This document shows, one piece after another, positions 1-64,000 of a stretch of 64,000 nt of DNA. The translations under genes and the position numbers were made by a program. Source of the DNA: Ruditapes philippinarum (taxonomy: Eukaryota); assembly GCF_026571515.1 (NCBI RefSeq), contig NW_026856878.1, forward strand, positions 186,001-250,000, given 5' to 3'. Within the stretch, counting starts at the first letter, position 1; each line of letters begins with the position of its first letter. The notes below the pieces were generated by a model. It did not search any database, had not been told where the DNA came from, and saw nothing but the letters and a program-made list of their open reading frames with translations.

Positions 1-858
1 GTGAGTGATACAGTGATGTGTGTTTAAACTTTTATATGTAAGTATGTTACTGAATGAGTGATACAGTGGTGTGTTTAAACTTGTATATGTAAGTATGTTA
101 CTGAATGAGTGATACAATGGTGTGTTTAAACTTCTATATATAAGTATCTTACAAAGTTAGTGATACAGTGATGGTATATGTAAGTATGTTAATGAATGAG
201 TGATACAATGGTGTGTTTAAACTTCTATATATAAGTATCTTACAAAGTTAGTGATACAGTGGTGTGTTTAAACTTCTATATGTAAGTATCTTACAAAGTG
301 AGTGATACAGTGATGTGTGTTTAAAATTGTATATGTAAGTATGTTAATGACTGAGAGATACAGTAGTGTGTTTAAACTTCTATATGTAAGTATATTACTG
401 AATGAGTGATACAGTGGTGTGTTTAAACTTGTATATATAAGTATGTTACTGAGTGAGTGATACAGTGGTATGTTTAAACTTGTATATGTAAGTATAGTAC
501 TGAATGAGAGATACTGTGGTGTGTTTAAACTTGTATATATAAGTATTGTACTGAATGAGTGATACAGTGGTGTGTTTAAACTTGTATATATAAGTATTGT
601 ACTGAATGAGTGATACAGTGGTGTGTTTAAACTTGTATATATAAGTATATTACTGAATGAGTGATACAGTGGTGTGTTTAAACTTGTATATATAAGTATG
701 TTACTGAGTGAGTGATACAGTGGTATGTTTAAACTTGTATATGTAAGTATGTTACTAATTAAGAGATTCTGTGGTGTATTTAAACTTGTATATGTAAATA
801 TATTATAGACTGAGAGATACAATGGTGTGTTTTAACTTGTCTCTGTAAGTATATTACT
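1..858. repeat. Intronic minisatellite, 51-bp unit, about 16 copies (continues off the window)
   Basis: Unit gagtgatacagtggtgtgtttaaacttgtatatataagtattgtactgaat. Confidence 0.95.
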
Positions 859-2165
859 AGGATGGCAAGCTGTGTTGTGGCAAGTTTTTTCCTTGAGCAA
901 GGAAATTGCACTTATTACTCTGTACTGATTGGTTCCAGGAATGGAATTGAGAATGTATCTATTAGCTTACTGCTACCTACACAATCAACTGTATAAACTA
1001 ATGTACCAGTATAGCAGTATCTTGTTCAAACCATTAATGTTGATGAATATGAAAAATATGTCAATATATTACATAATTACATAAATTGAGGCTAATTCTA
1101 AAGGAAATGTAATCAAACTCCTGTTTGTTTTCATAATTGAGATGTTTAAAGATTTTTTAAACTAGTAAATATATCCAAGTGCCAAAAGAAGCTAAATTTT
1201 AGCCCTGACAAAGACTATAAACTAGAGTAATGAGCCCATTTCTAAAAATAAGGTGAACAAACTTGATAAAAGAATGCTTGCAGCTGAAGTTTATAAATTT
1301 TATTGATTTACAAGTACAGGTACTTGAATATAAAGCATTTAAGTTTAATTGTTTGTAATATATAAGAATATTTATGCTATAAGAATATTTGTAATATAAG
1401 TATAATGTTAATACTGTAAATGTATAATGTGGGTCTCATGACCAAAAAATATCTATATTTAACAATTGGGCAGATGCAGATAAAAATCGATCAACTTGAC
1501 ATAAATACAAGAAATATATGATATATGATGACATTATTTTATTGGGAATAAAAATCACTGTGAATGTTATACTTCATTTCTTAATCCCTTAAACCTTCCA
1601 AATTTATGTAATGGATTTGCTCAGCTTTATATTTGGGTTAGTTCATTTTGAAAATGAAGGAATTTAATTATCAAAGTACAAAAACTGAGGTACCTGAACA
1701 CTCACTGTATAGAGTCTTTGTCATACTGCACATATGCTCGGGCTGGCCTGGTTCTATACTGGTGGTAAAGTCTAATAACTTTTGGTTCCTGTCAATTAAG
1801 GGTTAAAATGATGATAACAGTTAGTCATAGATCTTGATATACGATCTCATTAGACATGTATAATATTAGAATTACCCGACATTTTCTTAAAATAGAATCA
1901 AAATGTTGGTGTCAAGGTAAATTATTTCTTGTTTACCAGCGTGACACGTTCAAGTTCAGTTCTAAGTCACGTTCAGGTAGTTAAATTAATTAAACCTGGC
2001 ATCACGAAATGTTTGAATACAGAAATTTATAACTTACCATTTTTGTATAGTGACTGTCACATTTACCTGAAATATACAGATTTGCAGACACATTATAAAT
2101 AATGTCTCACTTATTTTGTTGTGTGTCGTTAATTTAATGCAGCTATACTTGTTTATATATTTCAG

Positions 2166-2327
2166 ACATACCGAGATTTTTTCACCAACATTGAGACAAC
2201 AAATATAGTCACGTTGCTCCTGTCTGTTGTTTGTATAGCAGTGTTGTATTGTACAGGTAGATTCATCAACCAGAATCCAAAACTTAAACCAAAGATGTTC
2301 ATGCCCGTACCCATTGAACTGATTGTT
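2166..2327 (+). CDS. SLC26 paralogue 1 exon (TYRDFFTNI...PVPIELIV)
   Basis: ttcag acceptor, gtaagt donor, 162 nt; same length as its counterpart at 26576-26737. Confidence 0.92.
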
Positions 2328-5300
2328 GTAAGTTGGCTTTTCATCTTTAGATATATTTTTTACAGTTGTGGGTTAAAAGTTTAAATGGTTGGCTTGCCCA
2401 TCTGTATTGTAGGCTGGATTTTTGCTTGTGATAATGAAATGTATCATCCTACCAATCAGTTGTCAATCTAGCTCACAAACGGACACCAGTTCAAGTTTTT
2501 ACCTATGTTTTAAAACTGGACGGGCATATTCTTTCATGATTTAAAACTTTGACTGTAACATCTAAGAAATGCAAAAAGAAGTCTCTATGGGGTTCATAAA
2601 CTTTGTTTAAAAGGTTAACAATGTTTTGATGATTTCATTTTGATAAGAAAAAGGTACAGTTGTACCGAAAGGAGGCATAATATAATCGCATCATCTGTCC
2701 GTCTGTGCGTCCCCACTTAATTCATGTCCGGACTTTTACTTTGTCATACATTGAGGGATTTAGAAATAACCTGTCTACCACATCAAGACGATGTGTCGCA
2801 TCCAAGAACCACATCCCTACCTCAAAGGTCAAGGTCACACTATCATTTTGAAGTTTCACATTATCCCAATGAGACACATTTGTGTCCGGACTGTAACTTT
2901 GTCATGCATTGAATGATTTTAAAATAAGTAAATATAAATGTCTACCACATTAAGACGATGTGTCGCATCCAAGAATTACATCTCTACCTCAAAGGTTAAG
3001 GTCACACTATCATTTTGAAGTTTCACATTTTCGCAATTAGATGAAAAATATGTACACACATTCGTGTTCTAACTGTAAATTTGTCATGCATTGTATGATT
3101 TTAAAAGAACTAGGCATAAATGTCTACTACATCAAGACAATGTGTCGCCTTCAAGAATTATGTCTCTTCCTAAAAGGTCAAGGTCAAACTATCATTTTGA
3201 AGTTTCACATTATCGCAATGAGAGAAAATAGGTACACACATTCGTGTCCAGACTGTAACTTTGTCATGCATTGAATGATTTTAAAATAAGTAGGCATAAA
3301 TGTTAACCACATCAAGACAATGTGTCGCGTCCAAGAATTATGTCTCTACCTCAAAGGTCAAGGTCACACTTACATTTTTTAATTTTTACATTATCACAAT
3401 TAGAATTAATAGGTACACACAATTGTGTCCGGGCTGTAACTTTGTCATGCATGGAAGGATTTTAAAATAACTTGGCACAAATGTCTACCACATCAAGACA
3501 ATGTGTTGTGGCTAAGGCTCAGTCTGTCTGTGTGTCCCCACTTACACAACAATCATGTCCAGACTGTAACTTTGTCATGCATTGAGGGATTTTGAAATAA
3601 TTTGGCACGTCTATCTAATAACAACATTTTGTCGCATCCAGGAACCAAGTCCCTTCTTCAAAGGTCAAGGTCACACTTATATTTTGATGGTTCATGCTAT
3701 CACAATTAGAGATTACAATAATATCAAAGTATAATATTCAGCTATTACTTACTTTCATTCTCTTTTCTTTTCATAATACCTGCATGCTTAAGAAACCTTT
3801 TCAGGGGCATTCGTCACTTGGGTGACAGCTCTTGTTGTATACTATGATGCTTCCAGCAGACAAAGGGTTAATTTACAAACAAATTTCTTACTTTTGTTTT
3901 AATTTCTAAATCATCTTTTGCTGACGATTATCCCATTTGTTACGAAAATTTAAGAAATCAATAAAAGGAATTAATTTCAAATTTATTATATGATCAGACA
4001 GCATGCTGGTTTTATAATATTTCTCATAAGTAGAAAATTTAAACAAATATTTATTTGTTGATCCAATATTTATGTCTCTGTCTAATTGAATGGTTTTGCA
4101 TGATACAAAATAATTGGTATAATAATAAAGTGTATATTTCTATGGTTTTATTTTACAGGTGGTACTTGGAACAGTGGTCTCATATGCACTGGACTTAGAG
4201 CACACCCATGAAGTTATTGTTGTCTCAGATATTCCCACTGGGTAACTATTTTTGTATAGATATAACCCTATATATATATAACTGGACTTACATTTATGGC
4301 AAGACTTTAGCAATTGTCCGCAGCTATTTTTAACATTTTACACAAAATTATTTCTTCAATATTTATCAGCTTTGTTTTTCTAAAAATCACTCGGATTACT
4401 TTTAGGGTTACGGTTAAGGATTAGAGTTAGTGTTATGGGAAAGCGGTTCTTGGTTTGGGTAAGAGGGCTATGGTTAGGATTATAAAACATGGATTTTGCT
4501 GTGGACAGATTGTAAAAGTGCTCCACATTTATTTTGTCAGCCCCTAATTTAGCAGTGCAATATGTGTAAAAAATAATAAGTATTAAATGAACAAACATTT
4601 CTTGTATGAAAAGTAAGTTTTGAATTGTAAACAGAACTTTGAATTATTTCATTTGAGAGAAGCCAGCCATCTGTTTTGCATGTGACAGTTTGTTTCTTCT
4701 ACCTAGGTTCCTCCTAGTTTCTGAAATGTTGTGTACGCAGTCTGGAAAGCTAAAATATAGCTGTATAAACTCTATTATAACTTTAAAGGCAATGATATAG
4801 ATACAAAATGTTTAAATCATGGAATTTTACTTTTATTATTTCAGTTTACCAGTGCCAAATACAAAATGTTTTACTCGTATTTCATCCGTAATCTCAGATG
4901 CTATAGCATTAGCTATTGTCATATTTGCCATATCTATATCCATGGGAAAACTGCTTGCCAAGAAACATGACTATGAAGTGGATGCTAATCAGGTATTGTT
5001 TATCACCATGGTTTCAGTGATTAACCAGTATATTTAACATGTCAACAGGAATATTGGTTTACTGTATATTTAATGGCTTGCAAAGATATATTACAATGAG
5101 GTACATTTTGGCTGTACTGGTGAATGGCTTGCCAAGATATATTACAATGAGGTATTTGGCTGTACTGGCAAATGGCTTGCCAAGATATATTACAATGAGG
5201 TACAGTTTGGCTGTACTGGCGAATGGCTTGCCAAAATATATTACAATGAGGTACAGTTTGGCTGTACTGGCAAATGGCTTGCCAAGATATATTACAATGA

Positions 5301-8300
5301 GGTACAGTTTGGCTGTACTGGCGTATGGCTTGCCAAGATATATTACAATGAGGTACAGTTTGGCTGAACTGGCTAATAGCTTGCCAAGATATATTACAAT
5401 GAGGTACAGTTTGGCTGTACTGCCGAATGGCTTGCCAAGATATATTACAATGAGGTACAGTTTGGCTGTACTGGCAAATGGCTTGCCAAGATATATTACA
5501 ATGAGGTACAGTTTGGCTGTACTGCTAAGATATATTACAATGAGGTTAAGGTTGGCTGCACTGGCAAATGGCTTGCCAAGATATATTTCAATGAGGTACA
5601 GTTTGGCTGTACTGGCAAATGGCTTGCCAAGATATATTACAATGAGGCACATTTAGGCCATACTGGCGAATGGCTTGCCAAGATATATGACAGTGAGGAG
5701 GTTGTGAAGTCAAGAATTTCTAATTTCAGCAGTTTTAAAGTAATTTTTCATAAGGTAACAGTATATTAGGATTGTCGAAAGATTATATAATATTTTACTA
5801 TTTAATATTATTATCTACAATTTAAGGAACTGATGGCTTATGGTATATCAACTGTAGTTTCCTCTTTCCTGTCGTCTGCTGCGCCATCTGCTTCATTGTC
5901 CAGAAGTCTGGTACAGGAGAGAGTGGGAGGTAAAACCCAGGTTAGTACCACTGAGCTATTGATGACTGTTTTCACCCTGAGTATAGTTGTTATTTGTTAC
6001 TGAACTGTAATCATTATGACATTGGAATGGGGAGCGGTGGCCTAGTGGTTAAAGTATCTGCCTCTCAACCAAGGGATCATAGGTTTGAGCCTTCATTGGG
6101 TCACAACCGTGTTTTTTCAAAAGATATCAGTACTGGTGGTTTCAGGAAGCGGACTCAAATGTGATTAATAAAATGTGCAAGAACTTGTTTTGCAATCGAG
6201 CTTAGATAATTATGTTTAAACCAGAGAAAGCTATTTCATTAAACTAAAGCAACACTGAACTATTGAAAGGGTTGCTATGCACAAATACATCAAAATTATC
6301 CTGCAAGTGTTTCTAATATATGTATTTAATTGTGATATAATAGAGAACCAGTCAATGAATCCAGTTAATTTATCCAGCGAGGTCAGTCTGTCTGCCAGTC
6401 TGGCGGTGCCTGAAATATTGCTTGAAAAAGCATAACATTACTGAATAGTAATATCAACTTAAATTAGACATGCCCTGTCTATTGATATTCTAATGAATCT
6501 CAAAATTGAAGCAGACAACAGTGTAAAGACTGGTCAGACTGCAAGGTTGTAAACTGATAGAGTAGTTAGTGTCTATTAAAGAAATAACATATCCCAAACA
6601 GTAATTTTATCAAGAGATAAAAATTACAGATTTGGATATATTATTTTGATTCTAACATGATGTCAACAAATAAATGCTGCCAAACCATATTATATTAATC
6701 TAAACTGCGCCTGATATTGTTTCCGTACTTTATTTTTAGCGTGTCACATTTTTAGTAGTTTTGTCACATGTATAATGGTAATGTCACATGTATAAATATA
6801 GAATGTCAACAGTGATTTTATTGCATAATAACACACACTTTCTTTGTTCAATTGGGAAAAATGAGGGTTGTGTTAGAATTGCTGGTAACATTCAGAATAT
6901 GATAATAATTATTACTAATAAATAATACTATTATATAATAGTACATGAGTGGCCTTCACAAACTTGAGATAAAGTAAGAATTAAAATCATTATTAAATTA
7001 TAATTTCAGGTTGCTGGTTTGGTATCCTGTTGTCTCCTACTAGTTGTATTGCTGGCTATAGGACCTTACTTTAGAACATTACCTAATGTATGTACATATT
7101 ACAGTGTTTATAATAGTGTTTATAATTCTGCACATTTGTAATGCCACTTTTCATTGAAAAACCTTGATGTTTATATAGTTTTATATACAAGGCTGCTGTC
7201 AATTTATGAAGAAATGTCACTTTTTTTTCTTTAAAAAGGAAGTTTGCTGTATTATAAATTTGTTATAAAAAGATTCCGGACAGATTATATGGCTGCACTA
7301 GTATATAGATGGTTGTTTGCAAAACATCCGTTTGCAAAACATCCGTTTATATAGGGCCATATAAGCAGCTGAAAATCTTTTTTACTAACATTATAACCTT
7401 AAGCCTGCAGTTGGAAACAGATCAGTGCAGACCAAAAGCAGACATCACATCTAGAAAGCACATCATCTGTGCCGTCTGATCTTGGTCTCCACTGTTTATA
7501 TTTCAGTCATTACCTTTTTTCGAAAAATTCCCCTAAAAATGATAAATGGTTTTATCCAAATTACATGATGGACAAGTCCAATTCAGATCTGTAGGGGGTT
7601 AAGAGTTGAAGAGTTAAGTTTAGCATATGTTTTACAAATAAATTTCCGTTACACCTTTGTTTTTGTAAGCAACTAATTTTATTCGAACAGGTTTGTTGAG
7701 AATAAAGCACAAGAGAATGTATTGTTACCATTCTGGTGGTTCACGGGAGTTAAATCTGGCATGTTTTCAAACTATATATCATGATATATGATAAATCTAC
7801 CTTTACTTTACATAGGCATTTGGTGAAGCAGCAAGTTCATGAACAGAATTTACATGTACAAAGAACATTTTGTCATTTTTTACTAAGATTGTAATCATGT
7901 ATTTCATAGTTAGGTATCTAAACCTACCATCAAGATATGTATCTAAGTCATAGTCACAAAACTTGCTATGCATGGCTTCATTTGTGTTAACTTCTTTGTT
8001 AATATAATATATCTGTATATTTTCATTTACAGAGTGTTCTAGCCTCTATTATCATTGTTGCCCTGCGAGGGATGTTCCTACAGGTCCTTGATCTTAAGAA
8101 GCTGTGGCGAGTTTCATTGATAGATTTTGTAAGTGAATATAATGTACATATGATAAAACTTAGCAAATAATCATGAACTTTGCATAAAAATAAATTTATT
8201 CTTTACTTTATAATACTGCACGTTTGTTACTTCATTGGATAATAGTGGCGTTTATATAGTTTTATATACACGGCTGCTGTCGATTTATAAAGAAATCTTG

Positions 8301-11300
8301 ATTTTTCCTCTAAATATGATGCTTGCTGTATTATAAATTCTTTATAAATATTTTTCAGAGGTTAAATGGCCGTATATAAACAGTTGTTTGCAATATAACC
8401 CTCACCTTGCGGCTCAGGTTATATTTATAACAGCTGTTTATATAGGGCCATATAACCTGTCAAAAATCTTTATAACTAATAATATACATGTATATTTTGG
8501 GGTATATGGGGCTGATTGGTTAAGGTCACTTACTTTGAAACATGTGCCAGGTTCACCCCATCTGGTTATAATCCAGTCAGAGACTTTGAATTGTTTTTTA
8601 TGAGGAAGAGATCCAGATAGCTTATGTAAAGTCTGTGTTCTTACTCAGGTGGCAGATTATGCCTGAAAGAGTGGTACAAGGGATACATGATATATTCCTC
8701 CCTCATTAAAGCTATAAATTCACTGTATGACAGTCTATGGTGTCAGCAATACCCAAACAACATATCAGTGTATAGAATTAGAGTGCTGAATTCAATGATT
8801 AAAATGTGATGATTTATTATTTTGTATTTCTTTATAAGATTGTATTGTTCATGAAAACAATTTTTGTTATGTTTAGTTATATTTAAGCCTCTTACTAAAA
8901 CTGTAGCAAATATGAAATAAAGCATCTGTAACTGCTATATATTTAAGTACGTTTCTGTTGTTATTGCAATATTCTATCATACATCTGTTATTATGATGAC
9001 TTTAAAAAAAGAAAAACATGTTTCTTTTCTTTTTTAATATTTTTTAGTTGATCTAAATGAATAACAAAAAACCTCCAATAACTATTCATGTACTAGTACT
9101 TACTGGACATAACCAATAGCCAATGCTAATTAACTTCTAAAAGGTATGAAAATAAAACTATTTTGAAATAAGATTTTGCTTTTGTGATAGTTTGTGTGGA
9201 TTGTGGCGTTTGTGAGTACAGTATTGTTGGATGTTGACCTTGGATTGGGAGCTGCTGTTGTCTTCAATCTTATAACTGTCGTCTGCAGAAGTCAAAAGTA
9301 TAGTAGCTTTGTTATTGTTGATAACCAGCTTAACCCATATAAAAATGTCTTTAATTAATTTACCTTAACCTGCTGAATTTCTTAAATGGACTTTTCCAAT
9401 TTCCATTTTGGAACAGTCCATTATTTATTTTGGGTATACCAAAGTGAGAATTTTGAAGTTGACCAGCCAAAAGTATAGAGCCTGGTCAGACTGTAGGATG
9501 TGCAAGCTGGCCTGGCGCTATACTGGTGGCAAAGACTTAAATCACTTTCGCCTTCAGCAGGGTAAAGGTTAAAGTATTAAAATTTAAAATATACTTATAT
9601 CAATATATGAGGTAAATTAAATAATTTCATATGGAAGTTCCTTTATGATAATGTTTGACAGTCCACTGGTGTTTCTCTGAAACCTTTTGTTATAGATGTC
9701 TAGTTCCATTATGGTCTATACAGTCATGTATATTTGAATGTGTGTGTGTCACAGTTCAGAACTGATCACTAAATAAGGGAGAATATCATATGTGTAAGCA
9801 GCCAGATAGCTCGGTCAGTAGAGCAGTGGTATAGTATTGCGATGGACATGGGTTTGAGTTTGGATCAGGCTGCACATTTTTTCTCACCCTGTGACAGTTG
9901 GTGTCCAACAGGGTTTGAACCTGGGACCCTCACAAATACTGTACCATGCCTCTACCAACTGAGCTATCTGGCCGCAAACATAGCAAGTGAACAGTTCTAG
10001 ACCATGACATATATTAGCATTTGCATGAGTCCTGCATGTATATTTTCTATAATGATATGATATATATTAACATTACAGACCATATGCCTGTTTGCTAGGA
10101 CAGATGCCTGGAACAGATATATATAGGGACATGAATATTTACCAGGAGGTATACTGTCCTAGTTCTTATATCTTCTAATTGAAAGATTGGGTTGATGCTC
10201 CTACATTATGAATTTATATGGTTTTAACAGTTTACTTTGCATAGAATAACTCTCATATGGCTGAATTTTTAAAAAAAAAATTTGTTCACTTCAAGGAATT
10301 CATAATGATTTTTATCTTGAGCTATTATGATCGCTGCGTCATCGTTGTGAATAATTTTAGTGTACCACATTATTCAAACATTTTAAAAGTTAATCAACAT
10401 GAAACCTTGAATGTTTGCTTATCATGACAAGGTGCAGTTGTTAGACAAGTGGAATAATTCTGAAAGCAATGTATTTGGATTTATGTCCCTTTTTAACTTA
10501 GAATTTGTAACAACACATGCAGTGTTCTTTCCTTTATCAAGTTACGATGAGATGAATTGCAAAATATGAATTTATATTCTTTATGAGTGAAACTAGAATT
10601 AATTGAATAAATTTCAGGCAAGAGAAATTGATGGTTTAAAGATCTTCAGGTTTGAGCAATCTCTATTCTTTGTGAACATAGAACACTTTAGAACACATCT
10701 CTACAAGAAAACTATTAATCCAAGGACATTAAAGATTGCCCAGAAGAAGAGAGAGGCAAAGCTAGAGAAAATGAAGAAAAAGGTATATTATTCTTTGTGG
10801 GGCACTAATTTTTGTGGTTTTCGTGGATAGGATCCATAATTTTATGTTCCAACAAAATTTCATTTTGTCTGCTGTAAGATTTTGCATTACATTATTTACA
10901 TTTTACAATTTGAAAAAATAAACAGTCTACAAATTGAAGTACCCACAAAAATACTCTTTATGGCAAAACCCAAAAAGTGCATGTCCGCGAAATTAGTCTT
11001 TGACAGCAAATAAGCTGCATTATTCATTAATAGCGAAACAACTTGCTTTATTTTGCAACAATATAACAAGCTGCTTTATTCCATAACAGCAAATCAAGCT
11101 GTTCATTCCTTAACAACAAATCCAGCTGTTTTATTCTTAAACAACAAAATAAGCTGCCTTATTCATTAACATTTGAAGAAGCTGCTTAATTCATTGAATA
11201 CAAAACTAGCTACCATATTCATTAACAATGACTCAGTATTTGACAATATCTTTATTCAGGACATTATGATTGTCGGAGAAGTGGTACCTGATGTTAGTAT

Positions 11301-14300
11301 ACCAGCTGATACATTTGACATGGAGATTGACAGTAGTGGCTCAGTGAAGATTCCAATAGAACAGAAACCTAAAACACCAATAGATGTGGACTTTCATACC
11401 ATCATCTTTGACTGCTCACCATGGAGTTTTGTGGACTCTATGGGGGTGAAAGTTCTTACCTCAGTAAGTTTACATGTTCTTTATACAAATGATTTTTTTT
11501 AACAAATGTTTAAACAACTTTTCTTTGTTTTTTATCATCAAAAAGAATTATGAAAAAAAGTTCTCCCCTTTTGAGTTGTTGAAAATATGAATGATTAAAC
11601 TCTATTGTGATTAAAGGTATCAACTAATTTATTTTCTCTCAAATGATTTTTCAGGCTTTTCAATGTTTGTAATTTCAATAAACTAAATGTTTAGGGTTCT
11701 ATTCAATGATAAGGCATTAAAAGGTAGAAAACTTTGCCATAAAAGGTCTACAGGCAGAGTGGTCAAGGTCTCTGACTTCAAGTCACCTGCCCCTCAGTGC
11801 TTTGGGTTTGAGTCTTTTTAGGGACTTTGGAAACTTTTATGTGAGGAAGCTACCCATCTAGATTATGAGATTATGGAGGTCTGTGGTCCTTCTCAGATAC
11901 CCATTTAAGTCTGAAGTAATGCAAGAAGGGGCACATGATGTCTTCCTCCAGCAGTAAACCTGGAAAGTCGCCGTATAACCTTTACAGTTTTGATGTGACT
12001 TGTTATGAAACAAAACAAATTTTACCACCACAAAGACACCATATGTTTGTTGTATGAAAAGATTGTTTGAAAACATGTTAAATGTTGTGATATTACAGAT
12101 CATTGGTGAATACAAAGCTGTTGGGGTCAAAGTTATTCTGGCCAATTGCAAAGGTAAGACTGTTCAAATATATAAATGTTCAAAAGACCATTTTAAGTCA
12201 GTTTGGGAAAACATATGACTGTTTTACTAGAACTTTATTAAAATCACAACAACTGGACATAATGTATTGACCTCTGAAGTATTTACTGTATCTATTTATA
12301 TTTTGATTAAATCAAGTAGTCTGTATAAAAAATTTTTTTCTAAACTATGCACCCATATTTTAAGTGTGATAAAATGAAACTTTTCAATTTAACCGTGATT
12401 CGTGCTCATATCTTAATTGATATACAAGAAACATCTTTGTTTGTCATCAAAAGTGACGCTGGTTAGTATTTGTAGGACTGCTTGTGTGGCCATGTTAGGT
12501 TTATGATTCATTAAACTTAAAAAGTTGAATACTTACATAAGTGTTTTATAAATTTGCAGGTGGAATCCGAGAGATGTTTGAAAAAACAAAGTTTTATGAC
12601 ACCTTAGACCATTCCAATATTTATGTTTCACTACATGATGCAGTGGTTAAAGCACTTCACATTGAAACTCCAGTTTATACATCACAGGTGTGTACCCATT
12701 AGTCAAGTGAAAAATTAGCCAGATAAAGTTGATATATTCCTTATCTTTAGTTTTAGCCATTTTGAAAATGTTTGCTAATAACAAGTTATACAGTATATAA
12801 AGGTATTTCTTTTATATCTGCTTGTGCTTTATTTATGTCAGTACATGTACATGTATTTCTAAACAATTATGCCAGTAAATAAAGCAAAGGCATCATGATT
12901 ATGTACATAGCCCTTTCCTTGCTGGAAACAAAAGTAATTAGCCATTGGCCCCAGCCTGCAAGTAACTTATTTCATTGCGATTCTATAGAAAGCCATTAAA
13001 GTGAATTGGTCTACAGTGGGCACATTTTCTATATACATTTAAGAAAATTAAGAACACAAATGAAATGTAGCATTTAGATATTCTTATCAAATATTTATTG
13101 AGAAAAAAAAAGGTTGATTGAGTTTTTTAGTGGTTTAGTACGGTCATTTGTGTGATGAATTTTGTTCTAGAACAATTTATTATCTGGTTTATAAATATAT
13201 GTTGTATCGGATCATAATATCTTACACTGATCAAAAACATATATATAAAATGATTTTGTTGTTTGTAAACACATAAGATACTAAATACTACCATAATAAT
13301 TAGTTATGATATTATAGTCCTTCCATTATAGACCAATTCACTTTAACTTAGAGAAACACTCCTGAAATTCAGCCAGGCAAGTGACCTAAGGTTTATACAT
13401 TGTATCTCAATTAAATGTTAAATTGTTCAAGATTGCTGAAGAATTTAGCCTTATATGACTGACAGTAAGACCTTGCTGAATTAATTAAATGGACCTGTCC
13501 TTCTATTGAACTTGGAACTGCCCATTGTGACATGGAGGGTATTCAAGTTTAAGTTATAGAACTAAGCAGCAATAGCATAAAGCCAGGTTTTTGATAGACA
13601 AGCTGGTATATATCTGTACTGATGGTGTATACAATGTTTTTAGAGTTCTTTGCATTGACAGTGGAAGTAATGGAAAAAAAAATCTGGATAAAGTGTGATC
13701 CTTCTGAAGCATTAATCACAACAAAATTAATTTAAAATTGCAGACTCGATTTGAAAGAGTCTGTACATGAGGGATAATGAAAAAGTGCAACATCCCACAC
13801 AGCCCCTAGCACTGGCTTGAGCTGTACTCAATTTTCAACACTTGAAAGTGCTGGAATCAATGATCTTGAAGGACCAGAAAAATATAACAACACTGAAGTA
13901 ATAATTTGTATTTGTAGGAAGATGCAGCCTCAGAACATGGCACAAGTATGGCAGATAAAGATGACTCTGTAGAGGATTATAATTTGGACTTTATTGATGA
14001 TGAGTCAGTGAAAGGGAGAAGGGTATGAACTATCAAATGATTTAATACAATAATGTTGTATATTGTTCTTTGATATATACAGATTTTATCAGTGCTGTAC
14101 TGAAATCTTGACCTTATATTACTTTCTCATTCTTTTCTATGAAATGCTTTAAGAAAGCAGTGAAATGTCTAATGATAATGAAGCATGCTAAAGAAAGTTT
14201 TCAGATTAATACAAATGTGTGTCATACAATCATACAAATATTTTGCCAACTGTCTTTCAAAAAAACACACAAAGATACATGCACATACCAGTTGTGAAAT

Positions 14301-14741
14301 ATGATACTGCATGTTTGTTTTGTAGCTTTTCATTGGATAATCATGACGTTTATTTAGTTTTGGATACATGGCTGCTGTCAATTTATGAAGAAATCTTTTT
14401 TTTTCTTAAAAAGTGAAATTTGTTGTTTTATTAATTCATTATAAAGATTCCTGCCATCATTTATGGCTGTATTCAAATGGTTGTGTGCAATATTACCCTT
14501 GTCTTGCAGCTCAGGTTATATATATACAAACGACGATTTATTTAAAGCCATATAAGCTGTTAATAATGTATATATCTAATATTGTACTTTTTTTTCTTAA
14601 CCACCTTAATTTATTACTGAATTGTGAATATTTTCATTTGTTTTTAACAAAATAAGCATTACTAAATTTGAAGAGTTTTATATTGTCTTTGTACTTTTGT
14701 TTCAGAAACAGGGATCTAAAAGTAGCTCAACCCAAGCATGA
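2166..14741 (+). CDS. SLC26/SulP family anion transporter (prestin/pendrin-like), paralogue 1; 5' exons lie upstream of the window
   Basis: Phase-consistent GT-AG exons: 2166-2327, 4159-4241, 4845-4992, 5827-5940, 7010-7087, 8033-8128, 9191-9297, 10079-10148, 10618-10782, 11260-11463, 12099-12153, 12560-12687, then probably 13918-14022 and 14706-14741. SLC26 motifs [62 protein letters not shown]; STAS-domain motifs IIFDCSPWSFVDSMG and IYVSLHDAV. The last two exons are less certain. Confidence 0.93.
2661..3836 (+). mobile_element. Non-autonomous Helentron/Helitron-like element with ~180-bp internal tandem repeats
   Basis: 5' (gtct/gtcc)n microsatellite; about 5 copies of an aaaggtcaaggtcac-containing unit; 3' hairpin gtcac-ttgg-gtgac followed by agctcttgtt. 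Confidence 0.75.
4159..4241 (+). CDS. SLC26 paralogue 1 exon (VVLGTVVSY...SDIPTG)
   Basis: tacag acceptor, gtaac donor, 83 nt. Confidence 0.92.
4845..4992 (+). CDS. SLC26 paralogue 1 exon (LPVPN...KKHDYEVDANQ)
   Basis: ttcag acceptor, gtatt donor, 148 nt; conserved SLC26 motif. Confidence 0.93.
5060..5695. repeat. Intronic minisatellite, 51-bp unit, about 12 copies
   Basis: Unit gccaagatatattacaatgaggtacagtttggctgtactggcaaatggctt. Confidence 0.95.
5827..5940 (+). CDS. SLC26 paralogue 1 exon, TM9-TM10 anion-site region (ELMAYG...SLSRSLVQERVGGKTQ)
   Basis: taag acceptor, gttagt donor, 114 nt. Confidence 0.93.
6028..6222 (+). mobile_element. tRNA-derived SINE copy
   Basis: A-box-like tggcctagtggttaa and B-box-like ggtttgagcc; body similar to the fragment at ~860-1000. 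Confidence 0.65.
7010..7087 (+). CDS. SLC26 paralogue 1 exon (VAGLVSCC...GPYFRTLPN)
   Basis: ttcag acceptor, gtatgt donor, 78 nt. Confidence 0.92.
8033..8128 (+). CDS. SLC26 paralogue 1 exon (SVLASIIIVALRGMF...IDF)
   Basis: tacag acceptor, gtaagt donor, 96 nt. Confidence 0.92.
8245..8480. repeat. Dispersed ~240-bp repeat with three copies in paralogue 1 introns (also ~7150-7390 and ~14340-14565)
   Basis: Shared ggctgctgtcaatttatgaagaaat ... ggccatataa blocks. Confidence 0.7.
8505..8750 (+). mobile_element. Degenerate tRNA-derived SINE
   Basis: ggctgattggttaaggtc head and tgaggaag...atccag...tagcttat core, shared with 11750-12015. Confidence 0.55.
9191..9297 (+). CDS. SLC26 paralogue 1 exon (FVWIVAF...LLDVDLGL...RSQ)
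   Basis: atag acceptor, gtatag donor, 107 nt. Confidence 0.9.
9360..9572. mobile_element. Short dispersed MITE-like element (ttaacc...ggttaa ends); related copies at ~1580-1806, ~7395-7602 (reverse), ~13470-13640 and ~32540-32725 (reverse)
   Basis: Shared core gagcctggtcagactg...gctggcctggc.ctatactggtggcaaag; short terminal inverted repeats. Confidence 0.6.
10079..10148 (+). CDS. SLC26 paralogue 1 exon, STAS start (PYACLLGQMPGTDIY...)
   Basis: tacag acceptor, gtata donor, 70 nt. Confidence 0.92.
10618..10782 (+). CDS. SLC26 paralogue 1 STAS exon (AREIDGLKIFRFEQSLFFVN...)
   Basis: ttcag acceptor, gtata donor, 165 nt. Confidence 0.92.
11260..11463 (+). CDS. SLC26 paralogue 1 STAS exon (IVS loop and IIFDCSPWSFVDSMG)
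   Basis: ttcag acceptor, gtaagt donor, 204 nt. Confidence 0.9.
11750..12015 (+). mobile_element. Degenerate tRNA-derived SINE
   Basis: ggcagagtggtcaaggtc A-box and gggtttgagtc B-box; core shared with 8505-8750. Confidence 0.6.
12099..12153 (+). CDS. SLC26 paralogue 1 STAS exon (IIGEYKAVGVKVILANCK)
   Basis: tacag acceptor, gtaag donor, 55 nt. Confidence 0.92.
12560..12687 (+). CDS. SLC26 paralogue 1 STAS-end exon (GIREMFEK...LHDAV...TSQ)
   Basis: tgcag acceptor, CAG|gtgtgt donor, 128 nt. Confidence 0.9.
13918..14022 (+). CDS. Probable acidic C-terminal tail exon of paralogue 1 (EDAASEHG...DDESVKGRR)
   Basis: tgtag acceptor, gtatga donor, phase 0, open and coding-like; reading through the donor would give ...RRV*. 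Confidence 0.6.
14706..14741 (+). CDS. Probable last coding exon of paralogue 1 (KQGSKSSSTQA*)
   Basis: Strong polypyrimidine tract ending tttcag; phase 0 to TGA. Confidence 0.5.
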   Translation, partial: KQGSKSSSTQA

Positions 14742-15599
14742 TCAGCTGTAATATATGAGTATGTACAGGAGGCAGTGTCACTTAACCAGTGGGAATTATA
14801 AACCAGCTGAATGTATCAAAAATTAATGTATCTTAAAGTTGAACTTTACACCTTATATAATACAGGGGAAGTAATTCATAAACCAGCTGATTGTATCAAA
14901 TTGTAGCTTAAAGTTGAATCTTACACCTTATAATACAGGGGAAGTAATTCATTTAACATTTGTGTTTGCAAGTTATTAGTGGAATAAGAACTATTGATGA
15001 CATAGGAATATATGGACATATGGCTTAAGGAAATTTATTGCAGCTAAATATTGTAATGTTTACTTGACAGAATATATAAGTATTGTAGGAGGAAATTAAA
15101 CATGTTTGAATAAATCATCATATTTCTGATACCTTATGAATGAACATGGAGAAGTTATTCACATCTAAACATATCAACTCATTGTTGGCAAAGATATTAG
15201 ATATGATGGCGATGTGTCATATAGTACTAATTTGATGAATGGCATAAACTTTGCTGCTGAACATTTATTTGTTACTATGGTAATATTGTTTCTAGGTAGG
15301 TTGAGTTACTGTGTTTTAAAAGTGTTTACAAAAGTATAGTGCAAATAAGCATTTGTTAGATACTACTATTACAAGCATTGCCTTCTTTGATCAGAACAAT
15401 AGTTTTGCATATCCTTATTATACATTATTATACATGTAGATGAGTATTTTTAAACAGTAGTCAAGAAAGAAAAAGTGACCCAAATAATGGGTGTGACCTA
15501 TTTTGTGTGAAGGCATTACAACCAGAATATATTAAGAGTGCATGATCTCATTATGTTTAGTTTAGTTGTGTGATTATTTGTTCTTTACCAGTATATTTA

Positions 15600-16200
15600 T
15601 GATAACTACAGTATATTTGCGAGGACTTCAGTAAACATGTGAGTACTACACCTATATTGATGTGAATACTACAGTATATTTGTGAGTGCTACAGTATATT
15701 TGTAAGTGCTACAGTATATTTGTGAGTGCTACAGTATATTAAATTTTGTAAGTTCTACAGTATATTTGTAAGTGCTACAGTATATTTGTAAGTTCTACAG
15801 TATATTTGTAAGTGCTACAGTATATTTGTGAGTGCTACAGTATATTTGCGAGTGCTACAGTATATTTGTGAGTGCTACAGTATATTTGTGAGTGCTACAG
15901 TATATTTGTAAGTTCTACAGTATATTTGTGAGTGCTACAGTATATTTGTGAGTACAACATTATATTTATGATTGCTACAGTATGTAATTATTTATGAGTA
16001 GAGTAAATGTGAGTACAACACTATATTTTTAAGTACTACAGTGTGAATGTGTGATTACTACACCGGTATTTATATGAGTACTTCAGTGTATATGTGTGTA
16101 TTACGTATATTTGTTAGTAATACACCAGTATATTTCTGTGTTCTACAGTATTTTTGTGGGGACTACAGTATGTTTGTGTGTACTACATGTACAGTAGATT
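15600..16200. repeat. 20-bp minisatellite (tacagtatatttgtgagtgc)n with decaying flanks
   Basis: Direct tandem copies. Confidence 0.93.
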
Positions 16201-16439
16201 TGTGTTTCCGTGTATTTGTATAGTTAATCAGATTGTTGATGAATGTAAACATATGTACACAACATTCGAAGCACACATGGAGAAATTAATCAGGGATATA
16301 TAATGTGTGTTTGCTGTCATTTGATTTTAAACTGTTGTTCCAATTCATTAAGGTAATACAGTTTTGGGCTGAATGCATTGATTCTTTTAACCCATATAAC
16401 TTACATGGTTTTATAGAGTACATTGTTTTAAGGAGGTTT

Positions 16440-17265
16440 AAGTACTAAAGCTTTTGTTGAAGATCATTACTTCTAGAATTGCTAAATTGTTTGATATTTC
16501 ACTGATTTAACAAATAACAAGTCCTAAAGCTTTCTTCTTTATAAAAGTGCAAAATTGTTTGATATTTCACTGATTTAACAAAGTTCAAGTCCTAAAGCTT
16601 TCTTCTTTATAAAATTGCTAAATTGTTTGATATTTCACTGATTTAACAAAGTTCAAGTACTAAAGCTTTCTTCTTTATAAAATTGCTAAATTGTTTGATA
16701 TTTCACTGATTTAACAAAGTTCAAGTCCTAAAGCTTTCTTCTTTATAAAATTGCTAAATTGTTTGATATTTCACTGATTTAACAAAGTTCAAGTCCTAAA
16801 GCTTTCTTCTTTATAAAATTGCTAAATTGTTTGATATTTCATTGATTTAACAAAGTTCAAGTACTAAAGCTTTTTTCTTTATAAAATTGCTAAATTGTTT
16901 GATATTTCACTGATTTAACAAAGTTCAAGTCCTAAAGCTTTCTTCTTTATAAAATTGCTAAATTGTTTGATATTTCACTGATTTAACAAAGTTCAAGTCC
17001 TAAAGCTTTCTTCTTTATAAAATTGCTAAATTGTTTGATATTTCACTGATTTAACAAAGTTCAAGTCCTAAAGCTTTCTTCTTTATAAAATTGCTAAATT
17101 GTTTGATATTTCACTGATTTAACAAAGTTCAAGTCCTAAAGCTTTCTTCTTTATAAAATTGCTAAATTGTTTGATATTTCACTGATTTAACAAATAACAA
17201 GTCCTAAAGCTTTCTTCTTTATAAAATTGCAAAATTGTTTGCTTTAACAATGATTTAAGAAAGTT
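16440..17265. repeat. 68-bp minisatellite, about 11 near-identical copies
   Basis: Unit tttcactgatttaacaaagttcaagtcctaaagctttcttctttataaaattgctaaattgtttgata. Confidence 0.95.
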
Positions 17266-19057
17266 GATTTGTTATAAAATATTTGTTTAAAATTGCTTAT
17301 TTGCTTTCATAAGTTGAACAAGGTTTGAATACTATTGCTGTTCACAGAAAGATGTTTCTCTTCACTGAATTATTTCTCTACAGTTACTTTTGTAGTGAAG
17401 TACATGTATGTTTTACTAATTAAAAATAAAAAATGAAGTTTTTTTAAATATTTACAAGTCAGTGGTCTTTATAGTTAAATTGTTTAAATTATTGTTTTAA
17501 CTTATTTATTCAAGCAATATTTTTGTTGCTACTTTTAGGCAATGCCATTTCCTTAATTTATGCCGTTACTAGATGTTACTATTTATGTTGTTTAACTATT
17601 TGATGTGTCAAGGATAAGTGTCATTTTATGAGATTCTAACATTCAAATAGCTTTTATATGAAAATGTATTTTATTACATTTTATTACATCTACAATAGTT
17701 TTACCAACTTTAATTAATGTTGTATGCTTCAGAGATGATCTCAAAAGAATTATCTATTTTTGATTCATGAAAAGAAGGAATTTTTAAGGAAAATAGAAAG
17801 AAGAAATGCTGTAACCTCTGCACTGGTGATTGTATATTTTATAATTGTGTTTTGTCCTTGTTATAAAAAATTATTGTGACCTTTCAAGATAAGCTCTAGG
17901 AAACTAAACTAGAAATAAGTTTCTATGTAAGAGATTTCCCCCTACATAATCAAAATAACTTGATTGATATATTTTTCTATCTCTTCTTTTGAAGCAAGAA
18001 TTTGAACTTATTTGAAAGTTATATACAGTCATTTTGATAAAAAGGCATTGTAGAATTCAGAAAGTTTTGAGAGTTTTACAAAACAAATGTGCTGTATGGT
18101 TGTTTGGGTGGTAGACCACTGTATCTAACCACTAAATTCACTTGCAGATACAACTGCCTTGCCCTGAGGTAACTATTTGGAAATTACCTTTTCGTTTAGG
18201 ATTCCTCTTAGTTTAATGTGCCATATAAAATAAACTATTGTTAATCAAATTAGCAACAAATGATATTATTACTGTAGATTTTATAGTTAACCGTTGTTCT
18301 AGAAGTAGATATTAAATGTAAAGAACAAAGATTTAGCTCTAAATTTTTTATTGGGATGATATCCATCCAGTGTTTTAATGATTTGATGACATTTTACCTG
18401 ACAGTGGGGGTTGGTGTTGCCTTAAAAACATAAAATATAATGCAGCACAGAGTGGCTTTCAGCCTGTTCAGTTAGAATGTACCATGACTGACCAAAAATG
18501 CAACAAAACAAAGATGTGAATTAAGGTGAATTAACACAAAAGAGGCAGTTGATAGAAGTTGATTATTCTATTTTCCTATATTTTTTAAAATGTCTTGATC
18601 ATTTTAGATCTATTCTTGACGTTTTAAGTCGTTTTAGAGAACTTAATATTATTTAATATTTGTGTATACGTAATATTTGTTCTTATGATGATACTCATAT
18701 TTTAGCCCATAATTTAGAAATTGTTTCATAAATTGACCATTGAAACAAAATATAACCTTTGAAGAATGTACATGAACCTTAGTTTTTTACTGTATTTAGT
18801 TTACTTATATTCTAGTGAATCATGTAGTTATACAGTTTTAGTTTTTGAAAAGAAGCCCAGGAGTTTGTATATTGTCATTATGCTTTTCTTTCTCATTTTT
18901 TTGCTTGAACGGAAAACTCTTGTTGTCTAAGCAATAAGATGGTTTGCAATTTTTTAGATAATTGATTTATCAAAGGTAATTTAAAGATTTTAATATGATA
19001 GGATGTTGAACAACAAAAGGTACAAAGCTAAAGTTGCATACCCAAGTATTCTTACAA

Positions 19058-19295
19058 ATGAGCCGCACCAAGACAAACCCTACATAATGGGTTTGCGACC
19101 AGCATAGATCCAGACCAGCCTGCGCATCCGCACAGTCTGATCAGGATCCATGCTGTTTGCTAACAGTTTCTCTATTTGTTATAGGGTTTGTAAACGAACA
19201 GCATGCATTCTGATCAGACTGTGTGGAAGCACAGGCTGGTCTGGATCCATGCTGGTCGCAAACCCATTATGTTGGTTTTGTCATGGCACGGCTCA
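19058..19295. mobile_element. Palindromic MITE (~238 bp), copy 1
   Basis: Arms of about 100 bp (tgagccgc...gtttgcgaccagcat / atgctggtcgcaaac...cggctca) form a long hairpin. Confidence 0.88.
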
Positions 19296-20506
19296 AATAT
19301 ATTTACACATGTTTATTATTTTTTATTGTTTTATGTAATGTTATGTATATATAGTGAACATGTCATCAACTGTAAATCAAAGCTCTATTTAGAACCACAG
19401 AAATATGTAAGTTTTATAGCACTTTTGGACATGTTTATTGTTACAGATTTTAAAGTGTTTTATACCAACTTCTTGTCTTACTTGTTTTTTTTCAAAACCT
19501 TACTCTTGTTAAACCGGGTATATTCAGTAACGCACGAGTGTGAAAATAACCCAAGAATTGTGCAAAGAAAGGCCAAATCTGTGCAAAGCTACGGCCAAAA
19601 CGAGTAACATCGTAAGTTTTAAAAAATGAACACACTCCTACGGCTGCTAAGACATTCTGTTCATTACAAGTCACAAATATTACCAGGAGTATGTTTACCT
19701 TCTATGATCATTCGTGACATATTCTTAAGAATATTGACGATTCTTGGCCTCAAGTTTATCAAATACAGTTTTATGAGCTAAACTCAATTCATCTGTGAAG
19801 AATGATATAGAATGGAATCAAGCCCCACGTTGACTAAAACTACCCTAAACAAAATAAAATGATTCTTTCTATATCACTATGAATTTTAATGTAATTTATA
19901 TTTCCCGGTTTGGGGTATTCTCATTATTATACACAATTGGAAAAGAAACCACTTTTTTGCCTAAAGATTCATTACAAAAATTCGGCTGTGAAAAATTGGA
20001 AAGAATGCCTTTGCATGTCGGCCATGCAAATGGAATACATGTATCAGGTGCCAGTCCAAATTGCATAATATTATCAATCAGTCAAGCCCGTCTTGAAAGA
20101 TATGATCATTAATTGTAGCAACAACTCGTTAGTTTTTCTATATTGTGCATATAATGGTCTCATTGGCCTCCCGTGCATCAAATAGTAAACATCACAAAAA
20201 ATAGACCTGCATACCTATGTAATATCATTCAGTAAATCAATGAATTCAAAATTTATAGGTCTCCTTTTGGTAGATAATAACTTTTAAGGACATGGATGGT
20301 GACATGTCCGGGTCCGTACTCTTAGTGTCTGAATGGACTCTAATTATGCATAGAATACTTAAATACATAGACTTGAAACTTAACATACCATTTATGAACT
20401 TGCAAAATATCTGGTTAAGGTTTTACATGCAAATACTGTCTCAGTAATCGCTTGAAACTTAACACATTTCTGTAGGGTTGTCATTGTATGTCACTGATTT
20501 AGATAT

Positions 20507-20745
20507 ATGAGCCGCGCCATGACTAAACCAACGTAATGCATTTGCGACCAACATGGATCCAGACCAGCCTGCGCATCCGCGCAGTGTGATCAGGATCCAT
20601 GCTGTTAGCTATCAGTTTCTGTACTTGTTATAGGGTTTTTAAGCGAACAGCATTGATCCTGATCAGACTGCGCGGATGCGCAAGCTGGTCTGGATCCATG
20701 CTGGTCGCAAACGCATTACGTTAGTTTTGTCATGGCGAGGCTCAT
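20507..20745. mobile_element. Palindromic MITE (~238 bp), copy 2
   Basis: Same family and orientation as 19058-19295; AT-flanked. Confidence 0.9.
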
Positions 20746-21372
20746 ATAGTTCCGAAATTGTATTGAATTAATTTTCTTATGACTCGCGGATAGACAAGCA
20801 GGTTATAGCCTTAATTAATAAATTTACATTGATTTTTTTTTCAAAACATTTGACCTTTTTCCTTTGCCGCAGATTATCTAACTAAAGTTTAAGCTCAGTG
20901 TTCAGGCAAATATATGATGAAGTTATGAATTACACAGAAACAGAACACATTTAGTTTGGACACAAAGGTTTTCAAGTTGTAGCTGTTATTTGATTACTAA
21001 TATTCTCGCTATTTAAGTCGAACATTTAGCAATTTAAAATGTCTCGCAAATAATTTATTATGGATTTTGAGGTTCTCATTTAACTTGGCATAAAATGTTT
21101 GATTCTATGAGTCGGCATCAACAGAAACAAATTGGTTACATAAGTTCAAAATTTAGCAATCTGATTATTGCTTGGATTGTATCTTTCTCATGCATTTTTA
21201 TATATATTTTTTATTACAAACATTAACCTATTCAGACATATGTTTGCTATGATAATGCAGTGTGTTTCATTATAAGCTCAAGGTCTTTCTGAGAGGTCAA
21301 ATGTTAAAATGAGTAATATTCCAGATTCTCTATACTTTACTTTAAAAGGAACAATTTTGGTAGATCTAGTTT

Positions 21373-22878
21373 AAACAAGAGGGCCAAGATGGCCCTAGAT
21401 CGCTCACCTGACCCGTCAAACTCATCCGAACAATTACCTAGACAAGCGTTCTGACCAAGTTTCATGACAGGTGTGTCAAAAATGTGACCACTAGTGTTAA
21501 CAAGGATTATCCATATTTGAGCAGTGTGACCTAGTTTTTGACCCAAGGTGACCCATATTCGAGCTTGACATTCGAGCAATTACCTAGACAAGCATCCTGA
21601 CCAAGTTTGATGATAATTGAGTAAAAAATGTGACACTAGAGTGTTCACAAGGTTTTTCTATTTTAAGCTCATGTGACGTAGTTTTCCATCCGAGATAAAT
21701 CATGTTCAAACTTATCCAAGCATCGACTAGACAAGCATTCTGACAAAGTTTGATGATGATTGGGTCAAAAATGTGACCACTAGACTGTTCGCAAGGTTTT
21801 TCTATTTTTAGCTCCTGTGACCTAGTTTTCCACCCGAGATGACCCATGTTCGAACTCATCCAAACAATTGACTAAACAAGCATCCTGACAAGGTTTCTTA
21901 ATAATTGGGTCAAAAATGTGACCACTAGAGTGTTCACAAGGTTTTTCTATTTATAGCTTCTGTGACCTAGTTTTTCATCGGAGATAAACCATGTGCAAAC
22001 TCATCAAAGCAATTATCTAAACAAGCATCCTGACAAAGTTTGATCATGATTAGGTAAAAAATGTGACCACTAGAGTGTTCAAAAGGTTTTTCTATTTTTA
22101 GCTCCTGTGACCTAGTTTTTCATCAGAGATGACCCATATTCAAACTCATCTGAGCAATTGACTAGAAAAGCATCCACACTTAGTTTGATGATGATTGGGT
22201 AAAAAATGTGACCACTAGTGTTCACAAGGTTTTTCTATTTATAGCTCCTGTGACCTAGTTTTTCATCAGAGATGACCCATATTCGAACTCATCTGCGCAA
22301 TTATCTAAACAAGCATCCTGACAAAGTTTGATGATGATTGGGTCAAAAATGTGACCACTAGAGTGTTCACAAGGTTTTTCTATTTTTAGCTCCTGTGACC
22401 TAGTTTTTCATCAGAGATGACCCATGTTCGAACTCATCCAAGCAATTGACTAGACAAGCATTCTGACCAAGTTTGATGATGATTGGTTCAAAAATGTGAC
22501 CACTAGAGTGTTCACAAGGTTTTTCTATTTATAGCTCCTGTGACCTAGATTTTCATCGGAGATGACCCATGTTCGAACTCATCCAAGCAATAATCTAAAC
22601 AAGCATTCTGACAAAGGTTGATGATGATTGGGTCAAAAATGTGACCACTAGAGTGTTCACAAGGTTTTTCTATTTTTAGCTCCTTTGACCTAGTTTTCCA
22701 TCCGAAATGACCCAGTTTCGAACTCATCCGAGCAATTGACTAAACAAGCATCCTGACAAAGTTTGATGATGATTGAGTCATAAGTGTGACCACTAGTGTG
22801 TTCACAAGCAATTGTGGACGTACGACGGACGACGGACATTCACCGATCCTAATAGCTCACCCTGAGCAAGCTCAGGTA
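21373..22878 (-). mobile_element. Non-autonomous Helentron-like element carrying about 10 x 145-bp tandem repeats
   Basis: On the minus strand: 5' acctgagcttgctcagggtgagc hairpin and (cgtc)n, 145-bp periodicity (atgtgacc at 21771, 21916, 22061, 22206...), 3' caggtgagcga then a gggcca-tct-tggccc hairpin and tcttgttt. Confidence 0.85.
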
Positions 22879-23793
22879 CCAACCGACAAAATACAACAAC
22901 ATTATAGACTGAACAGTGTGCCGTTAGCGTAATGAAGCGTAATGAAAATATCGGCTGTTCTGCTCGTTTGCCTTGTCAATAATGATTAAATTATCATAAA
23001 ATAATAAAAATTGACAAACAAGAACAAAATTACTATACCGTACCCCTTTAATAGGTATAAATTATAGATACTGTATATGCATGTATTCAGTAAAACGACT
23101 GCTGGATAGTAATTTTGTACTTGATAATTGAATCATCATTGTTTTATAACTTTTTCATTATTGGTAAGGCAAATAAGTTTAATGTCTGTTAAATTATATT
23201 TACTATACTGTTGAATTTCATCTGCTCTTATATAAATAAAGGATATCACACGTTGAACCTTTTCCAGACAAGAGATGTTATTGCATGAGTATTGCACCTA
23301 ACCAGTTTTTTACTCATTTCTCACGACTGCCACATTTATTTGATTATTTATAAGGGTATTTATATTCTTCTATTGTAACGAGTTTTCATTAAATAGATTT
23401 AGGATCACGCCCGAAATCAAAAATATTCGACTGCTTTAGAATTAATTAACAAGGAAAGGAATGTTGATGAATCTAAATGTGAGATATAAAAATTTCAATC
23501 ACTCATTTACACAATGAATAAACAGTAAAAAGTTTCGTTTCAAAACGAATCTGGAACAAAGATCTACGTGTTTGAAATCATTAACGTGTTGGGAACGGTT
23601 CTTGCGTAATAGTGACAATGTTCCAGATTTTAAATTATAGTCATACTTCGTTAGGAAACATATTTGCAGAACATATTTTAATTTGACTAAGCTTAATGAT
23701 AAAACATTAATGAGTTTTTATCAATTAGTGACTTTACGATCAGAGTTTAATTAACTCTCCTCAAAACTGAACCTGTCGAATAATTTAAAAACG

Positions 23794-23959
23794 ATGGATA
23801 ATTCAGGATATCAAAGTGACACTTTAAACACAGTAAATGGAGCTGAACAATTTATAAATGATACTTCAAACACACCAACCGGCAACTCGTCTAAATGGAA
23901 GAGCAAGTTTGTGAAAGAAGATCACATAGTTGGTCCTGTAGAGGCTGTTAAAAATACAG
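23794..23959 (+). CDS. SLC26 paralogue 2 exon 1 (MDNSGYQSD...)
   Basis: ATG in good context; CAG|gtact phase-1 donor matches the next exon. Confidence 0.75.
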
Positions 23960-26900
23960 GTACTTTAAAGTTTAAATTATTGGTTTGCGACAAAGAAGTA
24001 ATACTTTCATCATTATATCTCATGGTTAAAGAACAAATGGTTTACGGGTCAATATATCTAATTATAGACATTTTGAATAATATAGTGGTCACTGTTGTCG
24101 ATCCTGTATAACAATCTAACACCTATCAACTTCTTTACTGAATTACTTCTTTTATCTTATACAAAGTTTCATATATTGATATAAAAGGAATTTGAGTGAC
24201 GTGATTATAAAAGTCAATTCCAGTTCAATTCTGCCTTTAAAATGACCAGTGAACTGGGATATGACTTGGTTAACGGTTCATGCATTTATTTCATGATGTA
24301 CGTGTGATAACTTTATGCATATTTGCTTTTATCTTTACTTTTATAAAACTGGATACGATATTGTTGCAATTTTTTTTGGTCTAAACCTTTTGTATGTTGT
24401 GTAGATATGTTGATGTGAAATTGATGTATACAATAAAATATGCAATAAAATATTTTTCAAATAAATTATCTTTGATTAAGGAAACTCAGATATTCAACGA
24501 CCACAAATTGACAATGACGCTATCGTCACACAGGCAGATTTTGAAGAAAAGTTTCCTGCAAATGCCAGAAATTCGTCAACTTTAAAAGAAGCGATTAACA
24601 GAAAACTCACAAAATGTAAATGTTCCACATTGTGCATTAAGCATTTTGTGTTCTCTGTACTGCCGTGTATTAACATAATCAGACACTATAACTTGAGGAG
24701 GGATTTAACAGGGGACATTGTTGGAGGCCTTACAGTTGGAATAATGCATATACCTCAAGGCTAGTATACTCGCATTGCAGATATTTATGTTTTCCTCTCT
24801 TCTTCTTTCTTTTATTTTGATAATCGCACACATCTGCAGATGCCATTTTTATTCTAATTTTCATTAACTTTATATTTAAACATCGAACTCTTTTTAAACC
24901 AGTGCATTGATGTGTTAATGGTATAAATTAATCATTGTCGTTCATTAACAGTAATGTCAAACCGAGACTGCACAATTTTCAAATTTGCGTGTTGTACAAC
25001 AATTAATTTTTAATTTATTTTCCATTCCCTTATACCTATTTTCAATTATTTTATTTCAAGTTTTCTTTAAAAAAAATAAAATATGTGTGAGTAACACATT
25101 GCTCCCGTTGAGTCTTTAAAAGTGTTAATCGTTATAATTTTACGAAGCATCATGTCTATTTTAGGTATGGCTTACGCCATGTTGGCTACATTACCACCAG
25201 TGTATGGTCTTTATACATCATTCTTTCCTGTGATTGTATATTTCTTATTTGGTTCTAGTAAACATATTTCTTTAGGTAAGATATATGACAATTTCTTATA
25301 CCATGTAAACAAAACAATAAATAGTGATGATGATTTCTTAAACAATGAAGTGTCATTGTCATTTACTGCATTTTACTAGTTTATCGTCTATTTGAAATAC
25401 AAGCAATTATTTTCTTAAATCAGGTACTGCTTCTGTACCATGTTTGATGATAGGTACAGCTATTTCAAAAGGATTAGATGGGCTGTCTAAATCAGAAGTG
25501 ATTCCTTCATTATCCAATGCTACATGGAACGCCATCAAGATTAATACAGACAACCTGTCTGAAACAACAACAACAACAACAAAGTCAATATCGACAGCAG
25601 ACGACACATCAGAGATGTCACCAGAGGAGCTTGATCTCCGGCTTCAGTTTGCCATGTCTGTTACATTCATGGTTGGAGTCATTCAGGTGAAAACCAGCTG
25701 TTTCTGCTTCAGATGAAAATCGTTTAGATTCCTTCATTTATTGTAATGCGCAATACCTATTTTTTCTATAATCTCCTAGCTTTAAATTAATACTTCAATA
25801 TGTTTGAATAAACCGTTTATAATTCTTGTTATTTGGTGAAGTATGCTGATTAGAATAGTTATGCAAGATATTAACCCTACATATATCTAGTTTTCGCCCT
25901 AATGTTTATAAACAGTTCTCCTTAAAAATTAGAAAAAATATTATAATAAAATAATGATTTCATTAAATGGTATTCGGTACTATTTCAGATAGATGAAAGA
26001 ACAAACACGATTTTAAGATTTTAACTTATTTTTGTGTATTTCTATTTTCAGTTGCTGATGTCAGTATTTCGTCTTGGATTTATCACAGTGTACATGTCGG
26101 ATGCTTTGATAGGCGGTTTCACCACTGGTGTTACCTGCCATGTCTTCACTAGTCAAGTTAAACACATTTTTAATGTTAAACTCAAGAGTTACAGTGGTAT
26201 ATTTAAACTAATTTATGTAAGTATTATAAAAGCATGTATGTTTGATTTGGTATAATATGTTTAAGCACTCAAAAGTGGTTTGGAATTAAATGGGATAGAA
26301 ACTCAAAAAAATAATTGAGGGATTGCTATTTAATAAAGAAGTTTACTCCTATCTAATAACGCTATTATAATTTAATTTTATTGTAAATCCTTTTCTTATT
26401 ATCAAGGAATTATTTAAAGGACTGTTAATAAACATTAGCGTTTTATTATTTTTTCTGAACGACAACTGTTTATTTGTCTTGCAATTATTGGAATGACTTA
26501 AAAAGGTAATCATTATGTCTGTACATCATACATATACATAACTACATAAGCTATTAATGGCATCTTTGATTTCAGACATATCGAGACTTCTTCACTAATA
26601 TCTCAACAACAAATTATGTGACAGTGTTGTTATCAGTTTCCTCCATTACTGTGTTGTATTGTGTATCAAAGTTCATCAACCGAAACCCTAAACTTCAACC
26701 TAAAATGTTCATGCCTGTCCCGGTTGAACTAATCGTGGTAAGAAAGTGGTTTCGTCCTTTGGGCGACTGAGAGTTCAAAATGAATTTAAAAACACTTAAC
26801 GTGTTATCGGAGTTCTTGAACGATTTTGCAAATTTGTTTGACTGTAACAAATAACTTATTGAGTTTTTATATAAAAAATGAAAAAAATGTAGATAAATAA

Positions 26901-29900
26901 TAAGTAAGATTAGAATACTGGTATGTACTGTGTGTTACTCTTTCTGGTACAGTTAACGATAGATCTTTGTGAGAAATTAACACTAAATTGACTATAACGA
27001 GATGCGAAATCCCGTTGCTTTTTTCTTATATAGCCCACTATCATTTACTTTTTCAATATTTTACAGGTTATCATAGGAACAGTTGTCTCTTATTTTCTGA
27101 ACTTATCGGACTCTTATAACGTGGCTGTTGTCTCGGATATACCTACCGGGTGATATTTCTTTTTCTTTTTAGCTCGACTATTCGAAGAATATGAGAGCTA
27201 TTGTAGTCGCCCCGGCGTCGGCGTCGGCGTCCGCGTCGGCGTCTGCGTTGGTTAAAGTTTTTTGTAAAGTCAAATATCTCAATTATTACTTGAGATATTC
27301 AATTGAAACTTACAATACTTATTAATAGTAACAAGGTACATCAGATAGACAAGTTTGATAACTCTGCCTACAATATTGACAGAATTATGCCCCTTTTTAA
27401 CTTAGAAATTTTGGTTAAAGTTTTTTGTAAAGTCAAATATCTCAATTATTGCTTGAGATATTCAATTGAAACTTACAATGCTTATTAATAGTAACAAGGT
27501 ACATCAGATAGACACGTTTGATAACTCTGCCTACAATATTGACAGAATTATGCCCCTTTTTAACTTAGAAATTTTGGTTAAAGTTTTTTGTAAAGTCAAA
27601 TATCTCAATTATTGCTTGAGATATTCAATTGAAACTTACAATACTTATTTATAGTAACAAGGTACATCAGATTGACAAGTTGGATAACTCTGACTACAAT
27701 ATTGACAGAATTATGCCCCTTTTTAACCTAGAAATTTTGGTTAAAGTTTTTTGTAAAGTCAAATATCTCAATTATTGCTTGAGATATTCAATTGAAACTT
27801 ACAATACTTATTTATAGTAACAAGGTACATCAGATTGACAAGTTGGATAACTCTGCCTACAATATTGACAGAATTTTGCCCCTTTGGAACTTAGAAATTT
27901 TGGTTAAAGTTTTTTTGTAAAGTCAAATATCTCAATTATTGCTTGAGATATTCAATTGAAAATTAAAATACTTTTTTATAGTAACAATGTACATCAGTTT
28001 GCAAAATTGCATAACTCTGCCTGCAATATTTTCAGAATTATTTGCCCCTTTGAAACTTAGAAATTTTGGTTAAAGGTTAAAGGTCTTCAAAGATATTTAC
28101 TTGAAACTTTACACATGCACTTAGGGTCATAATTGGAAATTGGAGGGTCATAATTGTATGTCACTGACCAAGTTCCATAACTCTATCTTGCATTAAGGCT
28201 GATTCATATCCCCTTTCCTACTTAGTCTCTTGGTTAATGTTTACATGCAAGTTTTACATATCTCAATAACTATTAAAGATATTTATTTAAAACTTCACAT
28301 ATGCATTTAGGGTCATAATTGTAGGTCACTGACAAAGATCCATAATTCTATCTTGCATTTAGGCTGATTTTTCTCCCCTTTTTCAACTTAGAAATTCATT
28401 TGTAAGCTGTTATCTCAATAACTACTAAAGGGTTTGTGCCTTTTTTGGGACAATTTTATGCATTCATAATAATTAAGCAGTGATTTACTTGATAAAACAT
28501 CTTAAGAATAAGCCTTTGTACATTTTCTGTCAAATTTATGTATTCATAGGTAATTAGTATTATTATACTCAATAAAACACCCTTGTGGCATTACCTTCCG
28601 AATAGTCAAGCCAATACTGTTTAATTAGACTCTCTCTGAGGCCTATAACAAGAATTTATAAAAAAAATTAGCCCTTTTGTAAACTTAAAAAATTTAACAT
28701 TATCAAGGCTCTTTTACTATCAAGCACTTAGAATAGTCGAGCGTGCTGTCCTACAGACAGCTCTTGTTTAAATATATAATATATTTTTTACAATATAATA
28801 GTACAGGGAAGTGAGATAACTAATTGTTTTAATCATTTTAAATACAATTCAGTTTTGCTACTACGGACTTTGTTGCAATATTAAACCGCTCTTTTTTAAT
28901 TGATCTTAATTGATCTTATCCAACTACAATAAATTATTACTTAAGTATGCCTTTTCTCGTTGACTTACACTTGAACAAATATCGGCTGTTAAATGTATTA
29001 ACGATTGGAAGCTTCCAATGGCAAATACTTAAGATGTTTACCTAATGTCCTTTCTAGTTTACCTTTGATGAATGTCAGTAGCGTTTCTCTAATCTCACTA
29101 TTCTCACTGGATAACAGTTTGTGAATGTCATTGTCATTAACATTAAGCTATTATTTCAATGCTTCGAAACGTTTTCATGTTCTTACTAGTCTACAATATC
29201 AGTAATGAGTGCTCATAGTTTTAAGCTTATTATTCTGTTTAGTTTACATGTATCTTTGGCCAAAAACTGCCCCCGTCAGTTTTGTTGCTAATGCCATTAT
29301 TTTAAAGATATCTTTTACTTTCTCTAGGCTACCTATGGCAAACACCAATGGGTTAAAGCGTTTATCATGGACCTTACTAACGGATGCTTTCCCTATTGTT
29401 ATTGTCATCTTTTCAATTTCAATCTCCATCGCAAAATCTCTTGCAAAGAAGCACAATTATGAAGTGAATGCAAATCAGGTTTTTATTTCTATTTACAAAA
29501 TTAATGAGTTTAGCATTTTATTATTCTACATATTATCAATCATATTTTATTGCTATATACATGTATATACAATACAATACAATACAATACAATACAATAT
29601 TATTATTATACTTCATATGTAGACTTGGTTAAATGTTAGTTTTTTTCAATACTCTTTTTAGTCGATTGAACCGGATTTTTTTCCAATGAACGTTGCAGAT
29701 CTACGATTGTTTTATTATGACGAAACGCGAAGACTATTATTTAAAACGAACCATTGGGTACTGTACACATTAGTACAGAGGACTTTTATTGAAAGATGTC
29801 ACCTTATATTGACATTGCGCTAATACTGTTATATATACATGATTGTATATATGTGTTACCTTTGTAAAAGATATATAGCTCCTTTCAATAAGATTGTGCA

Positions 29901-32900
29901 TGAAAGTAAACCAGATCTAAGATGTTCCGATACTTGAATGACTTTCAGGAATTGCTTGCATTTGGAATGGCATCGATTGCATCCTCGTTCATGTCATCTG
30001 TAGCGCCTATGGCAGCATTGTCCCGTGCGGTAGTCGGAGATAAAGTCGGTGTTAAGTCACAGGTTGTTTTAAACAGAATTGTTTTTAAATATAAGAAGTA
30101 TACCTAATTATTTTCTTCGTTTTCTTTAAAGATAAATATTGGATTTCACGATGTCTTCTTTCTTTTTCTATAAATATTTTCTCTGGTTAAGGTAAATAGA
30201 TATAAAACAATAAAATACAGCTTCTTGAAATATTCTGTAACTTAGTTCAAATTGTCAATGTCTTTTTTGTTTTTAAATTTACAATGGTACCCTTTACTCT
30301 TATGATTTTATTGCAGGTGGCGGGTCTAGTCTCGTGCTCACTACTTCTAGTTGTTTTATATGTAATTGGGCCTTACTTCAAGACAACACCTAAAGTATGA
30401 ATACTTATTGCGTATGAGAGAACTAAAGGCTAAATATTTGACAAAACAAACGTTTATGTAATTACCATTAAAGGTCTGACAAAATGAAAAAAAAGTATAC
30501 ACAATGGCAAGTTATATATTTCCAACCTTTTTCCTCAGTAAAAGATTATAATGATATATAATTATGTATTATTCCAACTATCTTAAATTTACCTTTTTTA
30601 CCATATACATGTACTGTTTAAACTTTTTTATCATTGTTTTCAGTGTGTTCTAGCATCAGTAATAGTGGTATCTTTACAAGCTATGTTTCTACAAATTCTA
30701 GACCTGAAGAAAATTTACCGTCTATCAAAAATAGATTTTGTAAGTAAACACTGAGTGTTAAGTGAAAATACGGTATTTGATTTTTACAGATCGTTCTTGC
30801 TTATGTTTTCATTAAGAACTCATACGCATGCTACCGTAATTTCGTTATTTCATTTCGTTTGTACATTACTTATTAGTTTGTTTTTTTATACAACAATGTA
30901 TCGAGGGTTTACCCAAACAAGTTACTATAATCAGTATCATTATTATATTTAAATAATCAATTTGTTGTTAAAAGTAATAGGAAGGCGGCTCTACTGTTCA
31001 TATTTTTTAATTTACGCACAAATTTTACAAGATACAAATATCGGAACATGTCCTCTACATAAACAGTGTACAAAACCCACTACAATTAGCTTACAAATAA
31101 CAGTTAACAGGGGGAGAGCGGCCTGGCGCACGATTACAATGCAATAAAGGACGTTGCAAAATAAATTTCAAAATGTCACAAGCATCAAATTCTTGCTCCT
31201 CTCTCCGAATCAATGGACCGGGAACGGACCGGTTCGCAATATTTGAGTTATTCACCCATCGGGAATGGACTTATAATGTACACTCATAAATCTAGTTAAA
31301 TCAAATAAAATAGTGTTTAAAACACAGGTCTCATTTTCAATTCTTTGGTCAAAGTGGAATGAGTAGAGCGGATGCAGACACACGTGAACTGTTTACCATC
31401 GAATCTTTTGTAGCAATAACGTCCCGTCAGTTTTCAACTTTCTCCCTCGCCCTTTCTTATGTGTTTCTTGGAATTGCTTGCGCCTTCTGAAAACGATTTC
31501 CCCGCTGGCTGAAACTCGTATGTACAAAACATGTAAACATTGATGTATTTTATTCTGATAGATTGTGTGGATTGTAACATTTGTATGTACAATATTACTG
31601 GATGTAGATCTTGGTCTTCTTGTTGCTATAGGAGTCAATCTGGCGACCGTTATTTATAGAATACAGAGGTCTGTATTTTTGTCATATCATTCTTGTCATT
31701 GTTCGACAATCCATTGAACACCAACAACCGCCTTGATTATTTTAAAGGTTTTAAAATCACAAAATTGAGCAAAAATATATCTCTTAAATTGTAATTAAAT
31801 TGTATGGTTTCAGTATAAGCTTCTCCAGCTATGTGTTTTTGAAATTGCATGACAAGATGTTGACGTCTTCATTATAAACGTACAAAACTTTTGTCTTGTA
31901 ATTACCAAATGAATGTTAAAATTATTTTGCTTAACAATCATATTTATCTAGTCAGATAAAATTTTTACATTTCAGACCAACATTTACAGTGCTAGGACAA
32001 TTGCCTGGTACACATGTATTAAGAGACGCCAGTGTGTATAGAGAGGTTAATTTGCATCCGTCTATCTAAAATATAAATTAATGAGAGCCAATAGATTTTT
32101 AAACAGCTGAATAATATGGATACATCTTTGCAATATATATATATTCTAAAGCAATGTAAAAAGCTTAACAACATATGGTTATACACACTTTTGTTAGCTC
32201 ACCATTTAGCTATTGTCTAAAAGTTTTATCTTTTTAGGAATATTACCGTTTTTTCCGATTTAAAAATACATCATTATAACTTTTTAGAAAATATTGGAAA
32301 AGGAACACAATACCATTCCACTACACCCCAGTCAAAACTTTTGTGTTATATATTTTGAATTCTGTTTTTAAGGCTATGGAAATACAAGGTATCAAGGTAT
32401 TAAGATATGAACACTCTTTGTTCTTCTTAAACAAGGAACACTTCCGTGCATATCTGTACAAATGTGTAGGGAAACCATCAAAAATCGCTTACAATCGTAT
32501 GATAAGAGACAAGATTCTACAGGTAAATGTAACATCCTATCTTATTTACCCATACCCAGATGAAACCGAAAGTGTTTAGCCTTTTGCACCAGTACAATGC
32601 CAGGCCAACCTGTGCACCAGCACTGTCGGCTGACTAGCTTTAAATTTTGATTTTGATATCTCCAAACATTAAATTAAATGTGAGCTTGACCAGTCCATTA
32701 AAGAAAATCAGCAGGGTATGGATTAATTTACGTCATACTTAACGTCTTGCATTGCCTAAGTTGTCACAATCAATTTTCCTTCTTAATTATTTGCCTTACT
32801 GCCAGTGCCTCGTACATTGTAAAACATGGCGTTTCTTTGTTCAAAATAATAGTATTGAGTGAGCAATATACAAAATACAATTTCTTTGCTGGCATATTTC

Positions 32901-33810
32901 ATGATTTGAGGAAAGTGTTGCATCTTGTGTTCCTCGCTATATTTCATTTCATTTCATTTTATATGTATAATATTTTAACCGTCTTCGTATGTATTTTCAG
33001 AATAATATGGCGGTTTTACCAAATACACAAATAGATACAATTATAGAGACCCAATACAATACAGGTGTCAAAAATAAATGTCAGCACGATCTTGGCTTGC
33101 ATACAGTTATTCTAGACTTTTCATGTGTGAACTTTATCGATTCTTCTGGTGTAAATGTCCTTGGCGATGTAAGTATACCATAATCATATACAAAATTGGT
33201 TTAAAAAATTACTAACCACGAAAGATAAATAGGATTTTATGAAATGTATTTGGCATGTATTTTTGTAAAGAATAATAACTTTTTTGTTATCTGTTTTAAT
33301 ATAAAATATTACAGATTGAGTTTAGCAAAAATCTTACATACTTACATACTTTCGTATTATATGACTTTGTGTTTAGATATAATATTCCGAAGGTATATTA
33401 AATTTACTGATTATATTATAATTAACTTTTCAGATTATATCTGAATACAGACTGGCGAATATCGTTATCCTGCTTGCTAATTGTAAAGGTGTGTATTGTT
33501 TTCACACGTCCCCACACCCCAAAAAATAACACAATCATTGTTAATACTGCCCAATTATTTATGATATTCATTTTCATTTCTTATCCATTTCTGCACTTGT
33601 TCGTTTTGTGATGAAATTAATATTATTCAAACAGATACAATAGCAAAATAAAATAAAGTGATTTTCTTTTATTCTGTTACAGAGCTAGTGCTTACAACAT
33701 TTAACAAGACGAAGTTCTATACCACATTGGATAGGTCAAATATATTTCTGACACTCGACGATGCTGTGAAAGAAATACTAACTAACAAAACACAAAGTGT
33801 TCGGTTCTAG
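23794..33810 (+). CDS. SLC26/SulP family anion transporter (prestin/pendrin-like), paralogue 2; complete, 17 coding exons, 781 aa
   Basis: Exons 23794-23959, 24481-24759 (GC donor), 25165-25275, 25424-25686, 26052-26216, 26576-26737, 27067-27149, 29328-29478, 29949-30062, 30317-30394, 30644-30739, 31562-31668, 31976-32045, 32373-32522, 33001-33168, 33434-33488, 33683-33810 sum to 2346 nt with no internal stop. Motifs [78 protein letters not shown] at 33976-33981. Confidence 0.93.
24481..24759 (+). CDS. SLC26 paralogue 2 exon 2 (...[16 protein letters not shown])
   Basis: taag acceptor; conserved TM1; ends AAG|gctagt (GC donor). Confidence 0.85.
25165..25275 (+). CDS. SLC26 paralogue 2 exon 3 ([17 protein letters not shown]...KHISL)
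   Basis: Sulfate-transporter signature region; ttag acceptor, gtaag donor. Confidence 0.95.
25424..25686 (+). CDS. SLC26 paralogue 2 exon 4 (TM3, Thr-rich extracellular loop, TM4)
   Basis: tcag acceptor, gtgaa donor, 263 nt. Confidence 0.92.
26052..26216 (+). CDS. SLC26 paralogue 2 exon 5 ([10 protein letters not shown]...GFTTG...)
   Basis: ttcag acceptor, gtaagt donor, 165 nt. Confidence 0.94.
26576..26737 (+). CDS. SLC26 paralogue 2 exon 6
   Basis: 162 nt, homologous to 2166-2327. Confidence 0.93.
27067..27149 (+). CDS. SLC26 paralogue 2 exon 7
   Basis: 83 nt, homologous to 4159-4241. Confidence 0.92.
27167..28769 (+). mobile_element. Non-autonomous Helentron-like element with about 5 x 163-bp tandem repeats, in intron 7 of paralogue 2
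   Basis: Subterminal inverted repeat gctcgactattc (~27172) / gaatagtcgagc (28731), (ggcgtc)n microsatellite, 163-bp period, 3' hairpin gctgtc-ctaca-gacagc then tcttgtt; inserted in a T-run. Confidence 0.88.
29328..29478 (+). CDS. SLC26 paralogue 2 exon 8
   Basis: 151 nt, ends [11 protein letters not shown]. Confidence 0.92.
29565..29598. repeat. (TACAA)n microsatellite
   Basis: About 6 tandem copies. Confidence 0.85.
29949..30062 (+). CDS. SLC26 paralogue 2 exon 9 (…[17 protein letters not shown])
   Basis: 114 nt, homologous to 5827-5940. Confidence 0.93.
30317..30394 (+). CDS. SLC26 paralogue 2 exon 10
   Basis: 78 nt, homologous to 7010-7087. Confidence 0.92.
30644..30739 (+). CDS. SLC26 paralogue 2 exon 11
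   Basis: 96 nt, homologous to 8033-8128. Confidence 0.92.
31562..31668 (+). CDS. SLC26 paralogue 2 exon 12
   Basis: 107 nt, contains LLDVDLGL. Confidence 0.92.
31976..32045 (+). CDS. SLC26 paralogue 2 exon 13
   Basis: 70 nt, contains VLGQLPGT. Confidence 0.92.
32373..32522 (+). CDS. SLC26 paralogue 2 exon 14 (STAS)
   Basis: 150 nt, contains [15 protein letters not shown]. Confidence 0.92.
33001..33168 (+). CDS. SLC26 paralogue 2 exon 15 (STAS)
   Basis: 168 nt, contains [15 protein letters not shown]. Confidence 0.92.
33434..33488 (+). CDS. SLC26 paralogue 2 exon 16
   Basis: 55 nt, homologous to 12099-12153. Confidence 0.92.
33683..33810 (+). CDS. SLC26 paralogue 2 last coding exon (…LDDAV…QSVRF*)
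   Basis: 128 nt to TAG, homologous to 12560-12687. Confidence 0.92.
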
Positions 33811-35446
33811 GTTTGTTAAGATTTGCATATTTCAACATTGATAATCAACTCAGAGCCTAGTATATATAAACCCGCCTCTGTGTACTGATAAGCCCTCCTC
33901 TGGCTAGCCTCTGCATGTATGTTTATATTTCAGATATTGTTGAGTTTGTGATTGTGAACGTATCTGTATGAATGCAATAAAGTTATGTCAAACCATCCCG
34001 TTTTGGGTCTGTATATGTACAACACGGACAGCATTACATACTCGTTTTCTATTTTCAAAGATAAAATCAACAATAAAAAATATGTATTGTTTTTATGAAA
34101 CTTTAAATTCAGAAACATGTGTGATTTTCATTTATATTCGTGATTTTCCTATCTCCCTTTTAGTCATATCAGATAAACATTTTGTTAATGAAAAATCAAG
34201 AATATAAATGACAATCATACATATTTCTGAATTTAAAAAATCATCAGAACAATAATATTTTGTTTTATTTTATCTTTAAATATAGAAAACGTGTTTCAGA
34301 TTATTTATCGAAAGAGGTTGCTTTTACTGGAATATGACAAATAGTACTTTGGGAAGACTCAATAAACTAGTAGTACATGTGAAATATTTAAATCATAAAA
34401 CAACTCATGTGAAAAAATCATTCTTCTATTTTATTTATAAGCCTTACTTAAGAAGTATCAAACACAGCCTTTTCTCAGTTTTTGAAGAAAATATTTTTTT
34501 TTCAATTAGGAAAATAAGTAACAATGTAAAATATTGTTTACTATGCATTTTATCTAAATATCATAACCTTCTCATAAAAAAAACAACAAAAAACATTAGA
34601 AGTAAATCGAGTAAATCTTGTTAAGATAATGGTGAATCAGATGATGATCATTAACATTATAACAACAACAAACTTTACAAAACGAAAGCAGCTTATCAAG
34701 ACAATAAATCAAAGCATCAATTATGATACAAAAAGTGGAAAATCATTTTTAATAGGCCTTCACATGAAAATGTTTAGACGTAATATTATAGTTTAGTAAC
34801 AAAAACATTTTAGGTGTTTGAAATATTTTACGAGAATTAGTAATCAGGGGCTTTTTAAAAATAATTCTGGCGATGGTTTTTCGCAAAATTTCGTTACCTT
34901 ATTTGTGGCAAATTTATTGACTTTTGGACCATGTTATACATCCACGGGCAAATACCTTCAAATAATTCTTTATTGACAATTTAAATTCTTTCAATAGGGA
35001 TATTTTCAAGTTGTGTTAAAGGTAAACTGTTGTAATCTTCAATGCACAAATTTATTATATCTACTTGCCACTTCCAATCACAGGATTTGCTGCGGTACTT
35101 TTCATCCATCAATGAAAGATTAAGATTCTATGACTTGTATAATATATGTTTAAAAGAATACGAATGTCAATATAAATTAATACCTTATTAAACAAGTGGC
35201 TTTATAACGAACAAAATAATGTATATGTTTGGCCGTGCATATTATACATGTCTGTAAATGAGCCGTTTACCTACACTGATATATTTCCACTAATGTAACT
35301 TTGATTGGATTGAATATTTTGAGTATTAAATAGGAACTAAGAGTTTTTCGAATTTCAGCCTGGCAGTATACTATCTATACAATCTGTACACAATCTATAT
35401 ATGCATATCAGATAATCAAAATGACCGAAAGCAAAAATATATACAC

Positions 35447-36455
35447 ACTGGTTGGAGAAAAAACCCTCCACTTAATAACTTAATTTTAGCAATATCTTTC
35501 TCATCTGTTGAAAATTTACGATTTTGACAAACATGAACAAACTTCGGTTTAAAGTTTTGCTACAAAAATTATTATGAAACTGGCTTTTCTTTATGAATGA
35601 GTATCCAAACATTGTCTTTATGGCCCTGAATGAGGAATCCAAACATTGTCTTTATGGTCCTGAATGAGGTATCCAAAACATTGTCTTTATGGTCCTGAAT
35701 TAGGTATCCAAAACATTGTCTTTATGGTTCTGAATTAGGTATCAAAAACATTGTCTTTATGGTCCTGAATGAGGTATCCAAAACATTGTCTTTATGGTCC
35801 TGAATTAGGTATCCAAAACATAGTCTTTATGGTCATGAATGGGGTATCCAAAACATTGTCTTAATGCCCCTGCATGAGGTATCCAAAACATTGTCTTTAT
35901 GGTCCTGTTTGAGGTATCCAAAACATTGTCTTAATGCTCCTGCATGAGGTATCCAGAACATTGTCCTTATGGTCCTGAATGAGTATCCAAAACATTGTCT
36001 TTTTGGTCCCGAATGAGGTATCCAAACATTGTCTTTATGGTCATGAATTAGGTATCCAAAACACTGTCTTTATTGTCCTGAATGAGGTATCCAAAACATT
36101 GTATCTATACTTTGACAGCAGATACAGTCAAAACTTCCAAATTTTTTAATCAAACACTACATGGAAAACCAGCCTAAATGATTGACTTTTACATATATTT
36201 CATTATTTTTTAAAGAAATTGACAAAGTTTGCGGGAAAACTATTTTAAAAAATATCTTTTTATATGACATTAAATTTTGAAAAAGACGTTAACCTTAAAC
36301 CCGAAAATTTAAAATTTTTTTAAACTTGAAAATTTTACCAAAAGCCGTCCCTTTTCTTTTTGACCAAGTAGATTTTTATTGGAATTTTTTTTAAAACAAT
36401 TAAAATTACCAACTGTTGAGGTTATATATGTGAAAGAGTAATTTCTCCGACCAGT
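35447..36455. mobile_element. ~1-kb TIR element containing a 35-bp tandem array
   Basis: Ends actggttggagaaa and tttctccgaccagt are inverted repeats. Confidence 0.6.
35595..36102. repeat. 35-bp minisatellite, about 14 copies
   Basis: Unit atgaggtatccaaaacattgtctttatggtcctga. Confidence 0.93.
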
Positions 36456-37573
36456 ACGTGCATATTATTTTTCAAGGATAATTTTTACAAAAGTAGAGGG
36501 AGGTGAACAAAAATGAAACAATGTTCTTTTGGATAATTATCAATAAATGACACATAATCAACAAAAATAATAATAATAAAAATAAAAACAACAACAACAT
36601 TTCAAAACACAAAATCAATAAGGCTATGAACAAGCAAACCAAGATTATACATGTACACCCTTACAAAGTGTAGTGGAATTAAAAGTGTTGACCGTTTTAT
36701 TGATATAGAATGAACTTGAAGTTTTGCAAATAGAATGCCTAAAATAAATACAAGTATAATTTTCTGATTCATGTTCTGGATATTAATGCAATATAAAACA
36801 ATGTAAAGGGTCCATAAGTTTTTAAGAATAAAGACGAATCCATCTTCTACATATCACCTTTGCCATTGTCACTAACAACGTTTTGGATATATCATCTTAG
36901 GATAGATTTCTTGATTTTTGAGTTATTGTCCTTTGGCAATTTTCATGCTCATGACTGAAATTATTTAGGGTAATGTCTTGAAAGGTGGAGTATAGAGCAA
37001 AAGAAAAAGGTTTCTTAACCCTATATTTTATCAGTTATTGCACATTATATTTTCTTGCTTCTTCATGGTTTTTTTTCTAAAATTTGTTCTTATTTTAGTA
37101 TCAATGTAACAAACGGAAATGTAATTTTATTATACCTTTAGAGCTTTACCAGATAGTGTTACAGAATAATACATGAGTATTAAAGGATACATTCGCTATT
37201 AAATAGGTAATTTTTCGGCAATTTCCAAATTTTCTCTTGTATTAATTAAGAAATGACAGATTATGTCTCCTTTTACATTTTAATTCTTATTTATCTCAAT
37301 TACTCCCCAAAACACCAAACCTGAATGTAAACCGTCTTTTTGTTTGCTAAATAAGAATATCATGTATAAATAATTAATAAAACCTTAATCAACACATCGG
37401 ACATTTTTAAGTTTAGAAACCACTTCATACTTACCAGGTGTTGCATTTGAAAAAAAAAAAAGATTAAGCATTAATAATACCAAATATTCATTGACTTCAA
37501 CAAACGTATTGCATTGTTTGTCCCTTTTTTCATAGCATTCTAATTTACGCAGTCATTTGCACTAAACGCATTG

Positions 37574-40500
37574 TTATTTACAGGGCTTATTTACAAACGA
37601 TTTCCACTTCCAAAGAACATGATTTCCGCAACAGATACCAAAACTAGGTGAAAAAACTTCTTTTCCACAACAGTAAGAGTCACCACCAAATTTCTTTGAT
37701 ACAATGGCACCGTCGCAACATAAATGTAGCCCAGGATCATAACAATCTCTTTGACAGCACGCAGTGTTATGTTTGTTTATGCTTATAACAACATTACAGT
37801 CACAGCAAATTTGTCGTGAACTATCCATAGTTTTGTTGCAGCAACAGCAATCATCATATTTGGTCGTTTTTTCAATAATGCGTCCTTCACAGCACAAACA
37901 TCGGTCTGGATCATAGCTTTTTTGATTACAACAACGCGTATTCGAACCGGCAAGTTTATCTTGTACAACACCATCGCAACACATTTCATTGTTGTCGTTA
38001 AAGCTAACACCATCACAGCAACGTGTTGTTTTGATTCCTTTCATTGGTTGTACAATTTCTGTATCTTTGTTATTACAGCATACATGCGAATAGGGATTAA
38101 ATGTGTCATTTCCACAACAAAGCAAATCATTTGTCATTGTCTTTTTCCTAACAGTTTCCTCACAGCACAATTCAGTCTTTAAATTTATGGGTTTACCACC
38201 ACAACAATCAGAACTTGAAATACCTCCAACTATATCATATAATATACCTTGACAACATATCTTTCTATTTACATTATAACTTATCTTTCCGCAGCAACGC
38301 GTGTTTTCAGGTTTTCCGCTCAAAATTTGGTTTGATTTCTCCTCACAGCATAGTTCAGTTTCAGGATTAAAACTTTCGTTTCCACAACAACTAAAATCAG
38401 TTTCACGAATTTTTCTAACAACGTGCCCCTTTTCACAACATAATTGAGAAAGAGGGTTAAAGGCGATGTCGCCGCAGCATTCAGCATTAGCACTGTGTTT
38501 TTCTATCACTTTGTCCAGACAACAAAGATGTGTGTCAATATTAAATGACATCATGTTACAGCATTGATGATCGGTCAGTCTCGATTTTTTAACTACAGTT
38601 TCATTGCAACACAGATCTAAATTTATATCATAACTTGTATGTTCACAACACGCTGTTGTGTTACTAAGTTTATCTTGTACAATGCCTCGGCAGCATATCT
38701 GCGTTTGTGTGTCATATGGCTCTTTGTTGCAGCAAGCATTATCGTCTTTATCATTTTTAGGATATAACTCATGGCCGTCACAGCATATATGAGTTCCTGA
38801 ATTATAACTTATTGCACCACAACACACTGATCGTCCTTCTATTTTAGGTTGAGGATTATCATTGCAGCATATTTCTGTATTTGTATTGAAGGAAATTTCG
38901 CCACAGCACCAATTATCGTCCTTTTTTACCCTTTTGCTCAGTTTATTATCACAGCATACATGCTTCTTAGAATCATAGCTCTTGGACAAACAGCAAAGGG
39001 TATCATCTCCTGCTACTTTCATGTTTGGTTTGCCATCACAGCATAACTGTGTAGCATCATTTAATGTTGTATTACCACAACAACAGTTGTCGCGCAAATT
39101 TACTTTATCTATTACTTTATTGTTGCAACATAAATGGGAATTTACGCTCATACTATTATTCCCACAGCAAATGCCAAATTCGACATTGTCGATTACATTA
39201 AGCGGCTTACCAGCGCAACAGATCTCATCACGAGTGTTATACGTTGTAAAGCCACAACAAAAATTATCGTCAATTGTTCTCTTTTTTCTGACATTACCTT
39301 GACAACAAATTTCATTCTTAGTGTCGTAACTTTGACTTTTGCAACATGCAGTATGACTTCTATTTTGTCGTTGTTGTACTCGATCACCACAACATATTTC
39401 AGTGTCAGTGTTAAAGGTATTTACCGTACCACAACAATGATTGTGTTCTTTATCTGATTTTTGCACTAAAAAGGTACCATCACAACATACATGATCATTT
39501 GAATTATAGCTGTACCTATCACAACAAAGTGTTGACTCCCCTTTCTGCAATTGTGGAACGTTGTTACAACATACTTCTTTAAGGGTATTGATCGGTTTGT
39601 TACCACAACAACTATTATCGGACATGTCTTTTTTTAATACTACTGAATCATCACAACAGATTTCCCGTTTTTCATCATAAACTTTCGTAGAACAGCATTT
39701 CAAAGATGAGTTTTTGTTTCTTTTGTACGGATTTCCATAACAGCATATTTCGTTGTTGATGTTAAAGGTCATGTTTCCACAGCAAGCATCATCAATTTCC
39801 GAATGTTTTTGAAATATATTGTGTCCACAACAAAGTTGACTTTTAGTGTTAAAACCTTTGTCGTAACAGCAACCTGTCCCATTTACTCCACCAATAAGAG
39901 GTTGTGGTAATCCTCCACAACATATTTCTAATTTTGCATCAAAAGCAGAGTTTCCACAACATTGATTGTGCTCAACGCCTCGTTTTTCATATAATTCTGA
40001 ATTACAGCAGACCTTTAAGTTTGGATTATAGCTTTTTGTTCCACAACATTCGCCGTTTAATCCACCTTCTCTGACAAATTTACCTTGGCAGCATATGTGT
40101 GTCTTTGTATTAAATGGCGAAGAACCACAACACCAATTGTCTTCAGTGTTAGTTTTAGAGACCACCCCGACATCAGTACAACAAAGTTCAATATCAGGGT
40201 TATAGCTTTTATTATAACAACATTTTGTTATAGCACCAGAAGTAAGGGGCTGTGGGTACATACTACTGCAACAAATTTCTTTTTCTGCATTTATAGTTTT
40301 TGCACCACAACACAAATTATCGTCTACCTTTCCTTTTGGTATTATATTGTTAGCACAGCACAAGTGAGATTCGGGATTGTAACCTATATGACCACAGCAT
40401 CTGTCAGCGGTAGTTGAACGATTCTTAACTAATGAGTCGCAGCATATTTCGTTCCTTGAATTAAATGTCGTGGTGCCACAACAGTACTCGTCGGTTGATT

Positions 40501-43500
40501 TATGTTTGGTCACCACTTTTCCATCACAACATAATTCGGTTTCCTTACTGTAACTGGTGTCCCTACAACAAGTATGCATCTCCCCTCCTGGTTGTGGTTT
40601 TCCTAAGCAACATACTTGGTCGACAGATGTTATAGGAACATCACCACAACAGGAATCGTCGGATATCGAATTTTTCTTGATAACATTATTGTTGCAACAA
40701 ATGTATTTTTGACTGTCATATCCCACAGCTCCACAACACATAAAGTAGTCAGTGGTCATAGCAAATGGGTTTCCTAAGCAACATATCTGTGTCTTAGAAT
40801 TAAAAGTAGCATAAAGTCCACAACAATGGTTGTCATCGGGATCGGATTTAAGTCGTAAGTCACCAGTGTCACAACATACTTTATACGAGGAATTATAAGC
40901 CTCCTTTCCGCAACACTTGTCTCCGATGCCTGGTTCATTTTCGCAACATAGATGGACATGGGCCTGCATTGATTTTATGCCGCAACAACAGTTATCACTT
41001 GCGCTTTCTTTTATTACAACCTTGTCGCGGCAGCATAATTGTGTAGAAGTGTTATAACTCATTTTACCACAACAGTTGGTGGTATCACCATAGCTAATCT
41101 GGACACGCTCGTCACAGCATAATTCATTTTTCAGATTGTATGTTTCATTTCCACAACAATAATCATCATTCAATTTATTCTTTCGCAAAACACCTCTAGC
41201 GTCACCGCAACATACCTCTTGTTTTGTATCGATCGCATGTTTGCCACAACAATCTATAAGTGAACTTGTCCGATAATGTTTTATTCCGTTACAACAAATA
41301 TCAGTTACGATATTCATGGGACGTTTTCGGCAACACACATTATCCATAGGAGACTCTTTTTGAACTACTTCATCATCACAACACATTTCTATGTGTGGGT
41401 TGTAGCTGTCAATACCACAACATTTTGTGACAAGTCCAGCAACTGCTTTGTTCGGAAAGGAGTCTGCACAACATATTTCTGTTTTCGTATCATATGGTTT
41501 TACACCACAGCACCAGTCGTCAGACGTCTTTGATTTCTTGTATAGGCGACTGTCACAGCATATATGTTTATGTGGATCGTATGATTCATTTTCACAGCAG
41601 CGGGTATTTTCTCCATAATTTGGCTGAACAACAGCATTACAGCAATATTCCGTTTTTGTATTGTATGGAGTTGAATTACAGCACAAGTTATCATTCCGAT
41701 GTCTTTTTTTAACCACATTATTGTCACAACATATAAAATTTTCAGAATCATAACTTACTTCCTTACAACAACGCGTCCTATCTTTCGACATTCTATGTTG
41801 AGGTACACCCATGCAACAAATTTCAGTCTCACCATGAAATGTACTCATTCCACAACAGCTATCGTCAATTCTGTTTTTCTTTTCTACTATTACACCAGAG
41901 CAGCATATATGTGTATGCATATTGAAACTGGTATCTCTGCAGCATGTTGTAGGGCCATCATATTTTATTTGTGGATTACCATCACAGCATACCTCATTTT
42001 CAATTCTGATTGGTGTCATACCACAACATATATTGTCTTGAATATGGCGCTTTTTGACAATTTTCATATCACAACAAAAATGTGTGTTAGAATTATAACT
42101 TTCACTTCCACAACATTTAGTCGCATGTTTAGCCATTATTTTGTTTGGAACATCGTTGCAACAAATTTCAGATTTTGAGTTAAATGTCGAATTACCACAG
42201 CACAAGTTATCATTTGAATTATTTTTGAGACGGATATCTTTTGGACCACAGCACATTTGTTTTGTTGTGTCAAAACTTAAATCAAAACAGCATCTTGCAA
42301 ATTGTCCTCCTTCAGCCTGGCTTGGTATTCCATTACAACATATTTCGTTTCTTAAATTGATTGAAGTTCTACCACAGCAGCAGTTATCACCAGTGCTTCT
42401 CTTACGAATAACTCTTTGATCACAACACATTTGTGACCTAGTGTCAAATGAAGCTTTTCCGCAACAGTCAGTATACCCATCACTATAACGTCTGTTATGA
42501 ACGCCATTGCAACAAAGTTCAGTTCTAGAATTAATTGTTGATGATCTACCACAGCATGAATCATCATTCTTATGTCTTTTTCTTCTTACACGACCTTCAC
42601 AGCACATTTGAAATCGTAAGTCATAACTCTGGTCGTTGCAGCATGAAGTATATTCATTACCAATTCTATTTTGCTTTTTTCCAAGGCAGCATATGTCAGT
42701 CAAAGAGTTCATCGGTTCACTAGCACAACAGCAATCATCATCATTGTCAGATTTCTTAACTACAGTCTGATCGCAACATAAATGGGTTTTAGAATTATAA
42801 CTTTCAGATAAACAACACTCTGTAAGTCTACCGCCCCGTTTTGGTTGTGGGCTTTTCCCTAGACAGCATACTTCTGTTTCCGTGTTGTAAGTGTTGTTTC
42901 CGCAACACTCATTATCAAAAATATCTTTCTTATCTGTAACAGCATTATCACAACATAACTGTATTTGTGAGTCATAGCTATAATCATTGCAACATTTTGT
43001 CTTATCACCACTATGTTTTATATCTACTCTTCCATTGCAGCATGTATGCGTTTGTGTAGTGTATGGTGTCATTCCGCAACACCAATTATTGCTAACGCTA
43101 CGTTTTTCTATAACTGAATTAGAACAACAAATATGTGTTTCTAAATTATAGCCACTTTCTTTGCAACATGCTACATTTGAAATTCCAGTAAATTTATAAA
43201 CGTTGCCATCACAACATAACTCGTTGCGAGGATCTGTTGTGTTACTAGTACCACAACATTGTTTGTCTTCAGGCTTTGACTTAATCCTTATCGTGTTATC
43301 TGGACAGCAAAGCTGGTTTCTAGTTCCGTAACTTTTATTTCCGCAACAAGCAGTATATTCTCCATCTACACGTTTATGTGGTTTTTCAAAACAACATATT
43401 TCTCTGCTTAAATCAAAAGTAGTTTCCCCACATCTAATGTCGCTATTTTCAGTGCGTTTATCATAAACAGTATTATAAGAACAAAGTTGTGTGGTCGGAT

Positions 43501-46500
43501 CGTAGCTCTTATGATGGCAGCATTGAGTATAATTACCTTTTTTAGGTTGTTTTGTACCAAGGCAACATATATGTTTTCGAGTGTCGATTGTTGTGATGCC
43601 ACAACACCAGTTATCTGTAAGGTCACCTTTCTTTGTGACAACAGTATCATAACAGCATAAAGATTGTGTTGAGTCATAGCTTTTGTTATGACAACAAAGT
43701 GTATGATGGTTAAACAGCGGATTTGGTGAATCCATACAGCATATTTCTGAATTAAAGTTAAATGTGGTCTCACCACAACATCCGGTGTCACCGTCTTGCT
43801 TCATTGTGACAACTTTATTATGACAACAAATGTTTTTTCTGGTATCATGACTTCTTGTTCCGCAGCATTCGTAAGAGCTTTCATTCTTTGGTTGAACATT
43901 TCCATCGCAGCAAAGTTGACTGCTTGAATGCATTGTTTTAGCTCCACAACATGTATCTTCATCAGAGTGATTTTTCTTTGCTACTAAACCATCACAACAC
44001 ATTTCATTAATAATGCTGTAACTCCTTTTACCACAGCAATGTGTAAAAATAGAATCCAATTTGTTTGTTACATGTTGATTGCAACAAATTTCTTTTGAAT
44101 CTTCGAATGTTGAATTACCGCAACATGAGTTATCGTTAATACTTCTTTTCTTTACAAGTTCTTCTTTACAACATAAATAATCGTCTGCATTGTAGCTTTG
44201 AAATCCACAGCATTTTGTATTTTCCCCTTTAAGTTTACTTGGATGGTATCCACCGCAACATAATTCAGTCCTAGGGTCAAATGTTTTTGAATTTCCACAA
44301 CAACTAGTGTCATTTCTGTTTCTCTTTTTAATTACACCTATATTACAACATAAGTATAATTCAGGGTCAAACGAAAGAATACCACAGCACTGGGAAGACT
44401 CATGTTCGTCTTTAGGCTGAGGCGTATGATTACAACATATTTGATTTCTTGCGTTAATTGTTGTATTTCCACAACATAATGTATCATGGCGAGAGGATTT
44501 GTTGATAACTTTGCCATCGCAACATAGTTGTCTGCGAGAATCAAATGTGCTTTTTGTACCACAGCATTGTTTGTCTCCTGAATTTGACTTAATTTTAATC
44601 GTCTGATCAGAACAACAAAGCTTGCTTCTAGTTTCGTAACTTCTATTTCCACAGCACGCAGTATTTTCTCCCACTACACGCTTATTTGGTATTCCATTAC
44701 AGCATATTTCTTTACTTAAATCAATGGTTGATTTTCCGCAAATTATGTCACTTTCTTCACTGCGTTTATAAGACAGTACATTCTTATAACAAAAGGTGTC
44801 TTCTGGGTTAAAGCTTTTTTGATGGCAGCATTGAGTATGTTTACCTAATTTAGGCTGTTTTGTACCAAAGCAGCACATATCTTTTCGGGTATCGATTGAT
44901 GTGCTTCCACAACACCAATTATCTGTACGGTTACTTTTGTTTATCACTACAGTATCATTACAGCACAAAGATAGTGTTGAGTCATAGCTTCTATTACGAC
45001 AACAAAGTGTTTCATGGCTAAACAGCACATTTGGTGAACCCATGCAGCATATTTCTGAATAAAAGTTGATTGTGGTCTCACCACAGCACCCATTGTCACC
45101 ATCTTGTTTCATTGTGACAACTTTATTATTACAACACATGGATTTTCTTGTATCATGACTTCTGGCTCCGCAGCATTCGTAAGAGCTTTCATTCTTTGGT
45201 TGAACATTTCCATCGCAGCAAAGTTGACTGCTTGAATGCATTGTTTTAGTTCCACAACATGTATCTTCATCAGATTGATTTTTCTTTGCTACTAAACCAT
45301 CACAACACATTTCATTAATAATGCTGTAACTCCTTTTACCACAGCAATGTGTGAAAATGGCATCCAATTTATATGTTACATTTTGATTGCAGCAAATTTC
45401 TTTTGAATCTTCGAATGTTGAATTACCACAACATGAGTCATCGTTGTAACTTCTTTTCTTTACAACTTCTTCTTTACAACATAAATAATTGTCTGCATTG
45501 TAGCTTTGGAATCCACAGCATTTCGTATTATTTCCTTTAAGTTTACTTGGATGGTATCCACCGCAACATATTTCAGTCCTAGGATCAAATGTTTTTGAAT
45601 TTCCACAACAGCTAGTGTCATTTCTGTTTCTCTTTACAATTACACCTTCATCACAACATAACTTTACTCTCATGTCAAACGAATGAATACCACAGCATTC
45701 GGTGGTAGACTCATGTCCGCGTTTAGACTGAGGTGTATAATTACAACATATCTGATTCCTTGAATTAATTGTTGTATTACCACAACATAATGTATCATCG
45801 GGAGAGGCTTTGTTGATAACTGTTCCATCACAGCATAGTTGTCTGCGAGGATCTAATGTGCTGTTTCTTCCACAACATTGGCTGTCCCCTGAATTTGATT
45901 TAATTTTAATCGTCTGATCAGAACAACAGAGCTGACTTCTAGCCCCGTAACTTTTATTTCCGCAACAAGCAGTGATTTCTTCCTCTACACGTGTATTTGG
46001 TATTCCATTACAGCAAATTTCTTTACTTAAATCAATGGTTGTTTTTCCGCAGATCATGTCACTTTCTTCACTGCGTTTATAAGAAAGCGCATAATTAAAA
46101 CAGAGAGAGTGTTCCGGGTTATAGCTTTTTTGATGGCAGCATTGCGTATGTTTACCTAATTTAGGCTGTTTTGTACCAAGACAGCATATATCTTTTCGGG
46201 TATCGATTGATGTGCTTCCACAACACCAATTATCTGTATGATTATTTTTGTTTATGATTACAGTATCGTTACAGCATATAGATTGTGTTAAGTCATAGCT
46301 TTTGTTAAGACAACAAAGTGCATCTCGGTTAAACAGCGGATTTGGTGAACCCATACAGCATATTTCTGAATTAACGTCGATTGTGGTCTCACCACAGCAT
46401 CCATTGTCTCCGTCTTGTTTCATTTTGACAACTTTATTATTACAACAAATGGATTTTCTTGTATCATGACTTCTGTTTCCGCAGCATTCATGAAAGTTTC

Positions 46501-49500
46501 CATCCTTTGGTTGAGCATTTCCATCGCAGCAAAGTTGACTCCTGGAATGCATAGTTTTAGTTCCGCAACATATATCTTCACCAGGGCGGTTTTTCTTCGC
46601 CACTAAACCATGACAACACATTTCATCAATAATGTTGTAACTCCTTTTACCACAGCAGTCTGTCAAAATACCACTGACTTTAGTTTGAACATATTGATCG
46701 CAACAAACTTCTTTTGAATATTCGAATGTAGAATTTCCGCAACATGAGTCATCATTATAACCTCTCTTCATTACAATTTCTTTTTGACAACACAGATAAT
46801 CGTCTGCATTGTAGCTTTGGAATCCACAGCATTTCGTATTATTTCCTTTAAGTTTACTTGGATGGTATCCACCGCAACATATTTCAGTCCTAGGGTCAAA
46901 TGTGTTTGCTTTTCCACAACATCTAGTGTCAGCTCTGTTCTTCTTTAAAATTAAATCTTCATCACAACATATGTGTACTTCAGGGTCGAAAGAATGAATA
47001 AAACAACATTGGGAAGACTGTCCGCTTTTAGACTGAGGTGTGTAATTACAACATATTTGATTCCTTGAATTAATTGTTGTATTACCACAACATAATGTAT
47101 CATGGGGAGAGGCTTTGTTGATAACTGTTCCATCACAGCATAGTTCTCTACGAGGATCAAATGTGCTATATGTATTACAACATTGGCTGTCTTCTGAATT
47201 TGACTTAATTCTAATCGTCTTATCAGAACAACAAAGCTGGCCTCTAGCCCCGTAACTTTTATTTCCACAGCAAGCAGTGTTTTCTCCCTCTAAACGTATA
47301 TTTGGTATTCCATTACAGCAAATTTCTTTACTTAAATCAATAGTTGTTTTTCCGCATATTATATCACTTCCTTCACTGCGTTTATAAGAAAGAGAATGAT
47401 TAACACAAAGAGAGTTTTCGGGGTTATAGCTTTTATGATTGCAGCATTGGGTATGTTTACCTAGTTTAGGCTGTTTTGTACCAAGACAGCAAATATCTTT
47501 TCTGGTATCGATTGATATGCTTCCACAACACCAATTATCAGTATGATTATTTTTGTTTATAATTACAGTATCATAACAGCATAGAGCTTTTTTGGAGTCA
47601 TAGCTTTTGTTATGACAACAAAGTGTATATTGATTAAACAGCACATTTGGTGAACCCATACAGCATATTTCTGAATTAAAGTCAATTGTTGTCTCACCAC
47701 AGCACCCTTGGTCGCCATTTTGTTTCTTTTTGACAACTTTATTTTTACAACAAATTGATTTTCTTGTATCATGACTTCTGTTTCCGCAGCATTCATAAAA
47801 GTTTCCATCCTTTGGTTGAACATTTCCATTGCAGCAAAGTTGACGGCTGGAAAGCATTGTTTTAGTTCCACAACATATATCTTCATCAGAGCGATTTTTC
47901 TTAGCTACTAAACCATCACAACACATATTATCAACAATGCTAAAACTTTGTTCACCACAGCAGTCTGTGAAAATACCATCGACTTTATTTTTAACATATT
48001 GATTGCAACAAATTTCTTTTTTGGCTTCAAACGTGTGATTTCCACAACATGAGTCATCATTGTAACCTCTCTTCTTTATAATGTCTTCTTGGCAACATAA
48101 ATAATTGTCTGCATTATAGCTTTGGAATCCACAGCATCTGGTATTATCTCCTTTAAGTTTTCTTGGATGGATATCTCCGCAACATATTTCAGTCCTCGGG
48201 TCGAATGTTGCCTTTTTTCCACAGCAGCATGTGTCATTTCTATTTCTCTTTCCGACGACACCCTCATCACAACATAAATGACTTTTAGGGTTGAAAGAAT
48301 GAATACCACAACAATGGGTCAAATCACCTCCGATTTTCGGTTGCGGTGTATCATCACAGCATATTTGATCTCTTGAATTAAATGTTGTATTTCCACAACA
48401 TGTTGTATCATGACTGGAAGCTTTCTTTACAACTGTTCCATTACAACATAGTTCTTTTGCCGGATCTAAAGACTTATTATTGCAACAACGAGTATGATTA
48501 CCAGATATTCTTCTATTAACATAACCTAAACAACATATGTCCTCAGTCGTGTTCATGCTAGCATTGCCACAGCAACAGTCATCATTTTTATGTTGTTTAG
48601 TAACAATGGTATTGTTTTCACAACAAAGTGATCGATCCTTGTCGTAACTTTGTTTTCCGCAACAATCAAACTTCTGTAAGTTTCCAGTTTGTGGATTTCC
48701 ATCGCAGCATATTTCATGCGGAGCCTCAAATGTAGTATTGCCACAACAGCCATTATCATTTAAATCATTTTTCTTTACAACCTTGCCATTACAGCACAAA
48801 TGTGTGTCAGAACTGTAGCTTGATTCTGCGCAACAGAGCGTACTCGTTCCATATTTCCTGTCTGGAATATTGTTACAACAAATTTCGTTTTTACTACTAT
48901 ATGTCTTATTACCACAACACCAATCATCTTCTGAGCTAAGTTTTTCTAAAATGAAATTTCCATTGCAACATAAATGGGTAGCAGAAGAGTAACTTTCCGT
49001 TTTACAACACAACGATTCATCACCTGATATTTTAGTCTGTCGTATGTCATTGCAACAGATGTGTTTCAATGGATTGAATGTTTTATTTCCACAACATGCA
49101 TTATCGTCTGCATGTTCTTTCAAAAGAAGCTGTGTATCATTACAGCAAATTGCTGACATTTTATTATAACCCTTAGAGCCACAACAGTCTCCTGTATCTA
49201 TATTTACTTCGTATGGAATACCTTCACAACACAGCTCCTTATAAGTATCAATTGTCGATTCATGCCCGCAGCAACCATTATCTCTTTCATCCCTCTTGCG
49301 CCTTACCTTATCATCACAACAGATATATGTTGTCGTATTATAGCTAACGTTCCCGCAACAGGTAAATGTTTCACCATTTTTCTGTGGATTCCCGTCGCAA
49401 CAAATTTCGTTACTAGACATGGTAGTATTTCCACAGCATATGCTATCTATTTCTGTATTTTTCTTTACAATTTTACCTGCACAACACAACTGAGTACTTG

Positions 49501-52500
49501 GGTTATAGCTTTTGTTTTTGCAACATTTTGTGTCTTCCGAATTTTTGGTCTTTTTTAGTTGCTTGTAATGACCGTCACAACAAATTTCTCGTTTTGTATT
49601 GAATGTTTCTTCACCACAACACCAGTCGTCTGAATGTTCTGATTTCTTTCTTATTTGTCCATCACAGCACAATTGTGTTTCTATGTTGTAACTTTCATTA
49701 TAACAACATTTATATGTATCCTTATTTGCTACGTTTTGGGGTATGTTTGAGCAACAAATACTTTTCTTTGAATTCATTGACCGACCACCACAACACCGAT
49801 TATCATCCGGATGATCCCTTTGAACAAGTTGCTTTCCATCGCAGCATAACTGCATTTTAGAGCTGTAAGAATTTTGGAAACAGCACATTGTGTCATTGCC
49901 TCCAATACGTTGTTGTTTGTTTCCCATACAACAAATATCCTTCTGGTTGTTCATTGAGGTATTACCACAGCAACAGTCGTCCTGGTCTGACGTTTTATAC
50001 ACAATTTCTCCATCACAACATATCGAGTCTTTTGTATTGTATCCAATTCCATGACAACACTGCACATTACCACCCCCCTTTTCCGGCTTTCCGTTGCAGC
50101 ACAGTTCAACATCGGTGTTAATAGTTGTGTTGCCGCAACATGAGTCATCTTCTGAGTGTTTCTTATTCACAACATTCCATGCCCCATTTATTAAAGTCTG
50201 GCAACATATGGAATTTCTAGAGTCATAACTTTTGTTATGACAACACTGTGCATGTTCACCACCAATTTTATCATTAGGAGTGTTTGAACAACATATTTGT
50301 GATTTAGTGTTCATAGTGTTACCTCCACAGCACACGTTATCACTTTGTCTTTTCTTTTTTATAAGAGTTGTCCCATGACAACAAATATGTATATTTGGGT
50401 CAAAACTGTTTGTTTTACAGCATTTTGTTTTATGTTTGCCAACAGCAGGTTCTGGATTACCATTGCAGCAAATTTCGTCAGCGCTATTAAACGATTTATT
50501 ATTGCAACACCAATTATCACTGTGTCTCCGCTTAGTAATTACATTACCATCACAGCATATGTGGCTGCTAACATTGTATGAGAGACTTTGACAGCAGCCT
50601 GTTTTTGTTTGACCACCAATTAATGGTTGCGGACCCTTTTCACAACATATTTCTTCGTTTGAGCTCATAGTTGTATTCACACAGCAACCGTCATCAGCAG
50701 CAGATTTCTTTTTTCTTATTTCCAAATTCTCACAGCACATCTCTTTCCTGATACTATATGCTCTATTTCCACAGCAGTCTGTGAAATCTCCGTCTACTTT
50801 TGACTGACGTATGTCCATGCAACAAATTTCTGTTTTGGTATTGATAGAAGAATCTTCACAGCAGCTATCGTCATTTACACTTTTACGGTCGAATAGTTTC
50901 ATATTGCAACAAATCTTTTGCGTTTTGTCGTAACTTGTGTTTCCACAGCACCGCGTATCTTTTCCAATCTTTGGTTGCTTAAATTGACCATCACAACACA
51001 TGTGAACACCCGTGTCATAAGTGTCATTACCGCAACACCAATTATCGGCATTTCCAGTCTTCTGCATCAATTTGTTATTACAACACAAATGACTGTTTAA
51101 GTTATAACTGTCCTTTCCGCAACATCGAGTTTTGTTTAGATTATCATATATAGGTTGTACATTCATGTTGCAACATGTTTCATAATATGAATTAAATGTC
51201 TCTCCACCACAGCACCAATTGTCGTCTGGTTTAGATTTCTTTGTAATTTGATTATTACAACAAATATGGGTTTTGGAGTTATAGCTTTGTTTCCCGCAAC
51301 ACATCCAATCTTCACTGAAACTAGCTTGTGGGATACCTTGGCAACAAATACGATTTGAACTATACATCGTTGTATTTCCACAGCAATAATCGTCTTGTAA
51401 TGTCGTTTTCTTTTTTATTTCATTCGAGCAGCATAAATTACTTTGAATGCTATAGCTAGTATCTCCGCAACAAGAAGTTGGTTCTTTAAATTTCTTATTT
51501 CGTTTACCAAGGCAACAGATATGAGTCTTACAATTCATTGTTGTATCTCCGCAGCAACAGTCGTCGTTTTCATGTACTTTTAAGAATACTCTATCATTAC
51601 AACATACATATTTCTTAGAATCGTAACTTTTTCTGCCGCAACAAAAATAGTCATCGTTAATTTTAGGTTGCGGCGCACCATCGCAGCACATTTCTTTCAG
51701 AGAATCCATTGTTTTATTGTCACAACAACAGTCGTCAGATAAACTACGTTTTTGTAAAATCCGCTTTCCCTCACAGCAAACGTATTTTGTTCGGTCATAA
51801 CTTTTATCTAAACAGCATCTTACATCATTTGCCATTGGCGCATCTTGTATAGTATTCATACAGCATATTTCAGTGTTCGGGTTCATTGACAATAATCCAC
51901 AGCAACATGAGTCATCTGAATTCCTCTTCTGTATACGCTTCCCGTCACAACAAAGATATTTTCGCGAGTCATAGCTGTTGTTTCCACAGCACTGTGTGAA
52001 CTCTGTACCTATTAACATCTGTCGATTACCATCACAACATATTTCTTCATTAGCATTTATTGGAACTTGACCACAACATACCCCTTCACTATCGTCGTTT
52101 TTAGACACAATCTTACCATTACAACAGAGGTGTTTATTGATTGCTGCAGCTTTATCCTCACAGCAAAAAGATGTTTCCACATTCGAAACTTTTCTTGGTA
52201 TACCCTGACAACATATGTCACTTTGTGAATTCATTGTAGAATTCCCACAACAAATATCATCTTTTAAAGATCTTTTCTCAATGACAGTATCAAAACAACA
52301 CATTTGCGTTCGGTAGTTGAAACTTTGTCCTTTACAACAAACTGTACTATCAACAAATTCGTGAATTGGTTGTGGGTTACCATAGCAGCATGTCTCGATG
52401 TTTGTGTTCATACTTGAGCTTCCGCAACACCAGTTATCATTTTTATTATTTTTATTTATGATCAAACTATTGCAACATATATAGTTATCTGGATCATAAC

Positions 52501-53517
52501 CTTTGCGTCCACAACATTTAAAGTGATGACGATTAGTTCGATTTGTTACTTCACCTTCACAGCAAATGTGTGTGTCTCGGTTAAAAGTAGATATTCCACA
52601 GCACATATTGTCCTGTGTGTTATTTTTTGAACTGATTGTTATTCCGTCACAACAAATATGTGTCTGAGGATCAAATGACCTGTTTTTACAACACTTCATG
52701 TTTCGAGATGTAATTTTACCACCACAGCACATTGATTCCTTTGAATTATAGCTTTGTTTTCCGCAGCAGCGTGTACCTCGTTTGAACAGTTTTCCACGTC
52801 GACCATTACAACATATCTGAGTTTTAGGATTATATGTTCCATGTCCACAGCAACCAAGATCCCTTTTGCTCGATTTCTTAACAATAGTTCCATGGCAGCA
52901 AAGATGTTTTCTACTGTCATAACTTCTTTTCCCGCAACATCTCGGAACAGATTTTCTCCTACCTCTATGTTGTACCTCGCCATCACAGCACATATCTTTC
53001 TTACTATCAAAACTGTTCGTACCACAGCATTGTGTTCGTCCCTTATACTTTGGTTGTACGGTTTCATTACAACATACAGCTTTATCTGGATTAAAAGTCC
53101 TTTCCCCACAACAACACGAGTCCTTGAGATCACCTTTTGTCATGAGTTTCTTACCATCACAACAGACCTGCTTGTGTGGGTCGTAACTTTTCTTTTTGCA
53201 ACACATAGTGTTATTCACATTTACTAATGGCTGAACATCATCGTCGCAACATATTTGAGTACGTGGATCAAGATTATGTCTTCCACAACATAATGATATA
53301 TTCCCTCCATTTCTTTGTTGGACATGATCGTTACAGCATATTTTCTCGGTTGGATCGAAAGCGGTACCATTGCAACAGCATGTAAGATTTCCTGCCACCG
53401 CTGTTTGAAGCTTTCCATTACAGCAGGCATGTTTGTTTACATCAAATAGTGCTATATAGCTGCCATTGTTGTCACAAGAGTAGCATTTTGCATGAATAGA
53501 AGATTGTAGCAGGTTTC
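37574..53517 (-). CDS. 15,944-nt single coding exon of the galaxin-like protein
   Basis: Uninterrupted 5322-codon ORF in the track; acceptor ttcaattctatag|GA at 53517. Confidence 0.95.
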
Positions 53518-56500
53518 CTATAGAATTGAATGAAACAATCATAAAGATAAAAATGAAATTAAAGATAAAAGCGCGCTCAGGCTTAAAATATTAATCATTA
53601 AACAATCTTAGATGTCCACGTAAACATCTGCAGACTATGGATGCTGTTTAAACCTTTTAATTGAAAGCATATATCTTTCAAAATTTACACATGTAAAGGT
53701 GTTCCTTGATACTTAGGGGTGGGGGGGGGGCTATGGTGATGATGAATTTTATCACTGATACAGACAGAGTGTTTTGAAGGAATGAAAATATTTTGATATT
53801 TTTCGTCATGGTAATTGTCTTGCGTAGGAAATGTCCAGCATTTTAGATATTTTTAAACTTAGCTATCAAAATAAATCAAATTTAAAACCATTTAAATTCG
53901 GAATATACTTCTTTTCATTTTCGTTTATATTTTAGTAATAAAAAGTATTATATCCGTGTGTAAAAGTAAACTAGGGCAGGTGACATAGGAATTGTACTGG
54001 TGATGGCGGTGGTTTCTGCTATTCTGCAAGAAGTTTGGAAAAAAAGTACCTTGACAGCATAATCTTTCATACGGATTGTAACTGTTGTGGCCACAACAAT
54101 AGGTATTATTTCCAGCGATTCGTGGTTGAATCTATAAAATAGATGTAATTACAAATATGAACTTTAAAATGAGCAACGTTTATCAGATTAAAGTCATTGT
54201 TCTAATTCTGTTGATGGTGATATAACTTACAGAAATTTATGTAAGGAAATGTTAATAGATTATGTTTTTACCACGTAAATGAAGGAAAGGAATGACCAAG
54301 TAATGCTGAAATAGTTATTTATACATCTTTCATCTTTTATACATGTTGAATTTACAACTCACGATATGACCGCAACAAATTGACTTTCTCGGGTCGAAGC
54401 TATCTAATCCACAGCATTGTGTACGTTTGGCAGCTACTAATGGAGACGGGTTAGTATTAGCACAACAAATATCTCTAGCCGGATCATACGATACGCTACC
54501 GCAACACTGTGTCCGTTTTCCTGCAATCTTTGGCGCAACCGAGAAACGGCAGCATACCTGAGTCTCAGGGTTAAACTCCTGTAGCCCACAATAATTCCCT
54601 ATATGAAAATAAAGACAACATTCAAGATATAAGAGTGGCTTTTGGCTTGACGGTTTAAACGCCATAAAATCCAAATAAATTACATGTATATTTGTCAATC
54701 CCAACATATACACTTATCATATATGAAACTATAAAACATAAACATACGCTATTGTGATACAAAAAACATATTTCAACGTCTATATAGTATTACCAAAGAC
54801 GTTGAAATATGAACTTTTTTCAAATCAGCATACCCCGGTATATTAAGTGTATGTACTGAGATTGACAAATACACAAATTATTTGGATTTAAGGCGTTCGG
54901 AGCCCTAATTGTCTATGGGCACTATTGATAGTTTCATGCTTATATCTCAAAATTCTCTTATATTTAGTGTATTTTAAAGTTTCAAAAAAAAATATTGGCT
55001 AGAACCACCTTATGCTTCTCTTCTTTTGCTTTTTAGCCATAAGCAGGGTAATATGTCGTGATTTAGTTTTTGAATGGAAATTAAGTACTATTCTGTTTAC
55101 ATTTTCCTTTTTGTGATAAATTAATTTCACATTCAGCACTACTTTTTTAAGGTGTTAAGCACCTTACATGCTCTAAATCTAAATTCAAAACATTATAAAA
55201 CACATGTTTACCCTTTCTAAAGAGAAAACCAATCTTTATTTAGGCACAGTTAATACGTAGTGCTTAATTTTCATTCAGTACATTTTTTTCGGCCTTGAAT
55301 ATCTATGAAATGATATATAAAACTGTTTTATATTATAAATCGGTCATGAAATGGCCTTCATAAAGAGTATTATGAGACACTTCAAAGACAAGTATGCTAA
55401 AATCTAGATTTTGTCCTATTGGCCTGTATAATATGACGATGTTTTCCCCTGTGCCGTCACTTGAAAGTCTGAGGGACTTTTTCGCTAAATCAGGAAGAAA
55501 TTTAAAAAAAAATGGTATGAACAGATGCATTTAAGGAAAATGATTGGGATATTTTCCCTACAGAACCATGTTATTTTAAGGAGCCTGTATTTAGAACTTT
55601 TCCTCCTTGAAACACCTGTCACAATTAGGAAAAAGTCGACGTATTAAGTCGGTGAGATTGCATTTTAATTTTAAATAATTTCCAGTTAAAACAAATCAAG
55701 TTTAGGTATGATTTGCATACATGGGCACTGAAAAAAGGACAATTGTTTGAAATGGGTGGGGTAGTGTATCATTTTTATACATAACTCAACATTTTGAGTA
55801 CAATCAATATTTTTACGTGTGATTTGTGAGCTTAATGTTATCATTTGTTTCTTAAAAATAATCAACAGGAACACATTTTTCATAGAGATAATACTATATA
55901 TCATTACAAGTACAATTCTGAAAAGAGCACTTCAGATATCAGAATTTTGTTTAGATTTTACATAAAGGTGTCCCTTAAAAGCATATAAATAGCATATGCT
56001 GTCAATTTTTCATAGCCTCATAGTGCCCATTGGAGTGGGGGGGGGGGTGTTCATACCTTAAGTGGGATTGCTTTTCACTTTATTCAAGTATATGTATGTT
56101 TGCCTTGAAGGTCCTAAAAAGTTATGTTTGTAATAGACTTTCATAGTATTATTCATGTGCTTAAGCTTTCCTGAGCAGCATATAGTAGTATAGAGTCAAA
56201 CATTTGTCATCTGCCGTTAACCATACCTAGTTCATGTTCGCATATATAGGAAGTCACTTTTATTTCCTCTAGTCTGATTTGACAATGCCCAGAACTATAA
56301 ATTTGAGAGCTTTTGAATTTAACATTGTCTAGTGGACGTCTGAAGAAATGCATAAATCATGTCTCTATGCCCAAAATACTGGCCCGTCCAAGGGTCGCAT
56401 TGACTTGTAATTAGAAGAAATCTAAATTTTCTCCTCACCAATTCAAAGTTCAGTGGTTAGACAGTCGATATGATTAATCACATTGTGGCCCTCTACATGA

Positions 56501-58266
56501 ATGAAACATGGTCTAGACCCTAGATACTTGGCATGTAAGTTACCCCTCCCCCCATTGAACCTCTACTAAAGTTTTATAAATCCTTGCCCTTTTGTCTAGC
56601 AATGGTCCCCTGTCAATGTAATCCAATGACATACGTTTGCATTGAAAAATTTAAAGCGGCATGCCTCCACATTCATGCTAATTTTAATGAAAATTTTGAT
56701 ATTGTATTTAAAAGTAAAATATTGTGAAGTGAACAAAGAAAGTATTTTACTAATTACAGACTGAGCTTTTAATCCATGACGATTTAGCTCTTACTGCGTA
56801 AGTCACGCAGTAAAAATACATGTATAGTGACAAATACTGCAAAATCAGTCATTTATTGGACATAACATGTAAAATATAACTTGAATCTTAAATCTTTTGA
56901 CTCATCTTAAATCGTACATTTTCATCAAGTTTTTTTCTCCTCTTAAATTGGAGGCTATAAGTTTTAAAGCTTTTCCAGAAATAGATCATAGATGAGTATT
57001 CAAGATACTTCACAAAACTCGCCACTTCTCTTGAATGTTGTGTATATTCTTTTATCTTTATTAAATTGTTTTATTAAAAATTAATACACTGACAAATGTA
57101 CATGTTATATGACAAATTTATATGTATACATGCTATATAGTGAAAATGTACAGAAAGACTGATTAATTGCTATCGTATAAACTAGACTAGACAAAGAGTT
57201 ATTTGATTAACTGACCCCATGTTAATTAGATGCACATTTTAAGGTATTTAAAGCTGAAAACAGATCTGTTAAAGATACCCATTTAGCTATGAATAAGATA
57301 ACCAAGGCATACAATGATCTTGTAAACTCGTTTATGGCAGGATGAGCATTTGTCGGTAAAACAAATAGTCAGCTGCACTGGTATATCAGAAGGTGGTGTG
57401 CAAACCTTTCTGAATAAAGAACGAGTTTACACCTTAGAACGTTTTGTGTTATCCCCATTGACTCACTATGCAGCAAAAATGTAACTGCAATATTAAATAG
57501 ATGACCAAACTAATTTACACACTAATTGAATTAAAGATGAACAGCTCATAATAAACAATCGGGGCTGAGTGATCAACTTTATAAAATTTGTTCGAAATAT
57601 TTAAAGACCAATTTATTAGCAACCTTGTCCATCTGCTCATACTGTCACCGGGTGGATATTTTAAAGCACCCGCAGTTGAACTGGTTTCCTGTGACTTCTT
57701 CTGTTTATATTTCTAAAAATCCTTTCTGCAGAAAAAATCAATTCCAGAACTTCTTCTGGCAGGACCATTTATCCTTGCCTCTTGTAGATATCAAAAGATG
57801 CTTTTTAAAAGCTTTTTTAATACTTTTAATATATTTTTGGGACTGAGTTAAAAAGTAAGTAAGAAGTGTTTCTGTCTATGGCGAATATGTTGAAGGTTTA
57901 TATAAGGAATACTGTTGACAAAACGTAGCTTTTAAGTAACGCGAACCAAAACATACTCAATTCAACAAGCAGGAACTTTCACTGACGTTTTCAATTCTTT
58001 TTATAGTGTGTTTATTCAACATGAAATATCTGTTGTCTAAAAGTAAAAAAAAAACCCAACCAACAACCAAAAATAAATAAATAAATAAATAAATTAATTA
58101 ATTTATTAATTTTTCAATTAATAATGTTTATAAATAACTTACCCTCAACGCCCATTAGGTTGAAATTGAAAGAACGAGATTCCCTAGATTTAAATCCATA
58201 TGTTACATATGCACATAGAATTATATTAATAACTATAATTAAAATGTTTGTAACGTTTGGTAACAT
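37574..58266 (-). CDS. Giant secreted galaxin-like di-cysteine repeat protein, about 5,461 aa, 4 coding exons
   Basis: Exons 58266-58143 (signal peptide, ends phase 1), 54598-54363 (phase 1 to 0), 54131-54050 (phase 0 to 1), 53517-37574 (phase 1 to TAA); total 16386 nt in frame. The repeat CCG-x3-(Y/F)(N/D)-x5-CC-x(12-15) is the galaxin-type (usherin Cys-rich-like) repeat. Confidence 0.88.
43230..48466 (-). repeat. Coding higher-order tandem repeat, 4 x ~1.31 kb (436/435/437/436 aa)
   Basis: An equivalent anchor (DPxxxLCC) recurs at 48462, 47154, 45849, 44538 and 43230; spacings 1308, 1305, 1311, 1308. Confidence 0.92.
54050..54131 (-). CDS. Galaxin-like gene exon 3 (IQPRIAGNNTYCCGHNSYNPYERLCCQG)
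   Basis: ttttatag acceptor, AAG|gtact donor; exactly one repeat unit; not in the ORF track. Confidence 0.88.
54363..54598 (-). CDS. Galaxin-like gene exon 2 (NYCGLQEFNPETQVCC...SICCGHI)
   Basis: catatag acceptor, ATC|gtgagt donor; three repeat units. Confidence 0.9.
54655..54898. mobile_element. Fold-back (MITE-like) element in intron 1 of the galaxin-like gene
   Basis: Nested inverted repeats aaatccaaataa/ttatttggattt, atttgtcaatc/gattgacaaat, catatttcaacgtc/gacgttgaaatatg. Confidence 0.7.
58143..58266 (-). CDS. Galaxin-like gene exon 1, signal peptide (MLPNVTNILIIVINIILCAYVTYG-FKSRESRSFNFNLMGVEG)
   Basis: aaaATG, hydrophobic core of about 14 residues, TYG/F cleavage-like site, consensus GAGG|gtaagt donor in the phase that exon 2 requires. 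Confidence 0.75.
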
Positions 58267-58351
58267 TTTTCAACTTATAACACTCACAATGTCAATGATA
58301 AAAGTCACATGTTTTCAACAATTAAATTTAATGGTACTAAATCTGCAACAA

Positions 58352-58386
58352 ATACTGCATATCATGCGTTATTCCATCCTTTTATA
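58352..58386 (-). promoter_or_regulatory. Core promoter of the galaxin-like gene: TATAAAAG box and Inr-like GCAGT; predicted TSS about 58356
   Basis: TATAAAAG at 58386-58379; the A of GCAGT lies 30 nt downstream and 90 nt before the ATG. Confidence 0.6.
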
Positions 58387-59989
58387 TCTTTTCTTTGACT
58401 ACGTGACCGTAAAAAATATCTTCAAGTATTTGCAAACACGTGTTTACAATAATTCTATATTTTGCGTATTTTAACGATTCAACGTTTTCTTTGCACTTCG
58501 GAACGTATATGAATGAACTGATGAGCTCAATTTGAAAATTTCATATATCAGAATGTATGATGTCAACAAAAGATAAAGTATATCTACCCAATAAAAATAT
58601 TATTAAACAATGTTGTGTACTATACTTTAAATCTGTTGACTGACGCATACTTTGTTGAAAAATATATACTATAATATGATTTCATGCAAAACATGTGTAA
58701 AGGAAAACGAAATGCCACTTTGTTTGATAAAAGTTGTGTTTAAAACTTGCCGAAATTATCGAAAATGAATCATCATTTTTTGGATTAAGTTGACGATTCA
58801 AGAATTTCAATGAATTATGACAATCATGTCACGAGTTCAGTTTACGAACTGTCTTGGTATTACAGGGCAGTCTTAAAGCACATGTTAATAATAAAAACAA
58901 TTCTCTCCAAATACGTAAAAACAGTATACATTTGTACGGACAGGGTATACTAGTATATGTCCTTTATAGCCCGCCCCTTGCTCAGTTTGGCATAATAGAA
59001 AAACTTTACATACGCAATAGGTGAGATTTTTTATCAGAATATCCTATGAAATATACTTATAAATAAAATGTATGTACAGTTTAATTTTTATCTAAATGAA
59101 CGTTTACATATATAAAAAGATAAAATAAGAGAAGTTATCAATTGTTCACATTACGTTGATAGAAGTAATGAGAGTTATTATCTAGTATTAATAGTATGGG
59201 TAAAAATCGAACTGGCGGCCTAACTCCATTTATTAAAGAGTACCACAGCGGAAATTCACTTTCCTCACTGCTTGTGCTAAGCTATTTTGCCGTCTATGTA
59301 ATTGTAGAAATAGACGGCTTGATCTACAGGTCTACCAAGTGCGGGTTAAAGTGTCAACGAGTCTACAAAAGAGGATCAAGTGTCTGTCTGGTAGACTCCT
59401 CGACGCTCAACAAATAGGAGAAAAGATATATCCAACTCAAGACAGCACATGTATTATATTACGGTACGATGTAATAATGCACACATATTCACATTCACAT
59501 TTAAAGCAACAATCCCATAGATAAGCCGGAACAATATGCCAAAAATAAATTTGAAATTTACATAAATTTATAGAAATGATTATTCACCTATATCATACAA
59601 ACCCAAGAGGGTTTCCTAGTTTTCGAATCAAACAGCAATCGCGTGACTAGCGGAATAAGATATATTAATAGGTTAATAAAGTTAATATGTTTATTGTTTG
59701 TATAAAAACATTTAAAAAAAACAAATAAGAAAACCCACAAAACCTATGAAATCTGAAGGCGTGCTGCTTTAAACATTAGAGATTGTATGAGAACGATGTG
59801 TCCTAGTTCGCGGTAAGCTCGAGAGGGTCATGTTATATTTGAGATACCCTTTTAACTTGTGTAAACATTCGTATTTAGATAGTTTCATCTATTTTAGAGA
59901 TGTAGTATGGAACGCCAAAACTTCCTTTTATTATGAGAAACTGATATAATTATATTTGGTAAGTTGGAATTTGGCTGATATGAGTAAAG

Positions 59990-61100
59990 TTGCCATTTTG
60001 TTGAATTGAATGTACATATGTACATAATTAGTCCAGTTTTTATTGTGTTGAGTCAAGTTGGACTCAGGCTAAGTCCAGTTATTATCGTGTAACATCAAAT
60101 TAGCATTATATTGAGACAAGTTGTCATAAAGTAAGTCAAATGAGCATTTTGATAGGGCAAACTTGCATCAGGTGGAGTCAACATGACACGATGTTGAAAC
60201 TAGTCAGCATTTAGTTCAGTCAATTTGATATCGAACTGAGTCAATTTGATATAGGTCTGAGTCAATTTGATATTGGAATGAGTCAATTTGATATTGGACT
60301 GAGTCAATTTGATATTGGGCTGAGTCAGTTCAACATTTGGTCAATTTGACATTACGTTAAGCTAATTTGTTATATTGTTTGGTCTAATATGGCAGTGTGT
60401 TTAGTCACTTTTATATAAAATCTAAGTCATTTCGACATTATGTTTTATCAAAATGTCATTATAAGAGCCAGTATGTCATAATATTGGGTCAAGTTCGGGT
60501 GTAGTTGACATATGACTGAGATAATTTTGATTATCTTTATGGTGAGTCAAGTTGGCGATGATTCGTCGGGTTTCTGAGACAATGTCGAGTCCATGTATTG
60601 CAATGTAATATTTCGGTAGCAAAAATCTTTGGTCATTTATACAGTAACATGTATTGCAAGGTTAAGTGATTTGGACCGAATGGTCTATTGCCCACTGTAC
60701 AATTTGTTTTATGAACTACAATAGTTCACAAAAAATAATAAAGAATATTACTACTGCAACTTAACAATAAGTAAAAGAACATTTAACATGTCATTTGTAT
60801 TGGCATAACTTTATACTTTGATGGCCCAACATAATGTCAATTTGACCAAACCTAATTCCAACTTGACCCAACATAATGCAAATTTTACCAAACATTTTCT
60901 CATTTCTTAATTTTACGCAACTTCTAACAAATTCACTAAATCAAATGCCAACTAGACACAACCTTATGCCATACTGGCTCTATACATTCAAAGCATATGT
61001 CAGTGTGGCCCAACAAAATGCGACATTGGCTCAACTAAATGTCATTTTGACTCAACCTAATAATTCCAAGTGTCTTGACCTAATGCCTGCTAGACAACTA
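59990..61100. repeat. Degenerate 21-bp tandem repeat (gagtcaatttgatattggact), with reverse-orientation copies at ~60820-61100
   Basis: Clear copies at 60220-60330, decaying on both sides. Confidence 0.6.
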
Positions 61101-61844
61101 TTTTAATGTTGCTAAATGTAGGATTGCACGTTTCTCTTCCGAGGGATAACCACTTTTCCAGATTTTTCCGCATTGCCACATTTCGTTATGAAAAAGACTT
61201 CCGTTTCATTTTAAACTACATGTACCTACTTTTTTACGATTTCGATGGTCATGCATATTATATGGACAGAATATTGTTATGGTGTATCTTATATAAAAAT
61301 ATAAATTTCTTTTCTAAATGTGTCGTAATCAAACCTCTCAGATGCTGTGTGTCAATATGTCAAAGGGGGCATTATACACTTTGTCAGATCTGCCTAAAAT
61401 TTTCCTTACCATCTGCGGACCTGTAGTTCTATTGGAAGTCACAATCTTCGGGGTCTAGATATCCCAGGTTCAAGCCTACTTAAACACGAGACATTTACCT
61501 CAGTGAGGTCGGTGGGTAGGTTATGGTAGCCCGGTGACCAAGCTTTGACTATGTTAGGTGCATGAAACCCAGATTATAAAATGTATTTATTTTACTTACT
61601 TCAACATGTTGACATTTAAAGAAGGAATGCGATATTTATAACACATCTGTTGTCATTTGAGTATATGCACATTCAGTGTTTTCTATATATAGATATGAAT
61701 TTAAAGGCTAGATTTCCTGTTTATAAATATTTATATGCAATGATTGACATCTTACAGTATATAGTACAGTATATCATTCTATAAAGGAGACCAGTTCTAG
61801 AATTATACATGCATCACCATCATTTTGATCATTGCCTTTATTTT

Positions 61845-62792
61845 GGTCGTTAGTTCATGTGAGCTAAAGCTTAAATGACCTATTAGCAGAGGTCAGACGG
61901 TCCGGAATCGCCCAAAGCTCGTCGTTCGCTATACTTTAGAGGTCACTGTATTGATTGGATCTTTATCAAATTTTGTCAGTATATTGATTAACAATTCTCC
62001 GGGTGTTGCTCATCTTGGGTAAAAAAACTAGGTCACTAATTAAAATCAAAGAAAAACCTTGTAAATATTCTGTAGGTCACAGTTCATAATTTTTTGTCAG
62101 AATGTTGATTTCAATGACATCTCAGATGACTTTGGACAAGGGCTTATTTTGGGCAGGTTACCATGTCAAATCAAAGAAAACATGCATTGATTACTCTCAA
62201 TTTCGATGATCTTCATCAAAGCTAGTCAAAATATTTATGTGATATCTCAAAAGATGGGTCATTTTTTGCCAAAAATATAGGTCATCAGGTCAAATCAAAG
62301 AAACACCTTGTTAACTTTCTGGTAGTCATAGTAATGACTTGATGTTCATCGAACTTTTACAGAATGTTTTACATAGATTAATAAATATAGGTCGCAATGT
62401 GTCAAGAACTATGTCACTTAATGCCATAATATTGATTTGATTTGCACAAACTCTGTCAAAAATGGGTTTTCATATTGGTAAAGCTAGAACATGAGTCTAT
62501 TTTGAGAAATAAAGGCATGTAAAAAGAAAGCAAGTGTCACAGTTTTCTTTATTGTTCATCAAACTCTATTTTCAAATGTATGTCTCATTTATAGTTTTGG
62601 CAAGGTTAAAGTTCGGTTTCCTTGGGTTAAAACTAGGTCATAATGTCAGTTTCGTGCAAAATCATGCAATCCCTTAATAAGTCATTACTTACATTTGATT
62701 TCTCAATTTTCTTAAGAATGCATTTTATGTTTTTAAAAAACTGAAGCAAATAGACTCAGGTGAGCGGATAAGGGGCATTATGAACCTCTTGT
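61845..62792 (+). mobile_element. Old, degenerate copy of the Helentron-like family seen at 21373-22878
   Basis: 5' ttagttcatgtgagct...; decayed repeats with ctaggtca and aaaccttgt motifs; 3' ctcaggtgagcg...ctcttgt. Confidence 0.65.
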
Positions 62793-63684
62793 GATTTTTT
62801 TCTCTCTGATATTCAAAATGATTAAAAAAATGATATTTCATACAGAAAGTTTAAAAGCGCCGACTTTGCAAAAGGCTTCAAAGAGATGATATAAATACGT
62901 AGTCAAGATTAAGGAAGAATATGATCTAGTTAAAGAAAAGCGTCATGGCTCCATTATGATTTTATCTTTATTGTTAATAAACACCAAAAAGAAATTGAAC
63001 AATGTAACAGGAAGATAAATAAATGTATCATATGCTAGTCATAAGCATGCTAACAAATTGTTTTGCTAAAGGAAATAATAGGAATAAAAATTAACAATTA
63101 ATATATCAAATATATACTCAAACGTGTAAACAAAAGCCAGTCCCCGGACTCTAGACTGAAAACTGGCTACTCATGCAGGCAATCCCTTAACAAGGACTCC
63201 GAACACAATAGTAAGAATGGACAGAATGGGTGTACATGTTTTATTTGGTTATAATTATACACCAGTGGACATTAAAGGTGCATTATGCCTCAGAAACAAA
63301 TAATTTCTTACTTCTTTAGAAAGGGCAATGGTGAATTTTATAATGTTTAAATAATGGTTAAAAGAATGTTAGATGCTTGTCACCTGAAGAAAGTAGCAAA
63401 AAAATGTGAAATACCTGTAATGTGTCATAAACGTAGCAAAATGTAAACAAAGTAGTATTTTAACTTCCATACAAAATACTAATTCACTATAAATGTACTT
63501 ATTGGCACAAAGCAACAGATGAAAAAAGATGGTTCAGATAATCGGCTAATAAGTAAATTTTGGATACTATGAAAGTAACCAAAATTAAAAAGCTTTTGGA
63601 AAAATTAAAATAAAAGCATTTCTGGGGCATAATGGGCCTTTAAAATTGATAATGATTGTAAGACATATATTTCAACCGAAAGTT

Positions 63685-64000
63685 TGGATCTCAAATATAT
63701 ACAATTGGATCTCAAATATATACAATTGAATCTCAAATATATACAATTGGATCTCAAATATATACAATTGGATCTCAAATATATACAATTGGATCAAAAA
63801 TATATAAAATTGGATCTCAAATATATACCATTGGATCTCATATATATATTGGATCTCAAAATATATACAATTGGATATCAAATATATACAATTGGATCTC
63901 AAATAGGATCTCAAATATATACAATTGGATCTCAAATATATACAATTGGATCTCAAATAGGATCAAAAATATATAAAATTGGATCTCAAATATATACCAT
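63685..64000. repeat. 21-bp minisatellite (ggatctcaaatatatacaatt)n running off the window
   Basis: Direct tandem copies. Confidence 0.95.

Follow-up and report, generated by a model that had tools for sequence, protein, structure and literature searches.

A giant galaxin-repeat protein of 5,461 residues predicted in the clam Ruditapes philippinarum, encoded largely in a single exon

What kind of protein is encoded by a stop-free frame of more than 5,000 codons in a clam genome, and is so long an array of repeats a genuine gene? Both questions are raised by a locus of Ruditapes philippinarum in the window (the whole stretch of 64,000 nucleotides of contig NW_026856878.1 that was analyzed). An intronless HSP70 agrees with this species at 100% identity. 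The minus-strand open reading frame at 37574..53542 runs for 5,322 amino acids without a stop and contains 13.9% cysteine; an open frame of 5,322 codons cannot arise by chance in DNA of ~36% G+C. A preliminary description, made from the letters alone, had read the locus as coding for a secreted galaxin-type protein of ~5,460 aa, with 16 kb of it in one exon.

Spliced transcript contigs resolve the gene into four exons on the minus strand (Table 1), separated by three introns that all have GT..AG borders on that strand, with joints seen in contigs of two runs from different studies. Translation of the joined exons showed that the reading frame is preserved over all the joints, and the coding sequence from the ATG at 58266 comprises 16,386 nt and yields 5,461 aa, in agreement with the size and single-exon extent first proposed. 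The ATG at 53542, which opens the mechanically called frame, sits within intron 3 and is not the start codon. The 5' limit of exon 1 is the end of a contig at 58292 and is to be read as a lower bound only. RNA reads and contigs were examined over 52500-58400, the 5' part of the gene. Raw reads (present in one of the two runs, zero in the other) fall on exon sequence and not on introns, with exon 4 covered at its 5' kilobase and a depth of 0 across most of intron 1. The gene is transcribed and spliced at its 5' end, with spliced contigs from two studies; a transcript over the exon, on which the preliminary description had been made to depend, is seen at the 5' kilobase of exon 4. Intron 1 also harbors a dispersed repeat (~56637-56833) that is highly abundant in the RNA runs.

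Table 1. Features of the giant galaxin-repeat gene, in window coordinates
Feature	Coordinates	Strand	Description and evidence
Exon 1	58143..58292	-	Spliced contig, one run; start codon 58266-58264; at least 26 nt of 5' UTR
Exon 1 product, hydrophobic N-terminus			Residues ~8-24; signal peptide or signal anchor; hydrophobic window
Intron 1	54599..58142	-	3,544 nt, GT..AG; joint in contigs of both runs
Exon 2	54363..54598	-	236 nt, first galaxin units; contigs of both runs, Pfam
Intron 2	54132..54362	-	231 nt, GT..AG; joint in both runs
Exon 3	54050..54131	-	82 nt, one galaxin unit; contigs of both runs
Intron 3	53518..54049	-	532 nt, GT..AG; joint in both runs
Exon 4	37574..53517	-	15,944 nt coding; stop codon 37574-37576; ~180 galaxin units
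Super-repeat in exon 4	43193..48469	-	1,308-bp block (436 aa, 15 units) present four times

The full protein contains 755 cysteines (13.8%), distributed over 362 CC, CCC, or CCCC sites and 8 degenerate single-Cys sites, which correspond to ~185 units; the letters alone had suggested ~180 repeats, ~14% Cys, and more than 700 Cys residues. The frame at 37574..53542 accounts for 355 di-Cys sites, whose spacing alternates between 13 and 15-17 residues, and the repeat unit is of ~29 aa, CCx14CCx11. According to the A/B consensus, the units of exon 4 are arranged as 58-aa A/B dimers, and close to its beginning this exon also has a short CY.C linker, which, like the module at the C-terminus, is common to the paralogs described below. 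Twelve CCC sites carry a third Cys without an evident partner. The composition is uniform along the chain, and the mass minus the first 24 residues is 604 kDa before glycosylation. The only 19-residue hydrophobic window is N-terminal, with no other segment resembling a transmembrane helix; the hydrophobic stretch from exon 1 spans ~15-19 residues, and is followed by T-Y-G. Of the signal peptide followed by almost nothing but repeats that had been proposed, the hydrophobic N-terminus and the lack of any other domain or transmembrane segment hold, but the hydrophobic stretch could also act as a signal anchor. Considering that hydrophobicity is confined to the N-terminus and that the chain has 103 N-x-S/T sequons and 755 Cys, the protein is probably secreted or extracellular. 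A pI of 7.5 and a net charge of ~+24 over 5,437 residues set it apart from acidic, mineral-nucleating proteins and from cationic peptides alike.

The sole Pfam family detected along the whole length was PF24748 (Galaxin_repeat), which matched every piece; for pieces of 322-1000 aa, E values ranged from 1e-55 to 1e-291 and scores from 186 to 951 bits (the curated cutoff is 28 bits), and exon 2 alone scored 51.6 bits (E 1.1e-13). Together with the ~30-aa tandem units, the two Cys-Cys doublets in each, and a Cys content within the ~12-14% of the family, these profile matches place the protein in the galaxin-like repeat family, as had been suspected. Galaxin sensu stricto is defined more narrowly (~300-340 aa, pI ~4.5, dibasic propeptide site), and a chain of 5,461 aa with a pI of 7.5 falls outside that definition. 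A gel-forming mucin or VWD-type giant was also considered, but Pfam searches found no VWD, C8, TIL, or CTCK domains, and there are no Pro/Thr/Ser-rich stretches. The carbohydrate-binding domain PF10645 reached 21.4 bits on exon 2 only, under its 25-bit cutoff. In the nearest Atlas cluster, PF10645 occurs in 12% of the members, which is a lead and not a sign of membership.

Characterized galaxins are proteins of 163-660 aa (PMC10045328, PMC2726143), and the expectation that the clam protein is far longer was borne out. The database queries were exons and exon pieces, not the joined 5,461-aa model. When 1.84 billion representatives were searched exhaustively, the 150 best matches contained no galaxin-repeat protein longer than 1,413 aa, and no repeat-only protein of similar size appeared in the protein libraries searched. 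The clam giant exceeds every repeat-only galaxin in those libraries several-fold in length. The best matches, with 29-46% identity, came from echinoderms, hemichordates, cnidarians, and a centipede, and the longest repeat-dominated ones included those of Diadema antillarum (XP_071504971, 1,150 aa), Patiria miniata (XP_038073526, 1,210 aa), and Strigamia (T1JGZ0, 1,413 aa). A match to PDB entry 21nr, "TLP-IPT" (E 5.6e-5), was discarded as compositional, the hit being a Ser/Thr/Lys-rich repeat without CC doublets.

Repeat arrays mis-assemble easily, and neither this gene nor its paralogs were found in the protein collections searched, in which other NCBI proteins of the species are present. Both facts favor reading the locus as nonfunctional, either an assembly artifact or a decaying repeat array, a reading that we regard as highly improbable. 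TRF found no tandem DNA repeat in the exon, within a period limit of 500 that lies below the 1,308-bp block of the super-repeat. Whole-protein self-BLAST returned the self-match only, so internal repeats were sought by an offset scan, which detected the super-repeat as protein offsets of 436, 872, and 1308. In DNA self-BLAST its copies, the sole internal similarity at the DNA level, were just 79-86% identical. DNA-type runs of three studies contain 53-76% of the words from the 5' 9.9 kb, and the 5,322 codons have no stop in a gene that is spliced and transcribed. The length of the array is not an assembly artifact, a risk that the preliminary description had raised. Purifying selection, which had been deduced from the open frame, is shown by substitution patterns: dN/dS among the four 436-aa blocks is 0.30-0.41 at a dS of 0.29-0.67, and conservation against the closest paralog points the same way.

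We found three further giant paralogs in the R. philippinarum genome, with open frames of 4,704, 4,005, and 2,224 aa, whose termini are collinear with the gene under study and whose upstream exons are similar; Galaxin_repeat has 152 matches across the genome, this locus included. The gene is thus one of a small family of four giants, all intact, and not a single oddity. The closest paralog (C2025) is collinear unit by unit with the studied protein: over an alignment of ~3,800 residues, interrupted by 6 gap runs, identity is 57% (50% when Cys is left aside), and the paralog conserves 536 of the 539 window cysteines. Units at the same position share 50-60% identity and those off register ~40%, which means that the array is old and not homogenized, with every unit kept. 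When mapped onto this paralog, three of the four super-repeat copies are extra.

AlphaFold2 models of 36 in-register segments of eight units (pLDDT 95.1, pTM 0.73) predict an all-beta array with four short strands, that is, two hairpins, per unit. No solved structural relative of the predicted fold was found; a wide search with VIA-align gave a best Z of 2.0, and Foldseek matches to clostridial CROP repeats (E > 2, TM ~0.1) were rejected as fold matches. The CROP repeats do recall that hairpin solenoids exist. In the model, each unit would fold as two tight beta-hairpins, and in either hairpin a Cys-Cys doublet would close the first strand. Since adjacent residues of a strand face opposite sides, the two Cys of a doublet would bond the previous and the next hairpin, giving a continuous disulfide-stapled stack. 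Two successive doublets, 17 residues apart, have each lost one Cys where the closest paralog retains both, and the paired loss is present in all four block copies, which we count as support for the disulfide ladder. On the other side, this loss represents a single evolutionary event, and the unpartnered third Cys of the 12 CCC sites speaks against the ladder. From these models we infer a stiff, protease-resistant, N-glycosylated rod that may be very roughly 0.1-0.4 micrometer long.

On balance, we think it somewhat more likely than not that this functional clam gene encodes a giant secreted galaxin-repeat protein whose chain, stapled by disulfides, forms a rod outside the cell and plays a structural part there. 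It may act as a long scaffold or cable in an extracellular matrix or secretion (the framework of shell or periostracum, mucus, or some other secreted matrix), in which case length itself would be the property under selection. The disulfide-locked filament of the preliminary description, and the uses that it suggested in shell, byssus, mucus, or egg matrix or in microbial control, are likewise candidates only. Characterized galaxins are tied to calcification and antimicrobial action and not to cables, an observation that runs against a cable. A broader and more tentative proposal is that the four giants make up an unannotated class of single-chain cables of submicrometer length, each stack having ~370 neighbor-stapled beta-hairpins of no solved fold and a length adjusted by gain or loss of 15-unit blocks, which would serve as load-bearing or spacing elements of a bivalve extracellular matrix and would have escaped gene annotation systematically.

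A shell biomineralization matrix protein, encoded in a functional locus with two neighboring SLC26 anion transporter genes, seems to us unlikely. It would agree with the isolation of galaxin from coral skeleton (PMC2726143) and with the galaxin-like cysrichin of Hyriopsis, which is expressed in the mantle and affects the shell (PMC10045328), and exons of two SLC26 genes do adjoin the giant gene on the same contig. However, no SLC26 exons were found on the contigs of any of the three giant paralogs, so that this neighborhood is not a conserved one and could have arisen by chance; an SLC26-galaxin locus is unsupported by paralog synteny and was dropped. The clam protein is also not acidic (pI 7.5 versus 4.5 in coral galaxins), and a literature search turned up no report of a galaxin-type protein in clam shell proteomes.

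We likewise assign a low probability to a role in immunity or microbe control, in which the chain would be a multivalent microbe binder or agglutinin of mucus or hemolymph, or else a polyprotein from which cleavage at dibasic sites would release many antimicrobial galaxin peptides, as has been suggested for the galaxins of squid. Peptides of the squid proteins EsGal1 and EsGal2 inhibit bacteria, and their genes are expressed in symbiont-facing epithelia (PMC12773714); a "galaxin" transcript, its gene unspecified, rose 3.45-fold in Manila clam hemocytes after Vibrio challenge (PMC4234419). Dibasic pairs are more numerous than expected (KR, 44 versus 18) and occupy a fixed loop position, 8-10 residues ahead of a doublet. 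However, furin-type R-x-K/R-R sites number just 5, and a cut in the loop would free nothing if the hairpins are disulfide-bonded to their neighbors. The clam giant is near neutral (pI 7.5), in contrast to EsGal1, a small protein with a charge of +21.5, and the nearly indel-free conservation of unit after unit fits one folded array better than interchangeable peptides.

Galaxins are a recurrent topic in work on corals, mollusks, and squid symbiosis, and we know of no solved structure or agreed mechanism for them. The clam protein is an extreme new variant of this known family, galaxin repeats at giant length. With ~185 units in one conserved chain, it suggests that the repeat is a module for stacking and for building rods, an idea for which it offers an extreme test; rise per unit, stiffness, and the disulfide map could be measured on expressed fragments of any chosen length. 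Bivalve biology gains four very large, probably secreted proteins that the protein collections searched do not contain. For that reason they may also be missing from the databases used in proteomics of shell, mucus, and immunity, and any peptides derived from them would be left unassigned. In protein engineering, a beta-hairpin rod laddered by disulfides and tunable in length would be useful as a scaffold.

Giant modular proteins such as Drosophila Dumpy and SCO-spondin build a very long extracellular fiber from a single chain of hundreds of small modules, each locked by disulfides. The likeness to the clam giant is an analogy of working principle: their modules are EGF/DPY and TSR/LDLa, with no kinship in sequence or fold, and they have anchoring domains that the clam protein lacks. 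Among galaxin-repeat proteins, the uncharacterized predictions of the Diadema, Patiria, and Strigamia type also consist mostly of the same repeat, but with at most 56 CC doublets versus 362 sites. The sole matched protein of comparable length is another bivalve one with galaxin repeats, ACF0H5_015127 of Mactra antiquata (5,282 aa; 23% identity over 37% of the query); unlike the clam giant, that protein combines its repeats with VWA and F5/8 type C domains in a mosaic and has a Cys-free tail, and its 123 CC doublets lie in scattered blocks (6.2% Cys). Coral galaxins (Galaxea fascicularis, Acropora millepora) share the ~30-aa tandem repeats with two di-Cys motifs each and the Pfam family PF24748, and have a signal peptide and 12-13% Cys (PMC2726143). 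Their pI is 4.5 and they bear a dibasic propeptide site, with an acidic domain added in galaxin-like members, whereas the clam giant is neutral and has no extra domain; coral galaxin and galaxin-like proteins measure 338-660 aa versus its 5,461, and it has ~17 times more units. The Euprymna scolopes proteins EsGal1-10, secreted by epithelia, are closer in being molluscan, with the same di-Cys tandem repeat and a beta structure in AlphaFold, but none has more than 7 repeats, and their charge is strongly positive, with repeat peptides that are antimicrobial (PMC12773714), in contrast to a neutral giant. Cysrichin of Hyriopsis cumingii is, like the clam giant, a bivalve protein of galaxin-like di-Cys repeats, with 14.7% Cys; it differs in its 163 aa and five repeats of another consensus, and RNAi gives it a role in mantle and shell (PMC10045328).

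The giant exon of the galaxin-repeat gene lies in a minus-strand open frame running from 53542 to 37574 in the window, 5,322 codons with zero stops, and both G+C and GC skew shift precisely along this stretch (37574-53542). Four sequencing runs were mapped onto 52500-58400, a region that includes the 5'-most kilobase of the giant exon. Assembled contigs of two of them, X1 and X5, which come from different studies, precisely skipped three segments, each CT..AC on the plus strand and therefore GT..AG in the direction of the gene. The coding sequence of the resulting four-exon gene (see table) extends from an ATG at 58266 to the giant-exon stop, with the frame intact over every joint, and its 16,386 nt (5,461 aa) bear out the protein of about 5,460 aa in the preliminary description; the ATG at 53542, where the mechanical ORF starts, falls within intron 3. 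Contigs and window differed by substitutions only, and no coding-sequence indels were seen between them within 52500-58400. Raw reads of the RNA-seq run X21 (~4% of the run) reached a depth of ~2-3 per orientation over the exons and ~0 over the introns, so that spliced contigs and reads both document transcription at the 5' end of the gene. A second RNA-seq run, X23, had zero raw reads over the exons in 52500-58400, indicating that expression of the gene is not ubiquitous. Among sampled words of 48500-58400 (~55% exon), 31-48% were present in 14 RNA-like runs from six studies and 53-76% in DNA-like runs.

Exons of the giant gene (window positions) and the four giant galaxin-repeat open frames (contigs, C, of assembly G000)
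Feature	Location	Strand	Open frame	Cys	Evidence
Exon 1	58143-58292+ (contig end at 58292)	minus			spliced contigs
Exon 2	54363-54598	minus			spliced contigs
Exon 3	54050-54131	minus			spliced contigs
Exon 4 (giant exon)	37574-53517	minus			spliced contigs and open frame
Giant gene	C5365		5,322 aa	13.9%	
Giant paralogue	C10745:178665-192776		4,704 aa	13.8%	
Giant paralogue	C2025:60678-72692		4,005 aa	14.3%	
Giant paralogue	C6990:485595-492266		2,224 aa	14.7%	

Intron 1 contains a short dispersed repeat (56637-56833) that is covered very deeply by each of the four RNA runs (word depth of 2,639 in X1); many reads continue into unlike sequence on either side, suggesting a SINE- or MITE-like element of which many loci are transcribed. 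Minisatellite-like tandem repeats at 268-822 and 5039-5656 produce repetitive pseudo-ORFs in both orientations, and another (36000-36102, 35 bp x 3) lies just downstream of the giant-gene stop.

The 355 Cys-Cys sites of the giant ORF (only 15 Cys are isolated) are spaced in strict alternation by 13 and 15-17 residues, which defines a unit of ~29 aa, CCx14CCx11. Galaxin_repeat (PF24748, cut-off of 28 bits) was the sole Pfam family on every ORF piece, with E values from 1e-55 to 1e-291. All the descriptive numbers read earlier from the sequence were correct. Exon pieces served as queries in all database searches, and the joined protein was the basis of the frame check and of the composition figures. 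Minus its first 24 residues, it has a mass of 604 kDa before glycosylation; the joined chain has a pI of 7.5, a net charge of ~+24, 755 Cys, 103 N-x-S/T sequons, and a composition that is even from end to end. Its one 19-residue hydrophobic window is N-terminal and is read as a putative signal peptide, the alternative being a signal anchor. When 36 in-register eight-unit segments of the giant gene and its paralogues were aligned, a 58-aa A/B dimer emerged, with the consensus CC x6 K x4 D x2 CCG xx T x N xxx E I for half A and CC x G x P Q P xx G xx T x CCG xx S Y D x5 for half B. Exon 2 (54363-54596) gave a sub-threshold match to PF10645 Carb_bind (21.4 bits, cut-off 25), a family occurring in 12% of the members of the nearest ESM Atlas galaxin cluster; the score is possibly a hint of sugar binding in the first units or a mere common Cys pattern.

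TRF found no tandem DNA repeat in the giant exon, and self-comparison of its DNA yielded a single repeat region (43193-48469) of four 1,308-bp block copies with 79-86% identity, each a super-repeat of 436 aa and 15 units. As there is no near-identical DNA in the exon, its length cannot have been inflated by assembly copying. Pairwise, the blocks have dS of 0.29-0.67 and dN/dS of 0.30-0.41, and 57 of their 60 Cys columns are invariant. The array is under selection, as had been claimed from the uninterrupted frame, and artefact or pseudogene is essentially excluded.

A six-frame Pfam-model scan of the 1.41-Gb assembly found the repeat at several loci and giant open frames at four of them. The first and last 400 residues of the four giants are collinear (40-59% identity). 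Common to all are a short CY.C linker close to where the big exon begins and C-terminal modules that resemble one another. Exons resembling exon 2 or 3 lie upstream of at least the C10745 and C6990 frames, and C10745 has an additional 3' exon. The four loci are paralogues, not haplotype copies. Smaller galaxin-repeat gene clusters occur on C7910 (855-884 kb), C5416, C5390, C5737, and C15548.

Along its whole length, the window protein is collinear with the C2025 paralogue in 300-residue steps, at 50-60% identity in register versus ~40% for the best off-register match. Residues ~2100-3400 of the window protein map back to C2025 1660-2285; hence, the window gene has the C2025 architecture plus three extra 436-aa blocks, which account for the length gap (5,322 - 4,005 = 1,317). 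Aligned globally, the two collinear parts (~3,800 residues) required only 6 gap runs and showed 57% identity (50% without Cys), with 536 of 539 Cys of the window protein kept. In C6990 and C10745, both ends are collinear, with a large internal length difference between them. This collinearity in register implies that the long array is older than the gene duplications and has not been homogenised by concerted evolution; every unit has been individually kept, nearly free of indels, and length shifts as whole blocks are gained or lost. Such unit-by-unit conservation is the strongest argument that the sequences offer for a single folded object whose length would matter.

An AlphaFold2 model of eight units, built on the 36-row alignment, reached a mean pLDDT of 95.1 and a pTM of 0.73 (all five models at least 93.8). 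It is all-beta, each 29-aa unit having four short strands that make two tight hairpins, and the CC doublet closes the first hairpin strand, followed by a two-residue turn. With successive strand residues pointing to opposite faces, the two Cys of a doublet would each bond another hairpin, one the preceding and one the following, generating a continuous disulfide ladder. Within the super-repeat, two successive doublets 17 residues apart are each down to a single Cys in all four block copies, and C2025 retains both; this paired loss, one evolutionary event, weakly suggests neighbour-to-neighbour bonding. Twelve CCC sites (motif D-D/N-C-C-C-G, full-length protein positions 194-4959) are all conserved in C2025, which has nine further ones. 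Elsewhere, the residue before the doublet is variable (Y, S, G, R, L, H, F, W), and only one of the 12 sites has an obvious local partner for the third Cys, which could be a free thiol or an intermolecular cross-link. Foldseek found no match to the model in the PDB (best E of 2.6, TM ~0.1), and an independent VIA-align search of 48,161 chains gave a best Z of 2.0; therefore, the galaxin repeat has no solved structural relative in the searched libraries, although elongated repeats are hard for global aligners. A sequence profile match in the PDB was a compositional false match only.

We favour a structural role, in which the disulfide-stapled and glycosylated chain would form a long, stiff rod or cable outside the cell. 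The architecture, positional conservation, near absence of indels, neutral charge, and parallel with other giant modular matrix fibres all argue for it. With hairpins stacking at ~0.3-1 nm each, the chain might span very roughly 0.1-0.4 micrometre. An immune role would agree with the antimicrobial activity of squid galaxin peptides (PMC12773714), the rise of a 'galaxin' transcript in clam haemocytes upon Vibrio (PMC4234419), and the enrichment of dibasic pairs at a single loop position, but the protein is neutral and has few furin-type sites, which, with the proposed ladder topology, speaks against it. Another rival reading is a dedicated shell-matrix role together with two SLC26/SulP anion transporter genes that adjoin the giant gene (exons at window ~25146-26216 and G000:C5365:182250-191994); however, the protein is not acidic, and SLC26 exons are absent from the contigs of all three paralogues.

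Five full-length intronless SulP open frames of 534-870 aa elsewhere in the assembly (C6246, C1975, C10506, C4684, and C15579) may either be intronless copies or sit on foreign or contaminant contigs. Many contigs (e.g., C6295, C314, C8230) bear single-exon open frames, dozens in all, that match the HSP70 profile only at ~83-352 and suggest that a divergent HSP70 subfamily has greatly expanded. An intronless HSP70 gene of the assembly matches the NCBI protein 'heat shock protein 70 B2-like [Ruditapes philippinarum]' at every one of its 639 residues (100% identity), with Mercenaria proteins next at 90-93%, which identifies the genome as that of the Manila clam, a venerid bivalve. In the mitochondrial COX1 (G000:C15874:14424-15761; L019:1501-2838), TGA occurs in frame 6 times (invertebrate code) and about a dozen codons are ambiguous (X); the best library matches of this COX1 are only 73-78% identical. 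The Manila clam is known for doubly uniparental inheritance of mitochondria, and the ambiguous bases could reflect mixed mitotypes.

The giant protein and its three giant paralogues were not found in the searched protein collections, though other NCBI proteins of the Manila clam are present there, and we found no report of a giant galaxin in the galaxin literature. A HMMER search, exhaustive over 1.84 billion cluster representatives and unfiltered for length, took 1,200 array residues as query and retrieved 712 relatives, the best 150 of which have at most 1,413 aa, 56 doublets, and 46% identity. The named matches among 20 looked up were uncharacterised proteins of sea urchins, starfish, a crinoid, a sea cucumber, an acorn worm, Nematostella, and a centipede. 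A word-indexed search limited to proteins of 2,927-9,313 aa gave one match, the only one of comparable length: a Mactra antiquata protein of 5,282 aa that differs in being a mosaic that includes VWA and F5/8C domains, with 6.2% Cys and its 123 doublets scattered. The giant gene is an extreme novel variant of a known repeat family, and the four giants are a subfamily of it. The nearest ESM Atlas cluster is a mollusc galaxin-repeat cluster of 617 aa, and the galaxins in the literature have 163-660 aa (PMC10045328, PMC2726143), those of squid with at most 7 repeats (PMC12773714).

What the first reader, a model, noticed from the sequence alone, without database searches (positions are those of the whole stretch)
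43427..47410. Paired cysteine losses point to a chain-link disulfide topology
Seen: in all four super-repeat copies, one CC has lost its second Cys and the next CC has lost its first (SLCV...DIICG, SLCF...DMICG, TFCY...DIICG, QLCS...DIRCG; about 47352-47410, 46040-46105, 44735-44795, 43427-43490). The four copies share ancestry, so this is one event. The termini fit the same rule independently: the mature protein starts with a lone second-position Cys (NYCG) and ends with a lone Cys after the last CC (ICCGNH...KPCK*). Inference: Cys2 of each doublet bonds Cys1 of the next, giving a continuous chain of small disulfide loops. The Cys-less loop may act as a periodic hinge or protease site every ~436 aa.
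Basis: partly seen in the sequence, partly recalled or inferred. Interest (0 to 1): 0.72.

Follow-up and report, generated by a model that had tools for sequence, protein, structure and literature searches.

The report
Chain-linked disulfides in giant galaxin protein
This animal gene encodes a galaxin-type protein of over 5,400 residues whose cysteines are lost in matched pairs, here and in many relatives, so each cysteine pair is likely bonded to its neighbours like links in a chain, a pattern already predicted by computer for coral and sponge galaxins.

Summary
All four copies of a 436-aa block lack Cys2 of one doublet and Cys1 of the next. A colinear paralog with one copy of the block keeps both, so this is one paired loss. 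The protein is a giant galaxin-repeat protein (PF24748). Covariation in 139 homologs supports the chain-link rule: Cys2/next-Cys1 co-lost 35 times against 3.7 expected for one link type, 4 against 0.2 for the other, with no n+2 signal. The topology is already in print as an AlphaFold prediction, including lone terminal cysteines and interruptions (PMC12419799); my searches found no mapping or covariation test. The hinge idea is unsupported and the protease idea weak. Extra: a third, unpartnered Cys sits at 87 of 274 loops of the type that loses its bond. The scan had no look-alike of this sequence; one note describes a bacterial CC-hairpin family.

The parts
37574..53517 (-). Giant final coding exon (about 15.9 kb, 5313 codons plus stop), almost entirely galaxin-like CC repeats: alternating A (C-CG) and B (xIC-C) doublets with a two-hairpin-pair period of about 58 aa
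   Evidence: Open frame; PF24748, 27+31 stretches; splice joint 53518/54052 in RNA-like contigs X1 and X3; clusters
54050..54131 (-). Small coding exon (one A/B hairpin pair)
   Evidence: AG/GT ends and open frame; joints 54131/54363 (X1, X3, X4) and 53518/54052
54363..54598 (-). Exon beginning with NYCG after a phase-1 acceptor; most 5' exon found; upstream exon(s) and signal peptide not found
43199..48455 (-). Four tandem copies of a ~1308-nt (436-aa) block; single copy in paralog C2025
   Evidence: Self-blastn 79-86%; aa identity 0.68-0.79, dN/dS 0.29-0.40
47354..47407 (-). Bond-less loop, copy 1 (C-V ... I-C)
46049..46102 (-). Bond-less loop, copy 2 (C-F ... I-C)
44738..44791 (-). Bond-less loop, copy 3 (C-Y ... 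I-C)
43430..43483 (-). Bond-less loop, copy 4 (C-S ... R-C)
37838..53380 (-). Thirteen surplus-Cys sites: CCC starting at 53380, 53116, 51907, 51730, 51559, 49975, 48577, 48229, 42733, 42382, 40990, 39085 and CCCC at 37849. The extra Cys precedes an A doublet and has no co-varying partner in the regular array
37577..37900 (-). C-terminal cap with extra lone Cys (37900, 37798, 37744) and terminal lone Cys (37582). CCCC and CCxC are shared with paralogs; the terminal Cys is not

Best explanation
The gene encodes a giant (at least 5419 aa, about 600 kDa) galaxin-repeat protein, likely secreted, in which each CC doublet is predicted to start a short beta-hairpin and the second Cys of each doublet likely bonds the first Cys of the next, forming a chain of about 360 small disulfide loops. 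Two link types alternate: A2-B1 closes a fixed 11-residue loop and is rarely lost; B2-A1 closes a variable 12-16-residue loop and can be lost if both cysteines go together. One such paired loss happened once in this lineage and was then copied four times with the 436-aa block (shown by comparison with paralog C2025). The bond-less loop most likely keeps its fold through ordinary side-chain packing, so it is a tolerated loss rather than a built-in hinge (inferred). The protein is most likely an elongated structural or adhesive matrix protein (inferred from the family; tissue not determined).
For: Sequence: 4 of 4 copies. Polarity: the only 2 doublet Cys that differ from C2025 are this pair, against 562 shared Cys. 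Own-genome paralogs: 15 of 15 B2 losses go with an A1 loss among 510 dereplicated units; C10745 has 16 paired losses and no single-sided one. Outside homologs (150 best of 1205 hits; 644 internal units, 84 ambiguous dropped, 527 after dereplication, 139 proteins; registers set without using Cys columns): B2/next-A1 co-lost 35 times in 24 proteins, expected 3.7, phi 0.77; A2/B1 co-lost 4 times in 4 proteins, expected 0.2, phi 0.39; all longer-range pairs phi -0.06 to 0.06. A stricter list has 31 events in 23 proteins, in 24 clusters at 40% context identity. AlphaFold with 114 rows: pLDDT 96.2, each doublet opens a hairpin. The same topology is stated from AlphaFold models in PMC12419799 (section 6 read). 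Spliced RNA-like contigs and dN/dS 0.29-0.40 indicate a working gene.
Against: No experimental disulfide map. My model output gave no coordinates, so S-S geometry was not inspected here. The A2-B1 link rests on only 4 co-losses, with 10 units lacking A2 alone and 3 lacking B1 alone (8 of the 10 lack the whole A doublet at that register). Whole-doublet losses exceed chance (A1+A2 8 against 1.3; previous B1+B2 6 against 1.2). Of the 8, 2 have a displaced CC, 2 displaced lone Cys and 4 no doublet, which fits both this model and vicinal bonds. Events in related proteins are not fully independent: the unit tree needs 11 changes for 19 losses but firm branches force only 1. The AlphaFold alignment is dominated by intact repeats, which may hide flexibility at the bond-less loop. 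Signal peptide not found.
Confidence: 0.88

Rival explanations
1. Each CC forms a vicinal cyclocystine ring and only terminal Cys cross-link chains (the view attributed to Fukuda 2003).
For: Stated in PMC2726143 and PMC10045328 (passages). Whole-doublet losses occur above chance.
Against: Would leave two free Cys at every paired loss and gives no reason why B2 and the next A1 are co-lost (35 against 3.7 expected; 16 of 16 in C10745). The doublets lie in extended strands in the model.
Confidence: 0.03
2. B2-A1 is right but A2 and B1 pair otherwise, for example nested (B1 with next A2) or over a longer range.
For: Few informative A2/B1 events (4), none in this genome.
Against: B1/next-A2 co-loss is 0 against 0.3 expected, while A2/B1 is 4 against 0.2. 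Arrays start with a lone A2 in 21 of 59 cases and a lone A1 in 1. The A2-B1 spacing is 11 residues at nearly all sites.
Confidence: 0.07
3. The bond-less loops are selected processing sites: a cut there is the only cut that separates a chain-linked protein, releasing ~436-aa pieces.
For: The logic follows from the topology. KR is in 4 of 4 loops here and absent from the bonded orthologous loop of C2025. KR/RR is in 10 of 15 bond-less against 17 of 65 bonded loops in C10745 (p 0.005 if counted as independent).
Against: The four copies are one event, and the C10745 units share ancestry. KR/RR is also in 23 of 83 bonded loops here. It is in 0 of 31 bond-less against 54 of 537 bonded loops in outside homologs, and there is no RX[KR]R in the four loops. 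The Lys is nearly invariant in this loop type whether bonded or not.
Confidence: 0.15
4. The bond-less loop is a flexible hinge every 436 aa.
For: One covalent staple is missing. The B2 site carries four different residues in four copies.
Against: Same strands and pLDDT 96-97 in the model. Linker length is 14.3 against 14.5, Gly+Pro is not raised, and A1 is mostly replaced by I, V, F or Y in this genome (14 of 19).
Confidence: 0.2

Closest known systems
Galaxins and galaxin-like proteins (Pfam PF24748; PANTHER PTHR34490 as named in PMC12419799): coral galaxin and Amgalaxin-like proteins (PMC2726143)
   Same: About 30-aa repeats with two di-Cys motifs; predicted hairpin-per-doublet fold; chain-link disulfides as predicted in PMC12419799.
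   Different: About 360 doublets against 10-23 in calcarins; a single 15.9-kb exon; a second-order 58-aa alternation and a 436-aa third-order block; surplus third Cys (3 of 856 comparable sites in the 150 homologs); no acidic domain; signal peptide not found.
Calcarins of Sycon ciliatum (PMC12419799, section 6 and passages read)
   Same: [quoted passage not shown]
   Different: There it rests on AlphaFold models only; here it is backed by a polarised paired loss and by covariation. Calcarins are short and lack clear internal repeats.
Mollusc galaxin-like proteins: cysrichin of Hyriopsis (PMC10045328, passages), squid EsGal1-10 (PMC12773714, passages), galaxin-like proteins in the quagga mussel byssal footprint (PMC12993968, passages)
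   Same: Di-Cys tandem repeats in secreted mollusc proteins; the mussel table lists entries of 149 and 231 kDa.
   Different: Cysrichin has five repeats and EsGal at most seven. No disulfide pattern was reported in the passages seen. Orthology to this gene was not tested.

Membership tests
Galaxin-like repeat proteins (PF24748) | Match to the Pfam Galaxin_repeat model above the curated cut-off | tested here: met
   1686 and 1873 bits against cut-off 28; 27 and 31 stretches
Galaxin-like repeat proteins (PF24748) | Di-cysteines spaced 10-15 residues apart in tandem | tested here: met
   342 CC, gaps alternating 11 and mostly 13-15
Galaxin-like repeat proteins (PF24748) | Each doublet opens a short beta-hairpin (predicted fold) | tested here: met
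   AlphaFold pLDDT 96.2, strand-turn-strand at each doublet; prediction only
Galaxin-like repeat proteins (PF24748) | Cys1 bonded to Cys2 of the preceding doublet | tested here: inconclusive
   Strongly supported by covariation; the bonds themselves were not observed
Galaxin-like repeat proteins (PF24748) | Signal peptide / secretion | tested here: inconclusive
   No 5' exon identified up to the contig end; 103 N-glycosylation sequons in the three-exon model
Galaxin-like repeat proteins (PF24748) | Single Cys flanking the array at both ends | tested here: inconclusive
   Lone Cys at both ends of the model, but the N-terminus is unknown and the last Cys is Trp in C2025
Galaxin in the strict sense (coral skeletal matrix protein, about 300 aa) | About 300-aa mature protein after a dibasic site (PMC2726143) | tested here: not met
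   At least 5419 aa
Galaxin in the strict sense (coral skeletal matrix protein, about 300 aa) | Present in the mineral matrix | not testable with these tools
   No tissue or proteome data; run ids are coded

The most novel reading that the evidence does not exclude
This genome has a family of giant galaxin rods in which one loop type (the KK..DD loop, every ~58 aa) is a tunable site. It either carries a spare third cysteine that cross-links neighbouring rods into a disulfide network (87 of 274 such loops against 7 of 277 of the other type), or drops its own disulfide and carries a KR site so that the chain can be cut into defined segments (19 of the 20 paired losses fall in this loop type). 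Cross-link density and segment length would then be set gene by gene.
Probability: 0.2. Interest if true: 0.62.

Novelty: new member of a known kind. Interest (0 to 1): 0.36.

Why it matters
The galaxin repeat has no solved relative by sequence or fold, and the literature holds two views of its cysteines: vicinal rings (cited in PMC2726143 and PMC10045328) and a chain of links (AlphaFold, PMC12419799). The paired losses give evidence for the second that does not depend on AlphaFold, and they show that the two link types are unequal: one is dispensable, the other almost never lost. That makes the topology easy to test with natural variants, and it applies to coral, sponge and mollusc matrix proteins. 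The topology itself is not a new idea, which limits the interest. The 600-kDa size and the spare cysteines point to a cross-linkable fibre protein family that I found no description of.

Tried and rejected
Single-sequence AlphaFold failed (pLDDT 30.6) and was replaced by the alignment-based run. PDB sequence search: 0 hits at E up to 1. Foldseek: none at E up to 0.001. VIA-align: none at Z 2 or more among 48161 chains; this shows neither a new nor a different fold. Two-copy complex prediction of a CCC-bearing fragment: no answer, score 0.00, alignment not used; no evidence either way. No listed run is on record as RNA among the holders; the contig runs are 'RNA?' guesses, though they show GT-AG joints. 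The word-index protein search gave only 2 hits. The first covariation pass was distorted by loops of other lengths and by array ends and was replaced. Surplus-Cys counts were inflated by a register shift and were replaced. The first motif script had a wrong spacing and returned no fragments. The unit tree (quick method, 60 columns) is poorly resolved. Slippage of a TGT run as the origin of CCC was rejected: loop length is 14.35 with against 14.33 without the extra Cys. Pairing of surplus Cys with the surplus Cys of the next repeat was not supported: adjacency is not above shuffles in any of 4 genes, and 40 of 87 are isolated. A literature search linking USH2A's cysteine-rich region to this topology gave nothing relevant, so that link is left out. 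Supplements of the papers were not opened and may bear on disulfide patterns (PMC12419799 figure supplements, PMC12773714 SI Figs S6-S7).
Full report
WHAT IS THERE. The finding lies in a 5338-codon open frame on the minus strand (37574-53590). RNA-like contigs join two small upstream exons to it at GT-AG introns (joints 54131/54363 and 53518/54052). This gives a three-exon model of 5419 aa, about 600 kDa, with 754 Cys. Pfam PF24748 Galaxin_repeat covers it. Doublets alternate between A (C-CG, followed by an 11-residue loop) and B (xIC-C, followed by mostly 13-15 residues). The B-to-A loops alternate between a KK..DD type and another type, giving a 58-aa period. A 436-aa block is present in four copies (79-86% DNA identity; dN/dS 0.29-0.40). 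Earlier AI notes on this genome call the organism Manila clam; I did not test that.

THE OBSERVATION. All four copies lack B2 and the following A1. The genome holds a family of related open frames, among them 4005, 4704 and 2224 aa. C2025 is colinear with this gene at 57% identity, and its length differs by exactly three blocks (4005+1308=5313). At the orthologous junction it keeps both cysteines. Across 4001 aligned columns 562 Cys are shared, and these two are the only doublet Cys that differ.

THE TERMINI. NYCG is at 54596 but begins a phase-1 exon. In four paralogs the equivalent exon is preceded by another CC-rich exon; in three of them the splice sites allow a CC-x-x-x-CG junction. No such exon and no convincing signal-peptide exon was found in the 15.5 kb up to the end of the contig, so the mature N-terminus is unknown. 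The last Cys is Trp in C2025, and five paralog ends lack a Cys after the last doublet. For this gene the termini are therefore not independent support. Of 59 array starts, 21 have a lone second-position Cys, 1 a lone first-position Cys, 13 a CC and 24 none at that register. Of 59 array ends, 32 are CC followed by one Cys and 5 are a B1-only site with no later Cys.

COVARIATION TEST. I took the best 150 of 1205 profile hits, placed hairpin units with a scoring matrix that ignores the Cys columns, and kept internal units (644; 84 ambiguous dropped; 527 after dereplication at 60%; 139 proteins). B2 and the next A1 were both absent 35 times (24 proteins; expected 3.7; phi 0.77), B2 alone 6 times and A1 without B2 13 times. 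A2 and B1 were both absent 4 times (4 proteins; expected 0.2; phi 0.39). Longer-range pairs gave phi between -0.06 and 0.06. A stricter score threshold gave the same order (23 against 2.4; 2 against 0.1). Against the model, whole-doublet absence is also above chance (8 against 1.3). On inspection 4 of the 8 have displaced Cys and 4 lack the doublet, which either model allows. A stricter list of 31 clean B2/A1 events in 23 proteins falls into 24 context clusters at 40% identity. In the genome's own paralogs 15 of 15 dereplicated B2 losses are paired, and C10745 has 16 paired and no single-sided losses. How many of these are independent is unclear: 11 changes on the best tree, 1 forced by firm branches.

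STRUCTURE. AlphaFold with a 114-row alignment gave pLDDT 96.2 for 167 residues spanning the first bond-less loop. Every doublet starts a short hairpin. The bond-less junction has the same strands and pLDDT 96-97. The tool gave no coordinates, so bonds were not read from the model. No solved structure matches by sequence or fold.

MECHANISM. Shown: repeat architecture, paired loss, its polarity, covariation. Inferred: A2-B1 and B2-A1 disulfides forming a continuous chain (0.88); an elongated hairpin stack; secretion and a structural or adhesive role. The role is by analogy with cysrichin in mantle (PMC10045328, passages) and galaxin-like proteins in the byssal footprint (PMC12993968, passages); squid galaxins suggest an antimicrobial alternative (PMC12773714, passages). 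Hinge: not supported. Protease site: logically attractive, since only a bond-less loop lets a cut separate the chain, but the evidence is mixed. KR is in 4 of 4 loops here (one event) and in 10 of 15 against 17 of 65 in C10745, but in 0 of 31 against 54 of 537 in outside homologs.

SURPLUS CYSTEINES. In four giant paralogs a third Cys precedes the A doublet at 87 of 274 KK..DD loops and 7 of 277 other loops, and 19 of 20 paired losses are in the same loop type. It arises by substitution, not insertion, and is rare outside this genome (3 of 856 sites). It persists where the adjacent bond is lost (3 CxC cases in C10745) and has no partner in the next repeat. It changes singly between this gene and C2025: 13 sites are shared and 9 are Cys only in C2025. 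That retention is about that of an ordinary residue, so single sites are not strongly constrained. It may be a decaying ancestral feature, a semi-buried free thiol (Trp is the next commonest residue there) or an inter-chain link. A two-copy complex prediction gave no answer.

COMPARISON WITH WHAT IS KNOWN. PMC12419799 (section 6 read; other passages) already states from AlphaFold models that the first Cys of a di-cysteine bonds the second Cys of the preceding hairpin, that single Cys flank the array, and that calcarins show one or two interruptions. Older papers cite vicinal cyclocystine loops (PMC2726143 and PMC10045328, passages). Searches for galaxin with disulfide (18 papers), disulphide (1), AlphaFold (7) and free cysteine or covariation terms (no galaxin paper among the 20 of 193 listed) showed no experimental mapping or covariation test. 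I saw most of these only as listings, read passages of six papers, and opened no supplements. Most subscription journals are not searched.

VERDICT. The feature is real and the main inference is very likely correct, but it has been published as a prediction. The terminus, hinge and protease parts are weak. What is added is independent evolutionary support, the asymmetry of the two link types, and a family of giant galaxins with spare cysteines. New member of a known kind; interest 0.36.

Noticed in passing
G000:C2025:60678-72692, C10745:178665-192776, C6990:485595-492266 and 462203-463681 (loci L021-L030): A family of giant galaxin-repeat genes with the same 5' exon layout and a shared C-terminal cap (CCCC, CCxC, terminal Trp). 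C10745 has 16 paired losses and 32 CCC; its last repeats continue in another frame near 178.5-178.7 kb (frameshift or small intron).
   Followed up: partly
G000:C3621:11175-27249, C3859:85233-114186, C3581:312249-316797 (L031-L035, L037, L048): Genes built of ~200-aa galaxin exon modules, each with a CxxC, one CCC and a terminal CC before a phase-1 intron, so the spare Cys may pair with the leftover Cys of the next doublet there. They also have a VWA-like exon (assignment from recalled motifs, not scanned) and a final exon of 2037 or 4040 aa with a charged, coil-like end.
   Followed up: partly
window 48004-49531: RNA-like contigs of two runs join 49531 back to 48004 with 38 extra letters, suggesting a ~1.5-kb repeat copy-number variant or a related gene copy.
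   Followed up: no
window 50654-51133: Two contig forms in each of three runs, one near-identical and one about 9% divergent (33-44 differences in 344-480 nt): a divergent allele or a close paralog not seen in the genome search.
   Followed up: no
window 53425-53485: At the start of the giant exon an A doublet is split into CxxC with a longer loop, followed by a CCC; this is shared with C2025, C10745 and C6990.
   Followed up: partly
G000:C5390:104419-112525, C7910:866090-869132, C5416:270556-272766: Shorter galaxin genes with simple, near-identical 26-aa repeats; C5390 and C7910 end in a lone Cys four residues after the last doublet, and C7910 is broken into several frames.
   Followed up: no
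window 2-858, 5072-5698, 16477-17265, 21419-22808, 27248-28075, 35594-36102, 63684-63996: Non-coding minisatellite arrays (periods 51, 51, 68, 145, 163, 35, 21); the 51-bp arrays account for most of the short open frames.
   Followed up: no
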